Under the pieces are notes generated by a model. That model did not search any database, had not been told where the DNA came from, and saw nothing but the letters and a program-made list of their open reading frames with translations. Both the position numbers and the translations under genes were made by a program. Positions 1 through 64,000 of a stretch of 64,000 nucleotides of DNA are shown piece after piece (position 1 is the first letter of the stretch; every line of letters begins with the position of its first letter). The stretch lies in IMG/VR virus record IMGVR_UViG_3300025769_000069, one strand, 5' to 3'. Source of the DNA: a virus.

Positions 1-1
1 A

Positions 2-1057
2 TATGAGAAAACAAAAGATAAATCTCTTCTTTCTAAGATTAACCAAGCTGAAAACAATCAGATGGCCATTAAAATCTTGCTTAACTCTTTATATGGCGCT
101 CTTGCTAATAAGTACTTTAAATATTTTGATAATGCACTGGCAGAATCTGTTACACTTACTGGCCAGACTGTTATCAAGTGGGCCGAGCAATGTATGAACA
201 AAGCCATGAACGATATTACAAAAGCCGATAAAGATTATATTGTTGCTATTGATACCGATTCGATCTATGTCAATATGGGTCCTCTTGTTGAAAAGTTTAA
301 ACCAAAAGATCCTGTTAAGTTTTTAGATAAAATATGTAAAGATCATTTTGAAAAAATTATGGCAAAATCATATGATGAGTTTTTCTTTATCATGAATGGC
401 TATACTCCTCGTATGGAAATGGCTCGAGAAGTTATTGCTGATCGTGGCATATGGACAGCAAAGAAACGCTATATTCTTAATGTGCACAATTCAGAGGGTG
501 TACAATATGCTGAACCAAAACTCAAGATGATGGGTATTGAAGCTATTAAATCTTCAACACCCGAAGTGGTTCGTAATAAATTCAAAGAAGTCTTTAAAGT
601 AATCATAAATAGCTCTGAATCTGAAACTCAATCTTTCATTGCTGACTTCAAACGACAATTCAATAGCTTACCGCCTGAAGATGTGGCATTTCCTCGTGGA
701 GTATCTGAAGTTGAAAAATGGAAAGATCGTAGAACAATATATGCAAAAGGCACACCAATTCACGTAAGAGGATCACTACTATATAATAATAAGTTGAATG
801 ATCTAAATCTTACTAAACGATATGAAACAATCAAGAATGGCGAGAAGATTAAGTTCTTATATTTAAAAAAACCAAACCCTATCAAAGAAAATGTTATTTC
901 ATTTCCAGGGATCTTGCCTAAAGAATTTGGTGTACATCAGCATGTAGATTATGGTATAATGTTTGAGAAGACATTTATTGAGCCATTGAAACCAATCCTT
1001 GACGCTATGGATTGGACACACGAACCAATGGCTACACTGGAGGATTTCTTTGCATAA
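2..1057 (+). CDS. gp43: Family B DNA polymerase (T4 gp43-like), 5'-truncated by window edge
   Basis: [10 protein letters not shown] and IDTDS motifs, KKRY, C-terminal clamp-binding TLEDFFA; frame is open upstream of the Met at 62. Confidence 0.97.
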
Positions 1058-1989
1058 TGTATTCTTTGACTGTATTTACTAGTAGATTTGATAATAAAAC
1101 AGATAAGCGATTTGACTTTGAAACATGGGATAAGTTTTCAAGGTTTTTGTATAAACTATCTGAGCGACCATTAGGAGGTAAGACTGATGCAGAACTTATA
1201 TCACCGGCTGTTTATAACATTGGCACAACTAGGGCAAACAAGAATGTATTGGCTTGGGCAGGTTGGTGTGCTGTTGACGTTGATGATTGGACACCTGAAG
1301 GAGATCTAAATGATACCCTTATCAATAAGTTTGGTCTATGGGACTTCATTTGCTATAGTACTGCTTCTAGTTTGGAAGAACTACCCAAGTTCCGGCTTGT
1401 ATTTAGACTTGATAGAAATATACACCAAGATGAAATCAAGCATTTTTGGTGGGCACTCAACACTGAACTTGACAGCATCGGAGATCGCCAAACTAAAGAC
1501 CTCAGCAGAATGTATTATGTCCCTGCGAATTACAGTGGTGCTTTTAACTTTATTTTCAGCAATTCTGGTGTTCCTATTGATGTGGACGAGTTACTTGCTC
1601 GACATAGATACGATGATAAAAGAGATTCCGGAAATTTTCTCGACCGTCTCCCAGACGAATGGCGAAAGCAAATAATTGAACATCGTAAAAGCTCACTAGA
1701 AAATACAGACTATAGCTGGTCTAGTTATCATGATTGTCCATTTTGGCCAAAGAGTCTAGCATCAGATTATATGACGATAAATAAGACGGGCTGGTATCAT
1801 AAAATGTATCAAATTATGATTGCTGTTGCTGGTCGAGCTGTAGAAAAAGGTTATCCAATTACAGCTAAAGAAATTGAAGACTTATGCCGTGCTTTTGATA
1901 ATGACACTGGCCGTTGGTATGAAAATCGTGCTATTGAAAAAGAAGCAAACAATGCTTTAGAATATGTGTATAGAAATGGAGTTTTTTAA
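1057..1989 (+). CDS. Primase-like (AEP/PrimPol-type) protein conserved next to gp43
   Basis: AVDVDD, YSTAS, PKFRLVF and KDLSRMYY motifs; TAATG overlap with the pol stop. Confidence 0.7.
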   Translation: MYSLTVFTSRFDNKTDKRFDFETWDKFSRFLYKLSERPLGGKTDAELISPAVYNIGTTRANKNVLAWAGWCAVDVDDWTPEGDLNDTLINKFGLWDFICYSTASSLEELPKFRLVFRLDRNIHQDEIKHFWWALNTELDSIGDRQTKDLSRMYYVPANYSGAFNFIFSNSGVPIDVDELLARHRYDDKRDSGNFLDRLPDEWRKQIIEHRKSSLENTDYSWSSYHDCPFWPKSLASDYMTINKTGWYHKMYQIMIAVAGRAVEKGYPITAKEIEDLCRAFDNDTGRWYENRAIEKEANNALEYVYRNGVF

Positions 1990-2567
1990 TGGAAAGCTAT
2001 GTGTTAAAAAAATCTTCTTTTGTTGTGGATAATCAAAAACATATTATTCAAGCATGTGAGTTATGTAAATACTCATTAACAAATTATTTGGAAGATAATG
2101 GAAAGTCGGATAGTACTACAAGAAACTATATGGATTATAATATCTTTTCATGGTCTTCAACTGATCAATATATGTATGATTTATTTAAAGAAATTAGAAA
2201 TGAAATACGTTCTTATGTAGGAAACGACAAAAGAATGTGGTTTCAATCTTGGTTAAATTATTCTACTTATAGCGATCTTAGAACTGATCTAGGGCCTCAT
2301 CAACATGATTGGGATATTCATGGTTATGTTACTATAGAACCAAAGCATACTATCACTTCATTTTATGACCAAACAGTTGATACTCCAAAATTTCAAATAA
2401 AGAATGAAATTGGAAACATTTATATTGGTCCGGCCGGTCCAGATTATAAACATCAAGTAATAAATACGAAACCTTGGTCCGGATCAAGAATTACTATTGC
2501 TTTTGATTGTACTTTTGATCCTAACTATATTGTAGCTAATAATAATGTACTGTTTCCACTATTGTAA
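1989..2567 (+). CDS. Putative 2OG-Fe(II) oxygenase
   Basis: HQHD...HQV...RITIAFD pattern. Confidence 0.65.
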   Translation: MESYVLKKSSFVVDNQKHIIQACELCKYSLTNYLEDNGKSDSTTRNYMDYNIFSWSSTDQYMYDLFKEIRNEIRSYVGNDKRMWFQSWLNYSTYSDLRTDLGPHQHDWDIHGYVTIEPKHTITSFYDQTVDTPKFQIKNEIGNIYIGPAGPDYKHQVINTKPWSGSRITIAFDCTFDPNYIVANNNVLFPLL

Positions 2568-2578
2568 AGGAAAAACTA

Positions 2579-2734
2579 ATGTTACCAGATGAAATGGAAG
2601 CTGAGAAGAATAGAAAGATTATCATATCTCAGGCAGAAACTATTGAAATTTTAAAACAGAATGTTCTAGATTTACAAGAGCAATTGAACAATGCATATAT
2701 TCGTATTAGAAAATTAACGGAGAATAAATTATGA
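2579..2734 (+). CDS. Small coiled-coil hypothetical protein (MLPDEMEAEKNRK...)
   Basis: AAGG RBS; ATGA overlap with the next gene; below the ORF-track cutoff. Confidence 0.7.
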   Translation: MLPDEMEAEKNRKIIISQAETIEILKQNVLDLQEQLNNAYIRIRKLTENKL

Positions 2735-3129
2735 AAGCAGGTAAAGTGTGGGGAACAACTGAATTAATTGAAGCAAATTGCGCTTTAGAATTTCATCGTA
2801 TTGAAATGGAAGCAGGTGGGGTATGCTCTAAGCATATGCATCGTTATAAATGGAATGGATTCTATGTAGAGTCTGGACGTATGCTTATTCGTACATGGCA
2901 AAAAGACTATAATCTGGTAGATGTAACCGAACTTCAAATAGGTGAATATCATAAAGTAAAACCAGGTTTGTACCATCAATTTGAATGTATCGAATCAGGT
3001 GTTGCATATGAACTATATTGGGCTGAGTTTAATCATAATGATATTGTAAGAGAGACTGTAGGACATATGGGTAATATAAAACCTGAACCCAACATCCCAA
3101 TAGCACCATATGATATTGGACATCAATAA
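2731..3129 (+). CDS. Cupin-fold protein (sugar isomerase-like)
   Basis: KVWG, CSKHMH...K.NGFYV, PGLYHQF. Confidence 0.75.
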   Translation: MKAGKVWGTTELIEANCALEFHRIEMEAGGVCSKHMHRYKWNGFYVESGRMLIRTWQKDYNLVDVTELQIGEYHKVKPGLYHQFECIESGVAYELYWAEFNHNDIVRETVGHMGNIKPEPNIPIAPYDIGHQ

Positions 3130-3131
3130 CC

Positions 3132-3836
3132 ATGCATTATATTTTCGATGTAGATGGCACATTAACTCCATCTAGACAATTAATGAATAAACATTTTGAA
3201 AAGTGGTTTGAAAACTTTTCAGCACACCATAATGTGTATCTTGTAACTGGATCTGACCGTGATAAAACTTTGGCTCAAGTGGGAGATGTTATTTACAATC
3301 TAGCTAAAACAGTATATAATTGTTCTGGTAATGATGTTTGGAAACAAGATAAAAATATTAGATCAAATTACTTTCAATTGCCAGATAATGTAAAAAAAGA
3401 TCTAACAATAGAAGCGAATGATTCCAGATTTCATGCAAAGAATGGTGACCATTTTGATGAACGTCCGGGGTTAGTCAACTTTAGCGTTGTAGGAAGAAAC
3501 TGTAGTCTTGAAAATAGATTTCTATATGTGCAATGGGATGAGCATAAAAATGAAAGAGAAATCATAGCTGAAAAAATGAGAGAGAAATATCCCGATCTTA
3601 ATTTTCAAGTGGCAGGAGAAACTGGAATTGATATTACTCTAAAGGGTTTAGACAAATCTCAAATTTTAAAAGATTTTATCACTCACGATGGGGCTATATA
3701 CTTCTTTGGAGATAAGATGGAATATGGCGGAAATGATTATGAACTCGGCTTGGCAGTCGCTAGATCTGGAAACCATGTCCATCAGGTTAAAGATTGGAGA
3801 CATACATGGAAAATTCTAAAAGAATTATCGGCTTAA
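3132..3836 (+). CDS. HAD-family phosphomannomutase (eukaryotic PMM-like)
   Basis: FDVDGTLT, ERPGLVNFSVVGR, FFGDKMEYGGNDY. Confidence 0.85.
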   Translation: MHYIFDVDGTLTPSRQLMNKHFEKWFENFSAHHNVYLVTGSDRDKTLAQVGDVIYNLAKTVYNCSGNDVWKQDKNIRSNYFQLPDNVKKDLTIEANDSRFHAKNGDHFDERPGLVNFSVVGRNCSLENRFLYVQWDEHKNEREIIAEKMREKYPDLNFQVAGETGIDITLKGLDKSQILKDFITHDGAIYFFGDKMEYGGNDYELGLAVARSGNHVHQVKDWRHTWKILKELSA

Positions 3837-4240
3837 CTGCTTCCACATTTGATTTGTTACACGCTGGCCATTGCGCAATGCTTCGTGAAGCAAAAGATCA
3901 TTGTGATTATTTGATTTGTGCTTTACAGGTAGATCCATCTATAGATAGAGCAGAAAAAAATGCACCCGTTCAAACATTGGTTGAGCGTTGGCTGCAATTG
4001 CAAAGTGTAAAATATGTTGATGAAATTATTCCATATCAAACTGAAGAAGATTTAAAAGATATTTTACAAATGTTTGATTTAGATTTACGTATTATTGGCC
4101 AAGAATATAAGTCAATGAAATTTACTGGACGTGACATTTGTTCACAGCGCAATATTGAAATTTATTACAACAAAAGAGATCATAGATTTTCTACATCTGA
4201 TCTACGTAAACGCGTTTTTGAAACGGAGAAAACAAAATGA
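3806..4240 (+). CDS. Glycerol-3-phosphate cytidylyltransferase-like (TagD family)
   Basis: FDLLHAGH, VKYVDEIIPY, RDHRFSTS. Confidence 0.85.
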   Translation: MENSKRIIGLTASTFDLLHAGHCAMLREAKDHCDYLICALQVDPSIDRAEKNAPVQTLVERWLQLQSVKYVDEIIPYQTEEDLKDILQMFDLDLRIIGQEYKSMKFTGRDICSQRNIEIYYNKRDHRFSTSDLRKRVFETEKTK

Positions 4241-5043
4241 ATATTTTAATCGTTGGTCATGGTTTTGTAGGACAAGCTGTGGATTATGGTTTCCAACATC
4301 CGGACATTGAAAAGACTATTATTGATCCAAAATATGGAACAACAATAGATGAAATTGACCAAACAAAATATAGTGCAGCTTTTGTTTGTGTACCTACACC
4401 AATGGGCGATGATGGTCGTGTAAATTATTCTATAGTAAGAGATGTTGTTAATAAATTAAAAGATAAAATGGTTGTTATTATCAAATCAACTATTACGCCA
4501 GATTTTTTTGATTTATATGCTGACGCAAATCACATTGTTTATAATCCAGAATTTTTAACTGAAAAATCTGCAAAAGAAGATTTTGTAAATCCTCCTTTCC
4601 ATATCTTAGGTGGTTCAGAGTTTTCTATTGATTATGTAGAAAAACTATATGATAATTATAGTCTGTGTAATCCGTGTCCAGTATTCAAAGTAAGCCATAA
4701 AGAAGCAAGTTTAATTAAATATGGTATCAATAATTTCTTATCTATGAAAGTTACATTTTTCAATCAACTGTACGACTTGGCTCAAAAAGAGGGTGTAAAC
4801 TTTAATAAAATTTCTCGTGTAATTGGGTCAGATCCTCGCATTGGTCAATCACACACTAAAGTTCCAGGGTTTGATGGTAAACAAGGTTATGGTGGAGCAT
4901 GTTTCCCAAAAGATACTTCAGCACTATTTAATTATGATAAGGGGTTTACAATCATTGGAGAATGTATTAGAATTAATAATGGATACAGATCTCAATATGA
5001 TTTAGATGAAAGAGAAAGAGAGCAGAATGTTAAGTTTTCTTAG
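4237..5043 (+). CDS. ugd: UDP-glucose/GDP-mannose 6-dehydrogenase
   Basis: GHGFVG, CVPTP, IKST, YNPEFL, GYGGACFPKD. Confidence 0.9.
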   Translation: MNILIVGHGFVGQAVDYGFQHPDIEKTIIDPKYGTTIDEIDQTKYSAAFVCVPTPMGDDGRVNYSIVRDVVNKLKDKMVVIIKSTITPDFFDLYADANHIVYNPEFLTEKSAKEDFVNPPFHILGGSEFSIDYVEKLYDNYSLCNPCPVFKVSHKEASLIKYGINNFLSMKVTFFNQLYDLAQKEGVNFNKISRVIGSDPRIGQSHTKVPGFDGKQGYGGACFPKDTSALFNYDKGFTIIGECIRINNGYRSQYDLDEREREQNVKFS

Positions 5044-5866
5044 TAAGAAACCTAAAACCGAAAATATTCGTTGGGGTTGGGATCATCAATGGGATCCTGC
5101 AGTGGATCTGATGATGCCACAAGGAGGTAGTGGTACGTCTCTACAACTAGACGACTTTTTGGATGTTAAACCAATTCCAAAATGGTTTAAAAACATGCCA
5201 ACTCTTGTGGATGAAGTGCGCCATCATCCTGGCAATAATTCAAATGAAAAACTTATGAATTGGTTTTATCAACCCAATAATTGGAACGCATTATTCGACA
5301 AGAGACTAGATCAACATACAACTTTCCGTACAATGAAAGGATGCCCTGCTGTATTAAATCAATTTACTCATAGTGTTTTAATTAAAACTCCTAGTGATTT
5401 GTTTATTGAAGTTCACGAAAAATATGGACCAAGATTTAAATCGCATTTAGATTGTATGTCTTTCACAGGTCATGCTCCAAACCAAACTGAAGGGAGCCCA
5501 CTGGATAAAAATTTTTGGATTATAAAAGCACATACACCACTAATTTTTTCTTCAGAAGTTGGCAATCGCGTTTTCTATCAAGATTGTTTATGGGAAAAAA
5601 TATATGATTTTAGAATTGTTCCAGGTCACATTGGAATCAAGACAAAAGAAATAGTTCCAATAACATTCTTTATGGCTTTCCCAAGAAATCTACCTACTGC
5701 TAAATATGTTTTAAAACGTGGCGAGCCATTAGCTTATATTACTTTTATGAATAAATTTAAAAAATTTATTTATGACGAATCGCTATTTAAAAAACATAGA
5801 AGAGATCAATATCAAAGGCATTTTTCTTATTTCGAAAAGCCCAAAATATCATATGAGGAAAACTAA
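5027..5866 (+). CDS. Hypothetical protein (TMKGCP-type conserved phage family)
   Basis: Long ORF in operon; TMKGCPA...KRGEPLA. Confidence 0.5.
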   Translation: MLSFLSKKPKTENIRWGWDHQWDPAVDLMMPQGGSGTSLQLDDFLDVKPIPKWFKNMPTLVDEVRHHPGNNSNEKLMNWFYQPNNWNALFDKRLDQHTTFRTMKGCPAVLNQFTHSVLIKTPSDLFIEVHEKYGPRFKSHLDCMSFTGHAPNQTEGSPLDKNFWIIKAHTPLIFSSEVGNRVFYQDCLWEKIYDFRIVPGHIGIKTKEIVPITFFMAFPRNLPTAKYVLKRGEPLAYITFMNKFKKFIYDESLFKKHRRDQYQRHFSYFEKPKISYEEN

Positions 5867-5868
5867 TA

Positions 5869-6915
5869 ATGTCAATTATGGACAAACTTAAAAAGAACAG
5901 TAAGATTAAAACTACCGAAGTTTTATCTGAATCTAAGTTCTTTACAGAAAAAGACATGGTTCCAACAGATGTGCCAATGATTAATGTAGCACTATCTGGT
6001 TCAGTTGATGGTGGACTTACACCAGGAATGACTGTGCTTGCTGGACCATCTAAACATTTTAAAACATCATTTGCATTATTGATGGCAGCTGCTTATTTGA
6101 AAAAATATCCAGATGCTGTAATGCTATTTTATGATTCCGAGTTTGGCTCACCACAATCTTACTTTACTCAATTTGGTATTGATACTGCAAGAGTGTTACA
6201 TACACCAATTGCAAACGTTGAAGAGTTAAAGTTTGATTTGGTGGGTCAATTAGAAGAAATTGAACGCGGTGATCGCGTAATTATTGTGATTGACTCTATT
6301 GGTAACCTTGCATCAAAGAAAGAATTGGAAGACGCCTTGAATGAAAAATCTGTGGCGGATATGTCACGGGCTAAAGCGCTCAAAGGCTTGTTCCGTATGA
6401 CTACTCCATATTTAACTATGAAAGATGTGCCATTATTGGCCGTCAATCATACGTATAAAGAAATTGGTCTATTTCCTAAAGATGTTGTTGGTGGAGGTAC
6501 TGGTATCTATTATTCAGCAGATAATATTTGGATTATTGGTCGCCAACAAGATAAAAAGGGAACTGAGATTCAAGGTTATCATTTTGTAATTAATGTAGAG
6601 AAAAGCAGATATGTTAAAGAAAAATCTAAGATTCCTATTACTGTTTCCTGGGACGGTGGTGTCCGTAATTACTCTGGGCTGCTCGATTGTGCTCTTGCTG
6701 GCGGTTATGTTACTAAGCCTTCCAATGGCTGGTATGCTACAGTTGATCAGGATACTGGTGAAATTGGAGCAAAAGTTCGGTACGATACAACTCTTGGTAA
6801 GTCTTTCTGGGACCCAATATTTGCTGAAACAGATTTTAAAACTTTCCTAAATAAACAATATAGTATAGGACACCAATCCTTGGTGGACATGGACGAAATT
6901 GTTGAGGAAGTATGA
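5869..6915 (+). CDS. uvsX: RecA-like recombinase UvsX
   Basis: AGPSKHFKT Walker A, YDSEFG, DSIGNLASKKE. Confidence 0.96.
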   Translation: MSIMDKLKKNSKIKTTEVLSESKFFTEKDMVPTDVPMINVALSGSVDGGLTPGMTVLAGPSKHFKTSFALLMAAAYLKKYPDAVMLFYDSEFGSPQSYFTQFGIDTARVLHTPIANVEELKFDLVGQLEEIERGDRVIIVIDSIGNLASKKELEDALNEKSVADMSRAKALKGLFRMTTPYLTMKDVPLLAVNHTYKEIGLFPKDVVGGGTGIYYSADNIWIIGRQQDKKGTEIQGYHFVINVEKSRYVKEKSKIPITVSWDGGVRNYSGLLDCALAGGYVTKPSNGWYATVDQDTGEIGAKVRYDTTLGKSFWDPIFAETDFKTFLNKQYSIGHQSLVDMDEIVEEV

Positions 6916-7115
6916 CAAAATATAAAGTAATATATCCCCCGGATGGGCATGCATATGGATTTCCCCGTTTGATGCCAGAACATATAAATCCAAAAACTCC
7001 AGCTTTTAATGAGTTTTTAAAAACCAATGGGTATCCATCTCACAAGATACCTATTGCCAATGATTTTACTGAAATGTGGAGTTTAGACAGCGATGAAAGA
7101 AAACATAGATTATGA
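6912..7115 (+). CDS. Hypothetical protein
   Basis: Coupled ORF, YPPDGHAYGFP. Confidence 0.6.
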   Translation: MTKYKVIYPPDGHAYGFPRLMPEHINPKTPAFNEFLKTNGYPSHKIPIANDFTEMWSLDSDERKHRL

Positions 7116-7359
7116 GTTGATCCCTATTGAGGATGCTGAACATTGGAATGTCAGAATCAAAACAGGTGATTACATTGAAACAGTTTTTCAGTTCGGAGCT
7201 TTAAAAGTAAATGATGACATAGACAGTATGACTTTTAATTTTGATATTGTTTCTACACCAGATGATACTTTAACTACTGAAGATATTGGTTTACAAAATC
7301 ACGTAGGTATGATATTATCATCTATATTAGAATCAGCTATAGGTCAAGCTCAAGGATGA
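7093..7359 (+). CDS. Small acidic protein in the gp40 position
   Basis: Between uvsX and gp41 as in T4; synteny only. Confidence 0.5.
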   Translation: MKENIDYELIPIEDAEHWNVRIKTGDYIETVFQFGALKVNDDIDSMTFNFDIVSTPDDTLTTEDIGLQNHVGMILSSILESAIGQAQG

Positions 7360-8726
7360 ATATTAATATTGAACAAACAGTCTTGCGCAATGTTCTTACA
7401 AATGAGAAATATATGCGCAAGGTTTTACCATTTGTAAAACCAGAATATTTTGAAGGTGTTTATCGACAACTATTTAAAGAAGTAGCTAAATATGTTGCAA
7501 AATATAATCGCTTGCCAACAATGGAATCATTTAAGATTGAAGTAGATCAATCAGATAAATTCAATGACGAACAATACCAGCATGCCGTAGAAATTATTCC
7601 AAATGTATTTACTCATGAAAAAGTAGATGACAAGTGGCTTATAGATACTACTGAGAAATGGTGCCAAGATCGTGCTGTTTATAATGCAATCATGGAATCC
7701 ATTAGTATTATTGATGGTAAACATCAGAGCTTAACTAAGAATGCTTTACCAGATATTCTTACCAAAGCTTTGGCGGTATCCTTTGACACTAACATTGGCC
7801 ATGATTATATTGAAAACGCTGATAGTCGATATGAGTTTTATCATGAAAAAGAAGAACGTCTTCCATTCGATTTAGAATATTTTAATAAAATTACAAAGGG
7901 TGGTCTTCCTAATAAAACACTGAATATTGCTCTTGCTGGCACTGGTGTTGGTAAATCTCTCTTTATGTGTCATGTAGCTGCAGCAGCATTAACTCAAGGT
8001 AAGAACGTACTTTATATTACATTAGAAATGAGTGAAGAGCGTATCGCTGAACGCATAGATGCCAATCTTTTAGATGTGCCAATAGATCAATTAGAATCAT
8101 TATCAAAAGAAATGCTGTTGAATAAAGTTTCTACTATTGCTGCTCGTACTAATGGGAAATTAATTATAAAAGAATATCCAACTGGCCAAGCACATGCTAA
8201 TCATTTCAGAGGCTTATTAAATGAGCTCAAGTTAAAAAAGAATTTTGTTCCAGAGATTATTTTTATTGACTATTTAAATATTTCTGCATCAGCAAGAATG
8301 AAAGGTATGGGAGGTGCTATTAACTCTTATTCTTATATTAAAGCGATTGCTGAAGAAATTCGTGGTTTGGCTGTGGAATTTAATGTGCCAATTATGTCAG
8401 CTACTCAAACAACTCGTTCTGGATATTCTAATTCAGATGTTGGTTTGGAAGATACTTCAGAATCATTTGGCTTACCGGCAACCGCTGATTTAATGTTTGC
8501 TTTAATTTCTAATGACGAGCTAGCTGCGAATGGCCAAATTATGGTAAAGCAATTAAAGAATAGATACAACGATCCAAATATAAATAAACGATTTGTTGTA
8601 GCTGTGGATAGATCTAAAATGAGACTATTCGATGTAGACAATCCAGATGCTGGATTAGTTGATGATACTCCGGCTTTTGATAAGTCGGAAGTAAATAAAA
8701 GATTTGAAGATTTTAAATTGGAGTAA
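7356..8726 (+). CDS. gp41: Replicative DnaB-like helicase gp41
   Basis: AGTGVGKS, IKEYPTG, IDYLNI, SESFGLPATAD. Confidence 0.97.
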   Translation: MNINIEQTVLRNVLTNEKYMRKVLPFVKPEYFEGVYRQLFKEVAKYVAKYNRLPTMESFKIEVDQSDKFNDEQYQHAVEIIPNVFTHEKVDDKWLIDTTEKWCQDRAVYNAIMESISIIDGKHQSLTKNALPDILTKALAVSFDTNIGHDYIENADSRYEFYHEKEERLPFDLEYFNKITKGGLPNKTLNIALAGTGVGKSLFMCHVAAAALTQGKNVLYITLEMSEERIAERIDANLLDVPIDQLESLSKEMLLNKVSTIAARTNGKLIIKEYPTGQAHANHFRGLLNELKLKKNFVPEIIFIDYLNISASARMKGMGGAINSYSYIKAIAEEIRGLAVEFNVPIMSATQTTRSGYSNSDVGLEDTSESFGLPATADLMFALISNDELAANGQIMVKQLKNRYNDPNINKRFVVAVDRSKMRLFDVDNPDAGLVDDTPAFDKSEVNKRFEDFKLE

Positions 8727-8729
8727 ATT

Positions 8730-8846
8730 ATGGCTAAAGGTTTTACTAATGCAAAGAAGACGTCCATTGGTCGTCGTAATATCAAAACATCATCTATGAA
8801 CAAAGGTAAAAAACGTTCATTTAAAAAATATCGAGGTCAAGGTTAA
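8730..8846 (+). CDS. Small basic protein ending KKYRGQG
   Basis: GGAG RBS; KYRGQG C-terminus seen in marine T4-like phages. Confidence 0.7.
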   Translation: MAKGFTNAKKTSIGRRNIKTSSMNKGKKRSFKKYRGQG

Positions 8847-9526
8847 TGCATGCAAAGCTCATTTCCTATAGCCAACCCGGCGGTCGTATCCACGCAGGCG
8901 AACCAGCTTACAGGGGATTGGATAACATCCAAGACCTCATTGCCTATTGCGCCCGTGTCTCCAATCCATCCAACCAAGCTAACACCAAAACAACGGCAAA
9001 GTTACTTGACTATCTCATCAAGCACAAACACTGGTCACCATTCGAAATGGCAAGCGCCTGCATCGAAGTCGAAACCACCAGAGACATTGCAAGACAACTC
9101 CTCCGCCACCGTTCCTTTAGTTTCCAAGAGTTTTCTCAGCGGTATGCTGACATCCGCGATCTTAATGATAATTTTGTAATTCGTGATGCACGTCTTCAAG
9201 ACACTAAGAATCGACAAAATAGTATTGATACTACAGACGTTGAATTGCAACAACAATGGGAAGGTTATCAAAAAGGAGTTATCAATGCAGCAAAACAAGC
9301 ATATGAATGGGCAATCGAAAATGGAATTGCCAAAGAACAAGCAAGAGTCGTTCTTCCAGAAGGTAACACGGTATCTCGTCTCTATGTTAATGGTACTATT
9401 CGCTCCTGGATACATTATGTCGAGCTACGTTCGGCAAATGGAACCCAAAAAGAGCATATGGAACTGGCGAGGGCGATAGCAGAAGCTATAAGTAAGATAT
9501 ATCCAAAGATAAATATATTTTTATAA
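8846..9526 (+). CDS. thyX: FAD-dependent thymidylate synthase
   Basis: HWSPFE and RHRSFSFQEFSQRY signature. Confidence 0.97.
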   Translation: MHAKLISYSQPGGRIHAGEPAYRGLDNIQDLIAYCARVSNPSNQANTKTTAKLLDYLIKHKHWSPFEMASACIEVETTRDIARQLLRHRSFSFQEFSQRYADIRDLNDNFVIRDARLQDTKNRQNSIDTTDVELQQQWEGYQKGVINAAKQAYEWAIENGIAKEQARVVLPEGNTVSRLYVNGTIRSWIHYVELRSANGTQKEHMELARAIAEAISKIYPKINIFL

Positions 9527-9537
9527 GGAGGAAAAAC

Positions 9538-9717
9538 ATGAAACAAAATTTTATAAATGATCCAGATAAAGCAGGTAAAGTTTCTTATAAGTTTGTAGGA
9601 GAAGCTGAGACGTTTGAGTATCACTATGCAGCAGATGATACAGAAGCTGAGCAAATTAGAGTGGAGAATGGATATGACTCTTTTTCAGTTGCAACTATTC
9701 TTAAAACTGTAGCTTAA
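9538..9717 (+). CDS. Hypothetical protein
   Basis: AGGAGG RBS and open frame MKQNFINDPD... Confidence 0.6.
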   Translation: MKQNFINDPDKAGKVSYKFVGEAETFEYHYAADDTEAEQIRVENGYDSFSVATILKTVA

Positions 9718-9720
9718 ACT

Positions 9721-9939
9721 ATGGGTAAAAAGCTTCAAACTTGGCATACTGATAATGATACTGGTTATTGTGAAATTCATTTCAGCCCCAAAGATGAAAT
9801 GTTTTATATTAAATACTTTGATGAAAATAATAAATGCTTTTTTTCAGAGGATTTTCCAAATAAAAGTTTACATTATGTTGAAGATGCAGCGGAAAACTGG
9901 TGTACAGGTATTAAAAAATTGGATATAATAAATGCATGA
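9721..9939 (+). CDS. Hypothetical protein
   Basis: ORF track; KSLHYVEDAAENW. Confidence 0.65.
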   Translation: MGKKLQTWHTDNDTGYCEIHFSPKDEMFYIKYFDENNKCFFSEDFPNKSLHYVEDAAENWCTGIKKLDIINA

Positions 9940-10087
9940 ATTAGAAGTTCAATCCGATTCAGATGGACAACTATTTCTAGAATTTCCAAGTGCTCTTCTC
10001 AATCAAGTTGGTTGGGATGCCGGTGACACTCTTCTATGGGAGGAATTACCTGATGGCAATTGGAAAATAGAAAAGGATGAAGAATGA
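9932..10087 (+). CDS. AbrB/MazE-like small DNA-binding protein
   Basis: LEFPSALLNQVGWDAGDTLLW swapped-hairpin pattern. Confidence 0.65.
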   Translation: MHELEVQSDSDGQLFLEFPSALLNQVGWDAGDTLLWEELPDGNWKIEKDEE

Positions 10088-10132
10088 ATTATGGGTTGGT
10101 GGAAACAAAAAGATTTAATGAGGAAAAAATAT

Positions 10133-10585
10133 ATGTCTGAGAATTGGGTTGCAGATATCAACAAAATGCACGACAAGTTTGGTGTGCATAAATGGTTTGA
10201 AGAAAACAAAGATAACAAAGATCTGATGCGTAAGTATCTGATGTTTCGTTTGTTGATGTGTCAGGAGGAGTTAAGTGAAACACTCGCTGCTTATAATAAT
10301 GGAGATGCTGAAGAAGTTGTTGATGGTCTCATTGATCTTTGCGTTTTTGCTATTGGCACTCTCGACGTATTTGGTGTTGATGCTTGGGACGCTTGGAATC
10401 GTGTCCATAGTGCTAATATGGCAAAAGAGCCAGGAGTTAAGCCGGGACGTCCTAATCCGTTTGGGCTACCGGATCTACTGAAGCCGGGTGGTTGGATTGG
10501 TCCAAACCACGAAGGTAATCACGGTAATCTTAATGCAGCTATTGACGATCGTCCAGAACCAAATATTGATCGTAATGCTTGGTAA
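10133..10585 (+). CDS. MazG-like all-alpha NTP pyrophosphatase (candidate dCTPase/dUTPase)
   Basis: QEELSE...EEVVDGLID...VHSANMAK. Confidence 0.8.
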   Translation: MSENWVADINKMHDKFGVHKWFEENKDNKDLMRKYLMFRLLMCQEELSETLAAYNNGDAEEVVDGLIDLCVFAIGTLDVFGVDAWDAWNRVHSANMAKEPGVKPGRPNPFGLPDLLKPGGWIGPNHEGNHGNLNAAIDDRPEPNIDRNAW

Positions 10586-10742
10586 TGGTTTGGTTTTTTG
10601 GCCCTATCCTATCCTATTTTGTACTACTTTTATATGCAGGATTAGGATTTGATTCTGGATCTGATAAAAATCTTTTGAATGAGTATCTCATAATCGCTAG
10701 CTGCTATTATCAAATCTTAATTTTTTACACAATATTCAAGAA

Positions 10743-10820
10743 AAAAAAGTGAGCTACTGCTCACTTTTTTGTTTACAATTGATATGAAATAGTGTAGTAT
10801 GGTCTTAGGTAATGAAGGAG
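10743..10820 (+). promoter_or_regulatory. Hairpin + early promoter + RBS cassette, copy 1
   Basis: AAAAAAGTGAGC-TACT-GCTCACTTTTTT, then GTTTACA-17-TAGTAT, then ATGAAGGAG. Confidence 0.9.
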
Positions 10821-10828
10821 AATATATC

Positions 10829-11026
10829 ATGACTAAACAACAAATCTTTGACCAAACATTCGACATTGCTTGGGATTGTCCTCTTGGTGACTTCCTTAAA
10901 ACACTCGAAGATTTTAACCTTACTCTAAAATCTTTCATCGCTGAAGGTCCTGGTGGTGGAAATCCCACTATTACTCTTTCCGGTACACCAACTAACCTTT
11001 CACTCTTTGAATTCCACATCGGATAA
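10829..11026 (+). CDS. Early hypothetical protein (GPGGGNP family)
   Basis: First ORF after cassette 1, AAGGAG RBS. Confidence 0.7.
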   Translation: MTKQQIFDQTFDIAWDCPLGDFLKTLEDFNLTLKSFIAEGPGGGNPTITLSGTPTNLSLFEFHIG

Positions 11027-11037
11027 GGATTTATATC

Positions 11038-11319
11038 ATGGCTTATGTTACTTACAAAAATCGCTCATCATCAGACTATCGTTTTACTTGTAAATCTCTT
11101 GATGATCCTGAGATTGCAAATCTTAAAGAAATACTTGTCAACCGCAACAGTTTCATTAAACATGCCCGCAAACAAATGGGTATGATGAGTTTTTACGGTC
11201 AACAAAAAACACAAGGCCTTCGTATCCGTCCTCGTGGCCCTCGTCCGTCTCAGTGGGCAAAAGATACACCTTGGGAAAATGCAACTCATTATGATGTTTA
11301 CATACGGGAGTATATGTGA
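11038..11319 (+). CDS. Early hypothetical protein
   Basis: RPRGPR...ATHYDVY; AAGGA RBS. Confidence 0.7.
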   Translation: MAYVTYKNRSSSDYRFTCKSLDDPEIANLKEILVNRNSFIKHARKQMGMMSFYGQQKTQGLRIRPRGPRPSQWAKDTPWENATHYDVYIREYM

Positions 11320-11325
11320 TAGAAT
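11296..11325 (+). promoter_or_regulatory. Sigma70-type promoter for the DNA-modification operon
   Basis: GTTTACA-17-TAGAAT with TG extension; similar sites at 931, 19972, 41872, 45003, 56292, 62211. Confidence 0.7.
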
Positions 11326-11349
11326 ACTATTATCCACAACAATTGAGGT

Positions 11350-11703
11350 ATGATTATGCGTGAATCGCTAAAAGTATTACAAGAATGTGCTGAACTCCAG
11401 CAACAAAAATCGCGTGACTATCAAAATGATAAATCACGTATTGTTCAAGCTGATTACTATCCACGTGGTGTAGCTTCAATTATGGATATTATCCATGCTA
11501 AAACTCTTCGACTTTGGTCAGTACTTGAAGCTATGGAAAATGATCCTGAATATAAACCAAACTTTGAGTCTATGGAAGACTCATTCAAAGATCTAATCAA
11601 CTATTCTAGTTTTGGCGTAGCATTCTGTCGTGGTAAAATTCCAGGTCAACGTACTGATCGTGACTTTCTAAATCGTGAGATCCGTAATAATGAAACTGAA
11701 TAA
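11350..11703 (+). CDS. Nucleotide modification associated domain 1 (Nmad1/DUF1599-like)
   Basis: KSRDY...K.LRL...ESMEDSFKDLINY; adjacent to the hydroxymethylase. Confidence 0.75.
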   Translation: MIMRESLKVLQECAELQQQKSRDYQNDKSRIVQADYYPRGVASIMDIIHAKTLRLWSVLEAMENDPEYKPNFESMEDSFKDLINYSSFGVAFCRGKIPGQRTDRDFLNREIRNNETE

Positions 11704-12385
11704 TGTAAACGATATCCGCCAATTCTTTATTGATGAACTTAAAGATGAAGCTTACACCATTGATAAAACTGGTCAAAAGACTATTGAATTAATTGGTGCT
11801 CAGTTTGTTGCAGATGAACCATCAATATTTGGTGTACCTAACCAAGAATACATTGATGCTGAACTGGCTTGGTATGAAAGCCAATCAACTAACATTTATG
11901 ATATTAATGGTAAAATAAAAGCACCACCTGCTGCATGGAAATATACAGCTAATACTCATGGTGAAATCAATTCTAATTATGGCCATTTGATTTTTTCTGA
12001 TAAGTATTACAATCAGTACGGTATGGTTCTAGATGAGCTACAGACTCATCCAGATGGCCGTAGAGCCACTATAGTATACAATAGGCCGTCTATTTGGATA
12101 GAATTTTGTGAAAATGGCAAGAATGACTTTATTTGCACAAATGCAGTAACTTATTATATTCGAGATAATTTATTACATTCCGTAGTCCAAATGCGTTCCA
12201 ATGATGTCATCTATGGATACAAGAACGATTTTGCGTGGCAGCTTTATGTAATGAAAAAATTAGTAAGTGATTTTAATAGTATCGCTAGAATGACCGGCGA
12301 TCATGCTGAAATAGAACTTGGCCATATCATCTGGCAAGTTCAAAACTTACACGTATATGAAAGGCATTTTCACCTTGTCAAATAA
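11690..12385 (+). CDS. gp42: dCMP hydroxymethylase (T4 gp42-like)
   Basis: DFICT and MRSNDVIYGYKNDFAWQ, with the Asp specificity residue as in gp42; LHVYERHF. Confidence 0.88.
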   Translation: MKLNNVNDIRQFFIDELKDEAYTIDKTGQKTIELIGAQFVADEPSIFGVPNQEYIDAELAWYESQSTNIYDINGKIKAPPAAWKYTANTHGEINSNYGHLIFSDKYYNQYGMVLDELQTHPDGRRATIVYNRPSIWIEFCENGKNDFICTNAVTYYIRDNLLHSVVQMRSNDVIYGYKNDFAWQLYVMKKLVSDFNSIARMTGDHAEIELGHIIWQVQNLHVYERHFHLVK

Positions 12386-12836
12386 ATGGGATAAACGTTA
12401 TCTTAACCTTGCTAGAGAAATCAGCACGTGGTCTAAAGATCCATCATCTAAAATTGGAGCTGTAGCAATTGGCTCCAAAGGTCAAGTACTCGCTCAAGGA
12501 TATAATGGTTTGCCTCGAGGCATCTTTGATGGAGAGTCTAGGCTTAGAGATAAAGAAGTAAAATATCAGTATGTTGTTCATGCTGAAATGAATTTAATTT
12601 ATAATGCTACGTATAATGGCGTCTCATTAGATGGTTCGACTTTATACGTATGGGGATTGCCGATTTGTAGTGAGTGCGCAAAAGGCGTGATCCAAGTTGG
12701 GATTTCTAGAGTAGTTATGCCAGATCATGATTTTCCAAAAAAATGGAAAAGTTCTTGGGAGATATCCCGTGTTCTATTTAACGAAGCAGGAATAAAATAT
12801 GACTTTGTTGATATGTGGTCTAAGTCCATCGAATAA
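12357..12836 (+). CDS. cd: dCMP deaminase
   Basis: WSKDPS, GYNG, HAEMN, PICSEC; start uncertain. Confidence 0.9.
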   Translation: MKGIFTLSNKWDKRYLNLAREISTWSKDPSSKIGAVAIGSKGQVLAQGYNGLPRGIFDGESRLRDKEVKYQYVVHAEMNLIYNATYNGVSLDGSTLYVWGLPICSECAKGVIQVGISRVVMPDHDFPKKWKSSWEISRVLFNEAGIKYDFVDMWSKSIE

Positions 12837-13143
12837 GTTCACACCAAAATTAAATGAAGTTCCATCCTTTAAAAAACTAAACAAATGGATGGATTATTTT
12901 GGATATAAGTACTATTCATTCACCAACATAAAACCTGATGGAAAAAATGTGTACATTGATGCAATAATAGATTATAATCTTATTATAGCATTGGGCAATG
13001 AAGCTTCAACTATCTTGAAAAAATTTGGTATTGAACATTTTTCTTTACCACATCCATCGCCCTTAAATAGAAAACTAAATGATAATGATTATGAAATGCA
13101 ATGTTTAAAAGAGTGTAAAGAATGGCTAAGAAAAAAATTTTAG
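12799..13143 (+). CDS. Minimal uracil-DNA glycosylase-superfamily protein
   Basis: GLSPS...IIALGNEA...LPHPSPLN. Confidence 0.7.
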   Translation: MTLLICGLSPSNKFTPKLNEVPSFKKLNKWMDYFGYKYYSFTNIKPDGKNVYIDAIIDYNLIIALGNEASTILKKFGIEHFSLPHPSPLNRKLNDNDYEMQCLKECKEWLRKKF

Positions 13144-14231
13144 TAACTGGATTTAATCACGAGCAAACAAGATACGACGGTTATTTAAGAAAACGAGTTG
13201 GTGTTATTCTTTGTCACTATGGACTTGTTCGTTGTCTTGAAGATATGGACTTTGAACTTACTCAAACATACACTGAGCCAGGAACAGATATTTCTGAATA
13301 CGATCATGTGATTGTTTTTCTACATAATCCACAAGGATTTTGTCAACGCTTATTTGATGGTCTTTGGGCCCTATCTCAAAGACCAGATGCTATTGTTGCC
13401 TTTGATGACTGGCAAGTAAAAGACATATATAATGGTATCATCCAGTATGGTAAAACTTTACGTGAACGTCCTGAGTCAGCATATCGTGGTCATATTTTAG
13501 ATCAGTATCATACAATTAAAGATGAGGCAAAAGTAAAATCATTCAATCAAGCATATCTCGATGCAATTGATATGTTAGAGGAAAAAAAGAATAAAGTTTT
13601 ACTTTGTACGTTTAGTGGCGGTGATGTAGAAAAATTTGGATTAGACTGGAATAAAGATTTACTATATACTTTTAATCCTAATCCATATCACTTAAGCAGA
13701 TCATATAAAAACAATTATGGTATTGAAGAAAGCAATGATTTAACTTCTTTCTTTGATGATTCTCCTGTTGGTCCAAATAAAGAAACAAAAGAAAAAGTTT
13801 GGATATTTAGTTCTCTAGTTCAAACAAAAACTCGTAAGTGGTTAACAAAACTAGATACGCAGTGGGATGTTAGAATTTATGGTGCGCAGCGGGGTGCTTA
13901 TAAGTCTGAACGTTTAACCGAAGATAAGATGGTTCAGGAATATGAAAGTGTATGGGGTAATTTGATGCCAGCATATGATAACATTGGTTCTGGTTGGTGG
14001 AGAACTCGAGTGTTGCAGTGTGCTGAAGCATTCTGTATTACATATTGCGATTATAATGAGGGAATCATCTATGGTGAAGAATATTGTAATTTTACTCCAG
14101 CAGATCTAGAACAAATGGATAAAGAACAACTGTGGAATAAAGCGATTGCTCAGTACGAATGCTTACTAGATAATCACCCACTAAATAAAGATGTAACAAA
14201 GAAAGAATTATTGGAGGTCCTTCATGGCTAA
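13122..14231 (+). CDS. Putative DNA (hmC) glycosyltransferase, GT-B type
   Basis: AFDDWQ, GSGWWRTR; position between gp42 and NDP-sugar epimerases. Confidence 0.6.
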   Translation: MAKKKILVTGFNHEQTRYDGYLRKRVGVILCHYGLVRCLEDMDFELTQTYTEPGTDISEYDHVIVFLHNPQGFCQRLFDGLWALSQRPDAIVAFDDWQVKDIYNGIIQYGKTLRERPESAYRGHILDQYHTIKDEAKVKSFNQAYLDAIDMLEEKKNKVLLCTFSGGDVEKFGLDWNKDLLYTFNPNPYHLSRSYKNNYGIEESNDLTSFFDDSPVGPNKETKEKVWIFSSLVQTKTRKWLTKLDTQWDVRIYGAQRGAYKSERLTEDKMVQEYESVWGNLMPAYDNIGSGWWRTRVLQCAEAFCITYCDYNEGIIYGEEYCNFTPADLEQMDKEQLWNKAIAQYECLLDNHPLNKDVTKKELLEVLHG

Positions 14232-15180
14232 GGTGTTAATTACTGGTGGAGCTGGTTTTATTGGTTTTCATTTGGCGCAGTCAATGCAAGATGATGGATG
14301 GGATGTAGCCTGTCTAGATGATTTTAATGGATTTTATTATGATCCGAATATGAAAGCTGATCGTTCAGAAATCCTAGCAGAACGTGGAATTAAAACATGG
14401 GCAGTTGATATTAAAGAAAAATCAAAGCTTGTCAACGCGTTGGATGCTGAGAAACCGGATGTTGTAATGCATCTTGCTGCTCACGCCGGCGTGCGTCACT
14501 CTCTGGACTATTCTAGACAGTATATTGACAACAATATCTATGGTACGCAAAACTTAATTGAAGCATGTGAAATTGTTGGAGTTGATAATGTAGTATATGC
14601 TTCGACTTCATGTGTTATGGCTGGCAATCAACTACCTTGGAAAGAAGATGATCCAACAAGACATCAACTCAATCCATATGGCTATACCAAAATGACAAAT
14701 GAATGTCAGATGATGGTATCAAAAATCAACAATACAATTGGTCTTCGTTTCTTTACAGTCTATGGACCTTGGGGTCGACCAGACATGGCATTGTTTAAAT
14801 TCACAAAAGGTATCCTTGATGGATCAAAAATTGATGTCTTTAATTATGGTGATATGAAACGAGACTTTACGTATGTAGATGATATTGTTGCTGGGATTAA
14901 AGTTCTGATTCAACGCACTATGGATAGTGACGGTTTAAAGGAAATCTATAATATTGGAAGAGGCGAACAAGTTCAGCTTATGGATTTCATTACTGAAATT
15001 GAAAAGAATTTTGGTCGCAAGGCTGAGAAAAATTTGTTACCAAAACATCCAGCTGATACTCAAGAAACATGGTCAGACACAACTAAACTCCGGTCTTTAG
15101 GTTGGAAACCTACTACTTCAATCTCTGAAGGCATTGAAAAATTTGCTGAATGGTATAAGTCATATTATGGAGTAAATTGA
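14224..15180 (+). CDS. NAD-dependent epimerase, UDP-glucuronate 4-epimerase type
   Basis: TGGAGFIG, HLAAHAGVRHS, YGYTK, RFFTVYGPWGRPDMA. Confidence 0.9.
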   Translation: MAKVLITGGAGFIGFHLAQSMQDDGWDVACLDDFNGFYYDPNMKADRSEILAERGIKTWAVDIKEKSKLVNALDAEKPDVVMHLAAHAGVRHSLDYSRQYIDNNIYGTQNLIEACEIVGVDNVVYASTSCVMAGNQLPWKEDDPTRHQLNPYGYTKMTNECQMMVSKINNTIGLRFFTVYGPWGRPDMALFKFTKGILDGSKIDVFNYGDMKRDFTYVDDIVAGIKVLIQRTMDSDGLKEIYNIGRGEQVQLMDFITEIEKNFGRKAEKNLLPKHPADTQETWSDTTKLRSLGWKPTTSISEGIEKFAEWYKSYYGVN

Positions 15181-15211
15181 ATAAATAGATAAAAATATTT
15201 AGAGGTACCTC

Positions 15212-16180
15212 ATGGCAAAAATTCTAATTACGGGCGGCGTAGGTTTTATTGGTTATCATTTAGCTCTGGCATTAAATAGTGATGGCCATCAAATTTGGCT
15301 TTTGGATAATTTTAATTTATGGGATTCTGTCAAAGGAATAAAAAGAGATAGAAAAAATTTGTTAACAGAGGTCGATGGAATTGACTTTATGCGTATGGAC
15401 ATTAGAAGTCAAGATGAAATTTGGCCGTGGTTCGAAGCACATCAATTTGATACCGCTGTTCACTTAGCTGGCCATGGGATGATAAGAACATCTGCAGAAG
15501 CTGGGAATAAACTTCCGTACGTTATGACTGGAATAGCAGGAGTAACTGAATTAATTGAAATGTTTGAAAGATTTGGTGTTAACAATGTTTTCTATGCATC
15601 TACTGGTGAAGTTGGTCAGGGTAACGCTTTACCTTGGTCAGAATCCGTTCCAATTCAACCAGCATTGAATCATTATACTTTAAGTAAAATTGCAAATGAA
15701 ATGCAGTTTAATATGTCAGATATTCAAAAAACTGTTGGATTGAGACTATTTAATACATATGGTCCATATGGTAGAATTGATATGGCCCCAACTAAATTTG
15801 CAACATGTTTACAAGACAATCTTCCTATTCAAGTGCACAACGAAGGAAATATGTCTAGAGATTGGATATATATTGATGATGCTATAAATGGTATTAAAAC
15901 TATTATGAATCATACTTGGAATACTGATGGTCAAGTACGAGAAATATATAATATTGGTTCTGGAACAAAGACAAGTCTAAATGATTTTATAACTAAATTA
16001 GAAACGGCTTATGGAGTAACAGGCACTAAAGAATTAGTGGATATGGCTTCAGGTGAAGTTCAAGATACACAAGCAGACATTACAAAATTACAAGCGCTTG
16101 GCTGGTCTCCTACTACATCATTAGATGATGGACTAACAAGTTTTGTAACGTGGTTTAAAACTTACTATGGAGTTAGTTAA
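15212..16180 (+). CDS. Second, divergent NAD-dependent epimerase paralogue
   Basis: TGGVGFIG, YTLSK, RLFNTYGPYGRIDMA. Confidence 0.85.
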   Translation: MAKILITGGVGFIGYHLALALNSDGHQIWLLDNFNLWDSVKGIKRDRKNLLTEVDGIDFMRMDIRSQDEIWPWFEAHQFDTAVHLAGHGMIRTSAEAGNKLPYVMTGIAGVTELIEMFERFGVNNVFYASTGEVGQGNALPWSESVPIQPALNHYTLSKIANEMQFNMSDIQKTVGLRLFNTYGPYGRIDMAPTKFATCLQDNLPIQVHNEGNMSRDWIYIDDAINGIKTIMNHTWNTDGQVREIYNIGSGTKTSLNDFITKLETAYGVTGTKELVDMASGEVQDTQADITKLQALGWSPTTSLDDGLTSFVTWFKTYYGVS

Positions 16181-16182
16181 AT

Positions 16183-16557
16183 ATGATAGTTGACGTTGAA
16201 TTGAATTTTTTACATAAATTTTTTGATGAAGTAGAAGAATATGCGCAGATAGATCGCGACATGCTGCATTGCAAAATGTGGGACGGCGCGCCCTGGCCGT
16301 GTCAGCCTGGAGATCAAAGACTTTATCTTTTTAATCACAGAGGACATAAGTCTTTAGCACTTCAAAGTGATATTGAAATAATAGGTAAATGGTTAGAAGA
16401 AATAAATCCAAACACACTAACTTTTTTATCTTTTCCTTGGCACGAGGATAAGGAAGGGGTTGAACCTAATACATGGCCATGTATTCTTCATGTACATTAT
16501 GATAGATGCCATGAGGGTGTTGTTCCAAACCCGCACTGGAATGAACCCAACTACTAG
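16183..16557 (+). CDS. Hypothetical protein
   Basis: ORF track, in operon. Confidence 0.55.
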   Translation: MIVDVELNFLHKFFDEVEEYAQIDRDMLHCKMWDGAPWPCQPGDQRLYLFNHRGHKSLALQSDIEIIGKWLEEINPNTLTFLSFPWHEDKEGVEPNTWPCILHVHYDRCHEGVVPNPHWNEPNY

Positions 16558-16565
16558 TTGACAGC

Positions 16566-17753
16566 ATGATTTATTCTAGTATTGTTCCGTTAATTGGCGG
16601 TGAAACAATTGCAATGGAAAAAGTCTTTGGAAAAAGACCTGAGTACATTCTTTCATATTCAGACTTTACAGCTAATGATAGCCAGCTTCTTCACTATTAC
16701 AATCATTCTGTTCCTTATCTTCTTCTCGATAAAGGTGGCCTTGCTCCTAGTCAGGTTGATGTGGTCAATACTGTCTGTCCTTGTGCAGGTCTTAGTTCCC
16801 TTAGCCCTTCTAGCAGTGGTGATAGTACTACTAATGATTGGATGGTCAAGTCTGCAGAGTATGTGCTCGAATCAGTCCAACCAACTGTGTTCTGGGGTGA
16901 AAACGCTCCACGTCTCGCTAGTAAAATGGGAGCACCAGTTGTCGCAAAGTTACGAAAACTTGCAAAGAAATATGGATACACATTCTCCATCTACAAAACA
17001 AAATCAATCCTCCACGGACTAAGTCAAATAAGAGATCGTACTTTCTATTTCTTTTGGAAAGGCAATCATGTTCCAATTTTTAAATACTACAATAGACCAT
17101 ATACAACTATTGAAGATCAAATCAGATCATCTGCAACAAATGAACTTGATCCAATGTTTGAACAAGTAAATAATAAAGGGAAACCTTCTGAAGATCCAAT
17201 GTATAGATTTGTTCTAGAAGAAATTGAAGGTGGTATGTCTCATTTTGATTATGTAAAGAAAACAAAGAAAACTCATAATCCGTATGATGCTATTGAAAGA
17301 GCTCAGATTAAATATTCTACTGTTGCAGAATGGATGAAATCTGAAGGATATGATCGTGTTGGAGAACGAATGATGCGCATTAATGAAAAGCTTGAATCAG
17401 GCGGAAACATTATGCGTAAAGGTGTTGAGATTGGAAAAGATTACATTGGCGCATTTGTTGGACATAATCCAACTAGCTTAGTACATCCTGATGAAGACAG
17501 ATTTATTAATACTCGCGAAGCTTTAGACATAATGAAAATGCCAAAAGACTTTATGTTACAAGGTGGGATTAAGAATTTAAATATGATTTGCCAGAATGTT
17601 CCCGTTACGACAGCAATGGATATGGCAGAGAATGTAAAAGATTTTCTTGGAGGATCTATTCAAACAATTGAAGCTGATTATATTCTTCAAGATAATAAAA
17701 CACAAACTTACAACGTCGAAAGAGTTATGAATACTCTAGAAGCTTTTATCTAA
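16566..17753 (+). CDS. C5-cytosine DNA methyltransferase homologue with atypical motif I
   Basis: CPCAGLS (IV), GENAP (VI), QIRDR (VIII), CQNVP (X); motif I reads IVPLIGG. Confidence 0.75.
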   Translation: MIYSSIVPLIGGETIAMEKVFGKRPEYILSYSDFTANDSQLLHYYNHSVPYLLLDKGGLAPSQVDVVNTVCPCAGLSSLSPSSSGDSTTNDWMVKSAEYVLESVQPTVFWGENAPRLASKMGAPVVAKLRKLAKKYGYTFSIYKTKSILHGLSQIRDRTFYFFWKGNHVPIFKYYNRPYTTIEDQIRSSATNELDPMFEQVNNKGKPSEDPMYRFVLEEIEGGMSHFDYVKKTKKTHNPYDAIERAQIKYSTVAEWMKSEGYDRVGERMMRINEKLESGGNIMRKGVEIGKDYIGAFVGHNPTSLVHPDEDRFINTREALDIMKMPKDFMLQGGIKNLNMICQNVPVTTAMDMAENVKDFLGGSIQTIEADYILQDNKTQTYNVERVMNTLEAFI

Positions 17754-17913
17754 CTTCAACGTATAAGCATTCCATACTCTGGTTCTTACCAGTAACTAAT
17801 ACAATAGCTTTTTCATAAGCTACTTTACAATCTCGTTCTTGTTCATAGCTTCCCACGTGATAAAAGTTAATGTTTTGCGCAGCCGCTAATTCTAACCATA
17901 CTAGTATCCACAT
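17746..17913 (-). CDS. Small exported two-Cys protein (MWILVWL...)
   Basis: Coupled to the upstream minus-strand gene; similar to 21078..21254. Confidence 0.6.
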   Translation of the reverse strand: MWILVWLELAAAQNINFYHVGSYEQERDCKVAYEKAIVLVTGKNQSMECLYVEVR

Positions 17914-18396
17914 TTACCATTTCCCTTGTATTCCTCCAACATACCAAATTACAAATCCTATTATAATAATAGCTACACCTGCAGCTAATATTCCTACAAT
18001 CCATTCAAGTATCAATTGTTTTCTCTCTTCAGCTTCGTATATAGCTTGTTTGCGATCTTTACGCATCTGCGCTTCAATGCGAACTATTTCGTCCCAAGCA
18101 GATGGTCCATAGTATAAGCTAATATAACTTCTTAGTTCATTACGCATTTCTTGGGCTTTTTGCTTTTGAGCCCAAACCTCCAACGCGTTTTGTTGTATAT
18201 CACTAGCACCAAACATCTTTTTAAAGAATGGTGGATTCTCTGCTTGTTTATGAGCAAAGTCTAAGTCAGCTATTGATGAGGCCCACTGGTTAAGAGTGGA
18301 TCCCATTTCTGTTATTTCTTTACCTGTGGCTATAGCACTTTTGATTCCATTATATGCAGCGGTAGCCATTCCAACCGCAGTAATTGGGTCTATCAT
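17914..18396 (-). CDS. Coiled-coil protein with C-terminal TM helix
   Basis: MIDPITAVGMATAAY; AGGAG RBS; minus-strand late promoter at 18416-18423. Confidence 0.8.
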   Translation of the reverse strand: MIDPITAVGMATAAYNGIKSAIATGKEITEMGSTLNQWASSIADLDFAHKQAENPPFFKKMFGASDIQQNALEVWAQKQKAQEMRNELRSYISLYYGPSAWDEIVRIEAQMRKDRKQAIYEAEERKQLILEWIVGILAAGVAIIIIGFVIWYVGGIQGKW

Positions 18397-18422
18397 GCGC
18401 CCTCTCCTTATTGCATATTTAT

Positions 18423-18503
18423 AAAAAAATGAGCTGACTGCTCATTTTTTTGTTTACAATTCATGCGTAATAGTGTAGTATAATAATATAAAGAATGAAG
18501 GAG
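18423..18503 (+). promoter_or_regulatory. Hairpin + early promoter + RBS cassette, copy 2
   Basis: AAAAAAATGAGC-TGACT-GCTCATTTTTTT, GTTTACA-17-TAGTAT, GAAGGAG. Confidence 0.9.
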
Positions 18504-18510
18504 ACATATC

Positions 18511-18759
18511 ATGGAATTCAACTGGATGGTTACAGCTACAAACGCAAAAGGCGATTTTGTTGAAGAATATTTTGTAGAGGCTAAAGAAGCTGATATTCGT
18601 CATAAGCAACTTTACAACGAAGTTGATGATCGTGGTCTTTGGATGTGGGGTACAATCCGTACTATCAATCTTGACTATAATCGTGATGATTTAATCACTG
18701 GCATTCTTGGTCAACCTCGTGAAGGTAAAGTTCCTAGCTGCGTAGCGGAGGTAGCATAA
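18511..18759 (+). CDS. Early hypothetical protein
   Basis: Follows cassette 2. Confidence 0.7.
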   Translation: MEFNWMVTATNAKGDFVEEYFVEAKEADIRHKQLYNEVDDRGLWMWGTIRTINLDYNRDDLITGILGQPREGKVPSCVAEVA

Positions 18760-18974
18760 TGCAAAGAGCAGGCAAAACACATAAAGCCGCTATGGGTGGT
18801 GATGGTCGTATCGATCTTCGTGAGTTGATTGATTTTATGGAGCGTTGTGAAAATGTTCTAGAACGTGAAAATGAACCTGATGTTGCATTTTATTTTGGTC
18901 AAATAAAAGAATTTCTACGGGACAATCCACATAAAGGCTTAAAGGAAGACGCAGGTAGAATTCTAGGACTATAA
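18759..18974 (+). CDS. Hypothetical protein
   Basis: GGAGG RBS, TAATG coupling. Confidence 0.7.
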   Translation: MQRAGKTHKAAMGGDGRIDLRELIDFMERCENVLERENEPDVAFYFGQIKEFLRDNPHKGLKEDAGRILGL

Positions 18975-18976
18975 AT

Positions 18977-19447
18977 ATGAATAAGAAATATGTCCATATA
19001 GCGAGCGGGTTTTTAACAATGGCAGGCTTAACAATACTTGGCCTTACGGCAATGATGTCATTGCCTGAGGTCGATCCAAAACAACATGAATGTATGGCAC
19101 TTAACATTTATCACGAAGCTCGTGGCGAACGTTGGGAAGGCCAAATTGCTGTAGCACATGTAACAATGAATAGAGTTAACCATCAAAATTGGCCAAATTC
19201 TATTTGTGATGTAGTATATGAATCAAAACAATTTAGTTGGACTCATATGATTAAAGATCATACTCCAACTGAAGAAAAAGCTTGGAAAGAAGCAAAAGTT
19301 ATTGCACGTGATGTTATGATTGGCAATACTGAAGATCCTACAAAAGGTGCTGAGTTTTATCATGCTAATTATGTAAATCCGTGGTGGGCAAAGGAATATA
19401 AACTTACCAAAGTAATTGGTAATCATTTATTTTACAGTTTAGACTAA
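18977..19447 (+). CDS. Cell wall hydrolase, SleB/Hydrolase_2 family, with N-terminal TM
   Basis: CMALNIYHEARGE, QFSW, YHANYVNPWW, IGNHLFY. Confidence 0.92.
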   Translation: MNKKYVHIASGFLTMAGLTILGLTAMMSLPEVDPKQHECMALNIYHEARGERWEGQIAVAHVTMNRVNHQNWPNSICDVVYESKQFSWTHMIKDHTPTEEKAWKEAKVIARDVMIGNTEDPTKGAEFYHANYVNPWWAKEYKLTKVIGNHLFYSLD

Positions 19448-19448
19448 A

Positions 19449-19625
19449 ATGTACATTACGCCCTGTGTACAAATCTGTAAAATTGATATAGAATTAAAAA
19501 CATGTATTGGCTGCGGTCGTACTATTGATGAAATTAAAGAATGGATGTCATACACTGAAGAAGAACGTATGGCAATAATGAGGAGACTTGGTTATGGCAA
19601 AAGACGCAAACGTGATAAACTATAA
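19449..19625 (+). CDS. DUF1289-like Cys-rich small protein
   Basis: TPCVQICKID...CIGCGRTIDEIKEW. Confidence 0.8.
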   Translation: MYITPCVQICKIDIELKTCIGCGRTIDEIKEWMSYTEEERMAIMRRLGYGKRRKRDKL

Positions 19626-19884
19626 ATTTGATGAAGCGAATTTAATTGCAGAATTTAAAGAATATATTGACGCTACTTATGGACAGCATTATGCCAAAGA
19701 CAAGTTTCAAGCAACAGAATTTATTATTGATGGTGGTCATGGCACTGGCTTTTGTGTGGGTAACGTTTTAAAGTATGCACAGCGATATGGTAAAAAAGGA
19801 ACTCATGCAGATGCACGTAAAGATCTAATGAAGGTGTTGCATTATGCCCTCATCCAATTATACATTCACGATAGAGACTATTAA
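19594..19884 (+). CDS. DUF3310-like protein
   Basis: HY...GFCVGNVLKYAQRYGKK...DLMKVLHY. Confidence 0.75.
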   Translation: MAKDANVINYKFDEANLIAEFKEYIDATYGQHYAKDKFQATEFIIDGGHGTGFCVGNVLKYAQRYGKKGTHADARKDLMKVLHYALIQLYIHDRDY

Positions 19885-20004
19885 GATCAATAATAAAACA
19901 AAATTCATTGCTTATGACGGCAATAAACGTGTAATAATTATGTCACGCAGTAGGAAAATCGTCGTGGGGTATTTACAATCTTTGGGATATGTGATATAAG
20001 TATA

Positions 20005-20248
20005 CTCGTAGATGTTAGAGGGTATTCAGGACCGCGGGGCGGTACCGCGCAGCTCCACCAAATTTACTCTCTAGAGTAAAAAATGATAATTTACTTTGTA
20101 GAGTAAATTTGATGGGGCTGAAATAGGATCGACTGGTATTTGAGTCTACGAAACACAACTGCAAACGATAACTTTGCACCTTCTGGTTTTGCTCTAGCAG
20201 CATAATTAAGGGAGCTGGCCACTTGCTTAGCAACAGAAAAGTGGCACC
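20005..20248 (+). ncRNA. ssrA: Two-piece (circularly permuted) tmRNA, alphaproteobacterial type
   Basis: Acceptor piece ends CTCCACCA at 20060 with a GGCGGTAC T-loop; AT-rich intervening segment; coding piece starts GGGGCTGAAATAGGATCGAC at 20114; tag ANDNFAPSGFALAA* at 20161-20205. Confidence 0.93.
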
Positions 20249-20285
20249 ATTTATAATGTTTTAACTCAATCTAGGAAAAAGTAAA

Positions 20286-20645
20286 ATGAAACTCGCAGTA
20301 ATCGCAACAGCAGCAACTCTTTTGGTTGCAACACAAGCATCAGCAATCGATCTTGGCAATGGTATGACAGTAGGTGGCGAAGTAGATATGAACTACACCA
20401 CTGGTACAGAACTTTGGGCACTTGAAGCAACTCCTGAAGTTGGCATGGGCTTGATGGGTGCACAAGTAACGGTAGGATCTACCTTTGATCTAATGAACCT
20501 TAATGGTGATGATGTATTTAAAGGTTTGGACTTCTCAGCTGAGTATGCAGTTGGCACTACAGGTCTGACTGCATATGGTGAGGTTGCCACTGACTCAGAT
20601 TTTGAGTTTGGTGACTTTAAAGTAGGCGCTAAATTCGCGTTCTAA
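20286..20645 (+). CDS. Small outer-membrane beta-barrel/porin-like protein
   Basis: Signal peptide, alternating beta strands, C-terminal VGAKFAF beta-signal. Confidence 0.7.
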   Translation: MKLAVIATAATLLVATQASAIDLGNGMTVGGEVDMNYTTGTELWALEATPEVGMGLMGAQVTVGSTFDLMNLNGDDVFKGLDFSAEYAVGTTGLTAYGEVATDSDFEFGDFKVGAKFAF

Positions 20646-20688
20646 TTAATCATATATACTATATAGGGTCACTACTTAATAAGTGCGC

Positions 20689-20716
20689 GAGGGGCCATGG
20701 TTAGCCCCTCTTTCTT
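20689..20716 (+). terminator. Intrinsic terminator
   Basis: GAGGGGC-loop-GCCCCTC followed by TTTCTT. Confidence 0.6.
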
Positions 20717-20733
20717 ATGGAAAGGACTATAAT

Positions 20734-21078
20734 ATGAAAAAAATATTATTAGCTTTAGGGTTAATATCTAGTCCTGTGTATGCGGATACGCTTCAGATTA
20801 ATATTCCCTGTGATCCTGCACCCGTTGTAATGGGGATAATGGCACAATATAGGAATGCCTTGCTTCTTCAAGGAATGGGGACTATTAAATTAAAAGATGG
20901 GAAAACTGTTACTTCTGCTACTCAGATATTTATAAATCAAGATACTGGGACGTTAGCTGTATTAATATCTTTCCCAAATGGGGATAACTCTCCTATGTCT
21001 TGTCTAGTTATTGCAGGTGATAAATGGGAGCCATATGGAGGCGGTCAGCCTTGGGATAAAAAGAAAGAAGATCTGTAA
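20734..21078 (+). CDS. Exported hypothetical protein
   Basis: Signal peptide MKKILLALGLISSPVYA; two Cys. Confidence 0.7.
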   Translation: MKKILLALGLISSPVYADTLQINIPCDPAPVVMGIMAQYRNALLLQGMGTIKLKDGKTVTSATQIFINQDTGTLAVLISFPNGDNSPMSCLVIAGDKWEPYGGGQPWDKKKEDL

Positions 21079-21254
21079 TGTGGATTTTGTTATTTGTCTA
21101 TATGTACGACGCCAAGCCTTATGTAGAAGAACATAGTAGGCATAGTACTATGGTAAAATGCTTTCAAGCTAGAGAAGCTCTAGGCAAAGAATTAACTAAC
21201 CGTTATGGGTATTTTGGTCCTGGCCAGCAAGCTATTTGTGTTGAAGCAGTATAA
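21078..21254 (+). CDS. Small exported two-Cys protein (MWILLFV...)
   Basis: TAATG coupling, hydrophobic N-terminus. Confidence 0.6.
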   Translation: MWILLFVYMYDAKPYVEEHSRHSTMVKCFQAREALGKELTNRYGYFGPGQQAICVEAV

Positions 21255-21266
21255 AATTTTAATTTT

Positions 21267-21274
21267 TATAAATA
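21267..21274 (+). promoter_or_regulatory. T4-type late promoter
   Basis: TATAAATA about 20 nt upstream of the 21295 start. Confidence 0.75.
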
Positions 21275-21294
21275 GAGTTGAAATGGAGTATAAT

Positions 21295-21870
21295 ATGATA
21301 GATAAGTTATTTGGAATTTTAGTATTAATAATTTGTGTATTTTTTGCACAAACAAGTTTTGCTCAAGATGCAGTTGAATGCCCTGATGGATATGTTTGTA
21401 CATTATCGGGCACAGACTCTAATATTACTACTAATGGTCAGATGACCACAACAATTGAGCAACCACCCCCATCAGCAATTGCTCCGCAATTTAGTGCAGG
21501 TAACAATTCTGACTTGTGTACTATTGGTGCATCTGCCTCTGTGCAAACACAAATCCTAGGTATTTCTGCCGGTGGTACATACACTGAAGAAAACTGTAAA
21601 CGATTAAAGAATGCAAAGGTTCTTTATGATATGGGAATGAAAGTAGCTGCGGTATCTACAATGTGTCAAGATGAAAATGTATTTAAAGCAATGATGAACG
21701 CCGGCACACCTTGCCCTTATAATGGTTTAATTGGTGAAGCTGCTAAACTTGGTTGGGAAAGCCATGTTGAAGAAACTGAAGAAGAACTTAATTTGATGGG
21801 ACCTATAGATGCAGAAAAAGTTGCTCCTGTTATTGGCGCTGGTATGCTGGCCTGGTTACTCTTACTCTGA
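21295..21870 (+). CDS. Exported Cys-rich protein (PPPSAIAP...GTPCP family)
   Basis: Signal peptide (SFA-Q), multiple Cys, hydrophobic C-terminus. Confidence 0.75.
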   Translation: MIDKLFGILVLIICVFFAQTSFAQDAVECPDGYVCTLSGTDSNITTNGQMTTTIEQPPPSAIAPQFSAGNNSDLCTIGASASVQTQILGISAGGTYTEENCKRLKNAKVLYDMGMKVAAVSTMCQDENVFKAMMNAGTPCPYNGLIGEAAKLGWESHVEETEEELNLMGPIDAEKVAPVIGAGMLAWLLLL

Positions 21871-22714
21871 GAGTATAGCGCCATACTTTGGATATACAGG
21901 CAATGCAATTACAGACCAGTCTTTAGCTTGGTCTATGCCTAGCGTATTGCCTAATCCACCTGGATTAGATATTCAAAATGTAATATATAGCTACAAAATT
22001 CAAAAAGAAACTGGTGAGTGGGTTACAGTTCATGTGCAGAATGAAAATGCAAATGGTACTGGATATATTTTTAGAGAAACTGATGAGTGGAAACCTGGGT
22101 CTATAGCTGGTACAGGAATTAGTAAAGCTGTTCCTGTAGGAAACTTGCCAAGAGAAGCTTGGGGTGACGGCAGCATTGATGTTGACGGTAATGGCTCAGT
22201 CTATGATGCGAGTATCGTTTATACATACAGAGTTACGCCATGCTATGATCCTCAATTTGATCCTAACTGTCCTGGTTATGTTGTACAGATCCCTGATATT
22301 CCTGAAGTTGATTATGAAGTGTATGATGTGTTTGATGATGAGAATGTTGACATGGAACGCAATAAAACAATTGAGCAGGATGAGATAAATAGAGAACAGG
22401 CCAGAGAAGATGAGGAAGAAGAGGAAGAAGAGCGTAAAAGAAAATACAGACTTGAAAAACTTTTGACCTCTCTACAAGCGGCTCAATTAGCAAATGAAAA
22501 TTTAGTTATTCGTCAAATGAATGCTGCGGCAAATAGTGAGATAAATAGGTTATATAAGTCAAAAGAAATACCAGGTAAAGAATATAGTGATACAGTGACT
22601 TTAGTAGATTCGAAATTACCTGATTCGAATAGAGGCTTACGTAATGGACTAGCACAGCAACTGCTGCATAATCAAATGGTAGAAATGCAGTATAGCTTAA
22701 CAGACGAAAAATAA
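21809..22714 (+). CDS. Exported protein: beta-rich N-domain, CYDPQFDPNCPGY motif, acidic coiled coil
   Basis: Signal peptide MQKKLLLLLALVCW. Confidence 0.75.
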   Translation: MQKKLLLLLALVCWPGYSYSESIAPYFGYTGNAITDQSLAWSMPSVLPNPPGLDIQNVIYSYKIQKETGEWVTVHVQNENANGTGYIFRETDEWKPGSIAGTGISKAVPVGNLPREAWGDGSIDVDGNGSVYDASIVYTYRVTPCYDPQFDPNCPGYVVQIPDIPEVDYEVYDVFDDENVDMERNKTIEQDEINREQAREDEEEEEEERKRKYRLEKLLTSLQAAQLANENLVIRQMNAAANSEINRLYKSKEIPGKEYSDTVTLVDSKLPDSNRGLRNGLAQQLLHNQMVEMQYSLTDEK

Positions 22715-22729
22715 ACTAAGGAGACTTAA

Positions 22730-23245
22730 ATGTCTAATATTAAAACATGCTTGGTTGCTCTGTCTATCACGACTATGGCAAGCACAGGTAGTGGACAAAG
22801 TAATGATACACCAATTAATGGTACCGTGCAATCTCGATGTGTAATTCAAACCGATACTCCGGGCACATATGGTAACCCTAATGCATATGAATTAAGTACA
22901 AGAGCAAATGCTGGCGGCGATAATGCTGTTATTCGAGTAGATGTTACACTGGCCAATTCTTATTATGTTAATATTACAGCACCATCTGAATTTGCAAGCA
23001 GCCCCACATTACCAGATGTAGTAACATGGACTGGTGATACAACTGTAAAAACATTATCTGATGCGACCGGAATGAGTGCATATGAATCAAGCAAACAAGA
23101 GCTAGGGATGACAGATAAGTACGATCTAACTGCTACTGGTTCAACGTGGTTTGAAACAGAATCAGTTGCTACATTAGGTGGCTCTCGAGCTTTTCCAGGA
23201 GGTAATTATACGGCATTAGTAGAAGCTGAGTGCATCGCTAAGTAA
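22730..23245 (+). CDS. Pilin/fimbrial-subunit-like exported protein
   Basis: Signal peptide; PINGTVQSRCVI N-terminal strand; C-terminal PGGNYTALV strand. Confidence 0.55.
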   Translation: MSNIKTCLVALSITTMASTGSGQSNDTPINGTVQSRCVIQTDTPGTYGNPNAYELSTRANAGGDNAVIRVDVTLANSYYVNITAPSEFASSPTLPDVVTWTGDTTVKTLSDATGMSAYESSKQELGMTDKYDLTATGSTWFETESVATLGGSRAFPGGNYTALVEAECIAK

Positions 23246-23254
23246 GGAATAATT

Positions 23255-23644
23255 ATGTTACGTTATGTTTTGTTATTAGCTACTATATTAGTAGGTATGA
23301 AAGCGCATGCTCATGAAATGGTTCCTACATACCCTAAGTTGAATCCATCTTATATTAACGGGCTACAGTCAACTACTGTTACTATTTTTAATAAAAGAGA
23401 AGATGTTGAATATTACGAAATTGGTGTATTCACTAAAGACTGGAATCCTATTCCATTTGTTACTGCGTATAAAGTTATTCCAGTACCTTATTTAAGCACC
23501 GTTAGTGTTGATTTATTTATCAGAGATAAAGATAAATTGATTGTGACTTACATATGTTCAAAATCTAAACTTCGTAAATCTTATGAAACACAAACAATTA
23601 TATCATCTAGGATATGCTCTAAAGTGAAAAGGCTGGGAGAATGA
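23255..23644 (+). CDS. PapD-like single Ig-domain exported protein (putative pilus chaperone)
   Basis: Signal peptide AHA-H; MVP...TVTIFN...YYEIGV pattern. Confidence 0.5.
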   Translation: MLRYVLLLATILVGMKAHAHEMVPTYPKLNPSYINGLQSTTVTIFNKREDVEYYEIGVFTKDWNPIPFVTAYKVIPVPYLSTVSVDLFIRDKDKLIVTYICSKSKLRKSYETQTIISSRICSKVKRLGE

Positions 23645-24063
23645 AAAAACATTTTATAATATTAGCTATGTTATTACCTACATATACTTTAGCAGACAAT
23701 AGTGGTATTGGATTATCCTTACCTGGAGCATCTCAATCATATGGACAAGACAGTATTCGAGCAGGAGACTTAGATTGTAAGAACTCTATTGGAGGCGCTA
23801 CAACTTTTGAGTTTGGAGTGACAGGGGTTATTGATAATTATAGCAGCCCATTTGGCGAACCGGATTATGGAAATGAAGAGAAGGATGTAGGGTTATATGC
23901 AAGAATAGTTATACCACTTGATAAGCCTAAGGAAAGAATTAACTGTAATAGCCTATACCAATTAGAATTAAGAAAAAAACGATTAGAAGTTTTAAAATTG
24001 CAACAAGAATTAGAAGCGTTAAGGCGTTTAAACGAAGCTGGCGGCGTTGAGTTTGAGAACTAG
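23641..24063 (+). CDS. Exported protein with amphipathic beta-hairpin and C-terminal coiled coil
   Basis: Signal peptide; FEFGVTG...VGLYARIVIPL strands; two Cys. Confidence 0.65.
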   Translation: MKKHFIILAMLLPTYTLADNSGIGLSLPGASQSYGQDSIRAGDLDCKNSIGGATTFEFGVTGVIDNYSSPFGEPDYGNEEKDVGLYARIVIPLDKPKERINCNSLYQLELRKKRLEVLKLQQELEALRRLNEAGGVEFEN

Positions 24064-24073
24064 GAGTTAATAG

Positions 24074-24652
24074 ATGGCTGAATTTGAATTCGCTGGAACC
24101 ACGTTTAGAGGTGGTAAAATGTTTGTTGTGCTCACGGCACTATCAACATTAGGTGGTGGTGCATGGGGCGGCTTTGAGTTCTACAATGATTATAGAAATA
24201 TGAAAGAGATTGTAGAGAACATCGACGTAGATGCTATTGCAGCTGAGAACGAAAAAGTTATTCTTAAAATGGAAGAGAACCTAGCTCGTATCAATGAAGC
24301 TATTGAGTACACCCGTGATATTAAAACTGGTCTTAGAGATGATATACTTGGCATTGAAAAGCAAGTGGATCGCACAGAGGATAAGCTACGCGAAAGTGAA
24401 GAAAAGACTAGAGAAATTGTTCAAAACGCAGAAGAGCGTTTTGAGAATAAACGAGATGCATTGCAAAATGATTACGATGAAAAAGCAAATAGTCTAAGAA
24501 ACTCGAACAATACTCGCATGAATGATCTGGAAACTAAAGTTGAGCGTGACCTTGAATCACTTCGAGCAACGATTGAAAGAGATATGAGAGAGCTTGACAC
24601 TCTATTGAGTGATAAATTACAGAGGGCACTAAACAATCCATTAGCGAACTAA
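24074..24652 (+). CDS. Membrane-anchored long coiled-coil protein
   Basis: N-terminal TM (STLGGGAWGGFEFY), heptad body, LNNPLAN end. Confidence 0.75.
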   Translation: MAEFEFAGTTFRGGKMFVVLTALSTLGGGAWGGFEFYNDYRNMKEIVENIDVDAIAAENEKVILKMEENLARINEAIEYTRDIKTGLRDDILGIEKQVDRTEDKLRESEEKTREIVQNAEERFENKRDALQNDYDEKANSLRNSNNTRMNDLETKVERDLESLRATIERDMRELDTLLSDKLQRALNNPLAN

Positions 24653-24653
24653 T

Positions 24654-25313
24654 ATGGCATTTTTAGTACATCCCTTACCACCAGTAGCCGTATACGTTAA
24701 GATGGAATACCTATACGATTTAGAACCTGGGCATCCTAGTTGGGGTAACTTAACTCCTGGTATTTGGATTAGTGTTAAATCAACTCAATCAAAAGCACTA
24801 TATTTTGAAACACTTCTTACAGATTACGGAGCGCTATATGATAAACTACCTATATCAGCTTTTGTTTGGAAAGAAGACTTCAATCCTGACGACCACCTTC
24901 CGCTTGATGTTCTTCAGCTTTGGGATTGTTTTGATTATGATATTACTGTTATTCAAAAGCCAATCCTGTGTAGATGCGAGTTTTTCGGTAAAGACAAAAA
25001 AATGCATGCAGGAGAATACGAGTTCACAATTGATAATTGTCACCGCGATCCTTCCGTCCTCGACACAAATTTCAGTGAACAAGATCCCGAACACAAGTCT
25101 TTCAATGTTATACGACTTGACAACGGTCAATTCGCTGCTCAGCCAAACAATAGGGTTATCTGGCGTGATAGCTCCTTAACACCGGCAGATTTGAAACGTC
25201 CTGATTTTAAAGTGTGTACACAAAATTATGCTGTTGAAACTGAACCAAAATGGTCAGTTGGTCATACTGATGAGTGGCAGTATAAGACCAAGGATGAAGA
25301 GTCTATTAAATGA
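24654..25313 (+). CDS. Conserved phage hypothetical protein (LWDCF...QPNNR family)
   Basis: ORF track; recognisable motifs. Confidence 0.7.
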   Translation: MAFLVHPLPPVAVYVKMEYLYDLEPGHPSWGNLTPGIWISVKSTQSKALYFETLLTDYGALYDKLPISAFVWKEDFNPDDHLPLDVLQLWDCFDYDITVIQKPILCRCEFFGKDKKMHAGEYEFTIDNCHRDPSVLDTNFSEQDPEHKSFNVIRLDNGQFAAQPNNRVIWRDSSLTPADLKRPDFKVCTQNYAVETEPKWSVGHTDEWQYKTKDEESIK

Positions 25314-25500
25314 CAATATATCTGTCTGCAATTTTAGCAACACATATTTGGGTAAATAACCAAAACATATTTGTTAAAGTTTGTGAGTACAGACCAAAAA
25401 AAGAAATCAGCAATTGGTACAATCATTATCCTCCAAGGCGCTATGTTGCTTGGGAAAGCGATTGTCCCTACTATATTACAGTTTCTAAAAAATAATTTTT

Positions 25501-25528
25501 ATGTTACCGGTAACGTTAGCACTAACAT
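25501..25528. promoter_or_regulatory. Tandem palindromic operator, GTTA-N4-TAAC x2
   Basis: ATGTTACCGGTAAC-GTTAGCACTAACAT in an intergenic gap. Confidence 0.55.
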
Positions 25529-25559
25529 TTTATACATAAGCAATAAAAGGAGATTGTTT

Positions 25560-25805
25560 ATGTGTTCCCCATTTGTTCGCAAAGAAGCCAATCGTTTTTA
25601 CTGGTTAGTAAAAGGAATGTTAATACCAGAGAGTTGGCCGGACAAGGATGTAGAACGTATATACGACTCTTATATGGTACGTTTGTGGGGTAACCATGAA
25701 AGAATTGCATATGGCTCAACTGGATTTGAAGCTGCATATAAAGCCAGAGAAGCAAAGATAATAAATGACAGTTTAGAAAAAGTTGCTGTACTAGGTTACA
25801 ATTAA
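25560..25805 (+). CDS. Small hypothetical protein (MCSPFVRKEANRF...)
   Basis: AAGGAG RBS. Confidence 0.7.
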   Translation: MCSPFVRKEANRFYWLVKGMLIPESWPDKDVERIYDSYMVRLWGNHERIAYGSTGFEAAYKAREAKIINDSLEKVAVLGYN

Positions 25806-25809
25806 AATG

Positions 25810-25888
25810 AAAAAAAGTGAGCAGTAGCTCACTTTTTTGTTTACATCCTATTTGATATAGTGTAGTATAATTATATCAAATGAAGGAG
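25810..25888 (+). promoter_or_regulatory. Hairpin + early promoter + RBS cassette, copy 3 (loop inverted)
   Basis: AAAAAAGTGAGC-AGTA-GCTCACTTTTTT, GTTTACA-17-TAGTAT. Confidence 0.9.
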
Positions 25889-25896
25889 ATTATATT

Positions 25897-26850
25897 ATGG
25901 CACATGAAATTGAATTTGTAGACGGTGTAGCACAAATGGCGTATGCTGGTGAAACACCTTGGCATGGTTTAGGAGCACAGGTCTCGAATGATCTTACTCC
26001 TCGCCAGATCATGCAAAAAGCTGGACTTGATTGGTCAGTAGAAAAAGAAGATGTATTTACTGCATCAGGCGTCAAAGTTCCTGGTAAAAAGGCTTTGGTA
26101 CGCGAGGATGGTAAAATCCTAGATATGGTCGGTGACGACTGGAACCCAATCCAAAATGATCAAGCATTTGAATTCTTTTCTGAATTCGTACTTGCTGGTG
26201 ATATGGAAATGAATTGCGCAGGATCTTTAAAGGATGGAAAAAATGTATTCGCTCTCGCAAAAATCAAAGAGTCATTCTCAATTCTTGGAGACGACCAAGT
26301 GGACTCCTATCTTTTGTTTAGCAATCCTCACCAATATGGTAAAGCTGTTGATATTCGCTTTACTCCCATTCGTGTTGTATGCAATAATACGCTCACATTT
26401 TCTTTAAACTCAGCCTCTAATAACTTTGTAAAAGTTGGACACCGTTCAACATTCGATGCTGATATTGTAAAAGAGCAAATGGGTCTTGCATCTGAAAAGT
26501 TTGCTAAGTACAAAGAGATGGCTGAGTTCCTTTCAACTCGTAAGTTCTCAACTGAAACATTGCTTCAATACTACAATGAAGTATTCAGCCACCGTGAAAA
26601 GCGTGAAGTATCTACTGTCAAAGATCTTTCACGCACAGCACAACAAGCATTTGAATTGCTTGAAACACAACCTGGTGCTGAGTTTGGCGCCGGCACTTGG
26701 TGGCAGGCTTTTAACTCTGTAACTTATCTTACAGACCACAAGCTTGGTCGTTCAGACGATGCTCGTATGGAGTCTGCATGGTTTGGTGTCAATCAGTCTC
26801 GTAAACTTAAAGCAGCAAACAAGGCTGTAGAATTTGCGACTGCATCATGA
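25897..26850 (+). CDS. DUF932/DUF945 family protein
   Basis: PWHGLG, AGLDW, TPIRVVCNNT, GTWWQAFNSVT. Confidence 0.88.
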   Translation: MAHEIEFVDGVAQMAYAGETPWHGLGAQVSNDLTPRQIMQKAGLDWSVEKEDVFTASGVKVPGKKALVREDGKILDMVGDDWNPIQNDQAFEFFSEFVLAGDMEMNCAGSLKDGKNVFALAKIKESFSILGDDQVDSYLLFSNPHQYGKAVDIRFTPIRVVCNNTLTFSLNSASNNFVKVGHRSTFDADIVKEQMGLASEKFAKYKEMAEFLSTRKFSTETLLQYYNEVFSHREKREVSTVKDLSRTAQQAFELLETQPGAEFGAGTWWQAFNSVTYLTDHKLGRSDDARMESAWFGVNQSRKLKAANKAVEFATAS

Positions 26851-27027
26851 GACTAATTAAAGATAAAGATAATCCCGGTCTTCTCGGGATTATCGAAACC
26901 GCAGATGAAATTGTCGACTTTAAAAAAATGGTCGACAATTTAAATAATGATCTTATAGACTCTGGTTTCGACCAATATAAGTTTAAATTTATTCGACGAG
27001 GCGATAAAGCTTATATTGAAAGAGTCT

Positions 27028-27063
27028 AAGGGAATTTCGGTTCCCTTTCTTTTTATATAAATA
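27028..27063 (+). terminator. Intrinsic terminator immediately followed by a late promoter
   Basis: AAGGGAAT-TTCG-GTTCCCTT plus T-tract; TATAAATA at 27056-27063. Confidence 0.8.
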
Positions 27064-27087
27064 TGGTTATACTTTCGGAGGTATGCA

Positions 27088-27864
27088 ATGAAACGCTTAA
27101 AAGGATACATCACAGAAATGTCAGCAGAAGAATTAGATGCAGAGTTTCTTAACAGAGCAATGGTACGTACAGCATTTAATTTAAATGCTAAAGATTTCGA
27201 ATCATTGAAATATAAAAAAGAAATACAGCATTTATTTCACCTGCATTTCTTTCCATCATTGGACTTAAGTAAACTGCTAGACAAAGTTACTGAAAAGGGG
27301 CTAGATGCCGCAATTAAAGCAGTAAGAGCATCAAATCCAGCAAACTTCAATTCACTTTATAAGTATAATATTAAAGGAGTTGGTCCTGGTGAAGTGATGT
27401 TGTATTTTATATTGAATAATGGCCATCTAGGCGGTGGAAGTTCAGCTGGTCTAGACCTTGTCGATAAAGCTGGAAATTTTGAAGTAAAAGCAGTAGATTA
27501 TTCCGCAGCCGGCAAATATGTAAATAACTTTAAAGTTGGTGGCACATTCTCTATGGCTAATATTATTAGAGGCGTTCAAGATTTAAAGAAACAAACTGGA
27601 CTTGGCGCTGGATCTGAAGTTAATACTGGTGATTTAACAAAAATTGAACAACGCTTTCCAGATGCACTTAAAAAATTAAAACAGCAATATGTAGATTTGA
27701 CATATGATGAGTACTTCAAAAATCATAAGATCATATTCTTATCTAACAAAACTGGTGGTGGTTTCCAACTTGGTGATTTAATTGCAATCAAACAAGTTCA
27801 AAAGAAAGATATTATGTTTGAAAGAATTACATCTGGAACAATTAAGCCTAGAGTTAAAATTTAA
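27088..27864 (+). CDS. PD-(D/E)XK nuclease-like protein with capsid-targeting-like N-terminus
   Basis: MKRLKGYITE; GPGEV...GLDL...FEVK. Confidence 0.5.
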   Translation: MKRLKGYITEMSAEELDAEFLNRAMVRTAFNLNAKDFESLKYKKEIQHLFHLHFFPSLDLSKLLDKVTEKGLDAAIKAVRASNPANFNSLYKYNIKGVGPGEVMLYFILNNGHLGGGSSAGLDLVDKAGNFEVKAVDYSAAGKYVNNFKVGGTFSMANIIRGVQDLKKQTGLGAGSEVNTGDLTKIEQRFPDALKKLKQQYVDLTYDEYFKNHKIIFLSNKTGGGFQLGDLIAIKQVQKKDIMFERITSGTIKPRVKI

Positions 27865-27865
27865 A

Positions 27866-29095
27866 ATGGAAAACTTTAAAACACATATAACAGAACAAAA
27901 GAATACACATATGACTCACATTGAAGACAGAGTTCTTTATGGTGGAGTTAATGGTACGCGTCAAGCTATACTGGCTCTTAGAAATTTAAGAGACATGTTG
28001 AAAGGTGAACACGATGGTAATATATCTGTTAAGTGGGACGGCGCTCCTTCTGTTTTTGCTGGCATTGACCCTAGTGACGGTAAATTTTTTGTCGCCAAAA
28101 AAGGCATTTTTAATAAGAACCCTAAAGTATATAAGTCTCCTGCTGACGTGGATGCTGATACTTCTGGTGATTTGGCTGTTAAGCTTAAGCTCGCGCTGAA
28201 GCATTTATCTGGTCTTGGAATAAAAGGAGTCATCCAAGGGGATTTTTTATTTGGGCCTGGAGACGTTAAGAATAAAAAAATTAAGGGTGATGATTATATT
28301 ACATTCCACCCTAACACTATTGTTTATGCAGTACCAGCAAACTCTGAAGCTTCAAAAGAAATTTTATCGGCAGAGATTGGAATTGTATGGCATACCAGTT
28401 ATACTGGTAGTACCTTTGAAACTATGAAAGCTTCATATGGCGTAAATGTTTCAGCTTTGAAAAAATCAAAAAATGTTTGGTCTCAAGATGCGATGCTTCG
28501 CGACATGACAAAAGTAACATTATCTAAAAAAGAAACGGAGGAAGTCAATGCAGCCTTATCTAGTGCAGGGAAGTTGTTTAATCAAATCAGTGGCACAACA
28601 CTGCGTCAATTGGAAGCGAACAAAGAACTCGCCACCCTCATTGAGCAGTTCAATAACAAATATGTCAGAAGAGGTGAGACCATACGGGATACAGCACGTC
28701 ATACCGAGTTACTCATCAGATGGATCAAAAAGAAATTTACACGTGAGCGAATGGCACGTAAATCGGACAGGGGCAAAGCCAACGTCCAACAAAAACTAGA
28801 TAATATTTTAAAGTTTTTTTCACAAAGTAATAAAAAATCATTAAAGTTAATGTTTGATTTGCAAAAAGTAATTATTTTAGCAAAATTAAAACTTATAAAT
28901 AAACTTAATACTTTGCAAAAAATCAAAACATTTGTAAAGACTAGTAATGGATTTAAAGTAACCGGCGCAGAAGGCTTTGTTGCTATTGATAAATTAGGTG
29001 GTGATGCTGTAAAACTTGTTGATAGAATGGAATTTTCTTACAACAACTTCAGCAAAGATGTATTAAAAGGATGGGACAAACCGGGAAGAAACTAA
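27866..29095 (+). CDS. ATP-dependent ligase/nucleotidyltransferase-fold protein (DUF6267-like)
   Basis: VKWDG (motif I), QGDF (III), EGFV (IV), VKLV (V); N-terminus MENFKTHITE. Confidence 0.65.
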   Translation: MENFKTHITEQKNTHMTHIEDRVLYGGVNGTRQAILALRNLRDMLKGEHDGNISVKWDGAPSVFAGIDPSDGKFFVAKKGIFNKNPKVYKSPADVDADTSGDLAVKLKLALKHLSGLGIKGVIQGDFLFGPGDVKNKKIKGDDYITFHPNTIVYAVPANSEASKEILSAEIGIVWHTSYTGSTFETMKASYGVNVSALKKSKNVWSQDAMLRDMTKVTLSKKETEEVNAALSSAGKLFNQISGTTLRQLEANKELATLIEQFNNKYVRRGETIRDTARHTELLIRWIKKKFTRERMARKSDRGKANVQQKLDNILKFFSQSNKKSLKLMFDLQKVIILAKLKLINKLNTLQKIKTFVKTSNGFKVTGAEGFVAIDKLGGDAVKLVDRMEFSYNNFSKDVLKGWDKPGRN

Positions 29096-29565
29096 TGGCT
29101 AAGAAATTAGGTTTTAAAGATTTTTTAAATGTTGACTATGCACCAGGGATGCCTGATGAAGTCAAAAGAAACGCAAAGAAACGTAAAGTTGATGCACCAA
29201 CCGGAAACACTAATGAAGAGTTAGAGGTTGATGAAGCTTTAGATCTTACACAAAGACGTAAGAGAGCAAGACAACTTGTAAAATATAAATCTCGTATTAA
29301 GATTGGCCGCGAACGCGCAAAAAGACGAGTAGCATCTCCAGCAAAATTAAAAAGACGTTCTAGAAAAAACGCTAGAGATATGATTGTCAAGAAAATTACA
29401 AAAGATATACCTAAAGGTGAGTTAACATACGCTCGCCGGCAAGAGATAGAAAAGCGTATGGAAACATCTGCTATGAAATCAAAAATTGATAGATTGGCCA
29501 GAAAATTACTTCCAAGCATTCGTAAAGCTGAATTAGCAAAGCATCGAGGTAAATCTCAAAAATGA
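29095..29565 (+). CDS. Highly basic putative internal head protein
   Basis: GFKDFL leader, EELEVDEAL site, Arg/Lys-rich body. Confidence 0.6.
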   Translation: MAKKLGFKDFLNVDYAPGMPDEVKRNAKKRKVDAPTGNTNEELEVDEALDLTQRRKRARQLVKYKSRIKIGRERAKRRVASPAKLKRRSRKNARDMIVKKITKDIPKGELTYARRQEIEKRMETSAMKSKIDRLARKLLPSIRKAELAKHRGKSQK

Positions 29566-31127
29566 TTAATTCATTTAGCCAATATTTAATTGAAGAACAG
29601 AAAACTGTTTATTTTACATTTGGTAGATTAAATCCGCCAACAATGGGCCATGAGATGCTTTTAAATAAACTTGCAAAAGCTGCAGGTAAAAATCCATATA
29701 AGATTTATCTTTCTAAATCTAATGATCCAAAAAAGAATCCATTGTCTTATAATGATAAAATTAAATTTGCTCGTAAAATGTTTCCAAAACATGCACGGCA
29801 AATTATTAAAAATAATAAAATCAATACAATTATGGATATTGCTTCAGCTCTTTTTTCTGAAGGTTATATAAACGTTGTCATGGCCGTTGATGGCCCTCGT
29901 TCTCGTGAGTTTGATATTCTATTAAACAAATATAATGGAGTTAAAGGCAGACACGGATTTTATAACTTTAAGTCAATTAAGTTTGTTAATGTTGGTGAGC
30001 GTAATGATTCGTCTGAAGGTATTGACGGAGTCTCAGCCACTAAACAACGTAATGCAGCAAAGGATAATGACTTTGTAGCATTTACACAAGGTCTCCCTAA
30101 ATCAATGTCAAATAAAGATGCGAAGCAATTATTTAATGCTGTTCGTAAAGGCATGGGATTAAAAGAAGCAAAAGAATTTAAACGCCATATTCAATTAGAA
30201 CCAGTTTCAGAATTAAGAGAAGCTTATATTCGTGATAATATTTTTGAAGAAGGTGAACGAGTTGTTATGACTAAAAAAGGTATTGTTGGGAACATCAAAT
30301 ATCTTGGTACTAATTATTTGATTGTAGAGTCAAAAGGCGAAACATGGAGATGCTGGCTAGATGAAGTTTCAAAGGTAGATCCAAATGCTAGACCACCACA
30401 CGTAGAAGCTGATTATGGAGCAACTATAGACGCTGGACCATATAAATTAAGCGAATCAGTGGATTGGGTATGTGGTAAATGTAATTGTGAACCTTGTAGA
30501 TGTAGTGAAATTAATGAAGCTCAAAAGTGGAAAAAAGGTGGACCTGACGGAGAAATTCATACTCAGCATAAAGGTACAACCTGGAGAGTTCGCAAAGATT
30601 ATAACCATAATGATCGTCATGTTGGTGAATATCGTATCGAGTATAAAAAGAAAAATCCATACGGTGCCCACGATTGGGAATGGCATGATACAGTTCAGGG
30701 TAAAGAGCATGCTAAGTCACGTTTGCCAGAAGCAAACCAACCTGAATGGGGAACACCTGAGTCAACTAAAAAAGCAAAAGGTATTACTCCTGGTGAAAAG
30801 AATGAAGGGCTTTGGGATAACATCCGAGCACGTCGTGCTGCTGGAAAGCCAAAATTAAAACCTGGTGATAAAAACTATCCAAAAACTTTGAAGATAGAAA
30901 CTCAACAAGATCCAGATATTAAAGATCGCCCAGGTTCGCAGCCTGCTGGTTATCATAAAGGATTGTCTAGAGCACAGAAAATTGCTAGAGATAGACAATT
31001 TAAACGCCAGACCAAAATGAGCGATAATGATCCAAAGGCATATAAGCTAGCACCGGGTGATAAAACAAGTAAAACAAGATTATCAAAACATACTCTAAAG
31101 TATAGAAAAATGTATGGAGAAGACTAA
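29562..31127 (+). CDS. Cytidylyltransferase-like (HxGH) domain with modular C-terminal extension
   Basis: FGRLNPPTMGHE, SATKQR; leader MINSFSQYLIEE. Confidence 0.75.
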   Translation: MINSFSQYLIEEQKTVYFTFGRLNPPTMGHEMLLNKLAKAAGKNPYKIYLSKSNDPKKNPLSYNDKIKFARKMFPKHARQIIKNNKINTIMDIASALFSEGYINVVMAVDGPRSREFDILLNKYNGVKGRHGFYNFKSIKFVNVGERNDSSEGIDGVSATKQRNAAKDNDFVAFTQGLPKSMSNKDAKQLFNAVRKGMGLKEAKEFKRHIQLEPVSELREAYIRDNIFEEGERVVMTKKGIVGNIKYLGTNYLIVESKGETWRCWLDEVSKVDPNARPPHVEADYGATIDAGPYKLSESVDWVCGKCNCEPCRCSEINEAQKWKKGGPDGEIHTQHKGTTWRVRKDYNHNDRHVGEYRIEYKKKNPYGAHDWEWHDTVQGKEHAKSRLPEANQPEWGTPESTKKAKGITPGEKNEGLWDNIRARRAAGKPKLKPGDKNYPKTLKIETQQDPDIKDRPGSQPAGYHKGLSRAQKIARDRQFKRQTKMSDNDPKAYKLAPGDKTSKTRLSKHTLKYRKMYGED

Positions 31128-31372
31128 TGCAAAGCTTTAAGACATTTAGTGAAAATACTGAAGGGCTAAAAAATAAAGCCGAAAAGTCAGGTATGCCTCT
31201 TGGTGTTCTTCGGAAAGTATACAACCGTGGAGTTGCTGCTTGGAGAACTGGTCATAGACCTGGTACAACTCCTGAACAATGGGGTATGGCAAGAGTAAAT
31301 TCATTTGTAACTAAATCTTCCGGAACATGGGGCAAGGCAGACAAAGATCTGGCGGCGAAAGTAAGAGGCTAA
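31127..31372 (+). CDS. Small basic protein (VYNRGVAAW...QWGMARV; DUF5824-like)
   Basis: Leader MQSFKTFSE. Confidence 0.7.
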   Translation: MQSFKTFSENTEGLKNKAEKSGMPLGVLRKVYNRGVAAWRTGHRPGTTPEQWGMARVNSFVTKSSGTWGKADKDLAAKVRG

Positions 31373-31373
31373 A

Positions 31374-33203
31374 ATGGAATACGATTTAAGATCCCACTCA
31401 AATAAAAGATTAGGAAGCATCCTAGCTAATCCTAGACATCCAGCTCATTCTGCAGCAAAAGCTGAGCGCGATAGGCGTCTTGCTATGAGAAATGAAGCAT
31501 ACGATGAGCCTCAAGGGCAAGCAAAAAGAATGATGTCACCATTACAGAAAATGAGAATGGATAAAGAAAAAGCTGATCGTGATCGTGATGGTAAACTAAA
31601 ACCAGGTGTCGTAAAAAGAGGTAAGTCAACCATGAATAGACTAAAAGATATTAGACAAAGAGCTGATGCTTTTGCTGTTAAATCCCGTAAAGAAGAAGTT
31701 GATCTTGATGAAATGAAGGATGAATGGAAGACTGATACTGGATGGAAAAAACCAGAAACTATTAGAAAAGATAGATTCGGAAATGTGATTAAGAATCTTC
31801 CCAAACATCTTGCGAAAGCTGCGGCTAAAAAATCTGCTGAAATGAATAAAGAAGAAGTAGAACAAGTTGATGAAGTTCTAGATCGTCCAGGTGCAATGGA
31901 TAAGTATCATAATAAAGCTAAAGCGCAAAGCGACAGGGCACGCAACTCTGCAACAGCTAAAATTCTTCGTGGTAATTCTGACATTTCAAAAGAAAAAGAA
32001 ACTATCCGCAAGCGCGAAAAAGGTATGGACATGGCTACAAATGTGAGAGCCAAACAGTTTCGCAGAGCAGTTACTGGTAGGCCTTATGGCGAAGCAGTTG
32101 AAGAAGACATGAATCCTTATCTAAAGCATTCCACAGATAAATTAAAAAATAAGCATGCTAGTTTTAGTAGACAAATTGGTGATCTTCAAACTAAAAAATT
32201 AAAAGGTGCAAAAAATCCGTCTATTGATCAAGAGATTGCTAAGTATCAACAAAAACTGCGGCATGTAAAAAATGCGATGAAAAATGAATCGATTGAAGAA
32301 GCAAAGCGTAAAGGCGCTCCAAAGATGCAAGGTGATTGGCTGAAGAAAGAGCGTGAAAAGAACCGTGCTCATGATGCAGCGATGGGTCGTACACCAACCG
32401 GTCGTAAAAAACCAGAACGCGCTATGACTTCTACTCAGCGTTCACTTGCTAAAATGCGTGCTGAAGATGTTGAATACGTAAATGAAAAGAAACTTACACC
32501 TAAAGAAGTTAAAAGAGCTTTAGCATCTATTAAACCTCCTAAGAAAAAGCCAACACTACCAAAAGCTCCCTGGGAAAAAGAAAAGACAGAAGAAGGATTT
32601 GTGTCTCATGCACAGCGTAAAGCAGTATGGGCTACTAAAAAAGATGGTGGTAAAGGTCATCCAGATAATAAAAAGAAAAATGAAGCTTATGTTCCAGAAG
32701 GACTAACTGTTGGTGATGGTATGGGTTCTTGGATCAAAGATTTCCAAGCATCTGATGCTCCACAATTCGCAGGAAAATCTCAAAAGAAAAAAAGAGATAT
32801 GGCGATTGCGGCATATTTAGATGCAAAGAGAAGTAAAAAAGAATCAGTAGAAGAAGCTTCTGTTATCAATGGGAAAAAACAAGACCCTAATAGCACTAGA
32901 TGGAAAAGCACTTCTTTGTCCCATGCAGATGCGGTTGCAAAACATGGAAAGGATAATGTCCGTAAAGGAATGTTTAAACGTGGAGATGGAAGTCATGATG
33001 TTCAAGTCAAATCTAAATTAGGCGAAGAAAATATAGACGAAAAAAAAGGTCTGACAATCCCTAAGTTTAGAAGTGCTTTATATAAAGGCGCAAAAGCATT
33101 AGGTGATGTTCAAGCTGTAAAAAAGAAAAAAGTTGGTAAACGTATCGGTAGAAGAGTTGTTGGAAAAATGGCCGGAAGACTTTTAGGAAAGATGTTCAGA
33201 TGA
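31374..33203 (+). CDS. Modular basic polyprotein-like internal head protein
   Basis: About ten Lys/Arg-rich modules separated by acidic linkers (EEVDLDE, EEVEQVDE, ESIEE, ESVEE, EENIDE). Confidence 0.65.
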   Translation: MEYDLRSHSNKRLGSILANPRHPAHSAAKAERDRRLAMRNEAYDEPQGQAKRMMSPLQKMRMDKEKADRDRDGKLKPGVVKRGKSTMNRLKDIRQRADAFAVKSRKEEVDLDEMKDEWKTDTGWKKPETIRKDRFGNVIKNLPKHLAKAAAKKSAEMNKEEVEQVDEVLDRPGAMDKYHNKAKAQSDRARNSATAKILRGNSDISKEKETIRKREKGMDMATNVRAKQFRRAVTGRPYGEAVEEDMNPYLKHSTDKLKNKHASFSRQIGDLQTKKLKGAKNPSIDQEIAKYQQKLRHVKNAMKNESIEEAKRKGAPKMQGDWLKKEREKNRAHDAAMGRTPTGRKKPERAMTSTQRSLAKMRAEDVEYVNEKKLTPKEVKRALASIKPPKKKPTLPKAPWEKEKTEEGFVSHAQRKAVWATKKDGGKGHPDNKKKNEAYVPEGLTVGDGMGSWIKDFQASDAPQFAGKSQKKKRDMAIAAYLDAKRSKKESVEEASVINGKKQDPNSTRWKSTSLSHADAVAKHGKDNVRKGMFKRGDGSHDVQVKSKLGEENIDEKKGLTIPKFRSALYKGAKALGDVQAVKKKKVGKRIGRRVVGKMAGRLLGKMFR

Positions 33204-33829
33204 TTAAGTTTAGGGATTTCACTAATCATAATTCATCTACTAATCTTGGTGGGACTGAAACGTTAAAAAAAGACCTTGAGGCAATGAAAAGGAAGCTAGC
33301 AACAGAAGCTAAAGATCCTGGTGAATATGACTACGAAGGTGAGATGGCAAAGGTTCAACTTAGAGCTATGATCGATCAAGCAGAAGACTTAGTCGAAAAG
33401 TTTGAGGACAACGAGAACTTGCCTGAATGGGTACAAAATAAAATCACAAAAGCTTCTGACTATATCAAAGATGTATATTCTTACATGGAAGGTCAAGAGG
33501 ACGAAGAAGAAGACGATACGCAGAATGAATCTGCCACGAATGTGAGTGAGGAAAAACATCCAGCACTAAAAAGAGCTGGAGTTTCTGGATTTAGTAAGCC
33601 AAAAAGAACATCAGGGCATCCAACTAGTAGCCACGTCGTTGTTGTAAGAGATGGTGGTAAAGTAAAAACAATTCGTTTTGGCCAACAAGGCGTATCTGGA
33701 TCTCCTAAGAAAGAGGGAGAATCAAAATCATATGCAGCCAGAAGAAAATCATTTAAAGCTAGACATGCTAAAAATATAGCAAAAGGAAAATCATCTGCTG
33801 CGTATTGGGCAAATAAAGTAAAGTGGTGA
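33200..33829 (+). CDS. Two-module protein (LPEWVQNKIT module and RKSFKARH...SAAYWA module)
   Basis: Leader MIKFRDF. Confidence 0.7.
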   Translation: MIKFRDFTNHNSSTNLGGTETLKKDLEAMKRKLATEAKDPGEYDYEGEMAKVQLRAMIDQAEDLVEKFEDNENLPEWVQNKITKASDYIKDVYSYMEGQEDEEEDDTQNESATNVSEEKHPALKRAGVSGFSKPKRTSGHPTSSHVVVVRDGGKVKTIRFGQQGVSGSPKKEGESKSYAARRKSFKARHAKNIAKGKSSAAYWANKVKW

Positions 33830-33832
33830 TAT

Positions 33833-34603
33833 ATGGCACAAAAATCAAAATACCTTTCAAACACTCGGATTGCTGAAAAAATAGATGTATCGGAAGGTAG
33901 AGTTCTTAACACAGATTATATCCATAAGTTTGGCAGAAATCCAAGTGTAGGTGGTGCACCTGAAACTATTTGGATGCAAGGTGGAGTTTACGAATATTTG
34001 ACTTCTCCTTCTACTGTTTATGCTACAAGTGATAATGCTGCTGATGCTGCTGCTGGAACTGGAGCAAGGACCGTTACAGTTCAAGGATTGGATGTAAACT
34101 ATCTTAATGTACAGGAAACATTAACAGTAGGTGGACCTGCTTCAACAGTAGAATTTTTAAGAGTGTTCCGAGCTTTTGTTGCCGAGTCAGGATCTGTTGG
34201 AACAAATGTCGGTAATGTGTTAATTACAACAGGAGCTGGTGGAAGCGGAACAGTATTAGCAGATATTGGCACCATAGGAACTGGAACAACTTTTGGATTA
34301 GGGCAGACACAACTTGCTTTATATACAATTCCAGCACATTGTACTGGATACTTAACAACTTGGAATGTTGGTATAGGAGCTTATAACAATAGTGCTACGG
34401 TTTCGTTGTATACTCGAGTATTTGATACTGGATATCTGAGTTTTAGAACAAGAGATATTATGGATGTGCCTGGAGGTTATCACACAAGAAATTATGGTAT
34501 ACCATTGAAAATCCCGACAAAAACTGATATTGAAGTAAGGGGTATTGCTTCAACTGGTACTTCAATTAGTGCATCTTTTGATCTTATACTAGTGAAAAAA
34601 TAA
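33833..34603 (+). CDS. Gly/Thr-rich beta protein, probable virion structural protein
   Basis: HKFGRN, ETIW, GTGARTVTVQGLD. Confidence 0.55.
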   Translation: MAQKSKYLSNTRIAEKIDVSEGRVLNTDYIHKFGRNPSVGGAPETIWMQGGVYEYLTSPSTVYATSDNAADAAAGTGARTVTVQGLDVNYLNVQETLTVGGPASTVEFLRVFRAFVAESGSVGTNVGNVLITTGAGGSGTVLADIGTIGTGTTFGLGQTQLALYTIPAHCTGYLTTWNVGIGAYNNSATVSLYTRVFDTGYLSFRTRDIMDVPGGYHTRNYGIPLKIPTKTDIEVRGIASTGTSISASFDLILVKK

Positions 34604-34640
34604 ATGAACTTTTTCGATATTATCTTAACTAATAAATAAT

Positions 34641-34648
34641 TATAAATA
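34641..34648 (+). promoter_or_regulatory. T4-type late promoter
   Basis: TATAAATA upstream of 34672. Confidence 0.7.
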
Positions 34649-34671
34649 AGATTAAACTTAAAGAGAAAATA

Positions 34672-34950
34672 ATGGCAGAGACTACAAATAATCGACTGGA
34701 TCGTATCGAAGAAAAGCTCGACAAGCTTGGTGATGTAATAGTCTCTATTGCTCGCTTTGAAGAGAAGATGGATGCTTATAATGAGTATCGTGAACGATCA
34801 TGGGAACGTATGAACAAGTTTTCAGAAAAACTTGACATAATAGAAAAAAAAGTTGAAGATAACTGTCGTACGGTACACACAATAAACAAATTATTCTGGA
34901 TAGGATTAATAGCTATTTCAGGATCTATCGCAGCCCAATTATGGATGTAA
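34672..34950 (+). CDS. Coiled-coil protein with C-terminal TM (XhlA-like)
   Basis: RLDRIEEKLD...FWIGLIAISG. Confidence 0.65.
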   Translation: MAETTNNRLDRIEEKLDKLGDVIVSIARFEEKMDAYNEYRERSWERMNKFSEKLDIIEKKVEDNCRTVHTINKLFWIGLIAISGSIAAQLWM

Positions 34951-34960
34951 GGAAACAAAA

Positions 34961-36121
34961 ATGAAAACAGAAGATATTAAAAACATCGCGAGGGCTTGGC
35001 AACAGGTCCAAGAAAAACTAACTGGTAATCAACATAAAATTGACCATAATAAAAATGGAAAAATTGATGCTGGAGATTTTGAACACCTGCGCTCCAAAAA
35101 GAAAAAAGTTGGAGAAGATGAAGAAGTAGAAATCAATCCTAAAATGAAAACAAAGAAAAAAACAGATACAGAAATGGCTACTGAAGCCAAACTTAGTGAA
35201 GGCGTGACGAGTAGAGATGCAATCGACGAGATTTCAAAAGATCTGGCTCAGCGTTATTATACTAAATCATACGATGCTCAGCGAAAAGCCATGAATACCA
35301 TGATCGATACTGAAAAAGCGAGAAAGCCTGAAAAGAAAAAAGCATATGATGACGCCAGAGCAACATTCCGCAAGCGTGGAAAAGGCTCAGACATGGCTGC
35401 TAAGCGTTTAGCCTATAAAGGTAAAAATGAAGAAGCAGAGCAAATCGACGAGATCTCTATGGATAAAGCAACTCGTACTTATGCAGCTCGCAAATCTCAA
35501 GCACAATCAGCGGCTCATCAGGGTTCAATGGATTATGCTAAAAAGCAAATGGCAAAAGCTCGTAAGACAAAAGCCTACATGGATAAACGTGAATCAGTAG
35601 AGCAAGTCGACGAGATCTCAAAAGATCTAGCAGGTCGTTATATCAAAAAAGCTCAAATAGATACAGCACACGCAGGCGATCAAATTGCTACAGGGAGCAT
35701 GGGTCAAATGGGTGCATCTCCTGATGTTAAAAAAGGTTATGAAAAGCAACGCCAAAGAGGTATTGCTAAACTCGTTCGCCGTCGTATGGGTACGTCAGAT
35801 GCTGTTCGTAAACTAACCGGTAAAGCTCGTGTTGCAGCAACAGAAGAAACAAATGAATGGCCAATTTATGCACGTATCAAAGAAGCTCGTGATGCGCATA
35901 TGAAAGGTGCTACGCCACCAGAAGCAATCGACTCTAAAGCTTCAAAGGGTGAAAAAGATTTTAAGGCAATGCATAAGGTAGATGACAAACGTGGAATGGA
36001 AGATCAATCACATGATGATGTTTCCAAAGCAGGTCGTGTAACTAAAAAGGCTCCTGGAAGAAATGGAGATAATAAAGCTGGTGATAAAATGCAAGCGCCA
36101 GTAGATACAACGAAAGGTTAA
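34961..36121 (+). CDS. Modular internal/prohead protein with three (I/V)DEIS repeat modules
   Basis: DHNKNGKIDAGDF EF-like loop; IDEISKDL, IDEISMD, VDEISKDL. Confidence 0.65.
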   Translation: MKTEDIKNIARAWQQVQEKLTGNQHKIDHNKNGKIDAGDFEHLRSKKKKVGEDEEVEINPKMKTKKKTDTEMATEAKLSEGVTSRDAIDEISKDLAQRYYTKSYDAQRKAMNTMIDTEKARKPEKKKAYDDARATFRKRGKGSDMAAKRLAYKGKNEEAEQIDEISMDKATRTYAARKSQAQSAAHQGSMDYAKKQMAKARKTKAYMDKRESVEQVDEISKDLAGRYIKKAQIDTAHAGDQIATGSMGQMGASPDVKKGYEKQRQRGIAKLVRRRMGTSDAVRKLTGKARVAATEETNEWPIYARIKEARDAHMKGATPPEAIDSKASKGEKDFKAMHKVDDKRGMEDQSHDDVSKAGRVTKKAPGRNGDNKAGDKMQAPVDTTKG

Positions 36122-36125
36122 GATA

Positions 36126-36473
36126 ATGATTAAAGGTCCAAAAGGTGCAGTTCCAACTCTGCGTGGATGGGCTCATGAACGTACTGGTGAGCTACTTAAA
36201 AGTCAAAAAATTTCTCAAAAAGCAATTGATGAATGGTATGGAATACGAGTTGAAGAACATGTTGAGCCTGCTCCAGAACCAGTTGTTGAACCAATTATTG
36301 TAGATGAAAATGATGTTATTTCTGATTTAAATGAAGATGGTATAATTGATGAATTAGAAAGCATGACAAAAAATGAATTAGAAGAATATGGTAGAGAACA
36401 CGGTGTCGAACTAGATCGTCGTAAGAATAAAAAAACAATGATTGAAGATTTGAGAGCGCATTTAGAGACTTAA
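36126..36473 (+). CDS. Hypothetical protein with C-terminal Rho-N/SAP-like motif
   Basis: MTKNELEEYGREHGVELDRRKNKKTMI. Confidence 0.65.
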   Translation: MIKGPKGAVPTLRGWAHERTGELLKSQKISQKAIDEWYGIRVEEHVEPAPEPVVEPIIVDENDVISDLNEDGIIDELESMTKNELEEYGREHGVELDRRKNKKTMIEDLRAHLET

Positions 36474-36477
36474 ATGA

Positions 36478-36840
36478 ATGAAATTTGAGCTGACAGAAGA
36501 AAATCTTTTCTTATATGCAGCCAAGAATTATTATAATCCTAAGTATATTGATGCTGAATCGTTTGAAGAAGATTTAAAAAGATTTAAATATATTAAAAGA
36601 CTGTGTAATAGATATATAGAATCTGATAAATTATCTGAAAGACTTTTATTGAATCATTTGATCGTAGTGTTTAATGTTTTTGGTGTTGAAGCTGCAAAGA
36701 AAATATTGAATTTAAAATTAGATAATGAGCATTGGCCAATAGTAAAACCATTTTTATTATATCTAAATTATATTAAAAATAATGAATATGTCGATGTATC
36801 TATGGATCAATATGTAGTAAGCGCTTTAAGGAAAATTTGA
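36478..36840 (+). CDS. Conserved T4-like hypothetical protein
   Basis: EDLKRFKYIKRL, RLLLNHLI. Confidence 0.75.
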   Translation: MKFELTEENLFLYAAKNYYNPKYIDAESFEEDLKRFKYIKRLCNRYIESDKLSERLLLNHLIVVFNVFGVEAAKKILNLKLDNEHWPIVKPFLLYLNYIKNNEYVDVSMDQYVVSALRKI

Positions 36841-37439
36841 TGGGAATAATTAAAAGAGCTGGTGACTTAGTCTATACGTTTAGATTTTTAAGGCTTCTTA
36901 CAACTAATTTTGAAGATACCGAAGCTTTTAAATTAGGCATCATTGATAAAGATGGTAAAAGACTAAAATCTTTCAATCTAAACGACATGGAGAATAGAGA
37001 TAATTATAGAGATTACTATACTCCATTCCACAGACTAGTCTTTAATATAAAAAAATTACTTTCTAAAGCTCCTGGTGGGGATACTAAAATTGCATCTTAT
37101 GCAGCAGCTTTATATTTACTTAAAGAAAAATTTGGTGTAAGTGAAACTCAGATAGAGCATGGTTTAAAAAAATCAGGTATAAATACAATTGATTTTATGA
37201 CCGAAGGATCTAAATGGTTTTTGCTTGAAAACAATCAACTGTCTCCAGGACGTTATAAAATTAAACATGCTAAAGTTTTATCCAATACCCTAGATGATAT
37301 TGTCAGAGAAAAAGATTGGATTATAGTAGGTGAAGATGCATATCCAATTGGAACCATTTTTGGATTAAATATTTATGAAGTAAAACACAAAAGCACAAAC
37401 CAAAATATTTATGTAACAGTAGACGAGTTGTTAGCATGA
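36840..37439 (+). CDS. Conserved T4-like hypothetical protein
   Basis: AFKLGIIDKDGK, FHRLVFNIKK, YAAALYLLKE. Confidence 0.75.
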   Translation: MGIIKRAGDLVYTFRFLRLLTTNFEDTEAFKLGIIDKDGKRLKSFNLNDMENRDNYRDYYTPFHRLVFNIKKLLSKAPGGDTKIASYAAALYLLKEKFGVSETQIEHGLKKSGINTIDFMTEGSKWFLLENNQLSPGRYKIKHAKVLSNTLDDIVREKDWIIVGEDAYPIGTIFGLNIYEVKHKSTNQNIYVTVDELLA

Positions 37440-37598
37440 CAAAAATTAAAGAAGAATCACCGGCAACTTCTATTGGAAACGCTTCAGTTTCTTTACCACC
37501 AACAGCTAAATTTAATCCAAAGGTTGTAGTTGATCGCCGGCATAAAAAAGGTAAAACTGTTTTACTAAAAAGGTTCAGAAAGTATATGGACGATAAAA

Positions 37599-38048
37599 AT
37601 GGCTAAATTATATTTGATGCTACTTTTAGTAAGTTTATTCAGCGGAGTTGGATATGCTGGATATTCTTATTATATGTGGTCTCAAGAAACAATTGGAACT
37701 TTACGTGAAAATAATGTAAAGTTAAAGACAGCTGCAGAGACACTACAAAACACTGTAGAAAAAATGGCAGCTGATGCTAAAAAGAATGAAGAACTAAATC
37801 GTAACTTGACTAAAAGATTGCAACAATCGCAAGAACACCTAGACAAATTAAGAGGTGTATTTGCTAAAATTGATTTGACTATGGAGGCATTAACAAATGC
37901 ACAAGGACTTGAAGACAGAGTTAACAACGCCGTTAACAAACTTATTGGGCGGATCCAAGATGAAACTACTCCTCCTAGCGATGAGCCCGCTTCTACTGAC
38001 AGCGTGCGGGGTGAGGACGCCGGAGCCGGAAGTAGTAGTAACAACTGA
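37599..38048 (+). CDS. Inner-membrane spanin (Rz-like)
   Basis: N-terminal TM plus periplasmic coiled coil; overlaps a lipoprotein gene. Confidence 0.75.
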   Translation: MAKLYLMLLLVSLFSGVGYAGYSYYMWSQETIGTLRENNVKLKTAAETLQNTVEKMAADAKKNEELNRNLTKRLQQSQEHLDKLRGVFAKIDLTMEALTNAQGLEDRVNNAVNKLIGRIQDETTPPSDEPASTDSVRGEDAGAGSSSNN

Positions 38049-38337
38049 ATACCAGGAACAAAATATTCCTATTCAAGAACGACCTAAAGCTGTAGAGTTT
38101 CCTCCAGTTGATTGGTATGTCATAACAGAAGAAAACCTTGAAGAAAAAATTCAAGAAATTAATTCAAAAACTGGTAATGTAGTTGTCTTTGCTATTACAC
38201 CAAAAGGTTATGAAAATCTTGCACTTGGTATTGCAGAATTGCGGCGCTATGTAAAAGATCAGCAAGCAATCATTGGATATTATGAAGAAGCTTTAACTCC
38301 TACTGAGCCTACTCCATCCACTTCAGAAAATCAGTAG
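37960..38337 (+). CDS. Outer-membrane spanin lipoprotein (Rz1-like)
   Basis: Lipobox LLLTAC, Pro-rich N-part, overlapping frame. Confidence 0.78.
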   Translation: MKLLLLAMSPLLLTACGVRTPEPEVVVTTEYQEQNIPIQERPKAVEFPPVDWYVITEENLEEKIQEINSKTGNVVVFAITPKGYENLALGIAELRRYVKDQQAIIGYYEEALTPTEPTPSTSENQ

Positions 38338-38341
38338 ATTT

Positions 38342-38370
38342 ATTATAACACATATTTTTAAGATGTAAAC
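38342..38370 (-). promoter_or_regulatory. Antisense sigma70-type promoter facing the spanin genes
   Basis: Minus strand GTTTACA-16-TATAAT with TG extension. Confidence 0.6.
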
Positions 38371-38898
38371 ATGCTAAATGAGCTGAGTGATTATTTTTTT
38401 AGTAATAAAATCTATGAAAAACTTCATATTGACAAAGAAGGCTCTTTAGAAGAAGATGATAAGTTTTCTTTTGATACGCCAAGAGTAGTATCTCCAAATT
38501 TTTGCTCATCAATGATTTATTTTGAGCCATTTATTTTTGATTGGTGTCAACAAGTAGCATCAATAACAAATGCAATAGGGACTGCGTTAGCAGTATACTA
38601 TCCACCTGGAGGCTATCTTGGCTGGCATACAAATGATGATTGTGTTGCTCATAATTTAATACTAACATATAGTGCTTCTGATAAAAGTTATTTTGAATCA
38701 AGACAAAAAAGAATATATGATACTAAAGGATGGTCTATAAAAATTAATGAATTTAATAGAGATTCTTCTTGGCATCGAGCTATAGCAATAGACCATCGGA
38801 TAACTTTTGCTTTCATCTATGATACTAAAGAAAAAAGGGATATAGCAGTAAAAAAATTCAATTTTACCGATGTTCAAAATTGGAAATCAAATATATAA
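38371..38898 (+). CDS. Putative 2OG-Fe(II) oxygenase
   Basis: YPPGGYLGWHTND...WH...RITFAF. Confidence 0.7.
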   Translation: MLNELSDYFFSNKIYEKLHIDKEGSLEEDDKFSFDTPRVVSPNFCSSMIYFEPFIFDWCQQVASITNAIGTALAVYYPPGGYLGWHTNDDCVAHNLILTYSASDKSYFESRQKRIYDTKGWSIKINEFNRDSSWHRAIAIDHRITFAFIYDTKEKRDIAVKKFNFTDVQNWKSNI

Positions 38899-38980
38899 TA
38901 CTACCAGAAAATAATGCTACTAATATGCGCAAACAAATTTTGTGCATGTTATTTTTTACACATTTAAAGAGGTTCTCTCC

Positions 38981-41209
38981 ATGCTAAAAGTTGTTCCATC
39001 AAATTCAGACGTAAATACAAGACACCTAATGTCACAAACAAAGTTTTATGAAGGATATAGTAGATGGAATGATGAAAAAGACCGATATGAAACATGGGAA
39101 GAAGCAGTAACTCGTGTAATGAATATGCACCGAGAAACTTACAAAGACAAAATGTCTCCTGAATTATCTTTACTTATTGACGAAGCAGAATCACTATATA
39201 AACTACAATATGCTCTAGGGGCTCAACGTGCATTGCAATTCGGCGGTGAACAACTGAAAAAACATCAGATGAGAATGTACAATTGTACTTCATCATATGC
39301 AGATCGTCCAGCATTCTTTGGCGAGCTATTTTATATCCTTCTCTGTGGGGCTGGCGCCGGCTTCTCAGTGCAGAATCATCACGTTGCTAAGTTGCCTGAT
39401 GTCGCGGAGAGAAAGAAACAGGCAAAGGGCTACGTGATTGAGGACTCAATTGAAGGTTGGGCAGATTCGCTATCAGTTTTAATGTCATCATACTTTGTTG
39501 GTGGTGGTACTCACCCAGAGTTTGAAGGTCGTAAAGTTTATTTTGATTTGCAAAACATTCGTCCAAAAGGCGCTAAGATTTCTGGTGGATTTAAAGCACC
39601 AGGACCAGAGCCACTACGTAAGGCCTTAGATAAAATTGAACATATGATTCAGGGTGTTGTACTATCTGGACGTAATAGACTAAAACCAATTGAAGTATAT
39701 GATATTGCTATGCATGCTGCGGATGCAGTGTTGGCAGGTGGCGTTCGTCGATCCGCAACAATTTGTTTATTCAGCCCAGATGATGAGGAGATGATTAATG
39801 CTAAAACTGGTAATTGGTTTACTGATAATCCTCAGCGTGGCCGTTCTAACAATAGTGCAGTTATTGTTAGAGATGAGATCACAAAAGAAGAATTTAAAAA
39901 GATTATGGGCTCGATCAAAGAGTTCGGTGAACCTGGTTTCTACTTCGTCGAAGATAAAGACTTCACCACAAATCCTTGCGTGGAGATTGGAATGTATCCG
40001 CAGCTTGATGGACAATCCGGATGGCAAGGATGTAACCTCACAGAAATTAATGGTGGAAAGTGTACAACAAAAGAAGAGTTCTTTAAAGCCTGTCGAGCAG
40101 GAGCAATCATGGGAACTCTCCAAGCTGGATACACAGACTTCAAATATCTTAGTGAAACATCTAAAGCAATCTTTGAACGCGAAGCGCTCTTAGGCGTATC
40201 AATTACTGGTTGGATGAATAATCCTGATGTATTGCTTGATAGCGATATTCAGCAACAAGGCGCGGAAATCGTAAAGGCAGTAAATAAAGAAGTAGCAGAA
40301 CTAATTGGTATTAATCCAGCAGCTCGTACTACTTGCGTTAAGCCATCTGGTAACGCCTCAGTTCTACTCCAGACGGCCTCTGGCATTCACGCAGAGCACG
40401 CTCCAATGTACCTAAGACACATTCAGTTGAACAAAGAATCAGAAGTAGCGCAACTCATCTCGAAGGCAAATCCTTACATGGTTGAAGAATCAGTATGGTC
40501 TTCAAACAATACTGATTATTGTATTGCTTTCCCAATTATATCACCAGAAGATTCAATTTATCGTGAAGAGCTTTATGGCGTAGATCTTTTAGAAAAAGTT
40601 AAAAAGGTTCAACAAAACTGGGTAGAAGCAGGTACTAATGAAGAGTTATGTGCTGATCCTCGTGTTCGTCATAACGTATCAAATACAGTTACAGTAATGC
40701 CACATATGTGGTCTCAAGTAGAGGATTATGTATATGACAACCGCCATAGTTTTGCTGGTATTAGTTTCTTGGCTGGGTCTGGTGATAAAGACTTTGCTCA
40801 AGCCCCAATGACTGAAGTAATGTCTGAAGAAAAGATTGTAAAGAAATATGGTAAAGCTGCTCTTTTTGCATCTGGCCTTATTGTTGATACTCGTAAGCAA
40901 GGATTCAGAGATTTATGGGAAGCTTGTTCAGTAGCACAAATGCCAGAAGAATGGAGAGGAGAAGTTTCTGATATTCGAGCCGAATGGATCCGTAGGTTTA
41001 AAAAGTTTGCAGACAACTATTTTATGGGTGATACGAAAGAAGCTGAATATTGTTTAAAGGATGTATTTAATCTTCATAAATGGTCTAAGATTCAACAAAA
41101 CTTTTCTCCAGTAGATTTTGTTACTCAACTAAGTGAAAAACGTTTTACAGATATAGATACAATGGGTGCCGCGGCATGTCAAGGCGGCGCCTGCGAAATT
41201 ACATTTTAG
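38981..41209 (+). CDS. nrdJ: Class II (adenosylcobalamin-dependent) ribonucleotide reductase
   Basis: AGGVRRSA, TNPCVEI, CNLTE, KPSG, C-terminal CQGGACE. Confidence 0.93.
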   Translation: MLKVVPSNSDVNTRHLMSQTKFYEGYSRWNDEKDRYETWEEAVTRVMNMHRETYKDKMSPELSLLIDEAESLYKLQYALGAQRALQFGGEQLKKHQMRMYNCTSSYADRPAFFGELFYILLCGAGAGFSVQNHHVAKLPDVAERKKQAKGYVIEDSIEGWADSLSVLMSSYFVGGGTHPEFEGRKVYFDLQNIRPKGAKISGGFKAPGPEPLRKALDKIEHMIQGVVLSGRNRLKPIEVYDIAMHAADAVLAGGVRRSATICLFSPDDEEMINAKTGNWFTDNPQRGRSNNSAVIVRDEITKEEFKKIMGSIKEFGEPGFYFVEDKDFTTNPCVEIGMYPQLDGQSGWQGCNLTEINGGKCTTKEEFFKACRAGAIMGTLQAGYTDFKYLSETSKAIFEREALLGVSITGWMNNPDVLLDSDIQQQGAEIVKAVNKEVAELIGINPAARTTCVKPSGNASVLLQTASGIHAEHAPMYLRHIQLNKESEVAQLISKANPYMVEESVWSSNNTDYCIAFPIISPEDSIYREELYGVDLLEKVKKVQQNWVEAGTNEELCADPRVRHNVSNTVTVMPHMWSQVEDYVYDNRHSFAGISFLAGSGDKDFAQAPMTEVMSEEKIVKKYGKAALFASGLIVDTRKQGFRDLWEACSVAQMPEEWRGEVSDIRAEWIRRFKKFADNYFMGDTKEAEYCLKDVFNLHKWSKIQQNFSPVDFVTQLSEKRFTDIDTMGAAACQGGACEITF

Positions 41210-41219
41210 GAGTTAATGT

Positions 41220-41450
41220 ATGATTAGTGAATTAGGCGAGAACCCAAATTCTTGGTATGCGCAATGTGATGCGTGTAACGTTGTAACACTCGTGATTTTT
41301 AATAAAAAAGAGTATAATGCGGAATATTGTCCGAGCTGTGGACATCTTGCTGATTGGGGTAAAAGTGATGATTTTGATGAGGCTTCAGAGGAGTTTTACT
41401 TGATGGCTAAAGCAGCGGTGGATGATGATGGTCCAGAGTCGTGGGTATAA
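41220..41450 (+). CDS. Zinc-ribbon protein
   Basis: CDAC...CPSCG. Confidence 0.65.
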   Translation: MISELGENPNSWYAQCDACNVVTLVIFNKKEYNAEYCPSCGHLADWGKSDDFDEASEEFYLMAKAAVDDDGPESWV

Positions 41451-41471
41451 ACTAGAGAAAATATAATATAA

Positions 41472-41903
41472 ATGTGGTATTATAACGGACAGCCTTTCGA
41501 TCAGGCTCCGGAAGAATATCATGGGTTTGTCTATATGATTCATGATTTGCGCAATAGTAAAAAATATATTGGCAAAAAATTCTTTTGGAAACCAAAAACA
41601 CTTCCTCCTCTTAAAGGTAAAAAGAGAAAAAGAAGATCTATAGTAGAAAGTGATTGGAAAAAATATTATGGATCCAATGCTGAGTTACAAGATTTAGTTG
41701 AACAATCTGGGCCAGATAATTTCAATAGAGAAATACTCAAACTTTGCAAGACAAAAGGCGAATGCTCATATTATGAGATGAAATATCAATTCATGTTTGA
41801 TGTTCTACTAAAACCAGATGAATACTACAATTCTTTTATTGGAGGAAAAATTCATCGAAAGCATATTTTAGGTTTACAATCAGATGAAAATATGATAGAA
41901 TAA
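41472..41903 (+). CDS. GIY-YIG family endonuclease
   Basis: GFVY...KYIGKK...YYGS...F.REIL...YYN. Confidence 0.85.
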   Translation: MWYYNGQPFDQAPEEYHGFVYMIHDLRNSKKYIGKKFFWKPKTLPPLKGKKRKRRSIVESDWKKYYGSNAELQDLVEQSGPDNFNREILKLCKTKGECSYYEMKYQFMFDVLLKPDEYYNSFIGGKIHRKHILGLQSDENMIE

Positions 41904-41927
41904 GATCATGATTAAAGGAGATTTATC

Positions 41928-42770
41928 ATGATTATTATTGACTACAATGGCATTGCAATCAGCAATATTGTAACTCAAAAGCTTGACATTGATGAAAACT
42001 TAATTCGTCATATGATTCTAAATTCTATTCGTATGTACCGATCTAAATTTAAAGATAAATTTGGTGAGGTAGTAATTGCAAGTGATGCTGGTAACAATTG
42101 GCGATATCAAGCATTTCCACAATACAAAGCATCTCGTAAGAAAAACCGTAAAGAATCCAAAATGGATTGGAACGAAGTCTTTCGTATTACCAATATGGTG
42201 TGGGATGAGCTTACAGAAAATTTCCCATATAAAACAATTAAGGTTAATGGCTGTGAGGCTGATGACATTATTGGTGTCCTTGCATACAATACTCAAGAGT
42301 TTGGTCAACATGAAGATGTTATGATTATTTCTGCTGATAAAGATTTTGCACAATTACAAAAATTTGACAATGTGTCACAGTTTTCTCCTATGCAAAAGAA
42401 ATATATAAAAGTAGAACATCCAAGAAAGCAATTACTAGAATTGATTTTAAAGGGTGATACATCTGATGGCGTACCCAATGTATTGTCGGGAGATAATGTG
42501 TTTGTAGACGGTGAAAGACAGACTCCATTACGTAAGCCAGTTATGGAAGCGTTAATGGAAGATCCTTCTTCTCAAGGACCTGATGTTCTACGGAACATTC
42601 AGCGAAATCGTAAACTCATTGATCTTAGTTCAACTCCACAAGAATTAAAAGACGAGATCTTGAGCTGTTTTAATAGCCAAGATAAATATGAATATAGAGG
42701 TAAGGTATTTCCTTATCTAGTTGAAAAACGTTGTCGACGTTTAATAGATGATATTAAGGATTTTATTTGA
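41928..42770 (+). CDS. rnh: T4 RNase H / 5'-3' exonuclease
   Basis: YKASR, EADDII, SADKDF.QL, GDTSDGVPN. Confidence 0.93.
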   Translation: MIIIDYNGIAISNIVTQKLDIDENLIRHMILNSIRMYRSKFKDKFGEVVIASDAGNNWRYQAFPQYKASRKKNRKESKMDWNEVFRITNMVWDELTENFPYKTIKVNGCEADDIIGVLAYNTQEFGQHEDVMIISADKDFAQLQKFDNVSQFSPMQKKYIKVEHPRKQLLELILKGDTSDGVPNVLSGDNVFVDGERQTPLRKPVMEALMEDPSSQGPDVLRNIQRNRKLIDLSSTPQELKDEILSCFNSQDKYEYRGKVFPYLVEKRCRRLIDDIKDFI

Positions 42771-43201
42771 TGGTTAATAAAGTTTCACTACATGTGTTCG
42801 AGATTATTGATAAAGCTCAAAAGGCTAAAACTCGAAAAGAAAAAATTACAGTTTTACAAGAGAATGAATGTTGGGCTTTAAAAGATTTTTTACGTGGTTC
42901 TTTTGATGATATTGTTCAATGGAATCTACCTCCAGGGGCGCCACCATATGAACCAGCGAAAGAAGATTCAGTTCCATCTTCTTTACATAAACAGCATACA
43001 AAATTTAAGCATTTCGTAAAAGGGCTTGAGGGTGACAAGCTCCCTAGCATTCGCCGTGAGCGGATGTTCATTGATATGTTAGAAGCGATTCATCCAACCG
43101 ACGCTGATTTACTAATTAAGATGAAAGACAAAGAACCTATGGGAGGAGGCATCACAAAAAAATTAGTACAAGAGGCATTTCCTAAACTCATAGTAAAATA
43201 A
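42770..43201 (+). CDS. Conserved T4-like hypothetical protein
   Basis: LPPGAPPY, RERMFIDMLEAIHP. Confidence 0.75.
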   Translation: MVNKVSLHVFEIIDKAQKAKTRKEKITVLQENECWALKDFLRGSFDDIVQWNLPPGAPPYEPAKEDSVPSSLHKQHTKFKHFVKGLEGDKLPSIRRERMFIDMLEAIHPTDADLLIKMKDKEPMGGGITKKLVQEAFPKLIVK

Positions 43202-43436
43202 AAATAGGAGATTGCATGACTGCTCAGTTTGAGAGACTCAATCAAGACGTTGCTGAACTAGAAACATATATTCAAAAACTCAAAAAGAGAAAGAGGGTAG
43301 ATGAAAGTTTAATAAGTAAACTAAGAAAGAAAAAAGAGTTTTTAATTAATCATATAACTGAGAAACAATACTTAATGCAATAGGAGGTCAATCCAGTCGG
43401 GATCTCCCATCCCGACTGGTAACCTAGGAAAAAATT

Positions 43437-43670
43437 ATGCCAACATATACATTAAAAGATTTGAAAACATTAGATCAATGGGATATTTTTTGTTCTTATG
43501 AAGAACTACAAATTATCTTAAACGAATTACCAAATGTCCAACAAGTATTATCCGCTCCTAAGATTGTTGGCGGGGTTGGTAATTTACATTCTAAAGTACC
43601 AGATGGATTTAAAGATGTGTTAAGTAGAGTAAAAAAAGGTTCATCAAGAAATAATACGATAAATTCATAA
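43437..43670 (+). CDS. FmdB-like small protein
   Basis: MPTY...APKIV...PDGFKDVL. Confidence 0.65.
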   Translation: MPTYTLKDLKTLDQWDIFCSYEELQIILNELPNVQQVLSAPKIVGGVGNLHSKVPDGFKDVLSRVKKGSSRNNTINS

Positions 43671-44356
43671 TGGCAAAAAATAATTCTTTAACTGTAAAGC
43701 TCGACGACTTAATGGAGTATGAGCCTATTACTCTGAATCAACAAACAGCTTTTGAAGCTTGGGATGAAGGAGATAATTTAGTTTTAGCCGGATCAGCTGG
43801 TACAGGTAAAACATTTATTGCAATGTACATGGCACTTGAAGAAATGCTAGAAGCAGACAATTATTATCGAAGAATAATTATCATTCGATCTGCGGTACCA
43901 ACAAGAGACATGGGATTTCTACCAGGAAATGCTGAAGAAAAGAAGCAAATGTACATGCTTCCTTATAAGAATATATGCACAGAATTATTTAATGATAAAG
44001 CTTCATGGGGAAAAATGACAAATTCTGGTCAGATTCAATTTGAATCGACATCATTTATTAGAGGAGCCACATTCGACGACTCAATTATTATTGTAGACGA
44101 AATGCAGAATTTAAATTTCCATGAATTAGATTCTGTTATCACAAGAGTTGGCCGGAATTCAAAAATTATATTCTGTGGCGATTATCGTCAGACAGATTTT
44201 AGATTTGATGATGAAAAAGAAGGTATCTTTAAATTTATGAGAATTATGGAACAGATGAAAAACTTTTCTATAATTACATTTGGATGGGATGATATTGTTC
44301 GCTCTGGTATGGTAAGAGATTACATTATGACAAAGGAAATGTTGGAGATAAACTAA
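43670..44356 (+). CDS. phoH: PhoH family ATPase
   Basis: GSAGTGKT, GFLPG, RGATF, DEMQN, GDYRQ, IVRSG. Confidence 0.95.
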   Translation: MAKNNSLTVKLDDLMEYEPITLNQQTAFEAWDEGDNLVLAGSAGTGKTFIAMYMALEEMLEADNYYRRIIIIRSAVPTRDMGFLPGNAEEKKQMYMLPYKNICTELFNDKASWGKMTNSGQIQFESTSFIRGATFDDSIIIVDEMQNLNFHELDSVITRVGRNSKIIFCGDYRQTDFRFDDEKEGIFKFMRIMEQMKNFSIITFGWDDIVRSGMVRDYIMTKEMLEIN

Positions 44357-44604
44357 TGATTACTATTTACGGAGATCTCAATTGTATATGGTGCGAAAGA
44401 GCTAAAGATTTATGTAAGCAATATGATATGGCTTTTACATATAAACAAATCAGAGATCCAGGAATCTTTGATGAATTACAGGAACAAGTTCCTGGCGTAA
44501 AAACTGTGCCACAAATATTTTGGCATGGAAAACACATTGGTGGATATAATGAGTTTACCAGTGAAATTGAAAATACTCGAAACTTTGGACAGGAAAAAAT
44601 TTAA
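44356..44604 (+). CDS. Glutaredoxin
   Basis: CIWC, TVPQIF, IGGY. Confidence 0.92.
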   Translation: MITIYGDLNCIWCERAKDLCKQYDMAFTYKQIRDPGIFDELQEQVPGVKTVPQIFWHGKHIGGYNEFTSEIENTRNFGQEKI

Positions 44605-44777
44605 TGGCTAAATTTAGTCGCTTTGATTCCAGAAATAAAAAACGTGGAAAACACAAATCTCAATCACTAGAGCGGGATTTGCGGCGGATTCGAAAACAAA
44701 CTTCAGTAAAAAAAATTAAATTTAATGCTAAATTATATAATGAAACGTATGTCACACAAGAGCAAGAAATTATTTAA
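44604..44777 (+). CDS. Small basic hypothetical protein
   Basis: TAATG coupling, MAKFSRFDSRNKK. Confidence 0.55.
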   Translation: MAKFSRFDSRNKKRGKHKSQSLERDLRRIRKQTSVKKIKFNAKLYNETYVTQEQEII

Positions 44778-45114
44778 GTATATTGAACGCATCGCTATAG
44801 CATTCAGTGTTCTCCTAAATGTAATTTTAGGAGGGAGTTCAAATCAAACTCTATCAGCTAGACAATATCAAAGAAAAAAAGAAAAAAAAGTCAATGGTGT
44901 TTGGCTAATCGATTTCATATTCTTTTTCGATCCAGAACATTGTATGATGTCATGGTTGTATTGGAACACACATCAAAATATTAGAAAAGTGAAAAATAAC
45001 TATGTACAACGCACCCAAGATATGGTAGAATACAAATATAATGATGGAGAAAGGATATTAGATGAACAACCTAAACAAAGTGATCTTGACAGACTGCGAT
45101 GGCGTATTACTTAA
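44725..45114 (+). CDS. Hypothetical membrane protein
   Basis: SVLLNVILGG...TLSAR...EHC; start uncertain. Confidence 0.6.
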   Translation: MLNYIMKRMSHKSKKLFKYIERIAIAFSVLLNVILGGSSNQTLSARQYQRKKEKKVNGVWLIDFIFFFDPEHCMMSWLYWNTHQNIRKVKNNYVQRTQDMVEYKYNDGERILDEQPKQSDLDRLRWRIT

Positions 45115-45643
45115 TTGGGAGTATGCATTCAATATTTGGATGCAACGGAAAGGATACGAATTAGTTCCTGGTGGAGAAAATAAATATGATATGGGCGATC
45201 GCTATGGACTTAGCGATGAATTAAAAAAGAATTTATGTCGCCACTTTAATGAATCTGCTACCATGGGATTCTTACCTCCTCTTCGAGATGCTATGTACTA
45301 TGTTGATCTATTACATCGTAAACATGGTTATGTATTTCATATGATTACTGCTCTTAGTCTTGATCCAAATGCTCAAGCTCTACGAATTCAAAATACAAAA
45401 AAGCTGTTCGGCGAAACTGCTTTTGAAAAATTTGTGTTTTGTGATACTGGCGCAGATAAAGATGAAGTACTAGAACCCTACCGGGATAGTGGTCTTATTT
45501 GGATAGAAGATAAAATAGAGAATGCCGAGCTTGGAGCTAGTTTAGGATTAGAGTCTCTTTTAATTGAACATGGACATAACATGGATTATAAAGGTCTTCC
45601 ATTGATGAAAAACTGGAAAGAAATATATGAATACTTATCATAA
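45062..45643 (+). CDS. HAD-family phosphatase (5'-nucleotidase-like)
   Basis: DCDGVL, WIEDK. Confidence 0.82.
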   Translation: MNNLNKVILTDCDGVLLNWEYAFNIWMQRKGYELVPGGENKYDMGDRYGLSDELKKNLCRHFNESATMGFLPPLRDAMYYVDLLHRKHGYVFHMITALSLDPNAQALRIQNTKKLFGETAFEKFVFCDTGADKDEVLEPYRDSGLIWIEDKIENAELGASLGLESLLIEHGHNMDYKGLPLMKNWKEIYEYLS

Positions 45644-46187
45644 ACACCACGATATTTACATTAAGTCTTGGGTGAGAGAATATCAATTAAATTTTGATCA
45701 AAGTTATTTGAGACGATGCGAAACTCTTATAAAACAAGAAGGGGATAAGCAAGATCATGTTACAAACATAAAATGTAATATGACAGATTGGCATTTTATA
45801 ATAAATGAACCTCATTATGCTCCATTACTGGAAGAGATAGAAACAATTGCTGAATCTATTATGACAGATTTTAAACGTTATCCGCATCTTAAGTTATGTG
45901 ATTGTTGGGGAGCAAGTTATAAAAAAGAAGAGTTTGCTATACCTCATAATCATCAAGAAGCACAAGTGGCTTTCACTTATTATATAAAAGCTGAAGATGG
46001 TAGTGCGCCATTACATTTTTTTGAAAATATGGAAAGCCCCCAGCCTATTTTAGAAATACAACCTAAGCAGAATCTGTTGGTATTGTTTAATGGCGCGGCA
46101 GACCACGGCGTACCTCCACAAAAAACAGATGCAGAACGCGTAGTTATCGCCGGAAATTTTTTGGTATCTTCACCATGGGAAACATAA
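45627..46187 (+). CDS. Putative 2OG-Fe(II) oxygenase
   Basis: PHNH...YY...HGVP...RVVIAGN. Confidence 0.78.
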   Translation: MNTYHKHHDIYIKSWVREYQLNFDQSYLRRCETLIKQEGDKQDHVTNIKCNMTDWHFIINEPHYAPLLEEIETIAESIMTDFKRYPHLKLCDCWGASYKKEEFAIPHNHQEAQVAFTYYIKAEDGSAPLHFFENMESPQPILEIQPKQNLLVLFNGAADHGVPPQKTDAERVVIAGNFLVSSPWET

Positions 46188-46432
46188 TGACAATATTTGA
46201 ATGCTTGAATTTGAGAACAGAATTTGAAAATATTATTCAATATAGAAAATCTTATAATTTGCCTACACTTGATAGTGATATACATAGTCTTGTATATTTC
46301 ATGGAAACAGGTTATAAAAAGAACCGACTTAGGAAAGATGCAAATAGAGCTTTAAAAATTGCTGAAATGATTATAGAAAGTTATGAAAATGAAAACCCTA
46401 ATCTATCAAGTCTATACGGGAAAACGCTCTAA
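46187..46432 (+). CDS. Hypothetical protein
   Basis: Coupled ORF. Confidence 0.6.
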   Translation: MTIFECLNLRTEFENIIQYRKSYNLPTLDSDIHSLVYFMETGYKKNRLRKDANRALKIAEMIIESYENENPNLSSLYGKTL

Positions 46433-47180
46433 ACTGTATGACCATTGTACTCAATCAGTAAAAGATTATGCTAACAGAATAGGGGCTGACTATGAATGTC
46501 AGCGTACTCCTATTTTGATGATACGTCCAGATCCATTTACAACAAATAGGAGTAAAGAATCATATGAGAAATATGGTGGGTTTCTTCCAATTTATGAAAA
46601 GGAAAATGCCTTTACGTACCTTAAATCCTATGATCAGGTGGCCATTATTGATGCTGATGTTTTTGTTAGGCCTGAGTGTAATGATTCTATATTCACTGAT
46701 GCTGGCACTGATTGCCACTTCGCTGGCGTCTTAGAACGTGATATGCCTATTACGAATGAATATACTCAAAAATTAGCTAACTATACTCGTATGCAATATA
46801 TGCAATCTCCACAAATAAAAAATCTATTTAATTGGAAGCATAAAGCTGGTGCTGACTTCTATAACATGGGTATTATGGTTTTAAACAAATCAATTGCTAA
46901 ATACCTGAGAGGTGAAACGCCTAAACAATTTCTATCACGTCCAGAATTTAAACCATTTATTGATGGTATGGGCGCATGGAAATGGTCTACTGACCAAACA
47001 CTATTAAATGTTTGGGTTAAAGAAGAAAAGATGAAAGTGAATAATCTCCATTGGAAATGGAATGGTTTGTTTACTGCAAATACAAAGATTAAGCATTGCA
47101 ATTTTGTTCATTTCTTTTTAAAAGACAAGCTGCCTAATCGTGGTGAGAACGTAGAAGAACTAATGAAAGCAATTGGATGA
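46389..47180 (+). CDS. GT-A glycosyltransferase (GT8/GT34-like)
   Basis: IDAD, YNMG, DQTLLN, FVHF. Confidence 0.8.
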   Translation: MKTLIYQVYTGKRSKLYDHCTQSVKDYANRIGADYECQRTPILMIRPDPFTTNRSKESYEKYGGFLPIYEKENAFTYLKSYDQVAIIDADVFVRPECNDSIFTDAGTDCHFAGVLERDMPITNEYTQKLANYTRMQYMQSPQIKNLFNWKHKAGADFYNMGIMVLNKSIAKYLRGETPKQFLSRPEFKPFIDGMGAWKWSTDQTLLNVWVKEEKMKVNNLHWKWNGLFTANTKIKHCNFVHFFLKDKLPNRGENVEELMKAIG

Positions 47181-47872
47181 AAGCTCAAATAACATATATT
47201 AGTCATTACTTTGATTCAATTACTCAGTCAGACCAAGCCATCAGAAGTTTTGACGCATTTAAAAATTGGGAAGTGGAAAAAACGCCTGGAGTAACACCAG
47301 AAACAGTAAAGAGCCAATTTGAATATAATATTCCAATTAAAGAAAACAGTCGTCTATTAGATTTTAAGAAAGAAGACACTCTTAGATATTTGACTAAGTT
47401 AAGTTGTGTAATCAATCATGTAAAATTTTTTAGAAGAGTAATAGCAGCTGATGAACCAATGGTTTTTCTAGAACATGATGCACTGTGCACTAGATCTTGG
47501 GTTGATGTAGACTTTGATGAATATCTTATATTGAATGCTGAATATGTATTTAAACCTCCTAATAAATTAGCTCTTAGACAATATAAGGATTATGTATGGC
47601 CAGGGACTAAAGGCGTATATGAAATGCAACAAGACTACAGGCTGACATACTATAGAGATAATAATTGGAATGGTAGTTTTATGGCTCCTGGTACAGGTGC
47701 GTATGCATTAACTCCAAAAGGAGCTAAAAGATTATTAGCTGCAGCTGAAAAAAACTTAGATCAATCGGATTTTCTCATCAACAGCTACAATGTGAATATG
47801 CAATATTTACTGCCTTCACCAATAAAATTTAATTCTGTTAATTTGAGTACTTCATATGGAATACAAATTTAA
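47177..47872 (+). CDS. GT25-like glycosyltransferase
   Basis: SC..NH, LEHDA, AYALTPKGAKRL. Confidence 0.8.
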   Translation: MKAQITYISHYFDSITQSDQAIRSFDAFKNWEVEKTPGVTPETVKSQFEYNIPIKENSRLLDFKKEDTLRYLTKLSCVINHVKFFRRVIAADEPMVFLEHDALCTRSWVDVDFDEYLILNAEYVFKPPNKLALRQYKDYVWPGTKGVYEMQQDYRLTYYRDNNWNGSFMAPGTGAYALTPKGAKRLLAAAEKNLDQSDFLINSYNVNMQYLLPSPIKFNSVNLSTSYGIQI

Positions 47873-48482
47873 AATACCCGATGGTTGCAAACACGCTCCA
47901 GAAGCTCTTCAAAATCTTGGAGCTTATAGTCTTGCTAAAAAGCATCTAAAAAATAATAGAACCGCTCTAGACATTGGTGGCCATATTGGCACGATGACTA
48001 GAATATTTTCAAATGATTTTGAACAAGTACATTCATTTGAACCATTATGGACAGAATATTTAAGAGAAAATACTTCAGATTTAAATAACGTTAAGATAGA
48101 ACCAGTAGGAATTGGTAATTCTATAAAAGAAGAAAAAATGTATATTTTACCAAGAAATACTGGTGGATCCACAATAGTAAAACATCCAAGGAGAACTTGG
48201 ATTTCTTCTGCTGAAGAAAAGAAAATTAACATATATCCTCTAGATCATTTTGAATTAGAGAACGTTGATTTCATAAAGATTGATGTTGAAAGCTATGAAT
48301 ACTTTGTGATTGATGGAGCTAGAAAAACTCTTGAGAAAAATTCTCCAGTCATAATGATTGAGTTTATCGAAAAATACGAACATCCAGAATTTACAGTTAA
48401 TGAGACAAAATTTTTACTTGATCAGCTTGGATATATTAGCGTTGGTTATGTCGATAGAGATTGGGTTTACATAAAGGAATAA
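47856..48482 (+). CDS. FkbM family methyltransferase
   Basis: DIGGHIG, FEP, FIKIDVESYE. Confidence 0.88.
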   Translation: MEYKFKIPDGCKHAPEALQNLGAYSLAKKHLKNNRTALDIGGHIGTMTRIFSNDFEQVHSFEPLWTEYLRENTSDLNNVKIEPVGIGNSIKEEKMYILPRNTGGSTIVKHPRRTWISSAEEKKINIYPLDHFELENVDFIKIDVESYEYFVIDGARKTLEKNSPVIMIEFIEKYEHPEFTVNETKFLLDQLGYISVGYVDRDWVYIKE

Positions 48483-48485
48483 AAA

Positions 48486-49043
48486 ATGCAACCATGGGAC
48501 TATTCAAAAGCTAAAGATATAGATGATGTAATCACTATTATTGAAGGCTTGTGTAATGAATCATTAAAAGCTAGATATGATGATCTATTTGAATATGCTG
48601 CTCAATGCGAGACTGCAATGGAATTTGGTATCAATCAAGGATCATCTTTAGCTGCGATTCTTAGAGCTGGCCCTAAAACAGTAATAGGAGTTGATGTCGA
48701 ATTAAAGCCCTATAATATTGGTGGACTTAAACCAATTATGGAAGAATACGCTAAGAAAGAAGACATTAATTTAAAAATAGTAAAAGGTGATTCGACAAAG
48801 ATTGCACCAGCAAACGTTGAATTTCTTCATATTGATAGCTTACATAGCCCTAAGCATTTAGAAAAAGAATTAAAGATTCATGCTCCATTTGTTTCCAAAT
48901 ATATTATGTTCCATGATATTAAACAAAAAGATTATGAACTAATGAAAGTAATTGAAAAATACGTTAGTAATAACCCAGAATGGGAAGTTATTGTTAAATA
49001 TGAAGTTGGTAAGTGTGGCCACGCTGTAATTAAAAGAAAATGA
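48486..49043 (+). CDS. Class I SAM methyltransferase (Methyltransf_24-like)
   Basis: EFGINQGSS, HIDSLH, FHD. Confidence 0.8.
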   Translation: MQPWDYSKAKDIDDVITIIEGLCNESLKARYDDLFEYAAQCETAMEFGINQGSSLAAILRAGPKTVIGVDVELKPYNIGGLKPIMEEYAKKEDINLKIVKGDSTKIAPANVEFLHIDSLHSPKHLEKELKIHAPFVSKYIMFHDIKQKDYELMKVIEKYVSNNPEWEVIVKYEVGKCGHAVIKRK

Positions 49044-49810
49044 AACATATAGCACTAAGATCCACAAGCATGCGACGAGACATGCCGTACACCACCCCTG
49101 GATTAGGCGACAGGGCTCATAGCATTCTTATAGGATACCAATATGCAAAATCGCATAATACTCAAGTGTGTTTGCATTTAACAAAAGATAAGTATGGCAA
49201 AGAACATAAGAAAACTTCTTGGAAGCAGCTTTCAGAATTAACTCATGGTCTTGTGACATATCAAGTCCATGATGTTTCTGGTTTAGATGAACACGTTTGG
49301 GAAGCATGGTTATTTGGCCAAGGGATTGATGCAGAAATATATTATTACAAAGATACTCTTCATATGCATCCAAGAGAAAAACCAGTTCCTCTTGAAATAT
49401 CGCAGTATCTAAAAGTTCTTCCATGTATGGATCCAATTGATTGCTCTAGTGACTTAGACCTACCGGAGAAATTTGTGACTATGCAATGGGATAGTACTGA
49501 TGCGTCTAGACAAGTTTCACCGATAAAACTTCATACAATAAAAGAAAAATATATAGAAAATGGGTATGAACTTATTACTGTGGGTGGATCTTCTGAGAAT
49601 GAATTTTTAAGAACTTCTCTCGCACATGCTGGATATGCTATCAGCAAAGCTGGTTATCATATTGGAATAGATTCTGGTATGATGCACCTTGCGCAGTTTT
49701 ATAAACCATACGATAAAATTCATATTTACAATGATGCTGGATTCTTTAAATCGCATCATCTTGTAAGAGCTCAAGCAAATGGATCAAAAATAAATCCAGA
49801 CTTTCTATGA
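49040..49810 (+). CDS. GT9-like glycosyltransferase
   Basis: GLGDR, GIDSGMMHLA. Confidence 0.72.
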   Translation: MKHIALRSTSMRRDMPYTTPGLGDRAHSILIGYQYAKSHNTQVCLHLTKDKYGKEHKKTSWKQLSELTHGLVTYQVHDVSGLDEHVWEAWLFGQGIDAEIYYYKDTLHMHPREKPVPLEISQYLKVLPCMDPIDCSSDLDLPEKFVTMQWDSTDASRQVSPIKLHTIKEKYIENGYELITVGGSSENEFLRTSLAHAGYAISKAGYHIGIDSGMMHLAQFYKPYDKIHIYNDAGFFKSHHLVRAQANGSKINPDFL

Positions 49811-50505
49811 TTGAAGTTAAAACACCAATATATCCTAGACCACTTGGCGATAGAATAAACACTATTCTATTTTGTCATTACTTAAGTGTTGTTAAAAACA
49901 CTAGAGTTAATTTACAAATAGATGGGCATGATGCTGAGTATTTTAATAGCTTAATGTTTGGAGATGTGTCTATTAATGGTTCAGGTAAGATAGATGAATC
50001 AATTGTTTATAGGCATAGCCAAGACTCAAACATAGCTAAATATTTAAGTGTATCTACAAGAGTAAATATACCAATTAAAAATTCTTCAAGAGAAAAATTT
50101 ATTACTGTTCAGTGGGATGCTCAACAAAAATATAGAACTATAGATCAAGAAAGAATTCAAAAAATAGAATCTTATTATAAAAACCAAGGGTTCGATATTG
50201 TAAGGATAGGTGGCCATCAATCATTAAGTGAAATTGAAAATCTATTATCTAGAGCCACGCATCATGTTGGTGCTGATTCAGGTATGATGCATTTTGCTAA
50301 ACTACTTATGCCTACAGACAAAATACATTTATATATTAATATTAGACGAAGAGAAAATGATGAAAGATTTCCTGATGGGTGGAATGTTGCATGGCAAGCT
50401 AGGGAAATACTTAGGCTTGGGGCGAAAATGAATTTGTGTGAAAATCCATCAAGTGAACAAATAGAATATTTTAAAAAGGTAGATTTATATGATAAAAAAT
50501 GTTGA
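49807..50505 (+). CDS. GT9-like glycosyltransferase paralogue
   Basis: PLGDR, GADSGMMHFA. Confidence 0.72.
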   Translation: MIEVKTPIYPRPLGDRINTILFCHYLSVVKNTRVNLQIDGHDAEYFNSLMFGDVSINGSGKIDESIVYRHSQDSNIAKYLSVSTRVNIPIKNSSREKFITVQWDAQQKYRTIDQERIQKIESYYKNQGFDIVRIGGHQSLSEIENLLSRATHHVGADSGMMHFAKLLMPTDKIHLYINIRRRENDERFPDGWNVAWQAREILRLGAKMNLCENPSSEQIEYFKKVDLYDKKC

Positions 50506-51094
50506 CCTTAGCAAATGTAAAAATCTTACAGAATTTTATAACACTCTTTATGAAGCACATGAAAGCCATCAGGGAACAGGCTATTGCGATCATCATAAAA
50601 CAATGGAAGCATATCTTTCAGGTTGTAATTCATATAGAGAATTTGGAGTTCTACAAGGAGCCACTGTAGCCAAGGCTGCGTTGTGTGGTGTTAAATACAT
50701 TCAAGCAGTAGATGTTCAGCTTCACAGATTTTCTCCTTATGTTAAATTGTTTGAGGGAATAGAAGTAGAATTGCATGAAAGCTCTACTGTTCCACACCCA
50801 GTTGAGTTTAAGGGTAAGATGTATGAAATGACTGATGGGGTTAAACACTTAAAGCCCGTTGATTTTATGTTTATTGATGATATACATGAACATGACCATG
50901 TATTAGAAGAGCTTACTTTACATTCTCCAACTGTAAACAAATATATTCTAATGCATGATACATATCTATTAGAAAATAAAGTTAATGAATCTCTTCACAA
51001 AGCAGCTTTAAAATTTATAGAACAAAATAGTGAATGGACAATTGAACGCCGAAGTAAAGTTTCTACAGGACACACTTTATTAAAGAGAATCTAA
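50489..51094 (+). CDS. Class I SAM methyltransferase (Methyltransf_24-like)
   Basis: EFGVLQG, FIDDIH, MHDT. Confidence 0.78.
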   Translation: MIKNVDLSKCKNLTEFYNTLYEAHESHQGTGYCDHHKTMEAYLSGCNSYREFGVLQGATVAKAALCGVKYIQAVDVQLHRFSPYVKLFEGIEVELHESSTVPHPVEFKGKMYEMTDGVKHLKPVDFMFIDDIHEHDHVLEELTLHSPTVNKYILMHDTYLLENKVNESLHKAALKFIEQNSEWTIERRSKVSTGHTLLKRI

Positions 51095-51883
51095 ATGGGT
51101 CTAGGTGATGACATAATGTTTCTTGGAGAAGCTGAAAGCCTTTACAAGAAAATTGGAAAAAAGATAACTCCAGTCTATGGGTCAGGCTGGAGTGCTTTAT
51201 TTGAGAACGTTGAATTTTTAACAAAAACTGGAGGTGTTACTTTAAACGCCAGAGACAGTAAACAAAAATCTGATTATCATGTAGACTATTATGTTAAAAA
51301 TAAACGGCAGACTATACTTGGTGAAAAATTAGAATTTTTTAATTATAAACCAAAAAGATTTGCTGTTAGATTAACAGATGAAGAGAAAAACTCAGCAAAA
51401 GAAATTGTAAAAGATTTAGGCGAATTTATGGTTATTAATCCAGACTATAAATCAGCTTTCTTTACTTCAAATAAAGACTGGGGATTTGAAAAATATCAAA
51501 AAGTAGTTGATGAAATTTCGAAATATATAAATGTAGTAAGGATAAAGCCAGGGGGAAAATATACAGAACCCGACTTAAAAAATGCTATTAACATTTCGTG
51601 TCCAGATTTAAGACAGCAAATAGCAATATGGAGTCTAGCTAAATTTGGCTTATCTTACGATGGACTTATGGTTCATGTTCTATCAGGATTCAATATACCA
51701 GTTGTAAATATTATGGGAGGTTTGGTGTCTCCTGATGTTATGAGCTATCCAAATAATATTAATTTATACTATGAGCATCATATGACTCCATGCGGATCTA
51801 CATTTGACTGTGCTCATTGTTATCAAGCAAACCAATATATTACTGTAGATAAGGTACTAGAAGCATGTCAGAAATTCTTGTAA
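51095..51883 (+). CDS. GT9 heptosyltransferase-like
   Basis: GLGDDIM, NKDWG, DGLMVH, PCG...C. Confidence 0.75.
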   Translation: MGLGDDIMFLGEAESLYKKIGKKITPVYGSGWSALFENVEFLTKTGGVTLNARDSKQKSDYHVDYYVKNKRQTILGEKLEFFNYKPKRFAVRLTDEEKNSAKEIVKDLGEFMVINPDYKSAFFTSNKDWGFEKYQKVVDEISKYINVVRIKPGGKYTEPDLKNAINISCPDLRQQIAIWSLAKFGLSYDGLMVHVLSGFNIPVVNIMGGLVSPDVMSYPNNINLYYEHHMTPCGSTFDCAHCYQANQYITVDKVLEACQKFL

Positions 51884-52605
51884 TACAAACTGAAGTTGGT
51901 GGTGTTGGTGGATATGTTTATAGACCAGATGAAAGCCCAGCAGCTCTAGAGGCTTCAAAACTCTTTGGTGAATTGACTAAAACAGTAAAAAGATATTGCA
52001 ACAAACATGGATATGATTATCAAAAAATAACTGAGTATCCAAAGGATGTTGATATTTTATTCTTTAATAAGAGCACTAAGACTGAAGAGCATGACTATTC
52101 TCAAGGCGGGAAAAATAAATGTTCTACTCTTATTCGTTATTTAAATATGTACAATCCAGACTATCGTGTTATAATAACTCTAGATAATGATATTTGGATT
52201 CCGGAATGGGCAGAGCCTCTTCCAGAAGTTACAGGCCATATGGGAGTAGAAGATAAGGGAAAGTCTTGGAATAATTTTAAAAATCATCATCCGATCCCAT
52301 TTGGAAAATTTATTAATGGTGGCGTTCAAATGGTGGATCAAAAAGCTGGCCAAAGTTTAAGTAAATTTGTAAGGCGTAAATGTGAACATAAAATACTTCC
52401 AATCATCCATACTGACCAAGCATATATGAACGAATGGAGATCGAGAAATCTACCATCTAGTTATATACTGGATAAAAAGTGGAACTATATGGTAGATTGT
52501 TATCCAAGAACACAAGACTATTCTAAATATAACTTTATTCATTATGCTGGTTGGAAAGGAAGAAGCTATTTGATTGAAGACTATAAAAATGGAATTATAA
52601 AATGA
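51865..52605 (+). CDS. GT-A glycosyltransferase
   Basis: LDND, INGG, DQAYMN, FIHYAG. Confidence 0.78.
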   Translation: MSEILVIQTEVGGVGGYVYRPDESPAALEASKLFGELTKTVKRYCNKHGYDYQKITEYPKDVDILFFNKSTKTEEHDYSQGGKNKCSTLIRYLNMYNPDYRVIITLDNDIWIPEWAEPLPEVTGHMGVEDKGKSWNNFKNHHPIPFGKFINGGVQMVDQKAGQSLSKFVRRKCEHKILPIIHTDQAYMNEWRSRNLPSSYILDKKWNYMVDCYPRTQDYSKYNFIHYAGWKGRSYLIEDYKNGIIK

Positions 52606-52964
52606 TACACATACCAGTGAGTATTGGTGAACTCTTTGATAAGATTAGTATCCTTGAAATAAAAGTAAACCAAAGCATTGATGCTGCTCAAGATGAGCTA
52701 GACTTACTAAATAAAGAGAAACCTGAACATGTTCCAATCTATGTTCAAGGATTATATAAAGCTTTATATGCAATTAATCTTCAGCTGTGGGATATTGAAG
52801 ATCGGAAAAGAGAGATGGAACAACAGCAAGACTTCAAGCTAGAGTTTATTGAATATGCAAGGGCAGTATATATTCTTAATGATGAAAGAGCTCGACTAAA
52901 GGGTTTAATCAACAAATTTATGGGTTCTCCAATTAGAGAACATAAAAGTCACAGAGAGTATTAA
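52602..52964 (+). CDS. DUF6165-like helical protein
   Basis: PVSIGELFDKISILEIK...LWDIED...NDERA. Confidence 0.75.
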   Translation: MIHIPVSIGELFDKISILEIKVNQSIDAAQDELDLLNKEKPEHVPIYVQGLYKALYAINLQLWDIEDRKREMEQQQDFKLEFIEYARAVYILNDERARLKGLINKFMGSPIREHKSHREY

Positions 52965-52965
52965 T

Positions 52966-53742
52966 ATGAGTGAAGACATTGTAATTGTAACTGGTGGATT
53001 TGATCCTATTCATTCCGGTCATATTGAAATGATTAAAGTAGCAAGAAGTATGGGAAGAGTAGTTATTGGTTTAAATTCTGATGAATGGTTAACTAGAAAG
53101 AAAGGTCATCCATTTATGCCTTTCAACGAACGATATGCGGTTTTAGATCAATTTAAAAATATTCTCCAAGTTCTACCATTTAACGACCAAGATAATTCTG
53201 CCAAAGATGCCATCTTAAAAGTTCGTAAAATGTTTCCAAAGAATAAAATCATATTTGCAAATGGTGGCGACAGAACTCAAGAAAATATTCCTGAAATGGA
53301 CATTGATGATGACAATATTGAATTTGTATTTGGTATTGGCGGTGAAAATAAAAAGAACTCTAGTAGTTGGATTTTAGATAAATGGAAGACAAACCGGACA
53401 GAAAGAGACTGGGGTTACTGGCGAGTCCTAGATGATAAGAAAACAGTAAAAGTAAAAGAACTAGTAATAATGCCAGGGTGTTCTTTATCAGATCAAAAAC
53501 ATTATCATAGGTCAGAACATTGGTACATATTAGAAGGCGCCATGAAAATGGAGATTGAACATGGCGATGTTATTTCTACAAACTTAGGCAGGGATGAGAC
53601 AATAGCGCTGAAGCAACATCAAACTTATGTTATTCATAGAGAGGATTGGCACAAAGCGTACAATCCTTTTGATAAACCTTGTCATGTACTTGAAGTACAG
53701 TATGGAACTAAATGTGTAGAGGACGATATTGAAAGACGATGA
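52966..53742 (+). CDS. Cytidylyltransferase fused to mannose-6-phosphate isomerase-type cupin
   Basis: GGFDPIHSGH, ANGGDR, RDWG, QKHYHRSEHW, EVQYG. Confidence 0.88.
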   Translation: MSEDIVIVTGGFDPIHSGHIEMIKVARSMGRVVIGLNSDEWLTRKKGHPFMPFNERYAVLDQFKNILQVLPFNDQDNSAKDAILKVRKMFPKNKIIFANGGDRTQENIPEMDIDDDNIEFVFGIGGENKKNSSSWILDKWKTNRTERDWGYWRVLDDKKTVKVKELVIMPGCSLSDQKHYHRSEHWYILEGAMKMEIEHGDVISTNLGRDETIALKQHQTYVIHREDWHKAYNPFDKPCHVLEVQYGTKCVEDDIERR

Positions 53743-54431
53743 AAGCTTATTGCATAGCCCTTAGTGATAATAAAAATTCAATGGTTGGATTAGAAAAATT
53801 AATCCAATCATCATTTAATGTTGGTAATAAATTTGAAATAAACCACTTTGATGCTATAGTACCAGAAGATGTTAGTACGATTTTAAAATCATTGAACATC
53901 AAATGGAATTGGCCATGGGAGGGACAAACAACTGATTTCGCGTCCGGACTTACTAAAACTGCATATGTAACTCGTAATCCAAAAGCTCGCATTGCATGTG
54001 CACTCAGCCATTACTATTTGTGGCAAGATTGTGTCTATAATGAAGAACCATTTCTTATTCTAGAACATGATGCATATTTTCAAATACCTATTGATTTTGA
54101 TATTAATGATACTCAATTTGATATACTTGGAATCAATAATCCATTAGGCTGCACTAGAAAAGCTAGAGAATTTTATCAATACGTCATAGATAGTTCTAAA
54201 TCATATATGCCATCTCCTTGGATAGACAAACAAACAATTCCACAAGGTATTGCTGGAAATTCAGCATATATAATAAAACCAAATGCAGCAAAACAATTAC
54301 TAGGTTTAGTTAATGAATTTGGTCTTTGGCCTAATGATGCTATTATGTGCCGACAATTGGTGCCAAAACTAGGTGTCACTCGAAAATTTTATACAACACG
54401 CCAGAACATGAAAAGTAGTACGACATTATGA
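53739..54431 (+). CDS. GT25-like glycosyltransferase
   Basis: ACALSHYYLW, LEHDA, AYII.P.AA. Confidence 0.82.
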   Translation: MKAYCIALSDNKNSMVGLEKLIQSSFNVGNKFEINHFDAIVPEDVSTILKSLNIKWNWPWEGQTTDFASGLTKTAYVTRNPKARIACALSHYYLWQDCVYNEEPFLILEHDAYFQIPIDFDINDTQFDILGINNPLGCTRKAREFYQYVIDSSKSYMPSPWIDKQTIPQGIAGNSAYIIKPNAAKQLLGLVNEFGLWPNDAIMCRQLVPKLGVTRKFYTTRQNMKSSTTL

Positions 54432-55075
54432 AAAATTATGTAATTACTATTCAAGATATTCCCCAATCAGTAACGTCTGCAAAACGATGCGTATCATCTG
54501 GAAAAATGTTTTCAGTTGATATTGAGCATTTTGATGCTATTACACCTAGAAATACAGATGTCTTTGAAAGATTGAAAGAATTAGAGCTACCAGATAAAAA
54601 CTTTCAAGAGATCTATTCTCGGATGGAAAATTGTATAGCTGGTTTTTTATCACACTTTACTTTATGGAATATGTGTGCTGAAAGTGGAGAAGAGTTTCAC
54701 ATCTTTGAACATGATGCAGTCTTAGTAGATTATCTTCCTAACAACTTACAATATAATGGTTGTATTAGTCTAGGAAGACCATCTTATGGTAAATTTAATA
54801 TTCCAGCAATTATTGGTACTAATAGTTTAGTATCTAAACAATATTTTCCTGGAGCACACGCATATAGACTTACTCCAAAGCGAGCAGCAGAAATTGTAGA
54901 GAAAGCAAAGATAGCAGCAGGTCCAACTGATACTTATCTTGATATTAGAAGATTTCCATTCTTACAAGAATATTATCCTTGGCCAGTTGAAGTGAGAGAA
55001 ACATTTACCACTATCCAAAAAGTTGATGGATGCTGGGCTAAGCATGGATTTAATAATGAGTACAAAATTATCTAA
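54428..55075 (+). CDS. GT25-like glycosyltransferase
   Basis: FLSHFTLW, FEHDA, GAHAYRLTP. Confidence 0.82.
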   Translation: MKNYVITIQDIPQSVTSAKRCVSSGKMFSVDIEHFDAITPRNTDVFERLKELELPDKNFQEIYSRMENCIAGFLSHFTLWNMCAESGEEFHIFEHDAVLVDYLPNNLQYNGCISLGRPSYGKFNIPAIIGTNSLVSKQYFPGAHAYRLTPKRAAEIVEKAKIAAGPTDTYLDIRRFPFLQEYYPWPVEVRETFTTIQKVDGCWAKHGFNNEYKII

Positions 55076-55676
55076 AGTTTTTATTACGGGTAGTGATAGC
55101 AATACTCGATGGCTTGATAACTGGTTTAAGTCAAATTTTTATAAACATAATCCAAATGCTGAATTGGTTGTTTATGACTTTGATAAATATTTCAACGAGA
55201 ATCAGAGATGGTTCAAAAAGCCAGCAGCTATGTTAGAAGCTTCTATGACATTTGATAGTGTTTGCTGGATTGATAATGACATAGAAATTAGATCTAACAT
55301 AGAACGTATATTTGATTTTATAGAACCAAATAAATTATTGATGGCAGAGGATCGTCCTTGGAGCACTAGACGTGGAGAAAAATGGCATAATTCTGGAGTT
55401 GTAGGATTTCAAGGCACGCCAAAGATTTTAAGAGAATGGGCTAGTGCTGTACAAACAGTAGATCAAAGGCCTAATCCAATGTATGGAGATCAAGATGTCT
55501 TACATGAATTAGTACGAGGTGATATGAAAAGATTTATTCATATTACTGATTTACCTAGAAACTATAATACACTAAGATTAGATTTAATAGATAACACCGC
55601 TCCTCCAACAATTAGAATGATGCATTGGACTGGAGCAAAAGGAAAACAAGAAATCAAGAGGCAGATGAATGAGTAA
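55056..55676 (+). CDS. GT-A glycosyltransferase (GT8-like)
   Basis: WIDND, NSGV, GDQDVL, HWTG. Confidence 0.8.
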   Translation: MSTKLSKVFITGSDSNTRWLDNWFKSNFYKHNPNAELVVYDFDKYFNENQRWFKKPAAMLEASMTFDSVCWIDNDIEIRSNIERIFDFIEPNKLLMAEDRPWSTRRGEKWHNSGVVGFQGTPKILREWASAVQTVDQRPNPMYGDQDVLHELVRGDMKRFIHITDLPRNYNTLRLDLIDNTAPPTIRMMHWTGAKGKQEIKRQMNE

Positions 55677-56292
55677 AGTTGCTCATGTTATTGGTAATGG
55701 TGATAAAGTAACAATGTTCAAGCCAGCGAAAGGTTTGAAAATTGCTTGTAATGTTCCACCTTTTCATGTGAATAATTTGTATACTACATGTATTGTTGAC
55801 TTCAAAATGTGTCATGCACTTCATGAAGAAAGTGTTACTATTGGTGGGGATTGGACATGTGGATTCAGGCCAAAAATATATTGTGATAAGAACCCTGGGT
55901 TTTATATGAAGTTTGCCCCGCAGATCAAAGAATTTTATACAGCATTGCCAACATATACAAAATTAAAACCAAATGAAACACAAGGCAATATGTACACTAA
56001 TTTTAATTGTGGTCATATGGCAACTCATTATGCTGCAAATAAATTAAAGTGCGATGAGATTCATTTATATGGTTTTGACTCATTATTTGATTGGAACATG
56101 AGAAGCTATTCTGATCTAGTATTAAACTCTGATAGAGGGAATGCAAATAACCATCGTCTCATTGGTAATTGGAGACCAATTTGGAATGGAATCTTTAAGG
56201 AATTTTCTGATACACAATTTATTTTCTATCATTCTCATTCGGATATAAAAATTAAAATTCCAGAAAATGTAGAAATTCGCACAAAAAACTAG
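55669..56292 (+). CDS. Putative CMP-sugar (sialyl/Kdo) transferase-like protein
   Basis: VIGNG...CN...G...IHLYGFD pattern of GT29/GT42-like folds. Confidence 0.5.
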   Translation: MSKVAHVIGNGDKVTMFKPAKGLKIACNVPPFHVNNLYTTCIVDFKMCHALHEESVTIGGDWTCGFRPKIYCDKNPGFYMKFAPQIKEFYTALPTYTKLKPNETQGNMYTNFNCGHMATHYAANKLKCDEIHLYGFDSLFDWNMRSYSDLVLNSDRGNANNHRLIGNWRPIWNGIFKEFSDTQFIFYHSHSDIKIKIPENVEIRTKN

Positions 56293-56327
56293 TTTACAAT
56301 AATGAAAATATAGTATAGAATACTTTT

Positions 56328-56762
56328 ATGATTGTTATTGATTTTCAAAATAAATGCGCCAAGCACCGTAAGCGAGCTATTGAGGATGCAATTATGTTTG
56401 CTTCATCTCAATTGATGTCACGTATTCGTAAGCCAGTTTATATAAATATTCGTACGATACGTAAGTTAGCAGAAAAACAAGGAGTTTATGGCGACTGTAT
56501 GGATGAAGGAGATCGTGAATTTACGATCCGCATCGATGTATCTCTCCCCTTCGATGAAATGATTAGTACAATATTGCATGAAATGGTTCATGTATGGCAA
56601 TACGTCTCTAAACGTATGGTACAAAATTGGGCACACGAGATACGATTTGCAAAGGAAGTTTATAGTTCGGAGTTGCCATATGATGCAAGACCTTGGGAGG
56701 TAGAAGCGCATCGTAAAGAAAAAGAATTAAAGGAGAAATGGGATGGCCATTACCGATATTGA
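56328..56762 (+). CDS. Zinc metallopeptidase-like protein
   Basis: LHEMVHVWQ...PWEVEA. Confidence 0.8.
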   Translation: MIVIDFQNKCAKHRKRAIEDAIMFASSQLMSRIRKPVYINIRTIRKLAEKQGVYGDCMDEGDREFTIRIDVSLPFDEMISTILHEMVHVWQYVSKRMVQNWAHEIRFAKEVYSSELPYDARPWEVEAHRKEKELKEKWDGHYRY

Positions 56763-57036
56763 GAAAGCGTGTATGGATATATGCGATGACTCTATCAATA
56801 TGCATGTTCCGTGGTACTTAATGGCAGCATATGCCTATTATGTAGAAGACAATCCAATACTTGAGGATAAGACATTTGACATGATAGCAAGAAGAATACT
56901 TGATCATTGGGATGAGATAGAGCATCCTCATAAAAAATGTTTGAGTAAAGACATGTTAGAAGCTGGTACTTTTCTTGGAGAGTATCCAACTCGTGTTAAA
57001 GGAGCATTGGACAGTGTCAGACACGCCTATCGATGA
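56743..57036 (+). CDS. Stand-alone protein resembling NAD-dependent DNA ligase domain Ia
   Basis: AYAYYVEDNPILEDKTFD. Confidence 0.55.
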   Translation: MAITDIEKACMDICDDSINMHVPWYLMAAYAYYVEDNPILEDKTFDMIARRILDHWDEIEHPHKKCLSKDMLEAGTFLGEYPTRVKGALDSVRHAYR

Positions 57037-57199
57037 TCCAATTGATGGAATTGATTTGACTGACTTAGATGGATGGACATATAGTAATGACAGTAGTAGA
57101 ATGCGCAAGAAGAATAATGGAAAAGGATTGGAAGGGAATTCAGGAGATCGATATCAAGACTCTTGGATACGCTTTGATAATAGTTGATGAGGTGTACAA

Positions 57200-57976
57200 A
57201 TGAGAATAATTGCAGGACCTTGCCAACATGAGTCACTCGAGCAATCCTTAGAAATTGCTGGTCATTGTAAAGAAGTTTGCGATAAGTATGAATTTGAATA
57301 TATATTTAAGGCTAGTTTTGATAAAGCAAACCGAACTCATGTTAGTGGAATTCGTGGCAGAGGATTGAACTCTACTTTAGCATCATTCTTAAATATGAAA
57401 GAAGAAATACCTCAGTTAAGAACTCTTACTGATGTACACTCTGTAGAAGATATATGTGAACTTGTAGACTACTTTAATGATGCAGTAGATGTTCTACAAA
57501 TACCCGCATTTCTTTGTCGCCAAACAGACATAATTGAAGCTGCTTGCGAAACAGATAAAATTGTAAATATTAAAAAGGGCCAGTTCTTGGCGCCTTGGGA
57601 TGTTAAAGGCATTCTAAGTAAATGTGCTAGTGCAAAAGAAGTATGGATTACAGAGAGAGGGACAAGTTTTGGTTACAATACACTTGTTAATGACTTTACT
57701 GGTATCAAGTACATGCTTGATAATGCTGGTGTACCTGTGGTATTTGACGTCACACACTCAGTCCAGAAGCCTGGAGGACAAGGTAACTCTAGCGGTGGCA
57801 ATAGGTCTTATGTGCCTAGTCTTTCCCGTGCCGCCGCTGCTATGGGCGTTGACAACTTTTTTTTAGAAGTACACCCTGATCCAGATAATGCTCCTTCAGA
57901 TGGACCTAATATGTTAAAGCTTGAAGACTTTGAAAGGACTGTAAATGATATCGACCGCTATTCTTATACCGGCTAG
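57200..57976 (+). CDS. kdsA: KDO 8-phosphate synthase
   Basis: IAGPC, KASFDKANRT, QIPAFLCRQTD, KKGQF, DVTHSVQ, SDGP. Confidence 0.96.
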   Translation: MRIIAGPCQHESLEQSLEIAGHCKEVCDKYEFEYIFKASFDKANRTHVSGIRGRGLNSTLASFLNMKEEIPQLRTLTDVHSVEDICELVDYFNDAVDVLQIPAFLCRQTDIIEAACETDKIVNIKKGQFLAPWDVKGILSKCASAKEVWITERGTSFGYNTLVNDFTGIKYMLDNAGVPVVFDVTHSVQKPGGQGNSSGGNRSYVPSLSRAAAAMGVDNFFLEVHPDPDNAPSDGPNMLKLEDFERTVNDIDRYSYTG

Positions 57977-58631
57977 ATACGGCAGTACACGTTTTCCTGG
58001 TAAGCCGCTAACACCACTAGGTGATAGGCCTATGATATGCAGAGTGGTGAAAAGCTGTAAAGAGGCTAACCTACCAGTATACGTATTGACAGATAACCAA
58101 ACTATTGGTCATGCCGCAGCAGCATCAGGAGCAGAAGTGTGGTGTGAAGAAATAGATTATAAAAATGGTACTGAAAGATGTGCAGGCGCAATTAAATCTT
58201 CTTTGTTTGATAAGTACAATCAGTTTATTAATGTTCAAGGTGATATGCCAGATGTAACAACAGAAATGATTGAGAAAACTATTTGGCATTTAAAAAACTA
58301 TTCTGTTACTACTATGTGTGCTATGATGCCAAAAGAACAGCAGAATGATCCCAACACAGTTAAGCTGGTAAGAGCTGCTGATAAGTGCTTGTGGTTTGGT
58401 AGAGGCATGACAGGCTATGGAGATTGGCATTTAGGTATCTATGGATACAAGCGAAATGCACTAGAAATGTACCCTAGTTTAATTAGTACACGTGAAGAAA
58501 GGTTAGAAGGATTAGAACAACTACGTTGGTTAAAAGGTGGATGGGACATAGGTGTGCTCCCATGTGAGTTTGATGGTATTGAAATTAACACACCAGAAGA
58601 TGTAAAGAAGTGGAATGAAAAAATGAGCTGA
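57945..58631 (+). CDS. kdsB: CMP-KDO synthetase
   Basis: IPARYGSTRFPGKPL, NVQGD, HLGIY, LEQLRW. Confidence 0.95.
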   Translation: MISTAILIPARYGSTRFPGKPLTPLGDRPMICRVVKSCKEANLPVYVLTDNQTIGHAAAASGAEVWCEEIDYKNGTERCAGAIKSSLFDKYNQFINVQGDMPDVTTEMIEKTIWHLKNYSVTTMCAMMPKEQQNDPNTVKLVRAADKCLWFGRGMTGYGDWHLGIYGYKRNALEMYPSLISTREERLEGLEQLRWLKGGWDIGVLPCEFDGIEINTPEDVKKWNEKMS

Positions 58632-58697
58632 CTGCTCACTTTTTTGTTTACAATTGATATGAAATAGTGTAGTATAATAATATAAGGAATGAAGGAG
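58618..58697 (+). promoter_or_regulatory. Hairpin + early promoter + RBS cassette, copy 4
   Basis: AAAAAATGAGC-TGACT-GCTCACTTTTTT, GTTTACA-17-TAGTAT; contains the kdsB stop codon. Confidence 0.9.
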
Positions 58698-58703
58698 AAT
58701 CCT

Positions 58704-58922
58704 ATGTTACTACCAAATGGCTCAGCAATCAAACAAGACGTGATCGACTGCTTTAACCGTGCTGTTAATCAGCCTGAGAATATAGAACAGGGTATTGGTT
58801 CAACTGACTTTTGGAACTACATTGAGGCAGACATGTTCTTTGACTTGAAGGTATGGTATAGCTCAGACTATATTATTGAGTGCTTTGATGTTTTGGCAGA
58901 TGATTATGAAGGAGTAGCATAA
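58704..58922 (+). CDS. Early acidic hypothetical protein
   Basis: Follows the cassette 4 RBS. Confidence 0.7.
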   Translation: MLLPNGSAIKQDVIDCFNRAVNQPENIEQGIGSTDFWNYIEADMFFDLKVWYSSDYIIECFDVLADDYEGVA

Positions 58923-59158
58923 TGTATTTAAACCCTGATCAACAAGGTACTGTAGTTTTAGATATACTACAGAATAATTTTCATGCACCGCTTGTAGATG
59001 GTAAGTGTAATGCTGATAATATCCATGAAGAACTTACCATTGGTATTCTAGCCGGTGTTTTACCACCTATGGATGAAGAAGATGCTGATATGATTATCAG
59101 TTTAGTAGACGAAATGATTGCAGAATTTGGAGAACCTAATGAAGGAAAAGTCCGATGA
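58922..59158 (+). CDS. Early acidic hypothetical protein
   Basis: GGAG RBS, TAATG coupling. Confidence 0.7.
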   Translation: MYLNPDQQGTVVLDILQNNFHAPLVDGKCNADNIHEELTIGILAGVLPPMDEEDADMIISLVDEMIAEFGEPNEGKVR

Positions 59159-59634
59159 AAAAAAGTGTATTAATGATCCCCCTACTTGCAATGGGAATTG
59201 CAACGGCAGCTGCTGCTAAGGAAAAAATTAATGTTGGTGATGTGGTTGTTTATGACCACACTACTACAGTTGTAACACAAATACCTAGTACCCAAACTAG
59301 ATGCCAAAATATAAAAGTTCCAATTTATGAAAGCGTACAAACTCAAGGCGATGCCGCAGGGGGTGCTTTGGCCGGCATGATTATTGGTGGCATCCTAGGT
59401 AAAGGCTTAACTGGTAAAGACGATGGAGCCGCAGCAGGTGCTGTTATGGGTGGTATTATTGGAGCTGATAAAGGTTCTAGACCTAAAACACAGCAACGAA
59501 TTGTTGGTTACGAAAATCAACAGCAATGCAGCGAAGTAATTGTGTACACCGATCAAAAACAAGAACGGTACAGTCATTCCACAATCCGCTTCTATTTAAA
59601 CGGTAAGCGTTACATTTTAGATTTTGTGAAGTAA
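59155..59634 (+). CDS. Exported glycine-zipper protein
   Basis: Signal peptide; GGALAGMIIGGILG...GAVMGGIIG. Confidence 0.8.
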   Translation: MKKSVLMIPLLAMGIATAAAAKEKINVGDVVVYDHTTTVVTQIPSTQTRCQNIKVPIYESVQTQGDAAGGALAGMIIGGILGKGLTGKDDGAAAGAVMGGIIGADKGSRPKTQQRIVGYENQQQCSEVIVYTDQKQERYSHSTIRFYLNGKRYILDFVK

Positions 59635-59674
59635 TGACTTGGTTGTTGGTTTGATCGTAATGTTTGGAGGTTAA

Positions 59675-60008
<334 letters not shown>

Positions 60009-60016
60009 GTTAAAAT

Positions 60017-60132
60017 CCACCTAAGAGTCTGCAGCTCTTGGGATGGTGAGTGACCATCAGCTCGTAATGATGCACGGTCTTCCGGTGTACGGTGGAGATA
60101 GGGAGAGGAGCACCTAGGAAGGTTCCTCTCCT
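60017..60132 (+). ncRNA. Unidentified structured RNA within the tRNA cluster
   Basis: TCCACC/GGTGGA closing stem around three hairpins, then a GGAGAGGA/TCCTCTCC hairpin. Confidence 0.5.
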
Positions 60133-60151
60133 GATTATATTATTACTTGTT

Positions 60152-60243
60152 GGAGAGTTGGCAGAGTCTGGCTTAATGCAACGGTTTTGAAAACCGTCGA
60201 ACATGAAAGTGTTCCGTGGGTTCGAATCCCACACTCTCCGCCA
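60152..60243 (+). tRNA. tRNA-Ser(TGA)
   Basis: Long variable arm, TTTGAAA loop, CCA. Confidence 0.95.
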
Positions 60244-60250
60244 GTTTTAT

Positions 60251-60326
60251 GCGGATGTAGCTCAGTTGGTAGAGCGCGGTCCTTCCAAGTCCGATGTCGT
60301 CAGTTCGAATCTGATCATCCGCTCCA
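60251..60326 (+). tRNA. tRNA-Gly(TCC)
   Basis: CTTCCAA loop, CCA; one T-T mismatch in the anticodon stem. Confidence 0.93.
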
Positions 60327-60339
60327 AATTATATTATTA

Positions 60340-60416
60340 CTCGGTGTGGCGCAGTCTGGTAGCGCACCTGTTTTGGGTACAGGGGGTCGTTGGTTCGAAT
60401 CCAGCCACCGAGACCA
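60340..60416 (+). tRNA. tRNA-Pro(TGG)
   Basis: TTTGGGT loop, CCA. Confidence 0.95.
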
Positions 60417-60437
60417 ATTATAAACAGGAGAAATAAA

Positions 60438-60722
60438 ATGGAAGTAGTCGTAATATGGTTTTTGTCAATGGTGGCAATGAACACAGAAATCGAAAAGAAT
60501 AAAAATAATATTGATAGTTTAAATGCAGAAGTAGTAATGCTTCAAGTTGAAAACGCTAATATCAATAAACAACTGGCTGGACATGAGCAAGCTATTATTG
60601 ATACAGCTGCATCGCATTCTTCGTTTTATGCTCGTCAGCAAATTGATAACGATGTGTATGAGGATTCTATTGAAATTCTTAATCAAAGATTAAATGCATT
60701 AGAAAAACCTGAGCAAAACTAA
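60438..60722 (+). CDS. Coiled-coil protein with hydrophobic N-terminus
   Basis: AGGAG RBS; MEVVVIWFLSMVA. Confidence 0.65.
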   Translation: MEVVVIWFLSMVAMNTEIEKNKNNIDSLNAEVVMLQVENANINKQLAGHEQAIIDTAASHSSFYARQQIDNDVYEDSIEILNQRLNALEKPEQN

Positions 60723-60748
60723 TGCTGCTCAGGTTCTTATAGACATAA

Positions 60749-61153
60749 CTATTCTTTAGGTGCGCTCTTACCTTTAGAGTAAGCTTGCGCACCAAAGAAC
60801 GCAGCTACTAGGCCAGCGATAGCTACAAAGTACGTTGGAGCAATATCACCTACAATCTTTGCGGCTGCATCGATTCCTAGTATCGATGTAATCATAATAA
60901 GGACTGGATACAACAGCATACCCCATAGTGCAAACCATGCCATTGCTCTTATCTGGTCCTCTTTTTTATCTTCATTCTCTTGCATCTTTTTACGATGTTC
61001 GAACTCTGCTATTTCTTTAGCTCGAGCCATTTCTTCATCAGTAATGACTCCATCTCCATCTGCATCTAAATGTGCAAATATTGAATCAGGTTCTAGTGTT
61101 TTTGCTGCGGCCATTGTTTTCATCTCCACTCCGAATGCGTTTTTCTCAGCCAT
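60749..61153 (-). CDS. EF-hand-like loop plus two TM helices (holin-like)
   Basis: DADGDGVITDEE; AMAWFALWGMLLY; YFVAIAGLVAAFFG. Confidence 0.7.
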   Translation of the reverse strand: MAEKNAFGVEMKTMAAAKTLEPDSIFAHLDADGDGVITDEEMARAKEIAEFEHRKKMQENEDKKEDQIRAMAWFALWGMLLYPVLIMITSILGIDAAAKIVGDIAPTYFVAIAGLVAAFFGAQAYSKGKSAPKE

Positions 61154-61392
61154 TAAAGCTCTTCCTCGATGTAATAATCATCACTGCCGCCTGGATTCAT
61201 AATTGTGTTTCCAAATTCTGCTGCAGCCCATGTCATGACTAAAATAGCTAAAAGGCCAATAAAGACCCACTTCATCTTCATGTCATCTACGACCATTTTG
61301 ATCCCAATCATTTCATTACCAAGAACTCTGAATTGTAATTCCATTTTGCCTTCTGGCATATCTGTCGGTTCGTTTTTTAATTCATCAGCCAT
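61153..61392 (-). CDS. Small membrane protein
   Basis: MADELKNE...FRVLGNE...TM. Confidence 0.65.
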   Translation of the reverse strand: MADELKNEPTDMPEGKMELQFRVLGNEMIGIKMVVDDMKMKWVFIGLLAILVMTWAAAEFGNTIMNPGGSDDYYIEEEL

Positions 61393-61849
61393 TTTGTTTC
61401 TCCTCTGCAGCTTTAACTTCTTCAGCAGAGACAACACCTTCTGCAATAAGTCTTGCGCGGTTTTGAGCATGTTGTGCTTGAACGTCATCTTTTGATTCTC
61501 CAAAGTATGGAACACAATGTCCTTCCTCAATCATTACTTCAGTTACAAAGCGACCATCTTTACCAATAAAATCGCCTAGTACACGACCAAACTTGCCGCG
61601 CATATCTTCGCCATCTTTTGCAATTTGAGTTTTAAGGGTTGTTACTTCACCAAGTAGTTCTTTTAATCTATTTTTAGCTGCTAGACCAAAGATTTTTTCT
61701 ACTTTGTCTGATGTGCGCGATTCTGGCGTATCAATACCCATAATACGCACACGTTCATCTGTTAGTCTAATACCGAAACCAAGATCGATATCTACATCAA
61801 CAGTATCACCGTCAACCACCTTATTGACGTAAGCTCTATATTCATACAT
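61385..61849 (-). CDS. Thermonuclease (SNase-like)
   Basis: VVDGDTVD, RIMGIDTPESR, GKFGRVLG. Confidence 0.9.
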   Translation of the reverse strand: MYEYRAYVNKVVDGDTVDVDIDLGFGIRLTDERVRIMGIDTPESRTSDKVEKIFGLAAKNRLKELLGEVTTLKTQIAKDGEDMRGKFGRVLGDFIGKDGRFVTEVMIEEGHCVPYFGESKDDVQAQHAQNRARLIAEGVVSAEEVKAAEEKQNG

Positions 61850-61916
61850 ATACTTATCCTTATCCTGTTATATGTTGCATATAGAATATCGAATAAGTAT
61901 CAATTCAGAGTAATTG

Positions 61917-61928
61917 TATTTATAAATA
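61917..61928. promoter_or_regulatory. Bidirectional late promoter
   Basis: Palindrome TATTTATAAATA gives TATAAATA on both strands between divergent genes. Confidence 0.7.
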
Positions 61929-62261
61929 ATATTGGATTTACGAGAGGAGATATATTATGGAACAGGAGAGATACCATGAATGGATTAAAAGAAAATTCAA
62001 AGAACTCCGTGAAGAAGAGCAAATCAATCAAAGAACTAAAGCTTCCGAAAATATCAAAAGAGATGAATTGGCTCCAGATAGACAAAATCTTGTGGGACAT
62101 GATTTCGCAGTGGGATGGGAAGAACAAGGAAGCTCTATTAGAACACGTTTCCAAAGCTTTTAATTGGACAGAAAAACAATCAAAAAGCGCTTGTGAAATG
62201 CATTTTATTATGTACAATAAAAAGAATACGTGATAGAATAATCCTATATGAAGGAGTTATC

Positions 62262-62828
62262 ATGAATATTTTTATTTTATCAAAAGACCCTATTGAAGCC
62301 GCACAAATGCAATGTGACAAGCATGTTGTTAAGATGATTGTTGAATCAGCACAAATGCTATCCACAGCTCACCGTATGCTAGACGGCAACGTTGAAATGC
62401 GGCCATCAAAATCTGGTAAGCGTATGGTAAAATACTATGTGCATCCAGATGAACTTATGGAAGAATATCTATATAAAGCCGTGCATCATGGTCATCCATC
62501 AACAGTATGGACAATGGAATCCCGGGCGAATTATGCTTGGCATTATATGCACTTCATTGCTCTATGCGATGAGTACTTCCATCGCTATAATAAACACCAT
62601 AGCACCTATGATAGGTTGTCTGATTTACTTATGCAGATTCCAGACAATATTCCAACCAATAATTATAAGATGACGCCATTTAAACTAGCAATGGCCGACT
62701 ATCCTGAATGCATCGCTCTTGGCGATCCAGTTGAGGCATATCGTGCATTCTATCAAACCAAGCAATCACGATTCAAGATGGCTTGGACTAACCGCAACGT
62801 ACCAGATTGGTTCAAGGAGGCAGCTTAA
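62262..62828 (+). CDS. Pyrimidine-dimer DNA glycosylase-like (DenV-related) protein
   Basis: MNIF...DKHVVKMIVESAQMLST, HPSTVW, AYRAFY. Confidence 0.78.
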   Translation: MNIFILSKDPIEAAQMQCDKHVVKMIVESAQMLSTAHRMLDGNVEMRPSKSGKRMVKYYVHPDELMEEYLYKAVHHGHPSTVWTMESRANYAWHYMHFIALCDEYFHRYNKHHSTYDRLSDLLMQIPDNIPTNNYKMTPFKLAMADYPECIALGDPVEAYRAFYQTKQSRFKMAWTNRNVPDWFKEAA

Positions 62829-62974
62829 TGCAAAAAGATAAATCCAAAGCAGAACGTATGTTAAGATCAGAATCCGCTCGTCAACGTAGACGTCAAAGGA
62901 AAAATATTGTAACAGAACGAACTTTAAATCTTTTTGCTAAACTTCGACGACTGAGACGAAAGAAAACAGCATAA
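62828..62974 (+). CDS. Very basic Arg-rich small protein
   Basis: AGGAGG RBS, TAATG coupling. Confidence 0.6.
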   Translation: MQKDKSKAERMLRSESARQRRRQRKNIVTERTLNLFAKLRRLRRKKTA

Positions 62975-62979
62975 AAGTG

Positions 62980-63060
62980 AAAAAAAGTGAGCTACTGCTC
63001 ACTTTTTTGTTTACAATTGATTAGAAATAGTGTAGTATAATAATATAAGGAATGAAAGGA
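62980..63060 (+). promoter_or_regulatory. Hairpin + early promoter + RBS cassette, copy 5
   Basis: AAAAAAGTGAGC-TACT-GCTCACTTTTTT, GTTTACA-17-TAGTAT. Confidence 0.9.
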
Positions 63061-63066
63061 AACACT

Positions 63067-63384
63067 ATGAAAATCACTGTTAAGCATATGGAACGCAACG
63101 AAATTACAGGCGATGTAATTGGTTTTACACCTGTAGCGGTGGTTGATGTAACTGACTTTTCTAACCACGGTGTTAATGAACAGCTTGAGTATGCATTCCG
63201 TTATACAAACAATGTAATGGGCAGCTGGTCTAAAAAAATTGGTGCTGATGCTAATGACGATGTAACTGTACTTGTTGAGCGTGAAGATGGTTTAGGTCTT
63301 CGTTCTACTTCAATGGGCGATCGTATGGAAATCGATGGTGTTGAGTATAGAGTTGCAATGGTTGGTTTTAAGGAGGTAGCATAA
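63067..63384 (+). CDS. Early hypothetical protein (RSTSMGD family)
   Basis: Follows cassette 5. Confidence 0.72.
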   Translation: MKITVKHMERNEITGDVIGFTPVAVVDVTDFSNHGVNEQLEYAFRYTNNVMGSWSKKIGADANDDVTVLVEREDGLGLRSTSMGDRMEIDGVEYRVAMVGFKEVA

Positions 63385-63521
63385 TGTCTCGCAGTGAAAG
63401 ATTACGCCGTATTGGAATTAGGTTTCACAATATTATTCGTAGGTCAGATAAGAAAGATCTCGAATTGATATTAGAGATGGTTGCTGAACAAATAAAAATC
63501 TTGGAGAAGGAGGTAGCGTAA
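63384..63521 (+). CDS. Early hypothetical protein
   Basis: AGGAGG RBS, TAATG coupling at both ends. Confidence 0.65.
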   Translation: MSRSERLRRIGIRFHNIIRRSDKKDLELILEMVAEQIKILEKEVA

Positions 63522-63913
63522 TGTATAGTGATTCTGGTTTTTCAGATCTTCATAAAGATGTTTATGGATTCCGTCCTCGTGGTGATCTTATGGATGAGTG
63601 GAATGCTCGTACACCTCGCCAGAAACAAGAGTTATGGAATGCTCTTTGCGATGAGCTTGAAACAAAAATCAAGCATGAAAAAATTGCTGAAGAAAAAGCT
63701 GTAGCTGAGTTCAAAGAACGTATTGAGCAAGCTCAAGTTTGGGGCGCAAGAGATTACTGGGACGCTCTTCGCTGGATCACCGGATGTGAAATTTTCTATC
63801 ACATTCAAGACGTTGAACATTTCGTATGGGAGCAGGGTATCCTGTTCACCGACTTTGGTAAGCAACTTATCAAAGACATCGCAAAAGTAACCGAATACAA
63901 GGAGTATGCATAA
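63521..63913 (+). CDS. Early hypothetical protein (SDLHKDVYGFRPR family)
   Basis: AGGAGG RBS; recognisable N-terminal motif. Confidence 0.75.
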   Translation: MYSDSGFSDLHKDVYGFRPRGDLMDEWNARTPRQKQELWNALCDELETKIKHEKIAEEKAVAEFKERIEQAQVWGARDYWDALRWITGCEIFYHIQDVEHFVWEQGILFTDFGKQLIKDIAKVTEYKEYA

Positions 63914-64000
63914 TGTTTAAGGTGTTTATGGAAGATATCAAGTTTATGGAAGAAGAACAGCGTCGCATTGAACCATTGACTATGCAAGGTGAGCAATCAT

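Follow-up and report, generated by a model that had tools for sequence, protein, structure and literature searches.

The gene block at positions 11350–17753 of an uncultured marine T4-like phage (IMG/VR record IMGVR_UViG_3300025769_000069; the window, i.e., the whole stretch of DNA analysed, is 64,000 nucleotides long) most likely directs the replacement of cytosine with 5-hydroxymethylcytosine (hmC) and the subsequent addition of an acidic sugar, probably galacturonic acid. Such a modification would be a variant of T4's sugar camouflage against host nucleases. All genes in the block lie on the + strand, and neighbouring genes overlap or are spaced by no more than 31 nt. A preliminary description of this DNA had listed genes for Nmad1, a gp42-type synthase, a dCMP deaminase, a UDG-like protein, a GT-B-like protein, and two epimerases, and each of these genes was found, the last two as SDRs. 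The PMM-like gene at 3132, the Ugd-like gene at 4237, and the MazG-like gene at 10091/10133 were also present as described, based on Pfam. The block extends past 16180 to 17753, which adds an orphan ORF and a C5-methyltransferase-like gene. The genes considered here are as follows.

2731–3129, + strand: cupin protein, possible sugar-phosphate isomerase (Pfam Cupin_2, E 9e-5, below cut-off)
3132–3836, + strand: PMM-like HAD-IIB phosphohexomutase (Pfam PMM, E 3e-23)
3794–4240, + strand: cytidylyltransferase-like nucleotidyltransferase, TagD / RfaE domain II type (Pfam CTP_transf_like, E 1.6e-13)
4237–5043, + strand: short UDP-glucose 6-dehydrogenase-like (Ugd-like) protein, 268 aa (Pfam UDPG_MGDP_dh_N and central domain)
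8846–9526, + strand: ThyX flavin-dependent thymidylate synthase (Pfam Thy1, E 1.6e-43)
10091–10585, + strand: MazG-like all-alpha NTP pyrophosphohydrolase, candidate dCTPase/dUTPase (Pfam PRA-PH, E 1.3e-9)
11350–11703, + strand: Nmad1 / DUF1599 protein (Pfam E 6e-4, below cut-off; PHROG matches about 1e-11)
11675–12385, + strand: dCMP hydroxymethylase (5hm-dCMP synthase, T4 gp42 type; 1B49, E 2.7e-69)
12318–12836, + strand: dCMP deaminase (Pfam dCMP_cyt_deam_1, E 1e-16; PHROG 174, E 2e-38)
12799–13143, + strand: miniature UDG-superfamily protein, 114 aa (AF2 model, pLDDT 89)
13122–14231, + strand: GT-B glycosyltransferase, candidate hmC-DNA glycosyltransferase, 369 aa (AF2 model; PHROG 14998)
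14224–15180, + strand: UDP-glucuronate 4-epimerase, SDR1 (5u4q, E 3.7e-80)
15212–16180, + strand: SDR2, orphan diverged epimerase paralogue, 44% identical to SDR1
16183–16557, + strand: near-orphan ORF, 124 aa (sequence search)
16566–17753, + strand: C5-cytosine methyltransferase-like protein (Pfam DNA_methylase, E 7e-13)

The synthase shares about 52% identity with T-even gp42, and its active site, judged from its residues, is of the hm type. It retains the DFIC Cys and the Asp three residues ahead of that Cys, together with SND (in which D169 of E. coli ThyA is kept) and KND (in which N177 is changed to D), whereas RB69 gp48 has SQN at the site where the window synthase reads SND. The choice of residues that tell 5hm-dCMP synthases apart from those making 5-hydroxy-dCMP in RB69-type phages follows a published diagnostic (PMC13326640). 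The hm-type signature occurred in 46 of the 47 distinct synthases adjoining this transferase family, that is, in all those with the motif printed, and the D169N change of 5hoC synthases was found in none of the 47. The presence of ThyX means that the ThyA-fold homologue is not required for dTMP and is left free for hydroxymethylation. The MazG-like protein showed weak PDB matches to MazG-like DR2231, and its gene is kept 5′ of the cassette in many related loci. No dNMP kinase was found within the window.

Several accessory genes recur around this core. Of 40 distinct loci, 27 had an Nmad1 relative (43–94% identical) 5′ of the synthase; the family call is weak alone, but a relative in locus L004 has the family in its precomputed Pfam matches. 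The model of the miniature UDG, which carries GLSPS and HPSPLN motifs, aligned with the T. maritima family-4 UDG in VIA (Z 9.6, 113 of 114 residues, rmsd 2.9); Pfam UDG was matched by 14 of 19 members of its family, and the gene occurred in 16 of 40 distinct loci. The 124-aa ORF had four matches in 1.84 billion representatives (best non-self E 1e-7), and an ORF 31% identical to it occupies the same position in two relatives (L012 and L013). The C5-methyltransferase-like protein has PC, ENA, QxRxR, and QNVP motifs, and its single PDB match was SpCmoX (8YF3), with Asn replacing CmoX Arg-350; of 48 distinct loci, 38 have its gene 3′ of the donor slot. Elsewhere in the window, a glycan island includes GT25-, GT9-, and FkbM-like genes.

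The transferase had no match in Pfam, including PF09198. The structural comparison with T4 BGT and AGT proposed in the preliminary description recovered a GT-B fold, with BGT as the best match. Specifically, with an AF2 model of high confidence (pLDDT 92.4), T4 BGT was the top match in both Foldseek (E 3.5e-7) and VIA (Z 19.2, 301 residues aligned; next family 17.1), and T4 AGT and the HY126 DNA glycosyltransferase were also among the VIA matches, so that all three solved phage DNA glycosyltransferases were represented. At the sequence level, no significant kinship with T4 BGT was detected (hhalign probability, 16%), and a GT-B fold in common with BGT does not by itself prove a DNA acceptor. 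In 35 of the 40 distinct loci for which enough upstream DNA was fetched, an hm-type synthase lay 5′ of the transferase homologue. In two relatives (L009 and L010), the transferase is located between gene 42 and uvsX, which is the position of b-gt in T4, and the pair of transferase and dCMP-type hm synthase was also seen outside T4-like genomes, e.g., in a 304-kb phage contig (L006).

When the gene slot beside the transferase was surveyed in 66 distinct transferase loci, UDP-galactopyranose mutase (GLF) was found there in 44. A Ugd-like gene was present in 12 of the 66 loci, 11 of which also had an SDR1-type UDP-glucuronate 4-epimerase. The transferases of these 12 loci, including that of the window, grouped in a single clade with an SH-aLRT support of 100 and a long stem (0.43), and although the Ugd-like gene occupies three different positions within the clade, it is absent from none of the 12. 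Of the 12 clade sequences, 11 have an SDR1 orthologue (57–66% identity) after the transferase, and in nearly all members the two genes overlap by a few bases at the transferase stop codon. In the sister clades, GLF, alone or together with a GalE-like SDR, abuts the transferase at this place, and this pattern fits a donor slot. The linkage of the Ugd-like and epimerase genes to one transferase clade supports a hexuronic acid on hmC, most likely galacturonate; the association has a single origin, however, so co-inheritance by descent is inseparable from functional coupling.

The best matches for both SDR1 and SDR2 were 5u4q and the B. cereus UDP-GlcA 4-epimerase (UGAepi, 6zl6; E 3e-49 for SDR1), and SDR1 also matched MoeE5 (9e-35). 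The 4-epimerase signature attributed earlier to both proteins was confirmed exactly in SDR1, which retains STSC, YxxxK, and RFFTVYGPWGRPDMA and keeps every motif of the characterised UDP-GlcA 4-epimerases, whereas SDR2 reads RLFNTYGPYGRIDMA. SDR2 keeps the NAD motif and YxxxK, but its carboxylate-binding residues are altered: G, E, and N stand in the Ser/Thr network (STGE/LFNTYGP, compared with [ST]S[SCA]/F[TS]VYGP in 119 homologues), and it was the sole carrier of TGE and LFNTYGPYGRIDM among 120 homologues. Its terminal branch was 1.13, against a median of 0.21, and a search of 5.8 billion proteins returned only identical copies, the next matches being 43% identical and of the SDR1 type. Having lost the Ser/Thr carboxylate grip, SDR2 may not be an epimerase.

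The cupin, PMM-like, nucleotidyltransferase, and Ugd-like genes form a single contiguous run at 2731–5043. A cupin homologue (79% identical) lies 3.1 kb 5′ of the transferase in L009, and PMM-like homologues were found in L009, L017, L048, and L057. The nucleotidyltransferase, which also matched NCBIfam g3p_cytidyltrns and rfaE_dom_II (each below cut-off), likely makes an NDP-sugar; its homologues were found in 15 loci, no more than 2.5 kb from the synthase or directly 3′ of GLF. The identification of the gene at 4237 as a UDP-glucose dehydrogenase stood in part. The protein has the NAD domain (with GxGxxG at the N-terminus), the central domain, and the catalytic Cys, and its best PDB match was the UDP-glucose dehydrogenase 4a7p (E 4.8e-26), with NPEFL.E and GGaCFPKD retained, but the C-terminal UDP-binding domain was not found by Pfam or PDB comparison. 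Because solved Ugd enzymes all bind UDP through that domain, the substrate and activity are uncertain. Ugd-like relatives are 270–276 aa long and adjoin the transferase or the epimerase, whereas in the window the gene is 8 kb away from the transferase.

On balance, we lean towards a T4-style cassette for cytosine replacement and glycosylation, with a donor derived from UDP-glucuronate. The gp42-type enzyme would convert dCMP to 5-hydroxymethyl-dCMP, while the MazG-like pyrophosphatase and dCMP deaminase drain dCTP and ThyX supplies dTMP, and the polymerase would then build hmC into the DNA. UDP-glucose, provided by the host or by the phage PMM-like mutase and nucleotidyltransferase, would be oxidised to UDP-glucuronate by the short Ugd-like enzyme and epimerised to UDP-galacturonate by SDR1. 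The BGT-like GT-B transferase would flip hmC out of the duplex and place the uronic acid on the hmC hydroxyl, yielding a 433-Da hexuronosyl-hmdC nucleoside, a modification expected to protect against restriction and Cas nucleases. SDR2, the 124-aa ORF, the miniature UDG, and the methyltransferase-like protein are not given a place in this scheme. The earlier proposal of uronosyl-hmC gains from the hm-type active site, the BGT-like fold, and the donor genes tied to one transferase clade, and is weakened by the truncated Ugd-like protein, whose activity is only predicted, and by the altered carboxylate site of SDR2, which might turn the uronate into a different product.

It is unlikely that the final sugar on hmC is a pentose or 4-keto-pentose, produced by SDR2 as a decarboxylating offshoot that converts UDP-GlcA or UDP-GalA to UDP-xylose, UDP-arabinose, or a UDP-4-keto-pentose for the transferase. 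The replacement of the Ser/Thr network favours this reading, and SDR decarboxylases and dehydratases typically have Glu at the position where SDR2 has it (UXS, ArnA, and RmlB motifs). Loss of carboxylate stabilisation makes UGAepi a primitive UDP-xylose synthase (PMC12338863). Pentose is found on cytosine in Shewanella phage Thanatos. However, SDR2 is missing from every relative, including L012 and L013 with their 82% identical transferase, so the transferase donor was probably fixed before SDR2 arose, and the very long branch of SDR2 could equally reflect relaxed constraint. Furthermore, we know of no enzyme that decarboxylates UDP-GalA directly. We consider it quite unlikely that the transferase adds a host-supplied neutral sugar (glucose or galactose), with the Ugd-like enzyme and epimerase serving another glycan (on a virion protein, a collagen-like fibre, or the host envelope) and keeping their position by inherited gene order. 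Many glycan genes, with an island of them in the window, could use UDP-uronates, and the single origin of the association and the 8 kb separating the Ugd-like gene from the transferase would also suit this. On the other hand, the sister clades place other donor-making enzymes against the transferase, the slot change coincides with the long stem of the transferase clade, the epimerase and transferase genes overlap, and an adjacent epimerase was required for GT activity in Pyle et al.

A donor outside the UDP gluco/galacto series is very unlikely. Here, an ADP-, CDP-, or GDP-hexose (e.g., mannose) would be produced by the phage's cupin isomerase together with the PMM-like mutase and the TagD/RfaE-type nucleotidyltransferase, and its oxidation by the short dehydrogenase would give an NDP-mannuronate-type acid. 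The contiguity of these genes is consistent with this, as are a nucleotidyltransferase fold of the cytidylyl/adenylyl-transferase type rather than that of UDP-glucose pyrophosphorylase, the missing UDP-binding domain, and the match of the dehydrogenase to the GDP-mannose dehydrogenase 1mfz (E 1.7e-14). Nevertheless, UDP-glucose dehydrogenases outscored 1mfz by far, full-length SDR1 is nearest to UDP-GlcA/GalA 4-epimerases, and the same nucleotidyltransferase accompanies GLF-type cassettes, which need UDP-galactose. That the GT-B enzyme acts on a protein, lipid, or small molecule, its synteny with the synthase in T4-like replication modules being coincidental, is highly improbable. GT-B enzymes with non-DNA acceptors scored just 2–3 Z units under BGT, with which the transferase has no significant sequence homology, but the pairing with the hm synthase is frequent and recurs outside T4-like genomes, and every solved phage DNA glycosyltransferase was matched.

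The predicted pathway resembles the T4 glucosyl-hmC pathway (gp42, gp56, gp1, Cd, and alpha-/beta-glucosyltransferase) in its pre-replicative hmC, gp42-type synthase, dCMP deaminase, nucleotide pyrophosphatase, and GT-B transferase, which is best matched by BGT in structure and in close relatives fills the gene 42–uvsX slot. It differs in that no sequence relationship between the transferase and GT63 was detected, the pyrophosphatase is MazG-like, T4's dNMP kinase has no counterpart found in the window, and a miniature UDG, Nmad1, and a C5-methyltransferase-like protein are added. The phage also encodes donor-modifying Ugd-like and UGAepi enzymes, from which an acidic sugar is predicted in place of the glucose of T4. 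Aquatic-phage GLF cassettes share the transferase family (37–48% identity) with the window, and their synthase, deaminase, miniature UDG, Nmad1, and methyltransferase-like genes are arranged identically; GLF, alone or together with a GalE-like SDR, in the donor slot predicts galactofuranose for these sister cassettes, whereas the Ugd-like gene and epimerase (UGAepi in 11 of 12) predict galacturonate for the clade of the window. In the arabinosyl- and galactosyl-5-hydroxycytosine systems (RB69, DLP3, HY126, and RL38J1; PMC13326640), a thymidylate-synthase homologue likewise adjoins GT-B DNA glycosyltransferases and phage NDP-sugar synthesis genes, and the sugar modules can be swapped. Their synthases, however, carry D169N and yield 5hoC with an ether-linked sugar, whereas the window synthase keeps the Asp and is only 24–27% identical to RB69 gp48 (three alignments), and their route uses an arabinose-5-P isomerase, kinase, and phosphatase instead of Ugd and UGAepi.

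An acidic sugar on 5hmC, which the preliminary description did not know as characterised, has a precedent in the 433-amu hexuronic-acid (HexA)-5hmC of metavirome clusters (contigs 57 and 91), where a phage epimerase and GT pair made HexA-5hmC in E. coli (Pyle et al. 2023, bioRxiv 10.1101/2023.12.21.572611). Both systems combine a phage GT with an adjoining sugar epimerase, on which HexA installation depended in those clusters. There, 5hmC arises post-replicatively through a C5-methyltransferase and a TET-like dioxygenase, the fold of GT57 is of the GT-A type and resembles JGT, and no phage Ugd was described. What sets the window apart is the combination of pre-replicative, gp42-type hmC with a BGT-like GT-B transferase and a short Ugd-like enzyme, which most likely serves the formation of hexuronosyl-hmC.

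The cassette proposed in the preliminary description to place a uronic acid sugar on 5-hydroxymethylcytosine (hmC) lies within the replication module of an uncultured T4-like phage, together with a family-B polymerase, UvsX, a gp41-type helicase, and ThyX. Its gene inventory was borne out: nine ORFs form one co-directional, tightly packed run at 11350–17753 of the window, in which the synthase, the transferase, and the SDR proteins were located. A megablast search of the gene block against 50,697 phage records gave no matches and thus no close relative, and a homologue search with the 124-aa ORF of the cassette gave only three weak matches. The features considered here are as follows; the Ugd-like gene and the cassette genes are on the + strand.

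4237–5043, short UDP-glucose-dehydrogenase-like protein (Ugd-like)
5006–5866, 286-aa ORF just past the Ugd-like gene
11350–11703, Nmad1
11675–12385, gp42-type synthase
12318–12836, dCMP deaminase
12799–13143, miniature UDG-like protein (mini-UDG), 114 aa
13122–14231, GT-B protein (transferase), 369 aa
14224–15180, SDR1
15212–16180, SDR2
16566–17753, C5-methyltransferase-like protein
46383–56292, glycan island (about 15 short genes, all in one direction) with GT25-, GT9-, FkbM-, and CmcI-like matches
52966–53742, cytidylyltransferase-like domain fused to a mannose-6-P-isomerase cupin, inside the glycan island

In terms of base chemistry, the synthase matched the T4 dCMP hydroxymethylase structures (1B49) with an E-value of 2.7e-69 and was about 52% identical to T-even gp42. 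It has the features of a T4 gp42-type 5hm-dCMP synthase that were tested, namely the ThyA fold, the catalytic Cys (DFIC, versus DFMC in T4, with an Asp three residues ahead in the 1B49 alignment), an acidic residue (Asp) at the E. coli ThyA L143 position, as in hm-dCMP synthases, and Asp at the N177 position (KND, versus RND in T4), which is the criterion for dCMP rather than dUMP as the substrate. In RB69, DLP3, and other phages, the product of the gp42-like enzyme is 5-hydroxy-dCMP, not 5-hydroxymethyl-dCMP (PMC13326640, 2026), and synthases of this 5-hydroxycytosine (5hoC) type are diagnosed by Asn at the E. coli D169 position (PMC13326640). This position is Asp in the window synthase (MRSND, like RSND in T4; MRSQN in RB69 gp48), which was 24–27% identical to RB69 gp48 in three alignments. 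The motif was read for 46 of the 47 distinct synthases adjoining transferase homologues, and all 46 carried the T4-type signature. The RB69-type 5hoC route was rejected because D169N was absent from the window and from every neighbouring synthase with the motif read. Because the synthase signatures are of the T4 type and dTMP synthesis in the window is covered by ThyX, the predicted base is hmC rather than 5hoC.

The transferase matched no Pfam family at an E-value of 0.01 or better and no NCBIfam family. When its AF2 model (pLDDT 92, built on a 29-sequence alignment) was searched with Foldseek, T4 beta-glucosyltransferase (BGT) was the top match (E = 3.5e-7). The structural comparison with the T4 glucosyltransferases, which had been named as a check, also placed BGT first: VIA-align gave a Z-score of 19.2 with BGT (1nzd; 301 residues aligned, rmsd 3.5), followed by 17.1 for the runner-up family, 16.3 for T4 alpha-glucosyltransferase, and 15.4 for the HY126 DNA glycosyltransferase, so the model has a two-domain GT-B fold superposable on BGT. 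With regard to the Asp100-type catalytic base of BGT, two residues following the fourth strand, D95 and D96, were near-invariant. At the sequence level, the alignment of the 29-sequence profile with T4 BGT in hhalign was not significant (probability 16%, covering 61 N-terminal columns only), and the protein did not match the GT63 family profile (PF09198). With no detectable sequence kinship to BGT, we file the transferase as BGT-like in its modelled fold and genomic position, outside GT63. In cultured T4-like Aeromonas phages, a distant homologue (about 28% identity) was found away from gene 42, flanked by two further hypothetical proteins, each about 350 aa long (region 3899–7170 in Aeromonas phage 25). 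Besides phage 25, the cultured phages with distant homologues include Aeromonas phiAS4 and Aes508, Stenotrophomonas IME13, and Erwinia FBB1.

To place the cassette in a comparative context, the window's proteins were mapped onto 80 IMG/VR loci and eight other contigs encoding transferase homologues, which contained 66 distinct transferase sequences. Among the distinct loci with at least 3.5 kb upstream, the synthase was present in 35/40, the deaminase in 31/40, and Nmad1 in 27/40, and the C5-methyltransferase-like gene was present in 38 of the 48 distinct loci with at least 3.8 kb downstream; SDR2 fell outside this conserved core. The gene position beside the transferase (the donor slot) was occupied by UDP-galactopyranose mutase (GLF) in 44 of the 66 distinct loci, 16 of which also had a GalE-like SDR, whereas it held a Ugd-like gene and an SDR1-type epimerase in 11 loci and a Ugd-like gene and a different SDR in one. 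In one further locus, an SDR1-like epimerase was located 3' of the methyltransferase-like gene and a Ugd-like gene was not found; the slot was empty in six loci and cut by the contig end in three. In the maximum-likelihood tree, the 12 Ugd-associated transferases formed one clade (SH-aLRT 100; stem, 0.43 changes per site), hereafter the uronate clade, and a single state change suffices to explain Ugd versus GLF on the tree. The Ugd-like gene was never missing in this clade, although its position varied: it may follow the epimerase, precede the synthase, or, as in the window, lie 7.5–8 kb upstream. This pattern suggests that donor slot and transferase are matched to each other, but it is not statistical proof, because it reflects a single evolutionary event. 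The substitutions Q24K and Q25R, seen in uronate-clade transferases, are not counted as evidence without a residue-level structural alignment.

The gene order in two related loci, L009 and L010 (synthase, deaminase, transferase, epimerase, (Ugd), methyltransferase-like, uvsX, helicase), mirrors the order 42, b-gt, uvsX, 41 in T4. On a 304-kb jumbo-phage contig (L006, 6458–10075), the transferase family is accompanied by GLF and a dCMP-type hm synthase but lacks T4-like neighbours; therefore, the synthase/transferase pairing is not only inherited T4-like synteny. In L009 (4979–6504), KdsA-like (DAHP_synth_1) and KdsB-like (CTP_transf_3) genes lie just upstream of the hm-dCMP synthase, a hint that this locus has a Kdo pathway close to its DNA-modification cassette; Kdo-5hmC has been reported by Pyle et al. 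(bioRxiv 10.1101/2023.12.21.572611).

The UDP-glucose dehydrogenase proposed at 4237 has the Pfam N-terminal NAD and central domains, with the motifs GHGFVG, NPEFLTE, and GGACFPKD and the catalytic Cys, but it ends 35 residues past this Cys, and the C-terminal UDP-binding domain (PF03720) gave no match. Three related loci encode the same two-domain form, with the Cys kept and no UDP-binding domain, at the following positions.

L009:12044–12874, mini Ugd-like protein
L010:6133–6945, mini Ugd-like protein
L011:2743–3567, mini Ugd-like protein

The lengths were 268–276 aa across the window and its relatives (270–276 aa in the relatives). Because the relatives share it, the short form is, judging from these sequences, a conserved architecture and not a pseudogene. 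To our knowledge, there is no characterised enzyme with this two-domain form. The possibility of a split gene completed by the ORF at 5006–5866 was rejected, as the relatives are equally short and have different neighbours. This ORF had no homologue in any related locus, and in Atlas it matched viral hypothetical clusters only, with DUF6065 as a lead. Ahead of the Ugd-like gene, a cupin, a PMM-like mutase, and a TagD/RfaE-type nucleotidyltransferase form a single run, and the nucleotidyltransferase was also found with GLF-type cassettes, which suggests that these phages make their own base NDP-hexose. The separate glycan island could draw on the same nucleotide sugars as the cassette.

Two 4-epimerases had been proposed from their signature, and this assignment held for SDR1, which carries all the motifs, but not for SDR2. 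The best PDB matches of SDR1 were 5u4q (E = 3.7e-80), Bacillus cereus UDP-GlcA 4-epimerase (3e-49), and MoeE5 (9e-35), with GalE-type enzymes scoring well behind. The first of these, from Klebsiella, was deposited as a dTDP-glucose dehydratase; it has the same motif as SDR1, and we take it to be a Uge/Gla epimerase. In the alignments with 6zl6 and 5u4q, the SDR1 motifs GGAGFIG, STSC, YGYTK (YxxxK), and RFFTVYGPWGRPDMA were all matched, giving SDR1 the complete set expected of a UDP-glucuronate 4-epimerase: the NAD motif GxxGxxG, the Thr/Tyr/Lys triad, the Ser/Thr network for the carboxylate, and the GRPDMA Arg. In such epimerases, Thr/Ser residues and Arg185 grip the carboxylate of the substrate, and an enzyme in which this hold is broken becomes a primitive UDP-xylose synthase (PMC12338863). 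SDR2 is 44% identical to SDR1 and retains the NAD motif, YxxxK, and the Arg, but the carboxylate network is replaced: among the 120 closest homologues, it was the sole case of STGE and LFNTYGP (LFNTYGPYGRIDM). No orthologues other than identical copies were found among 5.8 billion proteins, and its branch in the tree was five times the median length. Given the altered Ser/Thr hold, the orphan status, and the long branch, SDR2 either has been re-purposed, perhaps as a decarboxylase, or is decaying.

The UDG-like protein retained the core of the UDG superfamily and motif B (HPSPLN) but not the catalytic residue of motif A, in which GLSPS lacks the Asp/Glu/Asn. The best Foldseek match was not significant (E = 7e-3); the fold was settled by VIA re-alignment (Z = 9.6, 113/114 residues aligned) and by Pfam UDG matches to 14 of the 19 family members. 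Motif A is GINPS (MUG/TDG-like) in GLF-type cassettes and GLSPS or GHSPS in the uronate clade, a change that parallels that of the donor slot. The methyltransferase-like protein (Pfam E = 7e-13) has the C5-MTase core motifs PCAG (IV), ENA (VI), QIRDR (VIII), and QNVP (X). The mark of the CmoX carboxymethyltransferase is an Arg at the HhaI N304 position (R350 in SpCmoX; PMC12783734); in the alignment to 8YF3, the Asn of QNVP lies opposite GRMVP, and CmoX-type carboxymethylation by this gene was rejected because the criterion position is Asn, not Arg. An intact C5-MTase-like gene closes the cassette, despite the predicted replacement of C by hmC.

The best reading of the cassette, which we hold to be somewhat more probable than its negation, is that hmC carries a UDP-glucuronate-derived sugar, most likely galacturonate. 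An unlikely alternative is that the orphan SDR2 is a decarboxylating or re-purposed offshoot of the UDP-glucuronate 4-epimerase, in which case hmC would carry a uronate-derived pentose, a keto-sugar, or a mixed glycan, a DNA sugar not yet described, and the donor would come from a pared-down NDP-sugar 6-dehydrogenase that has two domains and functions in the absence of the canonical UDP-binding domain. If the galacturonate-type reading is confirmed, an acidic, negatively charged sugar would join the natural hmC decorations of the pre-replicative T4-type route, and aquatic phages would possess a widespread BGT-like transferase family with a swappable donor slot, mostly for galactofuranose and in one clade for uronate. 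Such a slot would allow DNA chemistry to be predicted from sequence by a simple rule, and modifications of this kind determine whether phage DNA is open to restriction enzymes, type IV systems, CRISPR nucleases, and sequencing chemistries. Apart from this, the short Ugd and the re-modelled epimerase paralogue are of interest as enzymes in their own right.

Among the known systems, T4 glucosylates hmC, and RB69-type phages arabinosylate 5hoC (PMC13326640). Full-text literature searches found no report of a cassette combining a gp42-type synthase, a BGT-like transferase, and Ugd with a UDP-glucuronate 4-epimerase. The acidic-sugar product itself is not new, however: two metavirome clusters have yielded hexuronic-acid-5hmC (433 amu) in E. 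coli, and one of the two needed an adjacent epimerase to do so (Pyle et al., bioRxiv 10.1101/2023.12.21.572611). Those clusters rely on methyltransferase and TET chemistry, whereas the window encodes a gp42-type synthase, and their epimerase-dependent GT57 has a GT-A fold, whereas the window transferase is predicted to be a BGT-like GT-B protein.

Follow-up and report, generated by a model that had tools for sequence, protein, structure and literature searches.

A phage protein family with a C5-cytosine methyltransferase fold, a remodelled cofactor pocket and a polymerase-type C-terminal tail

What would an enzyme with the fold of a cytosine C5-methyltransferase do in a phage that pre-modifies its cytosines at C5? 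The question is raised by a gene in IMG/VR virus record IMGVR_UViG_3300025769_000069, of which a stretch of 64,000 nucleotides, here called the window, was analysed. The phage is marine and T4-like. Phage DNA hypermodification has been a rich supply of new enzymology and has furnished epigenetic sequencing with tools (T4 beta-GT, TET, CmoX and the 5mC-selective deaminases are examples), and the family described here may carry out a DNA modification step not described so far.

An earlier, sequence-only reading of the window saw the gene as the last of a hydroxymethylcytosine (hmC) operon and offered several roles for its product—a non-methylating editing enzyme, an enzyme with another cofactor, or one that acts on residual cytosine or on host DNA. 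The premises of these alternatives stand; however, carboxy-SAM as the cofactor and host DNA as the target have both become less probable, and the sequence data do not choose among most of the alternatives. We consider a clamp-tethered enzyme working on nascent phage DNA most likely, and set out below the evidence on the protein, its cofactor pocket, its genomic company, and its C-terminal tail.

Gene, fold and catalytic motifs

The gene and its catalytic motifs are located as follows, with conservation counted across 105 relatives of 28-56% identity.

16566-17753, + strand: C5-methyltransferase-fold gene, 395 aa (open ORF; PF00145 E 6.8e-13; AF2 pLDDT 96)
16779-16784, + strand: motif IV, Pro72-Cys73, with the catalytic nucleophile (CPC at 71-73); P72 in 95/105, C73 in 104/105
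16899-16904, + strand: motif VI, Glu112-Asn113 (GENAP at 111-115); E112 in 105/105, N113 in 103/105
17025-17039, + strand: motif VIII, QIRDR, residues 154-158; R156 and R158 invariant, Q154 in 102/105

The ORF is confirmed as a genuine protein with a C5-cytosine methyltransferase fold. It starts 8 nt past the preceding stop codon and closes the + strand block, with convergent - strand ORFs coming next, and its reverse strand is dense with stops. The translation clears the Pfam cut-off for PF00145 (49.2 bits vs 22) and falls short of that for the NCBIfam dcm model TIGR00675 (26.5 bits vs 100.65). The Pfam match is confined to residues 61-358, so motifs I-III lie outside the coverage of the profile. 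Structural comparison with VIA-align gave a Z of 25.6 with M.HaeIII (1dct; rmsd 3.0 over 276 residues) and of 25.2 with M.HhaI, both alignments spanning ~280-295 residues, and Foldseek assigned a probability of 1.00 to the two-domain C5-methyltransferase fold.

The PC, EN and QxRxR motifs that had been reported as kept, and the unusual motifs I (IVPLIGG) and X (CQNVP), can all be read from the translation. Pro72-Cys73 pairs with the PC of HhaI and HaeIII in alignments, motif VI reads ENA instead of ENV, and motif IX is retained (R312...E318); residues of motifs IV, VI, VIII and IX are 90-100% conserved across the family. The protein thus has its fold (Z ~25) and these four motifs in common with the PF00145 enzymes M.HhaI and M.HaeIII, and presumably also base flipping and covalent catalysis through a Cys-C6 bond. 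Its rewritten motifs I, II, V and X and its helical target-recognition domain set it apart from them.

Remodelling of the cofactor pocket

The positions that line the canonical SAM site are the following.

16581-16601, + strand: motif I, IVPLIGG, residues 6-12, conserved in the family (canonical LFxGxGG)
16653-16658, + strand: Ser30-Tyr31, closing strand beta2; residue 30 is S in 92/105 and T in 8/105, residue 31 is aromatic (Y/F/W) in 100/105
16728-16730, + strand: Asp55, motif III-like, after strand beta3 (51-53 in the model); D in 74, E in 8 and N in 8 of 105
16833-16841, + strand: Asn90-x-Trp92, in place of motif V G-x-L; N90 in 101/105, W92 in 87/105
17589-17603, + strand: motif X, CQNVP, residues 342-346; Q343 in 102/105, N344 in 100/105

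Motif I is located in the beta1-loop-alphaA element of the AF2 model and is nearly fixed among the 105 relatives (P8 in 104, L9 in 103, G11 in 105 and G12 in 102). The canonical Phe has become Val or Ile and the first Gly has become Leu in 103-104/105, leaving the FxGxG SAM loop absent. The first ~40 residues did not align to canonical enzymes in single-sequence or family-profile searches; motif II was mapped from the secondary structure of the model (a strand at 28-30, then a helix at 32-44) and the N-terminal offset, residue 1 of the model pairing with HhaI residue 12 in VIA-align. On this mapping, Ser30-Tyr31 would occupy the site of the canonical ribose-binding acid and aromatic (HhaI E40-W41, CmoX E47-F48). 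A conserved acid is absent at positions 30-36, and Ser or Thr stands at position 30 in 100/105 relatives.

The remaining contacts are altered as well. Asn90 and Trp92 pair with HhaI G98 and L100 in a profile alignment. Motif X lacks the canonical GN(A/S)V, with Gln343 replacing the canonical Asn; alignments to 8yf3, HaeIII and HhaI pair Gln343 with HhaI N304 and CmoX R350, and Asn344 with HhaI S305. Gln343 sits where CmoX (R350) and M.MpeI N374K contact the group being transferred. Numbered as in HhaI, V or I stands in for F18, L for G20, S for E40, W for L100, Q for N304 and N for S305; retained are the Gly-Gly turn, the aromatic of beta2 and the Asp of motif III.

The remodelled positions match the catalytic residues in conservation, and the changes in IVPLIGG and CQNVP are not chance because they are conserved across the 105 relatives. 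Judging from these alignments, the pocket appears to have been rebuilt at nearly every canonical SAM contact and then frozen family-wide. The proposal of a rewritten SAM-binding motif is borne out, and the changes reach further than motifs I and X had indicated (Ser30, Trp92, Gln343). In this family, covalent cytosine chemistry that is intact goes together with a cofactor pocket that is non-canonical yet conserved.

A precedent for altered function in this fold is SpCmoX, the DNA cytosine C5-carboxymethyltransferase of Synechococcus phage S-B43 (PDB 8YF3; PMC12783734). SpCmoX is both the best PDB sequence match (8yf3) and the top Foldseek match of the protein; the two are phage-encoded, have the C5-methyltransferase fold with a homologous helical target-recognition region, and are 20% identical in structural alignment. 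The altered function of SpCmoX came about through the motif X residue in contact with the group it transfers, and the same position—the very residue that selects this group—is changed here. The family could thus use a SAM analogue, carboxy-SAM or another, to put a different handle on cytosine. However, SpCmoX keeps its adenosine contacts (F25, E47/F48, D69) along with SPPC and Arg350, whereas this family has IVPLIGG, Ser30, VCPC and Gln343-Asn344, and the F25 and E47 contacts are not retained. SpCmoX also travels with CmoA and a ligase, whereas this family travels with a dCMP hydroxymethylase; CmoA (TIGR00740) was not found in five related records, two of them complete. Both the Gln at the key position, in place of Arg or Lys, and the failure to find a phage CmoA make carboxy-SAM less likely, and we regard a CmoX-like enzyme as quite improbable overall. 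Phage hypermodification systems that combine a methyltransferase, a TET (5mYOX) dioxygenase and a glycosyltransferase were considered as well; a search for TET (PF12851) in five related records returned no match, nor did the control genomes.

Genomic company and distribution

The upstream genes on which the hmC assignment depends are listed here.

10091-10585, + strand: MazG/PRA-PH-type nucleotide pyrophosphohydrolase, candidate dCTPase (phrog_671, PF01503)
11675-12385, + strand: T4 gp42-like dCMP hydroxymethylase, an Asp-type TS homologue (PDB 1b49, E 2.7e-69)
12318-12836, + strand: dCMP deaminase (PF00383 E 1.1e-16, phrog_174)
12799-16557, + strand: variable cassette of o114, o369 (phrog_14998), two NAD-dependent sugar epimerase/dehydratase genes and o124

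The methyltransferase-like gene is the final + strand gene downstream of the gp42-like gene, in agreement with its placement as the last gene of an hmC operon. The gp42-like protein retains the equivalent of T4 Asp179 (in KNDFAWQ) and is 51% identical to T4-type enzymes vs 25% to those of Mosigvirus (RB69-type); on these values RB69-type 5-hydroxycytosine synthesis was rejected for the TS homologue of this window. MetaGPA ties the MazG/PRA-PH-type domain to modified-cytosine contigs (PMC8670742). A megablast search with the operon returned no close phage record.

The cassette between the gp42-like and methyltransferase-like genes differs among loci, and the methyltransferase-like gene is always its last. 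A gp42-like gene lies upstream, on the same strand and 2.2-7.0 kb away, in 27/27 IMG/VR viral loci with at least 5 kb of upstream flank, and upstream in 10/11 MAG loci with at least 4.6 kb. An Asp-type (dCMP-specific) TS homologue was present in all ten large records checked; S-TIM54, Pseudoalteromonas phage XG4 and Bacillus phage G are among these records, which represent several phage lineages. One freshwater MAG contig (L104, 84.6 kb) carries a family member and, as its only TS, a canonical Asn-type ThyA. This apparent counter-example is resolved by an 89% identical relative in the complete 153-kb genome G008, which encodes an Asp-type TS homologue 40 kb from the methyltransferase-like gene. 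De novo hydroxymethylation at the DNA level, with no TS homologue involved, had been considered as a candidate and was abandoned after this outcome.

The family is linked to hydroxymethylcytosine pathways in every genome examined, genome-wide statements being drawn from related records. The co-occurrence with gp42 homologues that the sequence-only reading had put forward is found: each informative locus and genome examined has an Asp-type TS homologue, gp42-like or other, and the IVPLIGG subfamily was not found to be common in phages that lack a dCMP hydroxymethylase. The reverse dependence is looser: of 34 close gp42 loci whose downstream flank reaches 9 kb or more, 8 lack the methyltransferase-like gene, and T4 and the RB69-type coliphages are without it, so the enzyme is not obligatory.

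Beyond these loci the family is large, comprising 248 or more clusters at 50% identity, and its members are plentiful in viromes from marine and fresh water. A scan of 185,579 species genomes gave 15 matches, all on MAG contigs, and none in bacterial restriction-modification contexts; matches in the ESM Atlas fell in viral C5-methylase clusters only. The family is phage-only, and homologues are present in cultured phages (S-TIM5-like cyanophages and Pseudoalteromonas phage XG4). The sole result of a search for fusion partners was one CXXC zinc-finger fusion, and searches of a paper library found no description of the subfamily.

This distribution bears on another account, that of a sequence-specific, SAM-dependent C5-methyltransferase of the ordinary kind: its SAM motifs would have drifted, and it would serve the phage as an orphan methylase for anti-restriction. 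Ordinary SAM-dependent methylation of residual cytosine is possible: the protein passes the Pfam gathering score for PF00145, adenine could be bound by the Gly-Gly turn, the aromatic and Asp55, and motif I variants with Pro bind SAM in DNA amino-methyltransferases. The gene also adjoins a gp56-like dCTPase gene in XG4 and in L085, and its place in the nucleotide-metabolism region would resemble that of T4 dam beside gene 56. However, hmC DNA would offer almost no substrate to such an enzyme, the five changes at cofactor contacts have all been fixed by selection and have not drifted, and lineage after lineage shows the strict co-occurrence with Asp-type TS homologues. The absence from bacterial restriction-modification contexts is also hard to square with it; M.HhaI and M.HaeIII contrast with this phage-only family, which has no restriction partner and resides in genomes that pre-modify C5. 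On balance, we consider a drifted orphan methylase unlikely.

A further account makes 5hmC itself the substrate and dispenses with SAM. Cys73 would add to C6 of a flipped 5hmC, and loss of the hydroxyl or of an activated leaving group would give an exocyclic methylene that is trapped by a nucleophile or lost as formaldehyde; the rebuilt pocket would then house the 5-substituent together with water or the nucleophile. Canonical C5-methyltransferases form covalent complexes with 5hmC DNA and strip the hydroxymethyl group (PMC11347137), which lends the chemistry some credence. The strict co-occurrence with Asp-type TS homologues fits as well, as do the loss of the ribose-binding acid and motif I Phe and the location of Gln343 and Asn344 at the site of the C5 substituent or transferred group. 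In G008 and L104, moreover, the gene is grouped with DNA-level enzymes (an HMUDK-like kinase and c10) and not with the TS homologue. Against this, the pocket is invariant though the cassettes attach very different groups, which would call for one nucleophile common to them all; the Gly-Gly turn, beta2 aromatic, Asp55 and Trp92 still resemble a site for a planar ligand; and removing or exchanging the hydroxymethyl group brings no evident gain. We regard action on 5hmC as somewhat unlikely.

The polymerase-type tail and a proposed function

The C-terminal end of the protein, to which the sequence-only reading had not referred, carries a tail of the type found on the phage polymerase; this feature is newly recognised here.

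1034-1054, + strand: tail of DNA polymerase gp43, TLEDFFA (ORF 62-1057), for comparison; same motif
17733-17750, + strand: tail TLEAFI of the C5-methyltransferase-fold protein, polymerase (clamp-binding) type; motif carried by 99/120 close homologues

The motif searched was [ST]L[ED]xF[FLMI] at the C-terminal end. Only two of the 263 ORFs in the window terminate in it, namely gp43 and the C5-methyltransferase-fold protein; the C-terminus of T4 gp43 reads ASLDFLFG. In related cassettes the motif ends 30/33 alpha-glucosyltransferase homologues, 3/4 HMUDK-like kinases, 2/3 TAGT proteins (TAGT-type glycosyltransferases are present in some cassettes) and 4/4 c10 proteins. The sugar-nucleotide enzymes of the cassettes were without it (0/35 SDR, 0/18 UDP-Glc dehydrogenase), and in these cassettes the tail is restricted to DNA-acting enzymes. 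Related genomes encode gp45-type clamps, and T4 alpha-glucosyltransferase co-purifies with gp45 (PMC13216743). Like our protein, T4 alpha-glucosyltransferase is a DNA-level enzyme of an hmC phage, and its homologues in the cassettes bear the same tail; its GT-B fold and its chemistry are unrelated, and for the family described here it is from the tail that we infer binding to the sliding clamp.

The tail also bears on whether the enzyme might instead damage, mark or deaminate the cytosine DNA of the host, to which the modified phage DNA would be immune. Cytosine is abundant in host DNA only, and C5-methyltransferases without SAM promote C-to-U deamination. However, the polymerase-type clamp-binding tail of the protein, which is common to the hmC glycosyltransferases and points to phage replication forks, makes host DNA a less likely target, and a toxin-like context was not seen. 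We consider this target very improbable indeed.

We propose that the enzyme rides a gp45-type sliding clamp on newly replicated phage DNA, because its tail is of the same kind as that of the phage polymerase; it would do so alongside the hydroxymethylcytosine-modifying enzymes with the same tail. There it would flip cytosine from the helix and attack C6 with Cys73, covalently activating those cytosines that pre-replicative replacement has missed, and a one-carbon unit from a donor in the remodelled pocket would complete the replacement. The donor could be SAM, bound in a non-canonical pose and yielding 5mC, or methylene-tetrahydrofolate, yielding 5hmC by TS-like chemistry; we consider the two about equally likely. 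That a clamp-tethered enzyme on nascent DNA fills in missed cytosines by one-carbon addition is a tentative proposal, held with somewhat less than even confidence. Such an enzyme would need low sequence specificity and unmodified cytosine that persists in the phage DNA, and a candidate dCTPase is encoded just upstream; the arrangement in G008, 40 kb from the TS homologue, fits the processing of hmC equally well.

A broader possibility, to which we would give a little short of an even chance, is that the family is SAM-free—either a clamp-riding DNA cytosine-5 hydroxymethylase fed by methylene-tetrahydrofolate, or an activator of 5hmC through a Cys-C6 adduct. If so, it would be the first natural enzyme of the C5-methyltransferase fold with non-methylating chemistry. 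A non-SAM donor or a 5hmC substrate would mean a new reaction class for this fold and, possibly, a reagent for site-directed DNA derivatisation.

Recruitment of this fold to a replication clamp for work on nascent DNA would have an analogue in DNMT1, the maintenance methylase with a C5-methyltransferase fold that is recruited to PCNA; DNMT1 is unrelated in origin, its SAM site is canonical, and the role it plays is epigenetic, not one of countering defence. The common polymerase-type tail further suggests that these phages may hold a whole tool-belt of DNA-modifying enzymes on the sliding clamp, beyond the lone precedent of T4 alpha-glucosyltransferase.

Catalytic core and cofactor pocket

The MT-like protein, which has a C5-cytosine methyltransferase fold, is read from one open frame; the strand opposite is closed by many stops.

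16566-17753, + strand: MT-like gene, open frame of 395 residues
Motifs in its translation: IVPLIGG 6-12; CPC 71-73; GENAP 111-115; QIRDR 154-158; CQNVP 342-346

All of the motifs that the sequence-only reading had assigned to this frame (IVPLIGG, PC, EN, QxRxR, and CQNVP) are thus present. The Pfam C5-methylase model matches the protein with an E value of 6.8e-13, starting only at residue 61, and the NCBI dcm model, whose cut-off is 100.65 bits, scores it at 26.5. Among the 1.84 billion representatives searched there were 754 relatives, 248 of them with E < 1e-30, and a word-indexed search returned 2,468. We aligned 105 full-length representatives of the family (28-56% identical), and this alignment served as input for an AlphaFold2 model with a mean pLDDT of 96, which superposes on M.HaeIII, M.HhaI, DNMT1, and CmoX—the carboxymethyltransferase SpCmoX of Synechococcus phage S-B43—over 280-330 residues (Z 23-26, rmsd about 3 Å). 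Since E112, R156, and R158 are invariant in the alignment and C73 is kept in 104 of 105 sequences, the machinery for base flipping and for attack of the cysteine on C6 is under strong selection.

The rewriting of motifs I and X described earlier proves to be a trait of the whole family, and the changes reach beyond both motifs. HhaI residue 12 pairs with model residue 1; this N-terminal offset and the model secondary structure around motif I (strand 3-6, loop 7-11, helix 12-21) place V7-P8-L9-I10-G11-G12 on HhaI F18-A19-G20-L21-G22-G23, with the Phe and first Gly gone and Pro-Leu fixed in 103-104 of the 105 sequences. The first approximately 40 positions of the family profile align to no solved C5-methyltransferase. 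Canonical motif II holds a ribose-binding Glu and an aromatic residue (HhaI E40-W41; CmoX E47-F48, PMC12783734 for CmoX); at this site the family's beta2 strand (28-30) terminates in Ser/Thr30, with an aromatic residue at 31. Ser/Thr30 would occupy the ribose-acid site, a mapping drawn from secondary structure rather than residue-level superposition. Strand beta3 is followed by Asp55 of motif III, which most sequences conserve. In profile alignments with HhaI and HaeIII, N90 and W92 fall on HhaI G98 and L100, and HaeIII iGNAVPV pairs with icQNVPV, so that Gln343 replaces HhaI N304; Asn344 stands in place of S305. In CmoX the N304 position is Arg350, which touches the carboxymethyl group in transfer (PMC12783734).

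The data point to an enzyme that needs its covalent cytosine chemistry and whose rebuilt pocket would bind something specific. Our tentative preference is for an enzyme that works on cytosines missed by the replacement pathway, using a one-carbon donor. The main rival, to which we give less weight, is that the enzyme processes 5hmC directly via a Cys-C6 adduct, a side reaction of canonical enzymes (PMC11347137). Two readings rank below 5hmC processing: ordinary SAM-dependent methylation by an enzyme with drifted motifs seems unlikely, and a SAM-analogue transferase like CmoX quite improbable. CmoA, the Cx-SAM synthase, was found in none of five related records, nor was a TET/JBP homologue in a search run without a positive control. 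That the enzyme dispenses with SAM is plausible, although we would not assert it.

A distant relative (27% identical) with more canonical motifs I and II occurs in Bacillus phage G (gp301, L111:3755-5035) and in the related locus L113. Motif X of gp301 carries a Gln (IAQGVP); an alpha-glucosyltransferase lies five genes off, and a dCMP-specific (Asp-type) thymidylate synthase (TS) homologue at 13 kb. These relatives may represent an intermediate form of the family.

Association with dCMP hydroxymethylation

Upstream of the MT-like gene the window holds a nucleotide-metabolism block:

8846-9526, + strand: ThyX-like gene
10091-10585, + strand: MazG/PRA-PH pyrophosphohydrolase
11675-12385, + strand: T4 gp42-type dCMP hydroxymethylase (PDB 1b49, E 2.7e-69; Asp179 equivalent retained)

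There follow, on the same strand up to the MT-like gene, a dCMP deaminase, two genes without assigned function, two NAD-dependent sugar epimerase/dehydratase genes, and a small ORF. The MT-like gene starts 8 nt downstream of the stop before it, and its proposed place at the operon end holds, because convergent minus-strand ORFs downstream make it the last of the co-directional block. The hydroxymethylase shares 51% identity with T4-type enzymes and only 25% with Mosigvirus (RB69-type) enzymes, which make 5-hydroxy-dCMP (PMC13326640); 5-hydroxymethyl-dC is therefore the base expected in this phage. Small conserved genes at 11350-11703 and 12799-13143 flank hydroxymethylase and deaminase and recur in many related loci; one weakly matches DUF1599 ("nucleotide modification associated domain 1", E 6e-4), the other the uracil-DNA-glycosylase superfamily (E 9e-4).

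Co-occurrence with gp42 homologues, proposed earlier as a check, is borne out. Among 80 IMG/VR loci encoding close MT-like relatives, 27 have an upstream flank of at least 5 kb, and in every one of these a co-directional gp42-like gene precedes the MT-like gene at a distance of 2.2-7.0 kb. Prokaryotic genomes (185,579 species, one each) yielded only 15 MT-like loci, all on MAG contigs; 11 of these extend at least 4.6 kb upstream, and 10 of the 11 repeat the synteny. In this search no member belonged to a bacterial restriction-modification system. A TS homologue with Asp at the position of E. coli N177 is encoded in each of the ten large or complete records that we examined, among them carriers of relatives only 27-35% identical (S-TIM5-like cyanophages, Pseudoalteromonas phage XG4, Bacillus phage G, and a freshwater phage). 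The apparent exception, L104, is explained by its complete relative G008, in which the Asp-type TS lies 40 kb away. The data show that the MT-like enzyme is selected only where the phage modifies C5 of dC in advance. Host DNA as the target, another reading ranked below 5hmC processing, we regard as very unlikely.

Conversely, of 34 close gp42 loci whose downstream flank reaches at least 9 kb, 26 hold an MT-like gene, and no homologue is present in T4 or the RB69-type coliphages; the gene is therefore a frequent but not obligatory partner of the hydroxymethylase pathway. Relatives without it (L162:12239-15229, L156, L171, L154, L151) have another cassette behind the deaminase, made up of a PLP-enzyme-like protein and two proteins without assigned function, one of 391-423 aa and one of 317 aa. 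This cassette is followed directly by a homologue of ribosomal protein S21 and by uvsX. The annotated ThyA of cyanophage S-TIM54 (L001:5114-5956) has Asp at the E. coli Asn177 position (GVPLDMFRY) and, judging by that residue, probably modifies dCMP instead of making dTMP.

Polymerase-type tail and variable cassette

The MT-like protein ends in NTLEAFI, the window's DNA polymerase (ORF 62-1057) in ATLEDFFA, and T4 gp43 in ASLDFLFG; the pattern [ST]L[ED]x[FLM][FLMIA] ends only the first two of these proteins among 263 window ORFs of at least 50 aa. The tail is found in 99 of 120 close homologues and in few distant ones. Across 1,475 ORFs from 19 related loci, its strict form is almost confined to polymerases, the MT-like family, and the gene just upstream.

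Gene content from deaminase to MT-like gene varies by phage, with the MT-like gene as the constant last member. Variants include T4 alpha-glucosyltransferase homologues (32 loci), TET-associated glycosyltransferase (TAGT), UDP-galactopyranose mutase, UDP-glucose dehydrogenase, a 5-hmdU-DNA-kinase-like protein with an inositol-phosphate-synthase-like protein, and RB69-like sugar-activation genes with two glycosyltransferases. Since the MT-like pocket residues do not vary with cassette type, the ligand is not the cassette-specific group. The tail recurs on alpha-glucosyltransferase homologues (30/33), kinase-like proteins (3/4), c10 proteins, a cluster without assigned function (4/4), and TAGT (2/3), and on no sugar-nucleotide enzyme of the cassettes (clusters 0/35, 0/18, others likewise). 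[GST]LEEFF-type tails common to the polymerase and these DNA-level enzymes are seen at L079:6978-8225, L071:4420-5484, L070:9024-10004, L081:9178-9999, and homologues.

The sliding clamp gp45 co-purifies with T4 alpha-glucosyltransferase but not beta-glucosyltransferase (PMC13216743), and related complete genomes encode gp45-type clamps. We infer that the clamp on phage DNA may recruit the MT-like protein, and the tailed cassette enzymes suggest a clamp-borne tool-belt for DNA modification. In G008 and L104 the MT-like gene stands beside DNA-level enzymes, not beside the TS homologue. One relative only, P0218, has a CXXC zinc finger (PF02008, E 6.6e-7) fused at its C-terminus, a domain that elsewhere is characteristic of CpG-binding proteins of eukaryotes; this fusion is consistent with DNA as substrate. 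The MT-like enzyme is DNA-acting and probably replisome-coupled.

One cassette type joins the gp42-like hydroxymethylase, a 5-hmdU-DNA-kinase-like protein (PF18723), and an inositol-1-phosphate-synthase-like protein (L070, L071, L074, L078, L104:8155-11426, L114); it lies between deaminase and MT-like gene in the first four, holds an FkbM methyltransferase in L104, and is a candidate pathway for phosphorylating 5hmC in DNA and then substituting it. Blocks in Pseudoalteromonas phage XG4 (L002:100-7552) and L085:4605-11799 resemble RB69/DLP3 arabinosylation clusters in their HAD-like phosphatase, nucleotidyltransferase-kinase fusion, and two glycosyltransferases; however, unlike those clusters, they have a T4 gp42-like TS homologue, an MT-like gene, and an adjoining gp56-type dCTPase. 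Finally, the interval from the dCMP deaminase to the alpha-glucosyltransferase homologue can contain one or two pairs of radical-SAM-like and SPASM-domain genes (L013:3443-4177, L018:4215-4529; homologues in L015, L017-L021, L031, L079), with weak Pfam matches (E 1e-3 to 4e-4).
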